From IMG/VR virus record IMGVR_UViG_3300017785_000664, positions 1 through 30,399 of that record: DNA of 30,399 bases. The stretch is one strand, 5' to 3'. This stretch comes from a virus (taxonomy: Duplodnaviria > Caudoviricetes). A model generated the notes under the pieces. That model did not search any database. It was not told the origin of the DNA and saw only the letters and a program-made list of their open reading frames with translations. The position numbers were made by a program, and so were the translations under genes. Below, piece by piece: positions 1 through 30,399 of the stretch (position 1 is its first letter; every line of letters begins with the position of its first letter).

Positions 1-123
1 GGTAATGAAGTTGAAATATATGTTATACAACCTTATGTATCAGGTTTTGACTATTATAGTCCAATAGATTATTCTGGTTCTTTACCTTATGCTTTGCTTG
101 AAGAAAACATAGCAGATTATCAA
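1..123. repeat. Terminal exact repeat (copy 1); circular assembly overlap
   Basis: 1-123 (ggtaatgaag...gattatcaa) is identical to 30277-30399 and lies inside a continuous reading frame. Confidence 0.95.
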
Positions 124-1308
124 ATTAACGATGTACAAAACGGATTTAGTGGTACAAAAGTAATCAACTTCAATAATGGTATTCCTTCTGAAGAAATGCG
201 TGATAAAATGAAGCGTGATGTTATGGGTAAATTAACAGGTGCAAGAGGAGAAAAAGTTATTATTGCTTTTAACGCTAATGCAGAATCTAAAACTACAGTA
301 GAAGATTTACCTTTGAACGATGCACCAGCGCATTACGAGTATTTAAGTAAAGAATGTTTTGATAAGTTAATTGTAGGACATAGAGTTACTTCACCTATGT
401 TATTAGGAATACGTTCTGGTGATGGGGGGTTAGGTAACAATGCAGACGAAATAAAGACTGCTACGCTATTATTTGACAATATAGTTATAAAACCATATCA
501 ATTAGAAATAATAGACGCTATTAATGAAATATTAGCTGTTAATAATATATCTTTAAAACTTTACTTTAAAACAATACAACCTTTAGAATTTGTTGATGTT
601 TCTGGAATGAATGCAGAAACAATAGAAGAAGAAACTGGAGTTAAAATGTGTTCACATAATTTAGCAAGTGATTCTATTGCTGATTTGTTAATTGAAAAAG
701 GAGAAGAATTAAGCGATGAATGGTTTTTAATTGACGAAACAGAAGTTGATTATGATACTGAAGAAGAATTAGATTCTGAAATAAATACTTTAAATAATAA
801 AAAGAAAAGCGCATTATCTAAAATGTGGAAATTTATAACTTCTACAGGTACTGCAAAACCTAATATTAAAAGTCCTGAACAAGATGCTGTTATAGATGGC
901 GTTCAATTTATTACAAGATATAAATATAGCGGGGATTTAAGCGGGGAACGTGAATTTTGCAGTAAAATGTTACGTGCAGATAAAATATATCGTAAAGAAG
1001 ATATTGTTGCAATGGAAACACAAGTAGTAAATTCAGGTTTTGGAAAAGGTGGTTCTGATTCTTATGATGTCTGGTTATACAAAGGCGGAGCAAGATGTAA
1101 CCATAAATGGTTGCGTAGAACTTATGCTAATTTTGATGGTGTTAAAATAGACCCTACAAATCCAAACGCTAAAGCTATTAGTGCTGCAACTGCTGAAAAA
1201 TATGGTTATAGAATCAGAAACGATAAAGAAGTTTCAATGAAACCAAGCGATATGCCTACAAAAGGTTATACACAAAAATATTGGGATAAAATGGGATATA
1301 CAAATTAA
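1..1308 (+). CDS. Portal protein, 3' part (gene starts at 29791 and crosses the join; ~597 aa in total), with C-terminal minor-head-protein-like extension
   Basis: Frame 1 is open from base 1 and in frame with ATG 29791; portal-like motifs NGFSG, HRVTSPMLLGI, GLGNNADEI, VIKPYQ; followed by an adaptor-like gene. Confidence 0.85.
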   Translation, partial: GNEVEIYVIQPYVSGFDYYSPIDYSGSLPYALLEENIADYQINDVQNGFSGTKVINFNNGIPSEEMRDKMKRDVMGKLTGARGEKVIIAFNANAESKTTVEDLPLNDAPAHYEYLSKECFDKLIVGHRVTSPMLLGIRSGDGGLGNNADEIKTATLLFDNIVIKPYQLEIIDAINEILAVNNISLKLYFKTIQPLEFVDVSGMNAETIEEETGVKMCSHNLASDSIADLLIEKGEELSDEWFLIDETEVDYDTEEELDSEINTLNNKKKSALSKMWKFITSTGTAKPNIKSPEQDAVIDGVQFITRYKYSGDLSGEREFCSKMLRADKIYRKEDIVAMETQVVNSGFGKGGSDSYDVWLYKGGARCNHKWLRRTYANFDGVKIDPTNPNAKAISAATAEKYGYRIRNDKEVSMKPSDMPTKGYTQKYWDKMGYTN

Positions 1309-1313
1309 TAAAA

Positions 1314-1814
1314 ATGGCAAAAGCACTCTTTATAACAACAAACGATTTAGTTAAATATACTATTTTAAATGGTAACGTTGACCCTGATACATATACACAA
1401 TATATATTTCAAGCTCAACAAGTACATATCCAAAATTATTTAGGTACTAAATTATATAATAAGATTAACGATGGAATTGTAGCTGGTAATTTAGCAAGTC
1501 CATATACAACGCTTTTAAGCGACTATATTAAAATGATGGTAGTACATTGGACTATGGTAGAGTTTTTACCTTACGCATCTATTAAAATAAGCGAGAAAGG
1601 TGTATTTAAACATAGTTCAGAGAATAGTACTGCGGTTGATAAAACTGAAATAGATTTTTTAATTGAAAAGTCACGTGATACGGCACAAAGTTATACAAAT
1701 CGTTTTATTGATTATATGACTTTCAATCAAGTTTTATTTCCTGAATATAATTTGAATTCTAATGCAGATGTATACCCAGATAAAGACGCAAATTTTTCAG
1801 GATGGGTACTATAA
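1314..1814 (+). CDS. Probable head-tail adaptor/connector protein
   Basis: 166 aa ORF directly after the portal; NGNVD...AQ..HIQNYLGTKLY pattern recalled from Bacteroidota phage head-completion proteins. Confidence 0.55.
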   Translation: MAKALFITTNDLVKYTILNGNVDPDTYTQYIFQAQQVHIQNYLGTKLYNKINDGIVAGNLASPYTTLLSDYIKMMVVHWTMVEFLPYASIKISEKGVFKHSSENSTAVDKTEIDFLIEKSRDTAQSYTNRFIDYMTFNQVLFPEYNLNSNADVYPDKDANFSGWVL

Positions 1815-1897
1815 AAGAAACGTATAAACCAAAAGAAACTAATGTTAAAAAATTAGAAATCTTTTTAAATAAATTAGAAAAGAAAAATGGCGAATAA
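1802..1897 (+). CDS. Small basic hypothetical protein (31 aa, MGTIKETYKPKETNVKKLEIFLNKLEKKNGE)
   Basis: Translated by hand; fills the gap exactly and overlaps both neighbours. Confidence 0.55.
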   Translation: MGTIKETYKPKETNVKKLEIFLNKLEKKNGE

Positions 1898-2414
1898 TAT
1901 AGACTGGGGTCAAGGAGCAAACAATAATACAATAGGATGGGGTCAAGGTGCGTTTAATAATAATATATCTTGGGGTAAATCACATTACACAAGCAATAGT
2001 GGAGAAACAGATATTGTAGGAAACGAAGGTGGGATAGTAACTAATTTTAAAGATAGAATATTATTAGATACAGGTATATTTGAAGCACAATCTTGCTTAC
2101 TAACTATATTAGAAAATTTAGATGTTAATATTGTTATTCCTGATACACCTCCTGCTCCAACAGTTTATTCATTTAGTGTTTCCGAATGTTGTGGTAGTTG
2201 TGAAGCAACAGTATATTCATCTTCTCCTTCAATAATAGTTGGAACTGCTTTATATACTAACATAGGGTTAACTACAGTATTTACAAGTGGCTGCCCTACA
2301 ATAAGAGTAGGCGTATGTCTACCTATTGAAGAGGGAAGTTTTGCTGATGATGGGTTTACATTAAACGGTTCAGGTGTAGTTACGTCTATAAATCAATTTG
2401 TAAACTGTCAATAA
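1887..2414 (+). CDS. Putative virion protein with N-terminal NNxIxWG repeats and Cys-rich C-terminal domain
   Basis: 175 aa ORF with three WG repeats, located in the structural block. Confidence 0.6.
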   Translation: MANNIDWGQGANNNTIGWGQGAFNNNISWGKSHYTSNSGETDIVGNEGGIVTNFKDRILLDTGIFEAQSCLLTILENLDVNIVIPDTPPAPTVYSFSVSECCGSCEATVYSSSPSIIVGTALYTNIGLTTVFTSGCPTIRVGVCLPIEEGSFADDGFTLNGSGVVTSINQFVNCQ

Positions 2415-2438
2415 TTAATTAAAATAAAATAATATATA

Positions 2439-3701
2439 ATGAGTTTATTAGATAAAGCATCGTTAATAGTAACGCCAAACGCATATAAAGCAAGTAAGTT
2501 ATATTCAGTTGTTCCTAATACCACATTAGGAGATATGAATGTAGTTCGCGCTACAACAGCAACAAGGGTAAATAGTTTAGGATTGATTGAAAGTTTAGCA
2601 ATTAATGTTCCCCGTATTGATTACACAAACGGAAGTTGTCCGAGTTTATTGGTTGAATCACAAAGAACTAATTTATTAACTCAAAGCAATAATTTTTCAG
2701 ATGTTGGATGGGAAAAAACTTTTGTTACTGCAACTTTATCTTCAACTGATTTTTTAAATGGAGAAAAATCTTATTTAGTATCTGAAACAGCTCTTGCTGG
2801 AAATCATAATATAGCAAAAATAACAAATGTAAGCGTTGGTGTTACAAACACTTATTCTATTTATTTTAAAAAAGGTACAGGAAGCTCTGCTCCCAATATT
2901 GTTAGATTAAGAGGTTTTTGGGGTGATGCTCTTGTTAATTTTAATATATTAACAGGGACTAAATTATTTCAAAGTGCTTCTGTAATATCTGCATCAATAA
3001 CTCCAGCTTCAAATGGATGGTTTAGATGTACTATGACTTATTCAGGGTTAAGTAATAGTAATAATTATTTTATTGTTCAATTTGTAAACAATACAGATTC
3101 AACGGCAGTTAATTTATCATATGTTGGAAATGTAAATGCTAATGTTTTTGTTGCTGGAGGACAAAATGAAGTTGGCTTAAATGCTACTTCATACATCCCA
3201 ACAGTTGCATCTACAGTAACTCGTAACGCTGATGTTATTTCTAAAACAGGAATAAGTACTTTAATAGGGCAAACAGAAGGAACTATATATGCAGAAATAA
3301 AAGTAAATAAACTTATTGGAACTTCATCAAGATACATATTACACATATCTGATGGAACTGTAAACAATCGTATTTATATGGCTTTTTCAGGCGCAAGCTC
3401 AAACGTAATAAGAGCTAGAATTTTTAATAGTGGTACCTTACAATGTAGTATAAATAGTTCTACTATCACAACAACAGGAACTTATAAATTAGCTTTAGCA
3501 TATAAAAATAATGATATTGTATTTTATATAAATGGAGTTCAAATAGGAACTGATGTAGTAGCTACAATTCCAACCTGTAGCAAAGTAGATATAGGGCATA
3601 ATTACGCGAGTGTTTCACAATTAAATGATGGTATTGCAAATGCAAATATTTTTAAAACAAGACTTTCAAATACTGAACTTGTAAAATTAACAACACTATA
3701 A
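2439..3701 (+). CDS. Tail fibre / receptor-binding protein with carbohydrate-binding and LamG/ConA-like domains
   Basis: PRIDY...CPSLLVE.QRTN, NGWFRC, ATSYIPT...VTRNAD, GQTEGT and YINGVQIG motifs; Ser/Thr/Asn-rich beta protein. Confidence 0.75.
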   Translation: MSLLDKASLIVTPNAYKASKLYSVVPNTTLGDMNVVRATTATRVNSLGLIESLAINVPRIDYTNGSCPSLLVESQRTNLLTQSNNFSDVGWEKTFVTATLSSTDFLNGEKSYLVSETALAGNHNIAKITNVSVGVTNTYSIYFKKGTGSSAPNIVRLRGFWGDALVNFNILTGTKLFQSASVISASITPASNGWFRCTMTYSGLSNSNNYFIVQFVNNTDSTAVNLSYVGNVNANVFVAGGQNEVGLNATSYIPTVASTVTRNADVISKTGISTLIGQTEGTIYAEIKVNKLIGTSSRYILHISDGTVNNRIYMAFSGASSNVIRARIFNSGTLQCSINSSTITTTGTYKLALAYKNNDIVFYINGVQIGTDVVATIPTCSKVDIGHNYASVSQLNDGIANANIFKTRLSNTELVKLTTL

Positions 3702-3702
3702 A

Positions 3703-4002
3703 ATGATATATAAATTAAATTATTTAGACAAAGAAACCGCAATAGCTGATTTACTAGCAAAAGGAGTTTACAATGAAAATTTATCTTACGGACAAGGTAT
3801 TCAAGCTATTGTAGAAATTGGTAAAATTGTTCTAGAAAATGGAACATACGATGCAGACTTTAACGAATTAACTGCTCCTGTTTTTGCTGATGGTTACGCT
3901 TTTGATATTATGTCAGATATTGAAATAGTTTTTGCAAGTGAAATATTTCCTGTAACTCCAAGACATAATTTTGCTGGATGTGAACCAATTAATAATAATT
4001 AA
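3703..4002 (+). CDS. Fibre-associated small protein (possible assembly chaperone)
   Basis: 99 aa ORF coupled to the fibre gene; C-terminal P.H.FAG motif. Confidence 0.55.
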   Translation: MIYKLNYLDKETAIADLLAKGVYNENLSYGQGIQAIVEIGKIVLENGTYDADFNELTAPVFADGYAFDIMSDIEIVFASEIFPVTPRHNFAGCEPINNN

Positions 4003-4012
4003 ATAAATTAAA

Positions 4013-4348
4013 ATGAGTTTAAATTTTTCACATATACAAGGAGATACATTTGAAGCAGTTAATTTCGCTGTTATTAAAAATGCAGTAGTATTAAATTTAA
4101 CTGGCGCTGTAATTAAAATGCAATTAAAAAAAGAATGTGGTGGAGTTCCTATTTTATCATTTACTACAGTTGCAAGTGCTGGTTTAACAATTACAAACGC
4201 TGCTGGAGGATTGTTTAAAATAAACAAACAAATAATTAATATTCCTGAATATAATTATGTGTACGATATTGAAATAACATTTTCAGATGGAAGTGTTAAA
4301 ACTTGGGTAGAAGGTAATTTTGTAATTAAATGTGATATAACAAGATAA
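4013..4348 (+). CDS. Structural protein, BppU-N/Ig-like fibre-attachment domain
   Basis: QGDTF, NLTGA.IKMQ, YVYDIEIT...VKTWVEG pattern. Confidence 0.55.
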   Translation: MSLNFSHIQGDTFEAVNFAVIKNAVVLNLTGAVIKMQLKKECGGVPILSFTTVASAGLTITNAAGGLFKINKQIINIPEYNYVYDIEITFSDGSVKTWVEGNFVIKCDITR

Positions 4349-4349
4349 G

Positions 4350-5024
4350 ATGGCAAACGATATAATTAATATAAATGTTACCGAAACTATTGAAACAGTT
4401 GCAATAACAGTACAACCTAATTTAACTACTATTAATGTAAATCAAAATATTCCTCCTGTCACTTCTGTTAATGGACAAACTGGAAATGTAGTTATTGCTA
4501 TTCCTGAAATTTATTCTTATGGATTATATGCTCAAACTGCTTTAAGTAATATTGTAACTTTTGCAAGTGGCGAAGCTTCAATTGTTGGTGCTGGTGTTGG
4601 AACGTTAAGTGTTCCTGAAGATACATTTAAAGTTGGAGATTCTTTTGCTGTTAGAATGTGTGGAGAATTAACTTGCGCAAACAATGAAGAATTACATATA
4701 CATATTAAATCAAATGGAGTTAAAATAATTGATGGTTTAATATATACATTATCAACTGCAAATAATAAAGGGTGGGAATTAACATTAGATTTTACTATTA
4801 CAAAAATAGGTGGCGCTGGTACTGCTGAAATATTTTCTAATTGTTTATTTACATATAATAAAAACGCAAACAATAATATTGATGGAATTCATTTAAGACA
4901 AATAGAAAAAACAAATTTTAATACAACTATTCAAAATAATTTAACTATAGCAGCTCAATGGATTGGCAGTAGTGGAGTTAATAGAATACAATCACAAAAC
5001 TTTACACTAACAAAAGTTTATTAA
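4350..5024 (+). CDS. Putative second fibre/spike protein
   Basis: 224 aa; VTSVNGQTGNV fibre motif followed by a beta-rich domain. Confidence 0.6.
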   Translation: MANDIININVTETIETVAITVQPNLTTINVNQNIPPVTSVNGQTGNVVIAIPEIYSYGLYAQTALSNIVTFASGEASIVGAGVGTLSVPEDTFKVGDSFAVRMCGELTCANNEELHIHIKSNGVKIIDGLIYTLSTANNKGWELTLDFTITKIGGAGTAEIFSNCLFTYNKNANNNIDGIHLRQIEKTNFNTTIQNNLTIAAQWIGSSGVNRIQSQNFTLTKVY

Positions 5025-5025
5025 A

Positions 5026-5208
5026 ATGAGTAAAGAACAATTTGATATAATATTAAATAAATGGATTTCACGCAAGTTATTAGTTTTCATAATAGCTTGT
5101 ATTGGTTTATTTAACCAAACATTAACGAGCGCTGATTGGGTTGTTATTGCAACTGCTTATATAGGAATACAAGGATTTACAGAAATAGTTACCCAATTAA
5201 AAAAATGA
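5026..5208 (+). CDS. Holin
   Basis: 60 aa, two hydrophobic segments, SRKLLVF and YIG.QG motifs, upstream of the endolysin. Confidence 0.7.
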   Translation: MSKEQFDIILNKWISRKLLVFIIACIGLFNQTLTSADWVVIATAYIGIQGFTEIVTQLKK

Positions 5209-5381
5209 AAAATTATATTTTAGATTTAAAGAGTTCCTTTTTAACAGGAGGGTATTTAGTTTTTACTTTCACAAATGTAGATACAGCTATGAAAGTTTTT
5301 GCTTTTATTATTGCTACAGGATATACTGCTCGTAGATGGTATTTAATGGAAAAGACCAATAAAAATGAAACTGAACAATAG
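5205..5381 (+). CDS. Second small membrane protein (holin/antiholin), 58 aa
   Basis: The ATGA overlap with the holin stop supports a start at 5205 rather than 5136; two hydrophobic stretches and a charged C-terminus. Confidence 0.6.
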   Translation: MKNYILDLKSSFLTGGYLVFTFTNVDTAMKVFAFIIATGYTARRWYLMEKTNKNETEQ

Positions 5382-5811
5382 CGGTTATTTACTTATAACA
5401 GAATTTGAAGGATTTAGTTCAAAACCATATTTGTGTTCCGCAAAGATTGCTACAATAGGATTCGGAAATACTTACTATTCCGATAATAAACGCGTAACAA
5501 TGTTGGACAAAGAAATAAGTAAAGTTCAAGCTTTTGAAATGTTTAAACATATTGCAGATAAATTTGCTAGTACAGTTTCTAAATTAGTTACAAGTCCTTT
5601 AAATCAAAATCAATTTAACGCATTAGTTTCAATAGCTTATAATATTGGAACAGGTAATTTTGCAAGTTCTACATTATTAAAAAAAGTAAATAAAAATCAC
5701 AATGATATTTCTATTGAATTAGAATTTAAAAAGTGGAATAAAGTAAATAAAAAAGAAGTAGCAGGTTTAACTAAAAGAAGATTATATGAAAGCAAAGTTT
5801 ATTTTTCTTAA
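5365..5811 (+). CDS. Endolysin, GH24 (T4/P1-type) lysozyme
   Basis: E15-X8-C24-X5-T30 triad, TIGFG, QNQFNALVS.AYNIG, SSTLLKK, GLTKRR..E. Confidence 0.92.
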   Translation: MKLNNSGYLLITEFEGFSSKPYLCSAKIATIGFGNTYYSDNKRVTMLDKEISKVQAFEMFKHIADKFASTVSKLVTSPLNQNQFNALVSIAYNIGTGNFASSTLLKKVNKNHNDISIELEFKKWNKVNKKEVAGLTKRRLYESKVYFS

Positions 5812-6280
5812 TATCATATGTGGTGCACTTTTATTATCTTGCGCATCTCGTAAAGTAAATACACAAATATCAGAAGTTAAAAAAGATAGTTTAGTAGTAA
5901 CGCTTGTAGATACTAAAATAGAAACTAAAAAAGACACTGATTCAGAAACTAATATAAACACATTTATAGATAGTGATGAAATTATAATAAAACCTTTAGA
6001 TAGTTTAAAAGAAATTATTGTAGATGGTAAACATTATAAAAACGTTGTTTTAACGATTAAAAAAACTAAAACTAATAGTTTATATAACAATAAAGAAAAA
6101 GTGTCAGAAAACGCTTTAAAACAACAAAAGAAATCAATTAATATACAAACCAAACAAGTTGAAAATAAGAAATCAAAAGTTATAGATAAAAAAGCAAATT
6201 ATTTTATTTATTTATGGTTTTTATTAGGTTTAATTATTCTTTATTTAATATATAAATATAAAAGGTTTTTTTTAATTTAA
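5786..6280 (+). CDS. Lipoprotein, probable unimolecular spanin
   Basis: Lipobox LLSC (Cys19) plus C-terminal transmembrane helix YFIYLWFLLGLIILYLIY with basic tail; directly after the endolysin. Confidence 0.7.
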   Translation: MKAKFIFLNIICGALLLSCASRKVNTQISEVKKDSLVVTLVDTKIETKKDTDSETNINTFIDSDEIIIKPLDSLKEIIVDGKHYKNVVLTIKKTKTNSLYNNKEKVSENALKQQKKSINIQTKQVENKKSKVIDKKANYFIYLWFLLGLIILYLIYKYKRFFLI

Positions 6281-6374
6281 GTTATATTTAAAAGAAAGAA
6301 AAGAAAAACAAAAGAAGCGTAAGAAAATAAAAAGAAAATAAAGAAAAAGCCCATAGAAAAAGTTATTTTCAAAT

Positions 6375-6436
6375 TACCTGTTCCAAATAGCTTCCTTCTT
6401 TATTAGGTTCTATAAGTCTACAACGCATTGGAAGTA
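6375..6436 (-). ncRNA. Candidate structured (pseudoknotted) antisense RNA
   Basis: Nested stems 6381-6386/6428-6433 and 6387-6393/6414-6421, crossing pair 6376-6379/6405-6408; begins just downstream of a minus-strand TACATTTG. Confidence 0.4.
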
Positions 6437-6444
6437 CAAATGTA
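6437..6444 (-). promoter_or_regulatory. Bacteroidota -7 element TACATTTG on the minus strand
   Basis: Plus strand CAAATGTA matches TAnnTTTG in reverse; intergenic; TTTA ~20 nt upstream at the -33 position. Confidence 0.5.
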
Positions 6445-6472
6445 TAATAATAATTCTAATTCTTAAAATTTG

Positions 6473-6494
6473 TTATTAACACAAAAGTTAATAA
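6473..6494. promoter_or_regulatory. Inverted repeat TTATTAAC-N6-GTTAATAA (DnaA-box-like pair / operator)
   Basis: Perfect 8-bp inverted repeat between two divergent -7 elements; TTATTAACA is two mismatches from TTATCCACA. Confidence 0.4.
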
Positions 6495-6502
6495 GTGATA
6501 TT

Positions 6503-6510
6503 TATATTTG
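6503..6510 (+). promoter_or_regulatory. -7 element TATATTTG for the NinG-like gene (near-leaderless)
   Basis: Matches TAnnTTTG; ends 4 nt before ATG 6515. Confidence 0.55.
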
Positions 6511-6514
6511 ACAA

Positions 6515-6889
6515 ATGAAAAAACCAACACGCAAGTCATTAGTAATAAAATTAGATACTATCTTTAGTCAATATATAAGACAAAAAGATGCTGTTAATGA
6601 AATAGCTACTTGCGTTACTTGTGGAAAAAAAGACCATTGGAAGAAATTACAAAACGGGCATTTTATGTCACGTTCACATTATTCAACAAGATGGGACGAA
6701 AACAACGTTGGAGTTCAATGTTATGGATGCAATATATCTCGGTCAGGAGAACAATTCAAATTTAGTCAATATCTTGGTAATAACTTATCTGAAGAATTAC
6801 AAATTAAATCAAAACAAATAGTTAAATTTGCTGATATAGATTTAATAGACTTAATTAACTACTATACCGAAAAGGTAAATAATATATAA
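6515..6889 (+). CDS. ninG: NinG/Rap-like recombination endonuclease
   Basis: LD.IFSQYIR.KD, CVTCG, GHFMSR....TRWDE.N...QC..CN. Confidence 0.85.
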   Translation: MKKPTRKSLVIKLDTIFSQYIRQKDAVNEIATCVTCGKKDHWKKLQNGHFMSRSHYSTRWDENNVGVQCYGCNISRSGEQFKFSQYLGNNLSEELQIKSKQIVKFADIDLIDLINYYTEKVNNI

Positions 6890-6921
6890 AATTCTGTTTC
6901 TTTGTTTCATTGTTGAAAATT

Positions 6922-6950
6922 GGGTGTCTATTTTAGATACCCTTTTTTTT
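6922..6950 (+). terminator. Intrinsic terminator
   Basis: GGGTGTCTA-TTT-TAGATACCC followed by T8. Confidence 0.9.
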
Positions 6951-6957
6951 GCTATAA

Positions 6958-7018
6958 GTTAAAGTTTTGTTAAAAAAAATTAAAATAGTTTTATATTAAA
7001 AAACAAGTTATATATTTG
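6958..7018 (+). promoter_or_regulatory. Early promoter: GTTAA-N6-GTTAA (6958-6973) plus TATATTTG (7011-7018)
   Basis: Same architecture and 53-nt offset recur at 12471. Confidence 0.75.
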
Positions 7019-7048
7019 TCAAACAATTAATAATTAAAACATTTAAAA

Positions 7049-7138
7049 ATGAAACAGAATTTAAAAGACTTCGCATCAGCATTACTATTCGTATTTACGT
7101 TTGGAATGATTTATTTAACATTAACATCTTTATTATAA
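7049..7138 (+). CDS. 29-aa single-pass membrane peptide (MKQNLKDFASALLFVFTFGMIYLTLTSLL)
   Basis: First ATG after the promoter, A-rich leader, TAATG coupling to the next ORF. Confidence 0.65.
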   Translation: MKQNLKDFASALLFVFTFGMIYLTLTSLL

Positions 7139-7317
7139 TGAAAGACTTATTAGATTACAACAGATTTAGAATGGAAGTTATGCAAAAACATATTTGCGAA
7201 CTTGAAGGAAAACTAACAAAGCTACAAAGTTTTTGTTTTGAAGTACTGGATGAAGATTGTCCAAAAGAATACAAAACATTAGTAAAAAAAGAAATTTATA
7301 ATTTAACACAAAACTAA
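7138..7317 (+). CDS. Hypothetical protein, 59 aa (MKDLLDYNRFRMEVMQKHICELE...)
   Basis: Translated by hand; coupled to genes on both sides. Confidence 0.75.
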   Translation: MKDLLDYNRFRMEVMQKHICELEGKLTKLQSFCFEVLDEDCPKEYKTLVKKEIYNLTQN

Positions 7318-7318
7318 A

Positions 7319-7900
7319 ATGGAACAAACATTAAACCAAAAACTGTCTTTAATTCAAAAAGAATTTAAAGCAAACAAATCAAAATTTAACTCATTCGGTA
7401 AATATAACTTTAGAAGTGCTGAAGATATATTAGAAGCATTAAAACCTTATAATGAAAAATACCAAGTAAGTTTTATAATTACAGAAAGGATAGTTTCAAG
7501 CTTTGATAGTAATAGTAATTTTCCGCCAATGTTAAAATCAATAGCAACTATTTTAGATAACAATGGAGTTAATAAAATATCAGCTACAGCTATTGTTGGA
7601 ATTGACTTAAATCAAAAAGGTATGCAAGTACCACAACAATTTGGTTCTGCATCTTCTTATGGAAAAAAATACGCATTAGGTAACTTATTACTTATTGATG
7701 ACACACAAGATTCAGACGCATCTAATAAACACGAAAAAACAGCAATAGGATTTCCTAAATTAGAAGAATTAAAATGGTTAAATAAAAATACACCTGAATT
7801 TAAAAAAGCTATTGAATATTTAAAAAATGGTGGTAGTATTGCAACTATTGAAAGTAAGTATAAAATGACTAAAGAAACAAAAGAAGAATTAACTAAATAA
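7319..7900 (+). CDS. erf: ERF-family single-strand annealing recombinase
   Basis: FGKYNFRSAEDIL, Q.FGSASSYGKKYAL...LLIDDTQDSD (ERF GS..TY..RYAL...D.D motif). Confidence 0.88.
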   Translation: MEQTLNQKLSLIQKEFKANKSKFNSFGKYNFRSAEDILEALKPYNEKYQVSFIITERIVSSFDSNSNFPPMLKSIATILDNNGVNKISATAIVGIDLNQKGMQVPQQFGSASSYGKKYALGNLLLIDDTQDSDASNKHEKTAIGFPKLEELKWLNKNTPEFKKAIEYLKNGGSIATIESKYKMTKETKEELTK

Positions 7901-7955
7901 AGCTGAATAGCCGACAACAGTAAAATAAGGTAGGCAATAAATAAAAACAAATAAT

Positions 7956-8252
7956 ATGAGTGCATTAATTAATTTTAGTTTAAGAATTGACAAATTACCA
8001 AAAGAAAAATTTGTTATCGGAAAAGATGGAGCAGTTTACTACAATGGAACTATTTCTATTAATGATGAAACAAATCAGTTTGGACAAAATGTTTCAATTA
8101 CAGATTCTCAAACACAAGAAGAAAGAGAAGCAAAGAAACCTAAAACTTATTTAGGAAATGGAAAAGTAGTATGGAGTGATGGTAAAATTACAAACGCTAC
8201 AAAACAAGAATCAAAAGCAGTTGAATTAGAAACTGCTGATTTACCATTTTAA
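7956..8252 (+). CDS. ssb: Single-stranded DNA-binding protein (Bacteroidota phage type)
   Basis: Follows ERF; YLGNGKVVW motif; acidic C-terminal DLPF tail. Confidence 0.75.
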   Translation: MSALINFSLRIDKLPKEKFVIGKDGAVYYNGTISINDETNQFGQNVSITDSQTQEEREAKKPKTYLGNGKVVWSDGKITNATKQESKAVELETADLPF

Positions 8253-8259
8253 ATTAATC

Positions 8260-8284
8260 AGGGAGTGTAACAGCTCCCTTTTTT
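8260..8284 (+). terminator. Intrinsic terminator/attenuator after ssb
   Basis: AGGGAGT-GTAACA-GCTCCCT then a T run. Confidence 0.8.
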
Positions 8285-8295
8285 AAACAAAACAA

Positions 8296-9144
8296 ATGAC
8301 AATAGACAAAGACGAACATAGACTTATAATGCAAGTTTTGATAGAAGAAGCTACTATCAATCCTTTAGAAAAAATAGATTACCCAACACCAGCTATTTCA
8401 TTTGGAACAAAAGCATACGAAACAAAAGATGGGTTATTAGAATATCCTATTCCAATAGGAACATACGGAAATTTTAGTTTTGTACAAGCACCACCGAAAT
8501 CAAAGAAAACATTTTTTATTAGTTTACTTTCTGCAGTTTATTTAAACGGACAATTAAATGGAATAAGCGGAGATTTAAAAGGTAATAGAGACAACAAACA
8601 TTTAGTACATTTTGATACAGAACAAGGTAACTTTCACGCACAAATGGTTTTTAAACGACCAATTGAAATGACTGGAACTATTACTGATAAATATCATACA
8701 TTAGCTTTAAGACAATATTCTGCAAAAGATAGAGTTGATTTAATAGAATTCTATTTATACGATACATTAGACAAAAAAGATATTGGATTGGTAATTATTG
8801 ATGGTATTGCAGATTTATGTAGCGATGTAAATAATATAGAAGAATCAAATTTAGTTGTTCAAAAGTTAATGAAATGGACAAAAGAATTAAATTGCCATAT
8901 AATAACAGTAATCCATTCTAATTTTGGAACTGATAAACCCACAGGGCATTTAGGTTCAGCATTAGAAAAGAAAGCAGAAACACAAATTCAATTAGAATTA
9001 AACACAGTAAACAAAGATTTAGTAACCGTAAGTTGTAAACGTTCCAGAAACGCAGGGTTTGAAAACTTTAGTTTTAAAGTAAACAAATCAGGATTACCAC
9101 AAGTTGAAGGAGATTTTTACGATGTAATGAAAGGAGTATTTTAA
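8296..9144 (+). CDS. RecA-fold (AAA_25 / RepA / DnaB-like) helicase ATPase
   Basis: Variant Walker A APPKSKKT, FDTEQG, Walker B VIIDGIAD, VIH.N...K..GHLGS.LEKKAET, SRN arginine finger. Confidence 0.8.
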   Translation: MTIDKDEHRLIMQVLIEEATINPLEKIDYPTPAISFGTKAYETKDGLLEYPIPIGTYGNFSFVQAPPKSKKTFFISLLSAVYLNGQLNGISGDLKGNRDNKHLVHFDTEQGNFHAQMVFKRPIEMTGTITDKYHTLALRQYSAKDRVDLIEFYLYDTLDKKDIGLVIIDGIADLCSDVNNIEESNLVVQKLMKWTKELNCHIITVIHSNFGTDKPTGHLGSALEKKAETQIQLELNTVNKDLVTVSCKRSRNAGFENFSFKVNKSGLPQVEGDFYDVMKGVF

Positions 9145-9434
9145 TGGAAACAACAATTAAGAATCACGTAGAAGAATTACAGCTATCAGCTGAAAGAATG
9201 TTATTATTGCATTCAGATAACAAAGTGTTAATAAGTTATTTCAAAGACTTAAAACAAAAGTTAGTATATTTGAAACAATTAAGTATGATAGAAACAAAGT
9301 TTCAATGGAATGAATTAGAAAACATAATTAATTTATTGCAAAAACAAGATTCTCAAATAACTAATATACATATTGATTTAGAAGTTAAAGAAAGTAAAGA
9401 TAAAAATAACGCTTATTTAAAAATAAAACTATGA
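9144..9434 (+). CDS. Hypothetical protein
   Basis: 96 aa, TAATG-coupled. Confidence 0.7.
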   Translation: METTIKNHVEELQLSAERMLLLHSDNKVLISYFKDLKQKLVYLKQLSMIETKFQWNELENIINLLQKQDSQITNIHIDLEVKESKDKNNAYLKIKL

Positions 9435-9652
9435 TACTAATTTCATTTATACTGTTTACTATTTATTTCTTAATGCAATTAATGGTAAAATACGACGGCG
9501 ATGTAATAATAGCACCAATAAAAGGCTTAATGTTTGGTGCATTATACAATGACGATATTGATAATAGAGAAACAGAACACACTATTCAAATAGTGCTTTT
9601 CGTAATATCAATAACATTTATATGGATAACAACAAATGGCTCGAAAAAGTAG
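9431..9652 (+). CDS. Hypothetical membrane protein
   Basis: 73 aa, hydrophobic termini, ATGA-coupled. Confidence 0.65.
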   Translation: MILISFILFTIYFLMQLMVKYDGDVIIAPIKGLMFGALYNDDIDNRETEHTIQIVLFVISITFIWITTNGSKK

Positions 9653-10164
9653 CCGTACATCACAAAGAATGGGTTAAGATTATAAATGGATTTGGAGAAT
9701 TTGATTATGCTGAAGATATAGTCCAAGAAAGTTATATAGCTTTATGGAAATATGCAGATGCTGATAAAATTTTAGATTCAGAAGGAAATGTTAGAAAAGG
9801 ATATGTTTATTTTACTTTACGAAGTTTATATTTTCAGTATTATAATAAGAAAATGAAAATAACTAAAGTACCTTTTGATGGCTGTTGGGAATTATTTGAT
9901 GATTCAAACATTGAAGAACACAAAGCGTATAATAATATATGTTTAATGATTGATAAAGAAATAGATAATTGGCACTGGTATGATAAAAAGCTGTTTAAAC
10001 TTTATAGAGATACAGATATGTCAATGCGAGATATAGCAAAAGAAACAAACATTAGTTTAATATCTATATTTCATTCAATTAAAAACTATAAAGAAATACT
10101 TAAAAACAAATTTCAAAAAGATTACAACGATTATAATATTAACGATTACAATAACACTTACTAA
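9622..10164 (+). CDS. ECF-like sigma-70 family factor (probable late-gene sigma)
   Basis: Region-2 motif AEDIVQESYIALW and region-4 HTH MSMRDIAKETNISLISIFHSIK; 180 aa. Confidence 0.82.
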   Translation: MDNNKWLEKVAVHHKEWVKIINGFGEFDYAEDIVQESYIALWKYADADKILDSEGNVRKGYVYFTLRSLYFQYYNKKMKITKVPFDGCWELFDDSNIEEHKAYNNICLMIDKEIDNWHWYDKKLFKLYRDTDMSMRDIAKETNISLISIFHSIKNYKEILKNKFQKDYNDYNINDYNNTY

Positions 10165-10172
10165 TTAAAATT

Positions 10173-10550
10173 ATGGCTAAAAAAAATGCACAAGGTTTGG
10201 GAGACACTATTGAACAAATCACAGAAGTAACTGGAATCAAAAAAGTAGTAGAATTATTTTCATCCGTAACAGGTTTAGATTGCGGTTGCGATGAACGAAA
10301 AGCAAAGTTAAATAAATTATTTCCTTATAACGGAAACATTAATTGTTTGACTGAAAAAGATTATAACGCTTTAACGGAATTAATTTCACCAAACAAAATT
10401 GAATTAACACCTGAGGAGCAAAATTTAATTTCTGAAATTTACCTTAATGTATTCAATTATCGTTTACAGTTATCTTCCTGCGGTTCTTGTTGGGCAGGTA
10501 AAATACAAGAATTAAGAAAAGTATACAACGAATACAAAATTAATGATTAA
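10173..10550 (+). CDS. Conserved Cys-rich phage protein (probably Zn-binding)
   Basis: GLGDTIEQIT, DCGCDERK..LN and SCGSC motifs. Confidence 0.7.
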   Translation: MAKKNAQGLGDTIEQITEVTGIKKVVELFSSVTGLDCGCDERKAKLNKLFPYNGNINCLTEKDYNALTELISPNKIELTPEEQNLISEIYLNVFNYRLQLSSCGSCWAGKIQELRKVYNEYKIND

Positions 10551-10944
10551 TTGGAAAGAAGTTGATTTATTTAATTGGCTAAAAGAAAATATATATCCTG
10601 ATTTAGTCAAAGCAAAGAATCAAATGTCAAGGTGGGATTGTTATAGTCCCACCACTGGGCATAGATTGGAACTAAAATGTAGAAAAGCACATTACCCTAC
10701 ATTACTATTAGAAAAGAAGAAATACGATGCAATGAAACAAGAATGCGAAAAGCATTTAGATACACCAATGTATTTTAATTCAACTCCAAAAGGAATTTAT
10801 AGTTTTAATCTAAATCTAATTATCCCAGAATGGGAAATAAATAATAAAAACCCAGCAACAACACAATTTTATAATACACAAAGAATAGAAAAAGAAGTAG
10901 CATATTTAGAAATAACAAAAGCAAAACAATGGAAAACAATATAA
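10543..10944 (+). CDS. PD-(D/E)XK-like nuclease
   Basis: WDC...RLELKCR motif. Confidence 0.6.
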   Translation: MINWKEVDLFNWLKENIYPDLVKAKNQMSRWDCYSPTTGHRLELKCRKAHYPTLLLEKKKYDAMKQECEKHLDTPMYFNSTPKGIYSFNLNLIIPEWEINNKNPATTQFYNTQRIEKEVAYLEITKAKQWKTI

Positions 10945-11285
10945 TACAATTAGAATATTTAAAATCAGTTCTATTAAGTCAATTACTTTTAGAATCAAAC
11001 GAAAGTTTATTTTTTACAAAACAATACAAGCAACAAATTAAACATAAAATAAATAGTTTAAATAAAGACTTGGAAGAAATTGTACGAGATGAATACAAAA
11101 TCATTTACGATACAGATGCAGAAACAACTACTAATATATTAAGAAGCATAGAAGCAATAGTTAAAAAGCTACAAACAAGTTCAATAGACGAGTTAGTATT
11201 TATAAATGCAGTTATCGACAAATATAAAGAAAATAAAGAATGGTTTACTGAAAATTGTTCTACTGATTTTTTAAAATTAGGTTAA
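10929..11285 (+). CDS. Hypothetical protein
   Basis: 118 aa helical ORF overlapping the upstream gene. Confidence 0.7.
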   Translation: MENNIIQLEYLKSVLLSQLLLESNESLFFTKQYKQQIKHKINSLNKDLEEIVRDEYKIIYDTDAETTTNILRSIEAIVKKLQTSSIDELVFINAVIDKYKENKEWFTENCSTDFLKLG

Positions 11286-11286
11286 T

Positions 11287-11859
11287 ATGAAAATATGTAT
11301 TAAATGTAAAATAGAAAAAGAAGATATTAATTTTCATAAAGATATACGTATGAAAAATGGATTAAGGTCAGATTGTAAAGATTGTGTAAAAATATATTGT
11401 ATAAAAAATAAAGAAATAAGAAAAAAAAATAATATAAAATTTCGTGAAATAAATAAAGACTATATAATTAAATATAGAAAAGAACATTATCAAATAAATA
11501 AAGAACGTATATTAAAACAAACAAAATTATATACTAATAATAAATTAAAAACTGATTCATTATTTAAATTAAGTGTTTATATAAGAAATTTAATTGGATA
11601 TTCTATTAGAAAAAAAGAATATACTAAAAATTTAAAATCACATAAAATATTAGGATGTTCAATAGAAGAATTTAAAGAACATTTAGAAAAACAATTTACT
11701 GAAGGTATGAATTGGGAAAATGCAGGAAAATGGCATCTTGACCATATTTATCCAGTTTCATTAGCAACTGACGAAAAACATTTAATACAACTTAATCACT
11801 ACACTAATTTTCAACCACTTTGGGCTATAGATAATATAAGAAAAAGTAATAAAATTTAA
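11287..11859 (+). CDS. HNH endonuclease with N-terminal Zn finger (homing-endonuclease-like)
   Basis: CIKC...CKDC; WHLDHIYP...NHYTNFQPLWAIDNIRKSNK; Lys/Ile-rich linker. Confidence 0.85.
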   Translation: MKICIKCKIEKEDINFHKDIRMKNGLRSDCKDCVKIYCIKNKEIRKKNNIKFREINKDYIIKYRKEHYQINKERILKQTKLYTNNKLKTDSLFKLSVYIRNLIGYSIRKKEYTKNLKSHKILGCSIEEFKEHLEKQFTEGMNWENAGKWHLDHIYPVSLATDEKHLIQLNHYTNFQPLWAIDNIRKSNKI

Positions 11860-11860
11860 A

Positions 11861-12136
11861 ATGGCTAAAAAACAAATCATTCAATATAAACCTACGGATG
11901 AAGAATTTAAAGCAATGAAAATTTGTTTGGATAATGATTTAGCATATTATATAGAAAGAAATAAAGATTCAAGTTATTATGTAATTAAATACAGACCTTC
12001 TAATTATAAGTTAATAAACTATTTAGCTATTGATACAAAGTTAGAAGCAACACCAAGTAATAGACAAACGTTTAACGAATATGAAGGAATGAAGAAAGTA
12101 ATGGATTTATATAAACAACACTCAAAAAGATTTTAA
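11861..12136 (+). CDS. Hypothetical protein
   Basis: 91 aa ORF within the operon. Confidence 0.7.
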   Translation: MAKKQIIQYKPTDEEFKAMKICLDNDLAYYIERNKDSSYYVIKYRPSNYKLINYLAIDTKLEATPSNRQTFNEYEGMKKVMDLYKQHSKRF

Positions 12137-12342
12137 TGAAAGACACAATAGTAGAAGCAGTAGTAAACAAATTTAAACAACGTTCTGAAGTAGGAATAAA
12201 GAAATATGGAGTTACATTAGACAGAGAAGATTTAACTACATTACAATGGATAGAACACGCAATAGAAGAAGCAATGGATTTAACATTGTATTTAGAAAAA
12301 CTTAAAAGAAAAATATATTTAATAGAAAATGGCAAAGACTAG
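12136..12342 (+). CDS. Small all-alpha protein, possible MazG-like nucleotide pyrophosphohydrolase
   Basis: G.KKYG.TLDR.DL...W..HA.EEAMD..LYL motif. Confidence 0.5.
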   Translation: MKDTIVEAVVNKFKQRSEVGIKKYGVTLDREDLTTLQWIEHAIEEAMDLTLYLEKLKRKIYLIENGKD

Positions 12343-12457
12343 ATTTAAACCGCTAACAAGAATAAACAGAGTACTTGAATTTTATCACTCAAGAGGAATA
12401 AATTCAGAAAGAGTTAATAAAGTTTATCGTAATATTATTAAGCTACCTAAACAGTAG
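12329..12457 (+). CDS. Basic hypothetical protein, 42 aa (MAKTRFKPLTRINRVLEFYHSRGINSERVNKVYRNIIKLPKQ)
   Basis: Translated by hand; overlaps the upstream stop and ends inside the terminator. Confidence 0.6.
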   Translation: MAKTRFKPLTRINRVLEFYHSRGINSERVNKVYRNIIKLPKQ

Positions 12458-12465
12458 CTTTTTTT
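12440..12465 (+). terminator. Intrinsic terminator
   Basis: AAGCTAC-CTAAACA-GTAGCTT followed by a T run. Confidence 0.8.
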
Positions 12466-12470
12466 ATTTT

Positions 12471-12531
12471 GTTAATATTATGTTAATTTTTATTAAAAAG
12501 TTTTTTAGTATTAATAACTTGTTTATATTTG
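12471..12531 (+). promoter_or_regulatory. Early promoter: GTTAA-N6-GTTAA (12471-12486) plus TATATTTG (12524-12531)
   Basis: 53-nt offset identical to the 6958 site; follows a terminator. Confidence 0.75.
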
Positions 12532-12554
12532 TATAAAAATAAAAAACAAACACT

Positions 12555-12725
12555 ATGAACAAAACAGAAATTTTAACTAAATTAGAAAGTGTTATTTGGT
12601 TAATGAATGAAATCGAAAACACTTATGTTAGAAATGAACTCCAATTAATTGCAGATGCTTTAGTAAAAGATTGGAATGAATCAGATGATTATTATGAACA
12701 AATAAAACAAACGTTAAATGGATAA
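12555..12725 (+). CDS. Hypothetical protein, 56 aa (MNKTEILTKLESVIWLMNEIENTY...)
   Basis: First ATG after the promoter; A-rich leader; overlaps the next start. Confidence 0.7.
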   Translation: MNKTEILTKLESVIWLMNEIENTYVRNELQLIADALVKDWNESDDYYEQIKQTLNG

Positions 12726-12921
12726 TGAAATAAAAGAAAGAGCATACATCAAAGTAAGATGTAAAATAAATGCTTTAAACAGAGAAGAACAAGATTATGT
12801 TTATCAAATAACAACTGGTAAAACAGATTTAGAAGAAGATATTTTATATAGAATGTTAGATTCAACCACAAGAGAATTAAAAGTTTGGGAGTATATATTA
12901 ACTTTAATAAATAACGGATGA
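12718..12921 (+). CDS. Hypothetical protein
   Basis: 67 aa, ATGA-coupled to the exonuclease. Confidence 0.7.
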   Translation: MDNEIKERAYIKVRCKINALNREEQDYVYQITTGKTDLEEDILYRMLDSTTRELKVWEYILTLINNG

Positions 12922-13631
12922 TTTTATTATTTGATGCTGATAGTTTAATATTTGCTAGTTGTTATAAAAGAAAAGAACACGAAAACGACGAGCAATTTTA
13001 TACTGATATTAATTTATCAATACATAAATTTGATGAAGGTTTTATGAAAATTATTAATGATTTAGAAGAAACATACGAAATTGAAAAAGTATTAGTTTTT
13101 TCTGGTTCAAAAGGTAATTTTAGGAAATATTTATCTCCTAAATATAAAGCAAATAGAATAGGTGGGATATTACCACCATTATTAAATGATATGCACAAAT
13201 TCGTGAAAGAAAGTTATGATTCAATAGTTGGGTATGGAGTTGAAACGGATGATATGGTGGCAAGATATTGGTATAATTTATCTAAAGAACACGGAAGAAA
13301 CAATGTTATGATAATTTCAATAGATAAAGACTATAAACAATTTCCTTGTTTGATGTATAACTATCATTTTAAACATAGATGTGTTTATGATATATCAAAA
13401 GAACAAGCAATGTATAATTTCTATGAGCAAATGATTATTGGAGATACAGCGGATAATGTTCAATACTGTAAAGGTTACGGAAAGAAATATGCAGAAAAAT
13501 TATTTGTAGGATGTGATTCACATTATAAATATACTAAAAGAGTTTATGAATTATTTAAGAATATACATAAAGGAAAAGCAAAGCAGCGCTATATTGAATG
13601 TTATAATTTATTAAAATTAAGAACTAATTAA
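12918..13631 (+). CDS. 5'-3' exonuclease / flap endonuclease (T7 gp6 / phage RNase H-like)
   Basis: LFDADS, NFRK...YKANR, ETDD, SIDKD, GDTADNV...KGYG.K.A motifs. Confidence 0.9.
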   Translation: MILLFDADSLIFASCYKRKEHENDEQFYTDINLSIHKFDEGFMKIINDLEETYEIEKVLVFSGSKGNFRKYLSPKYKANRIGGILPPLLNDMHKFVKESYDSIVGYGVETDDMVARYWYNLSKEHGRNNVMIISIDKDYKQFPCLMYNYHFKHRCVYDISKEQAMYNFYEQMIIGDTADNVQYCKGYGKKYAEKLFVGCDSHYKYTKRVYELFKNIHKGKAKQRYIECYNLLKLRTN

Positions 13632-13633
13632 AA

Positions 13634-13684
13634 GTTAAAAAAATGTTAATTAATTTTATTTATTAGAATATATAATTAATTTTA
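13634..13684 (+). promoter_or_regulatory. Probable promoter for the glycosyltransferase cassette: GTTAA-N6-GTTAA (13634-13649) plus TAATTTTA (13677-13684)
   Basis: Exact direct-repeat motif; -7 element with one mismatch at a 43-nt offset. Confidence 0.55.
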
Positions 13685-13711
13685 CAAAACAATTTAAAAT
13701 CAAAAAAAACT

Positions 13712-14110
13712 ATGAAACAAATAAATTTATTCGGAAATGAATTTAAACAAGATGAAAATGAAAAAAAATATTCATCAAAAATTGAAGCACCTATTTATGA
13801 ACCTAAAAATATAAAACCACATATTTTAGAATTAGTAAATAAAGAAAAAACTCATAGATTGATGCGTGAAATTGATAATTCAAATTTACCTATTGAAGAA
13901 AAAACTTTTTTAATAGATGCAGCAAGAAGGCATAATGTATTTAATTATGAAAAAATAGCTGATTATTATGCAAATTCAAATAAAGAAATGCAAAACTTAA
14001 TGGAAAAATCAGCACTTGTAATAATAGATTTTGAAAAAGCAATTCAATTAGGTTATGTTAGATTATGTGATGAAATAAGAACACAATATTTAGAAGAATA
14101 TGGAGAATAA
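13712..14110 (+). CDS. Glycosyltransferase-partner protein of unknown function
   Basis: 132 aa; KY..KI..PIYEP, FL..AA.RH.VFNY..IADYYA, SALVIIDF.KAI..GYV; overlaps the GT start. Confidence 0.75.
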   Translation: MKQINLFGNEFKQDENEKKYSSKIEAPIYEPKNIKPHILELVNKEKTHRLMREIDNSNLPIEEKTFLIDAARRHNVFNYEKIADYYANSNKEMQNLMEKSALVIIDFEKAIQLGYVRLCDEIRTQYLEEYGE

Positions 14111-14927
14111 AGATTTTGCTGTGTTTATATTAACACACGGAAGACCTGATAATGTTAAAACATTAAGGCTAATAAATGCTAGAGGATATACTGGAAAGGT
14201 TTATTTTGTTGTAGATAATGAAGATAAAACTCTTGATAGGTATATTAAAAACTTTGGTATTGATAATGTTAAAGTGTTTGATAAAAAATCAATGGCTGAT
14301 AAAATTGATGAGGGAAATAATTTTGATAATAGAAAAGTAATTATACACGCAAGAAATTATTGCTTTGAATTAGCAAAAGAATTAGGTATAACTTACTTTA
14401 TTCAATTTGATGATGATTACTATTCTCTTGGTTATAGATACATTGAAGGAGAGAGAAAAATAAATAATCTTAATAAGGTTTTTGATATAATGCTTAAATA
14501 TTATAAAAGCTGTAATATTCTATCTATTTGCTTTTCTCAAGGTGGAGACCATATTGGTGGATTTAGTGGTATAAAATTAAAGAGAAAAGCTATGAATAGT
14601 TTTTTATGCTCAACCGAGAGACCTTTTCAATTTATTGGAAGTATAAATGAAGATGTAAACACATATACAACACTTGGTAGTAGAGGTGAATTATTTTTTA
14701 CATTTACAAATATAAACCTATCTCAAGGAGATACTCAAAGTAATAAAGGAGGAATGTCAGATGAATATGCTTTAAGTGGAACTTATGTAAAGTCTTTTCA
14801 TAGTGTTATGATGCAACCAAGTTCGGTTAAAGTATCTATGATGAACTCAAAGAATACAAGGCTACATCATTCAATTAAATGGATTAATACTACGCCTATG
14901 ATATTAAATGATAAATATAAAAAATAA
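14100..14927 (+). CDS. GT-A fold glycosyltransferase, TAGT/GREB1-like (candidate DNA base glycosyltransferase)
   Basis: FILTHGRPD, ARNYCF, QFDDDY (DxD), INEDV, TQSNKGGM motifs. Confidence 0.75.
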   Translation: MENKDFAVFILTHGRPDNVKTLRLINARGYTGKVYFVVDNEDKTLDRYIKNFGIDNVKVFDKKSMADKIDEGNNFDNRKVIIHARNYCFELAKELGITYFIQFDDDYYSLGYRYIEGERKINNLNKVFDIMLKYYKSCNILSICFSQGGDHIGGFSGIKLKRKAMNSFLCSTERPFQFIGSINEDVNTYTTLGSRGELFFTFTNINLSQGDTQSNKGGMSDEYALSGTYVKSFHSVMMQPSSVKVSMMNSKNTRLHHSIKWINTTPMILNDKYKK

Positions 14928-15298
14928 TGGAACATTGTAATGACTTTAGATATGATTTAAAAACAGGACAAATAGGAGAACAACTATTAGAAAATATATT
15001 AAATTTTAAAACAATAGAAGTTAAACGTGATAGTTGGATATATAAAAGTGGTAATATAGCAATAGAATATGAGAGTAGAGATAAACCATCAGGAATATCA
15101 AAAACAGAAGCAGAATATTGGGCAATTATATTTTCTGGAGGTTACAAAGATGAAATAATAATTATAATAAAAACAAATAGATTAAAAGATATTTGTAGAA
15201 AATATTATAAATTAGGAAATATAAAATTAATGGGAGATAATAATACTTCAAAAGCTATTTTAATACCAACAAAAGAATTTTTACTATATGAACGATAA
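14927..15298 (+). CDS. PD-(D/E)XK restriction-like nuclease-fold protein
   Basis: DL..GQ.GE, IEVKRD...GNIAIEYE...KPSGI..T.A.YW. Confidence 0.65.
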   Translation: MEHCNDFRYDLKTGQIGEQLLENILNFKTIEVKRDSWIYKSGNIAIEYESRDKPSGISKTEAEYWAIIFSGGYKDEIIIIIKTNRLKDICRKYYKLGNIKLMGDNNTSKAILIPTKEFLLYER

Positions 15299-15503
15299 AG
15301 CAATAGACCATTATAATCTAACTTTATATGAAATAGAACAAGGAACAACTTTAAAACAAGTAAGAAATATACTAAAACACTATGAAGATTTAGAATTATA
15401 TGAAGAATGTCAAGGAATACATTTAGCATTAGAAATAATAAGTTTTAATGTACTAACAGATTTAATTAAAAACAAACAAAAAATAAAAATAAAATGGAAA
15501 TAA
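15288..15503 (+). CDS. Hypothetical protein
   Basis: 71 aa; YE..ELYEECQGI motif. Confidence 0.7.
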   Translation: MNDKAIDHYNLTLYEIEQGTTLKQVRNILKHYEDLELYEECQGIHLALEIISFNVLTDLIKNKQKIKIKWK

Positions 15504-16000
15504 CAGAAAGATTAAAAGAAATAATACAAACAGAAACAGATACAAACATAAACGTAAGAACACGTAAAAGAGAAACAGTAGAAGCAAGAAGTTTATACTG
15601 TTCAATACTAAAACAATTATATCCAAATAAAACCTTTCAAGGAATAGGAGATACATTAGAACTTAATCACGCAACTATTATACACGCATTAAGAATGTAT
15701 AACATATACGAGAAATCAAATCCTGAGTTAAAGCATTTAAGAAACAAAATATTAAGTAACTTTATAGAAGTAGAACAATCAAATAATACAGAAGAACAAA
15801 ATGAATTGTACAACTTAAGATTTAATAACGTATCTTTGACAAAACAAATAAAAGAATTAGAACAAAAACCAAAATATGAAAACAAAACAATAAACAAATT
15901 AAATAGCTTAATGGAACAATATGAAGGAATGAAACAACAACAAATAATAATAGATAGACTAGAGGCTTTTTATAAAATGAATACTAACATAAAACTATAA
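15494..16000 (+). CDS. DnaA domain IV (TrpR-like HTH) DNA-binding protein with coiled-coil tail
   Basis: RKRETVEAR.LY...TFQGIG..L.LNHATIIHA resembles DnaA R......AR...SL..IG..F...DHTTV.HA. Confidence 0.7.
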   Translation: MEITERLKEIIQTETDTNINVRTRKRETVEARSLYCSILKQLYPNKTFQGIGDTLELNHATIIHALRMYNIYEKSNPELKHLRNKILSNFIEVEQSNNTEEQNELYNLRFNNVSLTKQIKELEQKPKYENKTINKLNSLMEQYEGMKQQQIIIDRLEAFYKMNTNIKL

Positions 16001-16002
16001 AG

Positions 16003-16233
16003 ATGGCAGATATATCTAAATGTAATGATAAACTATGTCCTTCAAAAGATTTTTGTTATAGATTCACGGCACCTGCTTCAGAATACTGGCAATCATACGG
16101 TTCTTTTAATCGCGAAGAAGATGCTTTTAATTGTGATATGTTTTGGAATAATGGGGCTTGTAAATATTGCCACCAAAAAGATGGAGTACATAAAATGAGT
16201 TGTCCAACAATGAAAACACAAATAAACTTATGA
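16003..16233 (+). CDS. Small Cys-rich hypothetical protein
   Basis: DISKC....CP....CYRFTA plus C..C......H...C. Confidence 0.7.
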   Translation: MADISKCNDKLCPSKDFCYRFTAPASEYWQSYGSFNREEDAFNCDMFWNNGACKYCHQKDGVHKMSCPTMKTQINL

Positions 16234-16373
16234 CACACAAAGAAAGAGCAATAATACTATTCAATAAATATTCAAAAGAATATAATAGATTCACTGTAGC
16301 AGGATATATAAAACAAGAAGTAGAAGGATGGAAAGAAATATCTATTGAACTTGGTAAACTATATAAACAATAA
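16230..16373 (+). CDS. Hypothetical protein, 47 aa (MTHKERAIILFNKY...)
   Basis: ATGA overlap; translated by hand. Confidence 0.6.
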   Translation: MTHKERAIILFNKYSKEYNRFTVAGYIKQEVEGWKEISIELGKLYKQ

Positions 16374-16377
16374 CATT

Positions 16378-16473
16378 ATGAAATATGTATTAATATTATT
16401 ATCGTACGAATTTATAAGACCTAAATTAATTTGGTTTTGGTATTACTTAATTAGTAAGTCTGATAAACAATAA
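16378..16473 (+). CDS. Hydrophobic peptide, 31 aa (MKYVLILLSYEFIRPKLIWFWYYLISKSDKQ)
   Basis: Fills the gap; ACATT leader as seen before other starts. Confidence 0.5.
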   Translation: MKYVLILLSYEFIRPKLIWFWYYLISKSDKQ

Positions 16474-16488
16474 ACAAAAATGTTTATT
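16467..16488 (+). promoter_or_regulatory. Late promoter ACAA-N13-TTATT upstream of terS
   Basis: One of five fixed-spacing copies, each before a structural operon. Confidence 0.65.
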
Positions 16489-16517
16489 TTTAAATTGAAT
16501 AATCAAATTATTTCAAG

Positions 16518-16778
16518 ATGGAAAACAAAACTAATTACGGAGGCAAAAGAGAAAATGCAGGTCGTAAATCAAAAGCAGAAGAAGTTCAATTAATAGAAAA
16601 GTTATCTGTATTAGAACCTTTAGCATTTATGGCATTAGAAAAAGGATTAGAGAATGGAGACTTTAAATTCACACAACTATTCTATAATTACTATGCAGGT
16701 AAACCAAGAGAAACAAAAGACATAACAGTAACTAATGAGCAACCTATATTTAATATAGATGATTTAGATATCATTTAA
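16518..16778 (+). CDS. terS: Terminase small subunit
   Basis: GGKRENAGRK N-terminus, Y..GKP.ET motif, directly upstream of terL. Confidence 0.75.
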   Translation: MENKTNYGGKRENAGRKSKAEEVQLIEKLSVLEPLAFMALEKGLENGDFKFTQLFYNYYAGKPRETKDITVTNEQPIFNIDDLDII

Positions 16779-16789
16779 GACGTTATCTT

Positions 16790-17956
16790 ATGGAGTTTAT
16801 ATTAACTACTGCAATCAAGAAGTTATTACGTTTAAAGCAACGTATTAAGGTCGTACGAGGTGGTACATCAGCTGGTAAAACATTTGGAATACTTCCTTTG
16901 CTTATTGACAAAGCAATTAAAGAACCTTATTTAGAAATTAGTGTTGTATCAGAATCAATACCACATTTACGTAGAGGTGCTTTAAAAGACTTCTTAAAGA
17001 TTATAATGGCACTTGGTAGATATACAGATGCTAACTTTAATAAAAGCACTTTAAAATACACGTTTGCAAATGGTAGTTATATTGAATTCTTTTCTGTAGA
17101 CCAACCTGATAAATTACGTGGTGCAAGAAGGAATATCTTATATGTAAACGAATGTAACAATATAGACTTTGATTCATATTATCAAATGGCTATTAGAACT
17201 TCAGGAGATATATGGTTAGATTATAATCCAGCATCTACTTTCTGGGTTGATAGAGAAATACTAACACAAGATAATGTAGACTTTATTACATTAACGTATT
17301 TAGATAATGAAGCTTTATCAGATACTATTGTAAAAGAAATAGAATCAGCAAAGGTTAAAGCATTAACATCTACATATTGGGCGAATTGGTGGCAAGTATA
17401 TGGACTTGGACAAACAGGTTCATTAGAAGGAGTTTGTATAACTGATTGGAATGAAATAGATATGCCAACAGATGCTAGAATACTTTGTTATGGAATGGAC
17501 TTTGGATATAGTAACGACCCTACATCTTTAGTAGCAATGTATAAATATAACGATGCTTATATATTTGATGAATTGATTTACAAGAAAGGTTTATTGAATA
17601 GCGAAATATCTAATCTATTAAAAGCAAACGATGTAAACGATATAGTATATGCCGATAGTGCTGAACCAAAATCAATAGCAGAACTAAATACATACGGACA
17701 CAATATACTTCCAGTATCAAAAGGTAAAGATTCAATTATATATGGTATTAATTTAATGAATCAAAATAAGATATACGTTACGTCAAGAAGCAAGAACTTA
17801 ATTAATGAATTAAGAAACTATATATGGTTAACAGATAAAACGGGAGTTAAAATGAATAAACCAATAGATGCATATAACCACGCAATAGACGCTATGAGGT
17901 ACGCTATAATGAGCCAATTAGAGAACCCTAATAAAGGTAATTACTTTATCTATTAA
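16790..17956 (+). CDS. terL: Terminase large subunit (PBSX/SPP1-like)
   Basis: Walker A GGTSAGKT, Walker B LYVNE, DYNP, nuclease GMDFGY.NDP, DSAEP, NHAIDAMRY. Confidence 0.95.
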   Translation: MEFILTTAIKKLLRLKQRIKVVRGGTSAGKTFGILPLLIDKAIKEPYLEISVVSESIPHLRRGALKDFLKIIMALGRYTDANFNKSTLKYTFANGSYIEFFSVDQPDKLRGARRNILYVNECNNIDFDSYYQMAIRTSGDIWLDYNPASTFWVDREILTQDNVDFITLTYLDNEALSDTIVKEIESAKVKALTSTYWANWWQVYGLGQTGSLEGVCITDWNEIDMPTDARILCYGMDFGYSNDPTSLVAMYKYNDAYIFDELIYKKGLLNSEISNLLKANDVNDIVYADSAEPKSIAELNTYGHNILPVSKGKDSIIYGINLMNQNKIYVTSRSKNLINELRNYIWLTDKTGVKMNKPIDAYNHAIDAMRYAIMSQLENPNKGNYFIY

Positions 17957-17959
17957 TTG

Positions 17960-17967
17960 TATATTTG
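17960..17967 (+). promoter_or_regulatory. -7 element TATATTTG
   Basis: Consensus match ending 13 nt before ATG 17981. Confidence 0.55.
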
Positions 17968-17980
17968 TAAAAAAAACATT

Positions 17981-18103
17981 ATGTCAAGAACAATAAAAAA
18001 AGATAGATATAATAAAAAATCAAAATGGAATAAAGAATTAGCGTTTAAATGTAGATGTGAATATTGTTTAAATACAAAATATAAACTAAGAAAACAAAAT
18101 TAA
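17981..18103 (+). CDS. Very basic 40-aa peptide with CxCxxC (MSRTIKKDRYNKKSKWNKELAFKCRCEYCLNTKYKLRKQN)
   Basis: Translated by hand; has its own promoter-like element and an A-rich leader. Confidence 0.6.
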   Translation: MSRTIKKDRYNKKSKWNKELAFKCRCEYCLNTKYKLRKQN

Positions 18104-18105
18104 TT

Positions 18106-18255
18106 ATGACATACGGACAAATAATAGCTACAATACAATGTTACATACATCATATAAAAAATGTAGAAGTAATGATTAATCTACCAAGAAATGTAGGCGA
18201 AATTAAAAAGATGCAGCAAATGTATTTAATAGCTTCTGCTTATTTGAATAGTTAA
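18106..18255 (+). CDS. Hypothetical protein, 49 aa (MTYGQIIATIQCYIHHIKNVEV...)
   Basis: Translated by hand; starts 2 nt after the upstream stop. Confidence 0.65.
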   Translation: MTYGQIIATIQCYIHHIKNVEVMINLPRNVGEIKKMQQMYLIASAYLNS

Positions 18256-18300
18256 ATATTTGTTAATTGTATTTTATTTAAAATATAAGTATTATATTTG
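18251..18300 (+). promoter_or_regulatory. Early-type promoter: GTTAA-N6-GTTAA (18251-18266) plus TATATTTG (18293-18300)
   Basis: Exact motif at a 42-nt offset. Confidence 0.7.
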
Positions 18301-18324
18301 TATAACATTTAAAACAAAAACATT

Positions 18325-18465
18325 ATGACAGAAGAAGAATTAAAAAGTGAAGCATATAAAGCGTGGTTACATTATGAAGAACCATATCTTTATGAATCAG
18401 CATTTAAAGATGGTTTTATAAAAGGATATGAATTATATTTAAAATCAATAGAAGTTAAAGAATAA
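18325..18465 (+). CDS. Hypothetical protein, 46 aa (MTEEELKSEAYKAWLHYEEPYLYESAFKDGFIKGYELYLKSIEVKE)
   Basis: Stand-alone unit between a promoter and a terminator. Confidence 0.7.
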   Translation: MTEEELKSEAYKAWLHYEEPYLYESAFKDGFIKGYELYLKSIEVKE

Positions 18466-18491
18466 TATTATTTTGGTTAATAGTCGAAATT

Positions 18492-18519
18492 AGGTAGTCA
18501 GAGATGGCTACCTTTTTTT
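18492..18519 (+). terminator. Intrinsic terminator
   Basis: AGGTAGTCA-GAGA-TGGCTACCT followed by a T run. Confidence 0.9.
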
Positions 18520-18526
18520 GTTTAAT

Positions 18527-18549
18527 ACAATTATGACTTTATTTTATTA
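18527..18549 (+). promoter_or_regulatory. Late promoter ACAA-N13-TTATTA
   Basis: Immediately after a terminator, before the tail operon. Confidence 0.7.
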
Positions 18550-18565
18550 TTAATAAAAAATTTGT

Positions 18566-19243
18566 ATGAAGTTAGAAATTAACATACCAACTGAATTAAA
18601 CGAAATTAAGTTATCACAATATCAAAAGTTTTTATCTATTGCTAAAAATAATCCTGAAGGAGAATTCTTGCAACAAAAGATGGTTCAATTATTTTGTAAT
18701 ATAGATTTAAAAGATGTTGCTACAATTAAGTATTCTGAAGTTAACGATATAACTAATAGACTTGGTGCAATGTTTTCTAAAGAACATAAGTTAGTTCAAA
18801 CGTTTAAACTTGGTGGAGTTGAATTTGGATTCATTCCTAATTTAGAAGAAATATCATTTGGAGAATATACAGATTTAGATACATACATAGGAGATTGGGA
18901 TAATATGCACAAAGCAATAGCTGTGTTATATAGACCAATCGACCAGAAGTTTAAACATACATATTCAATAGAAAAATATAATGGTTCAATAACATATTCC
19001 GATGTTATGAAACACGCTCCTTTAGATGCTGTTCTAGGTGCTACTATTTTTTTTTACAATTTAGGCAACGAATTGTTGAAAAGTACACTGACTTATTTGG
19101 AGAACAACAAGGAGATGCAGACTATTCTGCAACAGCGCAGTTCGGACAAAGATGGGGATGGTATAGTTCAATCTATGCTATTGCTCAAGGAGACATTACA
19201 AGGTTTGATAGAATCACCGAGTTACCGATTAACCAATGTTTAA
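18566..19243 (+). CDS. Probable tail assembly chaperone, zero-frame product (225 aa)
   Basis: GFIPNLEEISFGEYTDLD, AVLYRP motifs; contains the T9 slippery run. Confidence 0.7.
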   Translation: MKLEINIPTELNEIKLSQYQKFLSIAKNNPEGEFLQQKMVQLFCNIDLKDVATIKYSEVNDITNRLGAMFSKEHKLVQTFKLGGVEFGFIPNLEEISFGEYTDLDTYIGDWDNMHKAIAVLYRPIDQKFKHTYSIEKYNGSITYSDVMKHAPLDAVLGATIFFYNLGNELLKSTLTYLENNKEMQTILQQRSSDKDGDGIVQSMLLLKETLQGLIESPSYRLTNV

Positions 19244-19305
19244 CATATCTAACATTTGAAAAGCAAAAGAATCAAATAGAATCAGACTTAATTAAAAAAA
19301 GATAA
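19048..19305 (+). CDS. -1 frameshift extension of the chaperone (LQFRQRIVEKYTDLF...WGWYSSIYAIAQGDITRFDRITELPINQCLTYLTFEKQKNQIESDLIKKR)
   Basis: T TTT TTT heptamer at 19048-19054; 83 open codons with no in-frame ATG; TAA 19303-19305 overlaps the next ATG. Confidence 0.8.
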   Translation, partial: FFLQFRQRIVEKYTDLFGEQQGDADYSATAQFGQRWGWYSSIYAIAQGDITRFDRITELPINQCLTYLTFEKQKNQIESDLIKKR

Positions 19306-19760
19306 TGAGTACATTTTACGAAATAACACAAGCAATTAAAAACAAACTACAAGAAGATTTGTTTGTCAATACAGTTACAACTGGAGATATATTTAAAGTT
19401 GATTTAAACAAACTAACTATATTTCCTTTAAGTCATATAATAGTTAATTCAGTATCGTATCAAGGTGCTGTATTGAATTATAATATATCTATATTGTGTA
19501 TGGACATCGTAGATGAATCAAAAGAAAAGGTAACAGATATATTCTTGGGTAATGATAACGAACAAGACGTATTGAATACACAACTATCGGTAGCAAATAG
19601 ATTCTTGGAAATATTAAGTAGAGGAGATTTAGCTGATGATTATGAATTGGTAAACAATAGTGCAAACATTGAATTCTTTACAGAACGATTTGAAAATAAA
19701 ATAGCAGGAGTTACATTTACATTTGATATGTCTATTGAAAACAAAATGACAAAATGCTAA
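19305..19760 (+). CDS. Probable tail terminator/completion protein
   Basis: 151 aa acidic protein; FPLSHI, F.ERFEN..AG motifs; position. Confidence 0.6.
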   Translation: MSTFYEITQAIKNKLQEDLFVNTVTTGDIFKVDLNKLTIFPLSHIIVNSVSYQGAVLNYNISILCMDIVDESKEKVTDIFLGNDNEQDVLNTQLSVANRFLEILSRGDLADDYELVNNSANIEFFTERFENKIAGVTFTFDMSIENKMTKC

Positions 19761-20269
19761 CGGATAACATTAATACATATAAAAGTTTACAAGCATTCAG
19801 AGATTATGTAGTTTTAAAAGCTAAATACAATCTTGCTGCTAAAAATTCAAGTGGTGCTTTATCAAAAGAATTAGATAACTCTTATGTTAAAGTTACAAAG
19901 AATGGATTTGAAATGGCTTTTACTATGCCAGTATATGGAATGTTTCAAGATAAAGGAGTATCAGGAAAGAAAACTGTTTATGCTACTCCTTATTCATTTA
20001 AGAATAAAATGCCTCCAACAAAAGCATTAGATAAATGGGTTGTTAAAAAAGGAATTGCACCACGAGGAAAAGACGGAAAGTTTTTGTCAAGAGAAGGATT
20101 AAAGTTTGCTATTGCAAGAAATATATTTCTATACGGAATTAAACCAAGTTTATTTTTTACAAAACCTTTCAATGAAGGATACGAAAAATATATCAACCAA
20201 GAATTAGAAAAGTCTTTTGCTTTAGATGTTGAAGAATTATTAAAATATACATTAAAAGATATAAAATGA
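19754..20269 (+). CDS. Probable neck/tail completion protein (HK97 gp10-like)
   Basis: Basic; SGAL, YG.FQDKGV, FAIAR.I...GIKPSLFF. Confidence 0.6.
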   Translation: MLTDNINTYKSLQAFRDYVVLKAKYNLAAKNSSGALSKELDNSYVKVTKNGFEMAFTMPVYGMFQDKGVSGKKTVYATPYSFKNKMPPTKALDKWVVKKGIAPRGKDGKFLSREGLKFAIARNIFLYGIKPSLFFTKPFNEGYEKYINQELEKSFALDVEELLKYTLKDIK

Positions 20270-21345
20270 AATTAATATTTACAAGAAGTCCATATTTTAT
20301 AAGTGTAAATGAAGCAGGGCAAACAGGAGCGAAAATAAAACTATATATTTGGAATGAAGGAACTGCTGTACCTACAACTCCAACTTATATATTATCAAAG
20401 AATATTCCAAGTGCAACACAAACAAATTTAAGCTTTAATATATCAAACTATGTTAGAGAATTTATAGATAATATTGCGCCATTAGTTCCTGAACCTATTG
20501 CAGTTGAAGAAAACAAAGCTTGGTGTTTCGTTAAAGTAGAACGTTTTAAAACAGTTTCTACAGTTGATACGTTATTAGATACAATTACATACACTAGCAC
20601 AAATGGTTACACTAAATATTTAGACGGATATAACGAAAGTATTGAAAGTGCAATTATACCATTAACAAATGATTTACAAACAATTTACTACAATCGTGAT
20701 GCTGGTAATATACCATATATAAATCTTTTATTTTTAAATCCTACAGGAGCAGAAGCAATAGATATTAGATGGATTCAATTAAACTCCAATACAGTTATTG
20801 ATACAACAGGATATGGAGATGTTGGTAATTTTAATTATGCAATAGCACTAGCAAACGAGGGTGTTGCTTATGATAATGGAAATAGATTAAGAATTATAAA
20901 TGATGTAACTTCTGGTATATTAGCAACTTATAAAGTAATTCCTTTATGTGAACCTAAATACACTTCTGTTTTTTGTTCGTTTATAAATGCAAAAGGTGGA
21001 TGGCAGTTTTTAACGTTCTTTAAAGCGCAAACTAATAATATCAATGTAAAAGGTAGCACATATAAAATGATGCCTTCAGCGTTGAATTATAACATAGCAC
21101 AAGGGCAAACAAAATCGTTTAATATTAATGGTGGACAAACTGTTAAATTAAATACTGGATGGGTTGATGAAAACTATTCTGATATTATTACACAATTACT
21201 TTTATCAGAAACTATTTTATTGGATGGTAAACCTGTAGAAATTAAAACACAATCTTCAAGTTTAAAAACATCTTTGCAAGATAAAATGATTAACTACGAA
21301 ATGGAATTTGAATACGCTTTCAATTTAATTAACGATGTAATATAA
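20266..21345 (+). CDS. Tail tip / distal tail protein
   Basis: RSPYFI N-terminus; FIN..GGW..L.F, LNTGWV, LLLSE motifs. Confidence 0.6.
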   Translation: MKLIFTRSPYFISVNEAGQTGAKIKLYIWNEGTAVPTTPTYILSKNIPSATQTNLSFNISNYVREFIDNIAPLVPEPIAVEENKAWCFVKVERFKTVSTVDTLLDTITYTSTNGYTKYLDGYNESIESAIIPLTNDLQTIYYNRDAGNIPYINLLFLNPTGAEAIDIRWIQLNSNTVIDTTGYGDVGNFNYAIALANEGVAYDNGNRLRIINDVTSGILATYKVIPLCEPKYTSVFCSFINAKGGWQFLTFFKAQTNNINVKGSTYKMMPSALNYNIAQGQTKSFNINGGQTVKLNTGWVDENYSDIITQLLLSETILLDGKPVEIKTQSSSLKTSLQDKMINYEMEFEYAFNLINDVI

Positions 21346-23708
21346 TGAATGTAGTTTCAATTTATATAACTGTAGATTCAATAGCTAAAAGGATTGAATT
21401 ATTTAACGATGAAAAGATATCTGTTACTTCTGCTTTGTCTAATGCTAATGATGTTGGAAAAGTATTTACAGATTATTCACAAAGCTTTACGGTACCAGCT
21501 TCAGACCATAACAATTCTATATTTAAACATTGGTATGAAAGTGAAGTTGATGGTGGATTTTTACACGGACAACGTTACAATGGATATATAGAAATAAATA
21601 CTGTATTATTTAAAGAAGGAAAATTTCAATTAGAAAAAGCCAACAAGAAAAACGGAAGGATTGAAAGTTATACTATTACTTTTTATGGTAATTTAACACA
21701 ATTAAAAGACCTATTTAAAGACGATAAATTAAATACTTTAGATTATAGCGTCTTAAATCACGCTTATACATCAGCACAAGTAATAACACGAATAAATACT
21801 CCTGGTTCGTATTCTGTTATGTACCCTTTAATTGGAACTGAAAAGAAATTCTATTATAAATCAGGAAGTTCAACTGAAGATATTAGTTTAACAACTGGAG
21901 CAATAAAATGGAATGGTTTATTTCCTGCTATTAAATTAGTTGATATAATGAATTTTATACAAACTAAATACGGAATTACTTTTACAGGTAGTTTTTTAAC
22001 TTTATTGCAATGGAAAAAATTGCGTTTATATTGCAAGAACGCGGAATTATTAAATGTTCCAACTGAACAACTTGGAATTAATTTCACAACTACTTCTGGA
22101 GCGGCATTTCCTGAAATGAATTTAGCTACGGACATTGTTACAACAAATAACGCGGCAATTCCTGGAAATTATAGTAATAGGTTTTTTTCTACACAATTAA
22201 AAATATTCCCAGCCGCTGGTTCAACAACAACAAAATATAGAATTTACGCATATAAAAACGGAATATTATTTAAAACATTTTCTGATTTAATAGGCACTGC
22301 AACATTAAGCATTGAAACATTAGTAGTTTACGCATCAAATAATGGCACAACATATTCTTTTAAAATAGATAGTGAAAACCCAATATCTTTTACATCTCAA
22401 TTAAGTTATAATAGATTTGGTTTAGCTACTGGCGCAAATTTTGACAATACTTCTTATGCTGCTGGAATAACTCAAACAACTGTAGCAAATATTCAAATTG
22501 CAAATTATATTCCTGATATTAGTGTTGTAGATTTTTTTAGTGGATTAGTTAAGATGTTTAATTTAATGATTATACCAAACACTCCGACCTCATTTGAATT
22601 AGTACCTTTGGAGTTATATTATAATGCAGGAAATATAAATGATGTAACGCAGTATATTCGTTCAGAAGAAGCAGATATAGAAAGACCAAAACTTTTTAAA
22701 TCAATTAGTTTTAAATATGAAAAATCTGCTAACATTTTAAATAACGCGTTTTATAGAACTTTCAATTTAGAATACGGAGATTTAGTTCTCGATAATGTGA
22801 ATATGAATGAAACCTCAAATTACGAAATCAAATTACCATTTGAAAATGTTTTATTTGAGCGTTCACAAACAGCAGGAACTTTGTATCCATTTGAAACAGC
22901 AACTTTTATTGATAAAGATTTAAAACCATATACTCCAAAACCTGTATTTATTTATGAAAATGGTACGGAATTAGTTACTGGAACAGGAAATAATATTTGG
23001 ATGACAACAGTGGCTGCAAATCAAGCTATTTCGAGTTATGTTAGATTCTCAAACGAATACACAACTGTTCCAACTGATTTAAACTATTTAATGAGTTCTA
23101 ACTTTGGAGAATATCAATCGCCTTGGTATGGAACAAACGCAAGTAACGGACTTTATGCAAGACACTATGAAAATTACATAGCCAATATTTATAATAAAAA
23201 AACTAGAATCATAAAAGTTAAAGCAGTATTTCCTGATAAATTATTAGGTTCAAATACTACGAATGGATTTGGCACAAAGTTAGGTTTAAAATTAAATGAT
23301 AGATTAATAATTCGTGATAAAAGATATATAATTAATTCATTTACAACTGATTTAACAACAGGTGAAACGGATTTAGAATTAATAAATGATTATCGTGGAG
23401 CAGATGCTGCATCAACAGTTGGTTATAAATTAAGTTCGTCTGACTCCATAAGAGTTGATAACACAACAAAAGAAATTGAATATACTATTTATAAAAATGA
23501 ATATGATAAATTCAATATATTACCTCAAACATCAGGAGGATTTGTTAAATATGTTTCTGCTTCAAATTTAGTTGACGACACAGCCTTACAGGTAATTATA
23601 GACCCGAATACAAGCGGAGTACAAAGAACAGGCACAATTAATTTACAATATTTTAAAAACGGAACTTCAGTATTAACAACTTATTTATTTGTACTACAAG
23701 ATGCTTAA
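21345..23708 (+). CDS. Large tail tip/hub protein
   Basis: 787 aa; FTDYSQSFTVPAS..N, FFSGLVKMFNL, YIINS motifs. Confidence 0.7.
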   Translation: MNVVSIYITVDSIAKRIELFNDEKISVTSALSNANDVGKVFTDYSQSFTVPASDHNNSIFKHWYESEVDGGFLHGQRYNGYIEINTVLFKEGKFQLEKANKKNGRIESYTITFYGNLTQLKDLFKDDKLNTLDYSVLNHAYTSAQVITRINTPGSYSVMYPLIGTEKKFYYKSGSSTEDISLTTGAIKWNGLFPAIKLVDIMNFIQTKYGITFTGSFLTLLQWKKLRLYCKNAELLNVPTEQLGINFTTTSGAAFPEMNLATDIVTTNNAAIPGNYSNRFFSTQLKIFPAAGSTTTKYRIYAYKNGILFKTFSDLIGTATLSIETLVVYASNNGTTYSFKIDSENPISFTSQLSYNRFGLATGANFDNTSYAAGITQTTVANIQIANYIPDISVVDFFSGLVKMFNLMIIPNTPTSFELVPLELYYNAGNINDVTQYIRSEEADIERPKLFKSISFKYEKSANILNNAFYRTFNLEYGDLVLDNVNMNETSNYEIKLPFENVLFERSQTAGTLYPFETATFIDKDLKPYTPKPVFIYENGTELVTGTGNNIWMTTVAANQAISSYVRFSNEYTTVPTDLNYLMSSNFGEYQSPWYGTNASNGLYARHYENYIANIYNKKTRIIKVKAVFPDKLLGSNTTNGFGTKLGLKLNDRLIIRDKRYIINSFTTDLTTGETDLELINDYRGADAASTVGYKLSSSDSIRVDNTTKEIEYTIYKNEYDKFNILPQTSGGFVKYVSASNLVDDTALQVIIDPNTSGVQRTGTINLQYFKNGTSVLTTYLFVLQDA

Positions 23709-23847
23709 ACACATATTAGATATGTTAGCTTTAGATGCACATTACAATCAAAGCGAAACAATAGAAATTGCAAAAGGAAAATATCAATTAATAACTACTT
23801 GGAAACAAGCAATAAATAAAATAATAAGAGAATGGAAAATAAGGTAG
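23701..23847 (+). CDS. Small protein upstream of the tape measure, 48 aa (MLKHILDMLALDAHYNQSETIEIAKGKYQL...)
   Basis: Overlaps both neighbours and fills the gap exactly. Confidence 0.7.
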   Translation: MLKHILDMLALDAHYNQSETIEIAKGKYQLITTWKQAINKIIREWKIR

Positions 23848-25685
23848 TTAATTTAGAAGTCAAAAGTAATTTAGATACACTTGTAAAAAGCGTAGACAAA
23901 TTAAATGATAGTTTTGATGATACTTCTAAAGAAATAAAAGGTATTCAACAATCTAGTAAATCAGCTGAAGCAGGAATTAAATCTATGTCAGATGGATTTA
24001 AAGGAATGGGATTAGCTATTAAAGCTGTTGGTATTGGATTAGTTATGGAAGCGTTTAATATGTTTAAGGATATATTAGGTAAGAATCAAAAAGTTGTTGA
24101 TGCTTTTAATACCGCTATTGGTGCTTTATCTATTGCGTTCAATGATTTAATAGGATTTGTTTTCGATAAATTTCCAATTGTAACTAAATTTTTTAAAGAT
24201 GTTTTTGAAAATCCAGGAGTATATGTAGAGAAATTAGGAACTTTAATTAAAGAAAATTTAATTGAAAGATTTAATTCGTTATTAGATACAGTTGGATATT
24301 TAGGTGGAGCATTAAAGAAACTATTTGAAGGAGACTTTTCGGGAGCATTAGAAGATGCTAAGAGTGCTGGAAAAGAAATGGTTGATGTTTATACTGGAGT
24401 TAATAATTCAGTCGATAGAGCAGGTAAATTCATAGGAGATGCAGCAAACGCTGTTGCTGATTATGCTTCTAAAACTATTTCAGCATCCGAAGCAAATATA
24501 AAGCTTCAAAATTCAGCGGCAATTGCAGCTGCACAACAAGCTAAACTAGTTGAACAATATGATAGACAGGCTGAAACGTTAAGGCAAACAAGAGATAATG
24601 ATTTGCTTTCTATTAAAGAAAGAACAGAAGCTAATGATAAATTAAAAGTTGTATTAGAAAAGCAAGAAGCAGCTATGCTTAAAGCGGCTAATTTACAAAA
24701 AGATGCAGCAGCAGCAACATATAATCTTAATAAAACAACTGAAAACAGAGTTGCTTTAATAAATGCCGAAGCAAATGTAGAAGGAGTTTTAGCACAAATT
24801 AAAGGTTTAAAAAGCGAACAACTTGCAAATGAAAATTCATTAACAAAAGAATCTAATGATTTATTACAAAGTCAAATAGATACTAAAAATGAATTAAATA
24901 TTAAATCAAAACAATTTGATGCGGACCAAGAATTATCTGAATTAAAAAAATTAGAAAAACAAAAACAAGTAATAGCATTACAACAAGAAATAGACCTTGC
25001 CGAATTAGAACGAAAAAGAAAATTATATAAAGATGGTACACAAGCAAGAGTAGATGCTGAAAATGAATTTTTAATTAAAAAGAAAGACACAGATAATGCT
25101 TTAATAACAAATAAAGCAGAAACTAGCAAAGCAGAAATAGCGCAAGACCAAGCAGTGGCTGATGCAAAAAAAGCAATTCAAGAAAGTGCTTTTAATAATA
25201 TATCAAGTGGAATTGGACTATTAAAAGGATTATTTGAAAAGAACAAAGGATTACAAAAAGCATTATTAATCGCTGAAAGCGCTGCTGGTATTGCAAAGAT
25301 AATTATAAATACAAAAGCTTCTAATGCTGCCGCAAGATTAAAATACGCATTACTTCCTGGAGGAGTTGCTTTAGCGACAGCTGAGGCAGCTATGAACAAC
25401 GTAAGTGCTGGAATTGGAATAGCTTCAACTATTGCTGCTACTGCAAAAGGATTAGCTGCATTCGGTGGTGGTGGTTCTCCCGGAGGAAGCGCTGTTGGTG
25501 GAGAAGGTGGTGGTAGCGCTGGAGCTGCCCCACAATTTAATGTAGTAGGAAATACAGGTGCAAATCAATTAGCACAAACTTTAAATCAAGAACAACCTCC
25601 AATTAAAACTTATGTAGTTGCTGGAGATGTAACTACTGGACAATCTTTAGATAGAAATATAATTACAAACGCGAGTTTGGGATAA
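23832..25685 (+). CDS. Tape measure protein
   Basis: 617 aa, Ala/Lys/Glu-rich helical protein with hydrophobic AVGIGLV patch, Gly-rich linker and C-terminal PIKTYVV..DVT..Q. Confidence 0.85.
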   Translation: MENKVVNLEVKSNLDTLVKSVDKLNDSFDDTSKEIKGIQQSSKSAEAGIKSMSDGFKGMGLAIKAVGIGLVMEAFNMFKDILGKNQKVVDAFNTAIGALSIAFNDLIGFVFDKFPIVTKFFKDVFENPGVYVEKLGTLIKENLIERFNSLLDTVGYLGGALKKLFEGDFSGALEDAKSAGKEMVDVYTGVNNSVDRAGKFIGDAANAVADYASKTISASEANIKLQNSAAIAAAQQAKLVEQYDRQAETLRQTRDNDLLSIKERTEANDKLKVVLEKQEAAMLKAANLQKDAAAATYNLNKTTENRVALINAEANVEGVLAQIKGLKSEQLANENSLTKESNDLLQSQIDTKNELNIKSKQFDADQELSELKKLEKQKQVIALQQEIDLAELERKRKLYKDGTQARVDAENEFLIKKKDTDNALITNKAETSKAEIAQDQAVADAKKAIQESAFNNISSGIGLLKGLFEKNKGLQKALLIAESAAGIAKIIINTKASNAAARLKYALLPGGVALATAEAAMNNVSAGIGIASTIAATAKGLAAFGGGGSPGGSAVGGEGGGSAGAAPQFNVVGNTGANQLAQTLNQEQPPIKTYVVAGDVTTGQSLDRNIITNASLG

Positions 25686-25708
25686 ACAAATTATTAAATA
25701 ATTTATTA
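25686..25708 (+). promoter_or_regulatory. Late promoter ACAA-N13-TTATTA
   Basis: Occupies most of the 30-nt gap before the protease gene. Confidence 0.7.
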
Positions 25709-25715
25709 TAAAAAT

Positions 25716-26615
25716 ATGAGAATAGTAGAATTAATTATTGACGAAAAAGAAGATTTAGCTGGAGTAGATGCTATATCGGTTGTTGAATTTCCTGCAATAG
25801 AAGAAAACTTTATTGCTTTAAATGAACAATTACAATTAGCTAAAGTAGATGATGAGAAACGTATTTTAATAGGTGCTGCATTAATACCTAATAAAAATAT
25901 ATATCGTAGAAATGGAAACGATGAATATTATATTTTCTTTTCAGATGAAACTGTACGCAAAGCAAGTGAATTGTTTTTAATGAATTCAAATCAAAACAAT
26001 GCTACATTAGAACACGACAAGAAGCTAAAAGATTTGACTGTAGTTGAATCTTGGATAGTCGAAGATGTAGATATGGACAAATCTAAAAAGTATGGCTTAA
26101 ATGCACCCGTAGGAACTTGGATGGTAACTATGAAAGTTAATAACGATATGATTTGGAATGACTTTGTTAAAACAGGTAAAGTTAAAGGATTTTCGATAGA
26201 AGGATATTTTGCCGACAAATTAGAAATGAGTTTACAATTAGCAGAAGAACAAGAATTAGTAAATAGAATAAAAGACATCATTTTAAATGGTGAAAAAAAA
26301 AAGACTAATTTAGAATCATATACAGATTATCCTGAACAAGCTACTGAAAACGCAAAGATAGCTTTAAGATACGCAGAAGAAAATGGGTGGGGAAGTTGTG
26401 GAACTCCTGTAGGAAAAGCAAGAGCAAATCAATTAGCAAATAGAGAACCTATAAGCGAAGATACAATTAGTAGAATGGCTTCTTTTGAAAGACAAAGACA
26501 AAATTCTGATAGACCATTAGGCGAAGGTTGCGGAAGATTAATGTGGTTAGCGTGGGGCGGAGATGCAGGTGTTGAATGGGCAAGTAGAAAACTAAAACAA
26601 ATTAGAAAAGAGTAA
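25716..26615 (+). CDS. Prohead protease (XkdF-like) with an extra C-terminal WGGDAG domain
   Basis: AISVVEFPAIE.NF, TLEH, VESW, GTW, VKGFSIEGYF motifs. Confidence 0.8.
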   Translation: MRIVELIIDEKEDLAGVDAISVVEFPAIEENFIALNEQLQLAKVDDEKRILIGAALIPNKNIYRRNGNDEYYIFFSDETVRKASELFLMNSNQNNATLEHDKKLKDLTVVESWIVEDVDMDKSKKYGLNAPVGTWMVTMKVNNDMIWNDFVKTGKVKGFSIEGYFADKLEMSLQLAEEQELVNRIKDIILNGEKKKTNLESYTDYPEQATENAKIALRYAEENGWGSCGTPVGKARANQLANREPISEDTISRMASFERQRQNSDRPLGEGCGRLMWLAWGGDAGVEWASRKLKQIRKE

Positions 26616-26824
26616 TGTTTAAATTAATAAATAAAATTATGGGTAATAAAACAAGTTCACCAAAAGGTGGTAAAAGAGGATGTTTATGTAAAGACGGAAC
26701 GTATGATTCTAAATGTTGTGAAGGAGAATTATCACAACAAGGAATCGGAGCTACAGTATTACAACAAACAAGTACAGTTACAAACACAAATAACGCAAGA
26801 GTTATAACTAATGTAAGTTCGTAA
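26615..26824 (+). CDS. Small Cys-rich protein
   Basis: SPKGG.RGCLC.D.TY..KCC.G.L..QGIG; TAATG-coupled. Confidence 0.65.
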   Translation: MFKLINKIMGNKTSSPKGGKRGCLCKDGTYDSKCCEGELSQQGIGATVLQQTSTVTNTNNARVITNVSS

Positions 26825-26830
26825 TTTATA

Positions 26831-26853
26831 ACAAAATTAAATAATAATAATTA
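26831..26853 (+). promoter_or_regulatory. Late promoter variant ACAA-N13-TAATTA
   Basis: One mismatch to the consensus; upstream of the scaffold/capsid operon. Confidence 0.55.
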
Positions 26854-26871
26854 ATACTAAAAAATAAAATT

Positions 26872-27243
26872 ATGTCTACGGAAAAAATTGTAATGAATGC
26901 TTTGTTTGGAAAAACAGAATTAAAAAATGAAAAAGTAGAATTGGCATTAAAAGATGATATTCAAAAAGGGTTAAGTGATTATAAAACACTTGATTCAGCT
27001 ATCACTGCATACAAGAATAAAGCAAGAGCTGGATTGGATTCTTATTTAACAAGTGTTGGTCAAGCATATCAAAATGCTAAAAATACTTTAGATGCTCTTA
27101 ATACTATGGAAGCAAAAATAAAAGAATTAGGTTTAGCTGACAATCCTTATGCTTCATACACTAAAGATATGACCGCTAAAGCAAACGAATATAAAAAATT
27201 ATTTGCTTATGTAGATAATCTTGGTGTTTCAGTAAGTAAATAA
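26872..27243 (+). CDS. Helical hypothetical protein, candidate internal head protein
   Basis: 123 aa; N-terminal LFGKTELKNEKVELA leader; between protease and scaffold. Confidence 0.6.
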   Translation: MSTEKIVMNALFGKTELKNEKVELALKDDIQKGLSDYKTLDSAITAYKNKARAGLDSYLTSVGQAYQNAKNTLDALNTMEAKIKELGLADNPYASYTKDMTAKANEYKKLFAYVDNLGVSVSK

Positions 27244-27261
27244 AATTTTAAATAAGTAAAT

Positions 27262-27798
27262 ATGAATGTAATTAATGAAATCAAAACTCTTTTGGGTATG
27301 GAAGTAAAACTTGCCCAAATGAAACTTAAAGATGGAGTTACTGTTTTAGAAGCAGATGCTTTTGAAACTGATAATGCTGTTTTTATTGTTAATGGCGAGG
27401 AAAGAATTCCTGTACCAGTTGGAGAATACGAATTAGAAGATGGAATGATTTTAGTAGTAACCGTTGAAGGTGTTATTGCTGAAATTAAAGAAGCAGTTGT
27501 TGAAGAAGAAACTGCACCAGAAGCTGAAGTAGAAGTTGAAGTTGAAGCACAAGCTGAACCAGCTACCCCTAAAAGAATTGTAGAATCAGTTTCAAAAGAA
27601 ATGTTCTTTGCTGAAATTGAAAAACTACAAGCACAAATTGCTGAATTAAAATCAGTAAAACAAGAATTAAGTTCAGAAGTTGTTGTTGAACCATTAACAC
27701 ATTCTCCTGAAGTTAAAAACGAAGTTAAACTAAATAAAATATCAACTAATCGCCAAATGACTACACAAGATATAGTTATGGCAAAACTTTTTAATTAA
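27262..27798 (+). CDS. Capsid scaffolding protein
   Basis: Very Glu-rich; P.PVGEYELEDG motif; directly upstream of the capsid gene. Confidence 0.75.
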   Translation: MNVINEIKTLLGMEVKLAQMKLKDGVTVLEADAFETDNAVFIVNGEERIPVPVGEYELEDGMILVVTVEGVIAEIKEAVVEEETAPEAEVEVEVEAQAEPATPKRIVESVSKEMFFAEIEKLQAQIAELKSVKQELSSEVVVEPLTHSPEVKNEVKLNKISTNRQMTTQDIVMAKLFN

Positions 27799-27804
27799 TA
27801 AATT

Positions 27805-28749
27805 ATGGCTACTACAACATCTATTACGACTACCTATGCTGGAGAATTTGCTGGAAAGTATATTTCTGCTGCATTATTGTCAGGTTCAACTATTGCAAAT
27901 GGTGGAATCGAAGTTAAACCTAATGTAAAATACAAAGAGGTTATCAAAAGAATTGCTACAGATGCAATCGTTAAAAACGCTACTTGTGATTTTGATGCTA
28001 CTTCTACTGTAACATTAACTGAAAGAGTAATTACTCCTGAAGAATTTCAAGTAAATCTACAATTGTGTAAGAAAGACTTTAAGTCGGATTGGGAGGCCGT
28101 TCAAATGGGATATTCTTCATTTGATAATTTACCTCCTGCTTTTGCAGATTTCTTATTAGCACACGTTGTTTCTAAAATTGCTGAAAAAACAGAACAAAAC
28201 ATTTGGAAAGGTGTTACAGCTAATGCTGGTGAGTTTGACGGATTCTTAACTCTTGCTACTGCTGATGCTACTGTACTTGATGTAGCTTCTCCTGCTTCTG
28301 GTGGAGTTACTGCTGCTAACGTAATTGCTGAACTTGGAAAAGTTGTTGACTTGATTCCTGCTTCACTTTATGGAAAAGAAGATTTATACTTATATGTTTC
28401 ACAATCTATTGCTCGTGATTATGTACGTGCTTTAGGAGGATTCGGAGCTTCTGGACTTGGTGCTAATGGTACTAACACAATGGGAACTCAATGGTTTAAC
28501 AATGGTTCATTATCTTTTGATGGTGTTAAAATCTTTGTTTGCAACGGAATGACTAACGATTATATGATGGCTGCTCAAAAATCTAACTTGTATTTTGGAA
28601 CTGGTTTGTTATCAGACCAAAATGAAATCAAAGTAATTGATATGGCTGACATCGACGGAAGCGAAAACGTAAGAATTGTAGCTAGATTTACTGCTGCTGT
28701 TCAATACGGTGTTGGTGCTGAAATTGTACTTTACACTCCAGCTGCATAA
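27805..28749 (+). CDS. Major capsid protein
   Basis: 314 aa; TYAGEFAGKYISAALLSG, QVNLQLCK, IWKG, NLYFGTGLLSD; strong GCT/ACT codon bias; followed by a terminator. Confidence 0.9.
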   Translation: MATTTSITTTYAGEFAGKYISAALLSGSTIANGGIEVKPNVKYKEVIKRIATDAIVKNATCDFDATSTVTLTERVITPEEFQVNLQLCKKDFKSDWEAVQMGYSSFDNLPPAFADFLLAHVVSKIAEKTEQNIWKGVTANAGEFDGFLTLATADATVLDVASPASGGVTAANVIAELGKVVDLIPASLYGKEDLYLYVSQSIARDYVRALGGFGASGLGANGTNTMGTQWFNNGSLSFDGVKIFVCNGMTNDYMMAAQKSNLYFGTGLLSDQNEIKVIDMADIDGSENVRIVARFTAAVQYGVGAEIVLYTPAA

Positions 28750-28771
28750 TCATTATAAATAATAATTAAAT

Positions 28772-28800
28772 AAGGGTAGGTAAAGCGCCTGCCCTTTTTT
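28772..28800 (+). terminator. Intrinsic terminator after the capsid gene
   Basis: AAGGGTAGGT-AAAGC-GCCTGCCCTT followed by a T run. Confidence 0.88.
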
Positions 28801-28823
28801 ATTAACTTTAAAAAATATAAACT

Positions 28824-29366
28824 ATGCCTTGCGATATTTCTTTAGGACGTGCCGAACAATGTAAAAATTCAATCGGTGGATTAAGAGCTGCATACTTCAT
28901 TAATTGGGGTGATGCAACAACGGTAACATATTCTGCAACTGCAGGAAGTGAAGATGTAATAACTGCGTTAGGTGGAACTCCTATCGGTTATAAATATGAA
29001 TTGAAAGGAAGTTCTACTTTTGAACAAACTTTAACTTCATCAAGAGAAAATGGAACTACATTTGTAGACCAAAAATTAAGTTTAAGTATTAAGAAATTAA
29101 CTATTGCTGACCACAAACAATTGAAATTACTTTCTTATGGTAGACCACAAGTTATTATTGAAGATAACAACGGTAACTTCTTTTTAGCTGGTTTAACTAA
29201 AGGAATGGATTTAGTAACTTCAACTATATCTACTGGTGCTGCTATGGGAGATATGTCAGGATATAAAATTGAATTTCAAGGAATGGAACCTTTACCTGCA
29301 AACTTCGTAACTGGACCATTAGAAACAAGTATTTTAGCTTCTATTGTTCCAGGTACTGTAGCATAA
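28824..29366 (+). CDS. Major tail tube protein
   Basis: C...GR...CK..IGGL, SRENGTTF, EDNNG, TGAAMGD.SGY...F.G.E motifs. Confidence 0.8.
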   Translation: MPCDISLGRAEQCKNSIGGLRAAYFINWGDATTVTYSATAGSEDVITALGGTPIGYKYELKGSSTFEQTLTSSRENGTTFVDQKLSLSIKKLTIADHKQLKLLSYGRPQVIIEDNNGNFFLAGLTKGMDLVTSTISTGAAMGDMSGYKIEFQGMEPLPANFVTGPLETSILASIVPGTVA

Positions 29367-29389
29367 TATTATTGTTTGTTTTTTTTAAG

Positions 29390-29420
29390 AAGGGTGCTAT
29401 TTATTTAGCATCCTTTTTTT
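29390..29420 (+). terminator. Intrinsic terminator
   Basis: AAGGGTGCTA-TTTATT-TAGCATCCTT followed by a T run. Confidence 0.9.
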
Positions 29421-29428
29421 GTTTTAAA

Positions 29429-29451
29429 ACAATTTTAACTTTAAATTATTA
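29429..29451 (+). promoter_or_regulatory. Late promoter ACAA-N13-TTATTA
   Basis: Immediately after a terminator; would drive the portal-fibre-lysis operon. Confidence 0.7.
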
Positions 29452-29468
29452 ATATATAAAAATAGTTT

Positions 29469-29798
29469 ATGATAATTTTAAAAGAACAAAATACATCACA
29501 AAGTTTAACATTTATTCCAAGAGTAATGAATGCTACAACTATTGTTTTAAGAAATGAAACTACAGGAATTGAAACTAATATAGCAGCTGATTTTTATTTA
29601 TCAGATTATTACATAACTGCTACAACTGTTTTTGCTTTAAAAGAAAATACATTTTATAATTTAACTATTAAAAATGGTTCTAATATAGTTTATAAAGATA
29701 AAATATTTTGCACAAATCAAGCAAACGATGTTTATACGGTAAACCAAAATCAATACGTAGCAAACGTAACAAACAACGAATTTAAAATTTATGAGTAA
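29469..29798 (+). CDS. Structural protein upstream of the portal (possible head closure)
   Basis: 109 aa; FIPR, YKDKIFCTNQ motifs. Confidence 0.6.
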   Translation: MIILKEQNTSQSLTFIPRVMNATTIVLRNETTGIETNIAADFYLSDYYITATTVFALKENTFYNLTIKNGSNIVYKDKIFCTNQANDVYTVNQNQYVANVTNNEFKIYE

Positions 29799-30399
29799 TA
29801 TATCAATAGTAAATTTAAGTGCTTATACAAGCCCTGTAATACAAGAAAATAAAAAGAATAATTACATTGAATACGGAAGTGATAACAATTACTTTCAATA
29901 TTTAATTGATAGATATTTATATTCAGCTACAAATGGCGCTATTATTACAGGTGTTGCCAATATGATTTACGGAAAAGGATTAGATGCTTTAGATTCTAAT
30001 AAAAAGCCAAATGAATATGCACAAATGAAATCTATTATTAAAGATTCTGATTTGCGTAAAATAGCTTTAGAACGTAAATTATTAGGAATGGCTGCAATGC
30101 AAGTCGTAATAGAAAAGAAACAAGTAAAACAAGTGCTTCATTTTCCTATGCAAACATTACGAGCTGAAAAATGTAATGATAGAGGACAAATAGAAGCTTG
30201 GTATTATCATAACGATTGGACTAAAAAGAAACCTAGTGAAGATGCAAAAAGAATTCCAGCTTTTGGTTTTGGTAATGGTAATGAAGTTGAAATATATGTT
30301 ATACAACCTTATGTATCAGGTTTTGACTATTATAGTCCAATAGATTATTCTGGTTCTTTACCTTATGCTTTGCTTGAAGAAAACATAGCAGATTATCAA
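29791..30399 (+). CDS. Portal protein, 5' part (continues at base 124)
   Basis: ATG 29791 (MSNISIVNLSAYTSPVIQE...YGSDNNYFQYLIDRY...IYGKG) is open to the window end and in frame with 1-1308. Confidence 0.85.
   Translation, partial: MSNISIVNLSAYTSPVIQENKKNNYIEYGSDNNYFQYLIDRYLYSATNGAIITGVANMIYGKGLDALDSNKKPNEYAQMKSIIKDSDLRKIALERKLLGMAAMQVVIEKKQVKQVLHFPMQTLRAEKCNDRGQIEAWYYHNDWTKKKPSEDAKRIPAFGFGNGNEVEIYVIQPYVSGFDYYSPIDYSGSLPYALLEENIADYQ
30277..30399. repeat. Terminal exact repeat (copy 2)
   Basis: Identical to 1-123. Confidence 0.95.

Follow-up and report, generated by a model that had tools for sequence, protein, structure and literature searches.

The gap between the late and early gene modules of this phage (6281–6514) likely holds a new gene, found in phages of Flavobacterium type, for a non-coding RNA read leftward, and we consider it rather probable that a structured RNA is made leftward there. 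What is observed is a promoter box, two hairpins, conserved unpaired letters, and a mirror tract, always in that order. As a tentative account of the whole, we propose that a small non-coding RNA is transcribed leftward, that its mirror pyrimidine tail may clamp the purine strand of its own locus, and that the resulting structure may be used for opening or priming DNA. The window, meaning the entire stretch of DNA analysed, spans 30,399 bp (27.8% G+C) and corresponds to a complete virus record of IMG/VR that has direct terminal repeats.

Genomic context, relatives, and predicted promoters of the gap

All plausible genes of the window are carried on the plus strand. Placement with PHROGs and Pfam put the boundary between the late and early modules at the gap, as follows.

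Left of the gap, plus strand: end of the late module, with tail genes, an endolysin (5365–5811), and a 164-aa gene (5786–6280)
Right of the gap, plus strand: start of the early module, with NinG/Rap (6515–6889) and Erf (7319–7900)
Further right: early module, with an AAA_25 helicase-like gene (8296–9144), a sigma-like protein, and a 5'-3' exonuclease (12918–13631)

The large terminase (TerL) has 55% identity to Flavobacterium psychrophilum phages and the DNA is of freshwater and lake metagenome type, and a Bacteroidota-type promoter grammar was therefore applied. At 234 nt, the gap is the third longest non-coding gap in the ORF set used here, after 16234–16517 (284 nt) and 6890–7137 (248 nt), and not the largest, as the original prediction had it. 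The same prediction found no primase. This agrees with PHROGs and partial Pfam scans of the window, which recognised neither a DNA polymerase nor a primase; the replication-related genes recognised are the AAA_25 helicase-like gene and the 5'-3' exonuclease. GC skew is uniformly positive without an inflection, giving no origin signal anywhere in the window, and one-mismatch DnaA boxes occur at nine sites (10.3 expected), none of them in the gap. A scan for tRNA and tmRNA genes found none. Cultured phage records contain no DNA relative of 5000–8000 except for short pieces of the endolysin.

The longest non-coding gap, 16234–16517, has short direct and inverted repeats and is located just after a 168-aa protein (region 15494–16000) and before the terminase. 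This protein has a sub-threshold match to the DnaA C-terminal HTH domain (29 bits, cut-off 31.5), and the gap might serve as another origin or as a packaging site. At 14100–14927 the window encodes a TET-associated glycosyltransferase (Pfam TAGT, E 1e-33), which suggests that the phage DNA bears a glycosylated modified base. The sole classical terminator-like hairpin and T-run in 5000–8000 is found just after NinG (6922–6942), where it would separate this first early gene from Erf and the rest.

IMG/VR contains 382 NinG relatives, and the best 80 of the 382 were used for comparisons of the family. As a rule, the gap ahead of NinG is ~200–330 nt among relatives. A block around 6374–6440 is confined to a subset of them and occurs as one copy per genome; most of the NinG family does not have the element. 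Copies of the block were gathered by degenerate pattern scans of viral and metagenome contigs. This yielded 35 sequences including the window, of which 29 are distinct over the region and were used to construct an alignment (A4, 23 distinct rows). One pattern match (L111) was an unrelated sequence and was omitted from the alignments, and L132, a contig that ends 11 nt after the block, was omitted from promoter and tract counts. When a covariance model of the block was compared with 46 other NinG-relative loci, the window itself was the single match. Two degenerate block patterns gave no matches in 185,579 bacterial species genomes; at that stringency, these genomes gave no hint of a host homologue of the block or of attP-like identity to a host gene. 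Presence of the block is patchy with respect to NinG identity (it occurs at 98%, is missing at 90%, and recurs at 88% and 81%), and the gap therefore behaves as an exchangeable cassette. In two metagenome DNA runs, the gap was seen solely as a variant of the L134 type.

Other arrangements ahead of NinG were seen by eye. Most family members (seen in L007–L017 and L059–L082) have no block; their last late gene is followed by a hairpin and T-run, after which come plus-strand T-rich repeats, three to five in number and ~13 nt each, and the leftward TAnnTTTG box as in the window. A DnaA-box-like nonamer is present in some of these hairpin loops. L018, L024, L034, L036, L041, and L050 have an extra ORF inserted between the gap and NinG, with a C-terminal peptide that looks like a GIY-YIG homing endonuclease.

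Two predicted promoters are located in the gap.

6437–6444, minus strand (read from 6444 to 6437): -7 box TACATTTG of sigma-A type, a leftward promoter predicted from motif and conservation
6476–6514, plus strand: predicted divergent early promoter, with TTAAC (6476–6480), GTTAA (6487–6491), and a -7 box TATATTTG (6503–6510)

The leftward box had been described as the only credible minus-strand promoter. It is present and conserved, but it is not the only one, as TAnnTTTG occurs 38 times on the minus strand of the window. Both strands together have 68 occurrences (61 ± 8 expected), and the box alone is not special. TAnnTTTG is found 8–19 nt before the AUGCGU of hairpin H1 (below) in all 28 element-bearing sequences counted, with six versions of its two free letters and with flanks that are unalignable between groups. 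Across the family, 56 of 74 distinct regions upstream of NinG have a minus-strand box 55–135 nt before the ATG, mostly at 70–99 nt, compared to a background rate of 0.087 per such stretch. The sigma-A box of Flavobacterium psychrophilum is reported at -12 to -5 (PMC9723704), and by this rule the leftward transcript is predicted to begin near 6432, ahead of H1 by one or two bases. The proposed succession of promoter and structure was borne out: the conserved box is immediately followed by a conserved structured element, for which the minus strand is a better fit than the plus strand, and next comes a conserved polypyrimidine tract (polypurine in the template).

The plus-strand box TATATTTG ends four bases before the NinG ATG at 6515 and is kept in nearly all of the NinG relatives listed. 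The same rule (PMC9723704) places the start at the A of this ATG, and the NinG mRNA is thus predicted to be leaderless. The inverted repeat over the upstream promoter region has 6-bp arms (TTAACA/TGTTAA) in most relatives, and its spacing is kept family-wide. Back-to-back promoters are predicted at this gap across the family, with the leftward one conserved whatever its transcript. In 5000–8000, a sigma-70 scan found promoter-like sites at chance frequency (22 vs 20.5), and the sole terminator-like site was the one after NinG (6922–6942), with none on the minus strand. Freshwater metatranscriptome contigs match NinG (6543–6746) and Erf (7530–7699) exactly and no other part of 1–20000; pieces at 6300–6343 have five to six mismatches and foreign flanks. 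These data are kept as contigs from which strand is not readable, and they have no bearing on whether the element is transcribed. The NinG and Erf contigs hint weakly at expression of the early operon.

Hairpins H1 and H2

Alignment A4 was folded with RNAalifold, which returned the same two hairpins independently on each strand. From the promoter leftward, the element and its flank consist of the following.

6421–6430, minus strand: hairpin H1, with pairs 6430–6421, 6429–6422, and 6428–6423 and an invariant loop (6427–6424)
6414–6419, minus strand: unpaired linker AGACUU between H1 and H2, identical in 29/29 sequences of A4
6387–6413, minus strand: hairpin H2, with pairs 6413–6387, 6412–6388, 6411–6389, 6410–6390, 6407–6394, and 6406–6395
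6372–6386, minus strand: conserved unpaired stretch after H2 (UUGGAACAGGUAA..), nearly invariant in A4 and with no covarying partner in the helix scan
6348–6371, minus strand: spacer with a short G-rich patch, conserved in outline and variable in its letters in the 21 tract-type sequences, with no pairing partner

Comparative evidence for H1 and H2 as base pairing in a single-stranded nucleic acid is strong. On the minus strand, all 207 cells of the nine pairs are standard pairs and four of the nine pairs vary on both sides. Covariation is 0.448, compared to 0.153 in shuffles (0/500 as high) and at most 0.056 for slid partners. Across the 23 rows, the three H1 pairs are never unpaired and occur, from the outermost inward, as CG 19, GC 3, GU 1; AU 15, GC 7, UA 1; and AU 23. 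The four outer H2 pairs occur as GU 11, GC 9, AU 3; CG 20, AU 2, UA 1; AU 23; and GC 14, AU 4, UA 4, CG 1, so that 6410/6390 is seen as G-C, A-U, U-A, and C-G. The two inner pairs (6407/6394 and 6406/6395) have no variation. The H2 loop is A/U-rich and near-invariant, and throughout the element conservation is higher in unpaired letters than in stems. No covarying helix other than H1 and H2 was found in the 21 tract-type sequences. Folding energy of the 67-nt element is no better than that of shuffles (z 0.13), and structural support is therefore comparative and not thermodynamic. For the minus strand, minimum free energy prediction gives another structure, with a marginal z of -2.2 (plus strand, z 0.3). 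Ten to eleven nucleotides of the H2 loop (6400–6409) have a second exact copy at 6221–6230, in the 3' end of the upstream 164-aa gene. This copy was rejected as a trans target, as four of five complete relatives carry the element copy alone.

The original prediction was an H-type pseudoknot formed by two stems and a loop-to-tail pairing. All of its bases are in place and complementary in the window, and pairing holds in 82.4% of cells over the relatives, for the most part in columns that do not vary. For these 17 pairs, however, covariation on A4 is no higher than in shuffles (0.066 vs 0.067, 228/500 as high), and one pair has a two-sided change. In the first stem (6433–6428/6386–6381), 6383–6386 never varies while its partner 6428–6431 does, and the helix is 39% paired. 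The second stem (6421–6414/6393–6387) is displaced by H2, with 6420/6388 unpaired in 18 of 23 rows, and the 4-bp loop pairing (6408–6405/6379–6376) has four uncompensated breaks at 6407/6377 and no compensatory changes. With H1 and H2 using the same bases and covarying, we regard the pseudoknot as drawn as extremely improbable.

Evidence on the strand comes from G·U pairs. Read on the plus strand, these nine H1 and H2 pairs are 94.2% paired with 12 A·C cells (11 at 6387/6413 and one in H1), all of which are G·U on the minus strand, where 6413/6387 runs through G-C, G·U, and A-U. The H1 loop reads UGCG on the minus strand, which we take to fit the UNCG pattern, and CGCA on the plus strand. One observation clouds the choice of strand: the plus strand gains an extra pair at 6420/6431 (U·G 22, C-G 3, A·G 4) that is A·C on the minus strand. 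These patterns are moderately in favour of an element read on the minus strand. An AUG-led minus-strand frame from the invariant AUG in H1 has 19 codons in the window. In most relatives it is closed at codon 3 (UGA), and a 1-nt indel in the H2 loop shifts the frame in A4; the element is therefore not coding. As had been noted, it matches no known RNA family: Rfam 15 gave no matches at the gathering threshold in the whole window. At E values up to 10, 6100–6700 yielded nothing other than a chance mgtC-leader match inside NinG, and the loci of four relatives yielded snoRNA-type chance matches only. A CRISPR-repeat or antitoxin mimic was considered, and the Rfam scans were negative.

The mirror tract and its replacement

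The plus-strand purine tract described originally was confirmed, with 62 purines in the 72 nt of 6289–6360. It includes the most purine-rich 60-nt window of the genome (92% purine) and is A-rich with few G. A leftward RNA across it would be ~86% pyrimidine. Most of the tract is a mirror repeat.

6290–6347, no strand assigned: 58-bp homopurine/homopyrimidine mirror repeat (H-motif), with arms 6290–6316 and 6321–6347 and centre 6317–6320

The arms are 27 nt long with two mismatches (25/27 positions) around a 4-nt centre, and none of 300 shuffles reaches this score. Among the 21 tract-type sequences, 18 have arms of 20–28 nt with at most two mismatches (0/300 shuffles each), most of them perfect, and the remaining three (L134, L138, and L153) have short 13-nt arms that are not significant. 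Both arms are shortened together, without the same unit, in L130, L137, L141, and L142, and T interruptions occur at mirrored places in both arms of L139, L146, and L147. Mirror repeats are neither made nor kept by ordinary mutation. The only functional property described as established for them is triplex formation by long homopurine–homopyrimidine repeats (PMC12214015, PMC11667243), and on sequence grounds the mirror tract is a signature of it. Both parts of an H-DNA motif are present, namely a homopurine/homopyrimidine tract and mirror symmetry around a short spacer. The nearest candidate for a third, complementary tract on the same strand is 6199–6246, which is 73–92% matched in short pieces and lies in the upstream ORF. 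An intrastrand triplex repeat, with three tracts and many dispersed copies, was rejected because two mirror arms only and one copy per genome were found.

In seven of the 29 sequences (L125, L128, L129, L131, L135, L143, and L148), the purine tract is replaced by ~130 nt of unrelated sequence.

421–673 of the L148 locus, plus strand of that locus (minus-strand sense here): alternative module, from covarying helices

This module has a 7-bp helix with three two-sided changes and an enclosing 4-bp helix with three. By eye, two further helices cross the first ones, a CGCCAA-type helix and a 13-nt helix that is wholly different between L148, L131, and L135; one A·C/G·U case in its helix Ha also favours the minus strand. 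A helix drawn from three close alternative-type sequences (CAGGUAA/UUACCUG) was discarded, as by eye it is broken in L131, L135, and L143. There was no Rfam match to the module, which is a candidate pseudoknotted RNA. Across the NinG family, the leftward transcribed sequence takes at least three unrelated forms.

The tract could also act as DNA. It would then be a one-way barrier (R-loop or H-DNA) that stops rightward late transcription before the early genes, while the hairpin block would be a signal for protein binding or in single-stranded DNA, and the leftward box would be a weak or incidental promoter. The tract is exactly at the end of the late operon, no classical terminator follows 6280 in the window, and most relatives show by eye a hairpin and then a T-run at the same place. 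For rightward transcription, the non-template strand is the purine-rich one, an orientation reported to block RNA polymerase through R-loops (PMC3561996), and RNA–DNA hybrids are reported to form on GAA·TTC in live bacteria (PMC2018641). Strong blockage is tied to G-richness (PMC3561996), however, and the tract is A-rich with few G. A DNA-level element would also leave unexplained the covarying pairs with G·U intermediates in 12 cells, the family-wide conservation of the leftward box, and the constant position of the block between box and tract. We consider this reading, barrier and DNA signal jointly, unlikely.

Possible roles and comparison with known systems

In the account that we tentatively prefer, host sigma-A RNA polymerase would start leftward at about 6432. 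The two hairpins would then serve as a 5' handle, a protein-binding or stabilising domain that is bound by a partner or protects the 5' end, and the polymerase would go on to copy the tract into two U/C-rich, mirror-image arms. Owing to the mirror symmetry, the U/C arm made first has just the sequence required for parallel Hoogsteen pairing with the second arm's purine strand, to which the second arm itself could remain Watson-Crick paired, and the product would be a triplex-stabilised RNA–DNA structure at the late/early junction. Its likeliest use would be opening or priming DNA, as at a transcription-dependent origin such as T4 oriF/oriG or ColE1, which is the weakest step. Action in cis is favoured because the locus itself is the only perfectly matching purine strand known, and opening or priming DNA is thought likeliest because no primase was recognised.

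Several findings count against parts of this account. H1 has only three pairs and H2 has four plus two, no leftward terminator was found in 5000–8000, and the other candidate origin site (16234–16517), next to the protein with the DnaA-C-like HTH, counts against an origin here. A predicted promoter is aimed at 6290–6347, as expected for an R-loop-primed origin, and the RNA is not on the purine- or G-rich side. R-loop blockage is reported to arise when the purine strand is the non-template strand, i.e., when the RNA is purine-rich (PMC3561996). An R-loop origin is disfavoured by this orientation because the leftward RNA is pyrimidine-rich on a purine template, and mirror symmetry would provide a triplex route to a stable RNA–DNA structure despite it. 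Given that the tract is replaced in seven of the 29 sequences and that the element is missing from most of the family, a tract-dependent origin cannot be general.

Alternatively, the leftward small RNA could be an ordinary regulator that does not act on DNA. We rate this as possible, if on balance improbable. It could be antisense to the lysis and late genes (the 164-aa gene, 5786–6280, and the endolysin, 5365–5811), silencing them early or marking read-through late RNA for cleavage, or it could act as a decoy for a host factor, bound by way of the conserved unpaired letters and the long U/C tail. A purine-rich plus-strand RNA counterpart could also be its triplex partner. Regulation shares the promoter, structure, and strand evidence with the cis-acting triplex, and it fits a leftward promoter conserved family-wide ahead of at least three unrelated transcribed sequences, as well as patchy forms with respect to NinG identity, which are expected of fast-evolving regulatory or anti-defence cassettes. 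The element adjoins the lysis genes, and unpaired letters that are more conserved than stems are typical of a binding surface. Neither simple pairing nor the binding of a protein requires mirror symmetry, however. The end of the nearest gene is at 6280, leaving antisense overlap as a candidate only, and 5000–8000 contains no minus-strand terminator-like site. No conserved trans target was found: the second copy of the H2 loop is absent from four of five complete relatives, and two degenerate patterns had no match in the 185,579 bacterial species genomes.

A bolder form of the triplex account is a phage 'triplex clamp' RNA, in which a two-hairpin handle carries mirror U/C arms that would wrap a purine strand through U·A-U and C+·G-C triples. 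Such an RNA might start replication or insulate early from late transcription, and it would be interchangeable with the pseudoknotted RNA module of sister phages. We think this speculative and doubtful; the strand wrapped would be that of the phage's late/early junction, either its DNA or the purine-rich 3' end of the late RNA.

Transcription-dependent (R-loop) origins include T4 oriF(uvsY) and oriG(34), ColE1 RNA II, and the T7 primary origin. The phage element resembles them in a predicted promoter that leads into a non-coding, strand-asymmetric, easily opened stretch and in a phage without a recognisable primase. It further resembles ColE1 RNA II in that a structured 5' RNA part precedes the hybrid-forming part. 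In contrast, its RNA would be U/C-rich, which disfavours a hybrid, and its sequence is not similar to theirs. We know of no requirement for a mirror repeat at R-loop origins, and the phage tract is one.

The tract resembles H-DNA and GAA·TTC tracts in being homopurine/homopyrimidine and mirror-symmetric, with arms of 20–28 nt and a 4-nt centre. Such tracts are reported to stall polymerases and form RNA–DNA hybrids, bacteria included (PMC3561996, PMC2018641), and the motifs described in these sources are mostly eukaryotic or disease repeats (PMC11667243, PMC12214015, PMC3561996, PMC2018641). Unlike these repeats, the phage tract has an attached promoter and structured RNA domain, occurs as one conserved copy at a fixed place, and is A-rich and not G-rich.

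Cis-antisense small RNAs of phages include lambda OOP, P22 sar, and P1/P7 c4. A short leftward non-coding transcript is likewise predicted here, from a constitutive-type promoter and against neighbouring genes at a regulatory junction. The element differs from these RNAs in having no terminator found, no similarity to them, and target overlap only as a candidate. To our knowledge, OOP, sar, and c4 have no mirror-repeat tail. Functionally, the nearest counterparts of the element would be the T4 and ColE1 origins, in which a promoter adjoins an unwinding region, or phage antisense RNAs. By the features compared, the element is a member of none of R-loop origins, H-DNA repeats, or phage antisense RNAs, although its tract is a textbook H-motif. 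Within a non-exhaustive set of literature, available in part, no such element or phage small RNA was found in phages of Bacteroidota.

If the leftward unit is real, an abundant freshwater Flavobacterium-type phage family (382 NinG relatives in IMG/VR) bears a conserved leftward non-coding unit at its late/early junction, one form of which joins a selected mirror repeat to a handle of structured RNA. Few triplex motifs in bacteria and phages are under selection with a clear role in the genome, and the co-variation from arm to arm provides a natural test set. Should the tract be merely a terminator-like barrier, it would still be a useful annotation of how late and early transcription are separated. 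If true, the leftward unit would supply phages of Bacteroidota with a first candidate for a non-coding RNA and with a candidate for an origin or insulator; these are phages whose promoters and translation signals differ from those of model systems.
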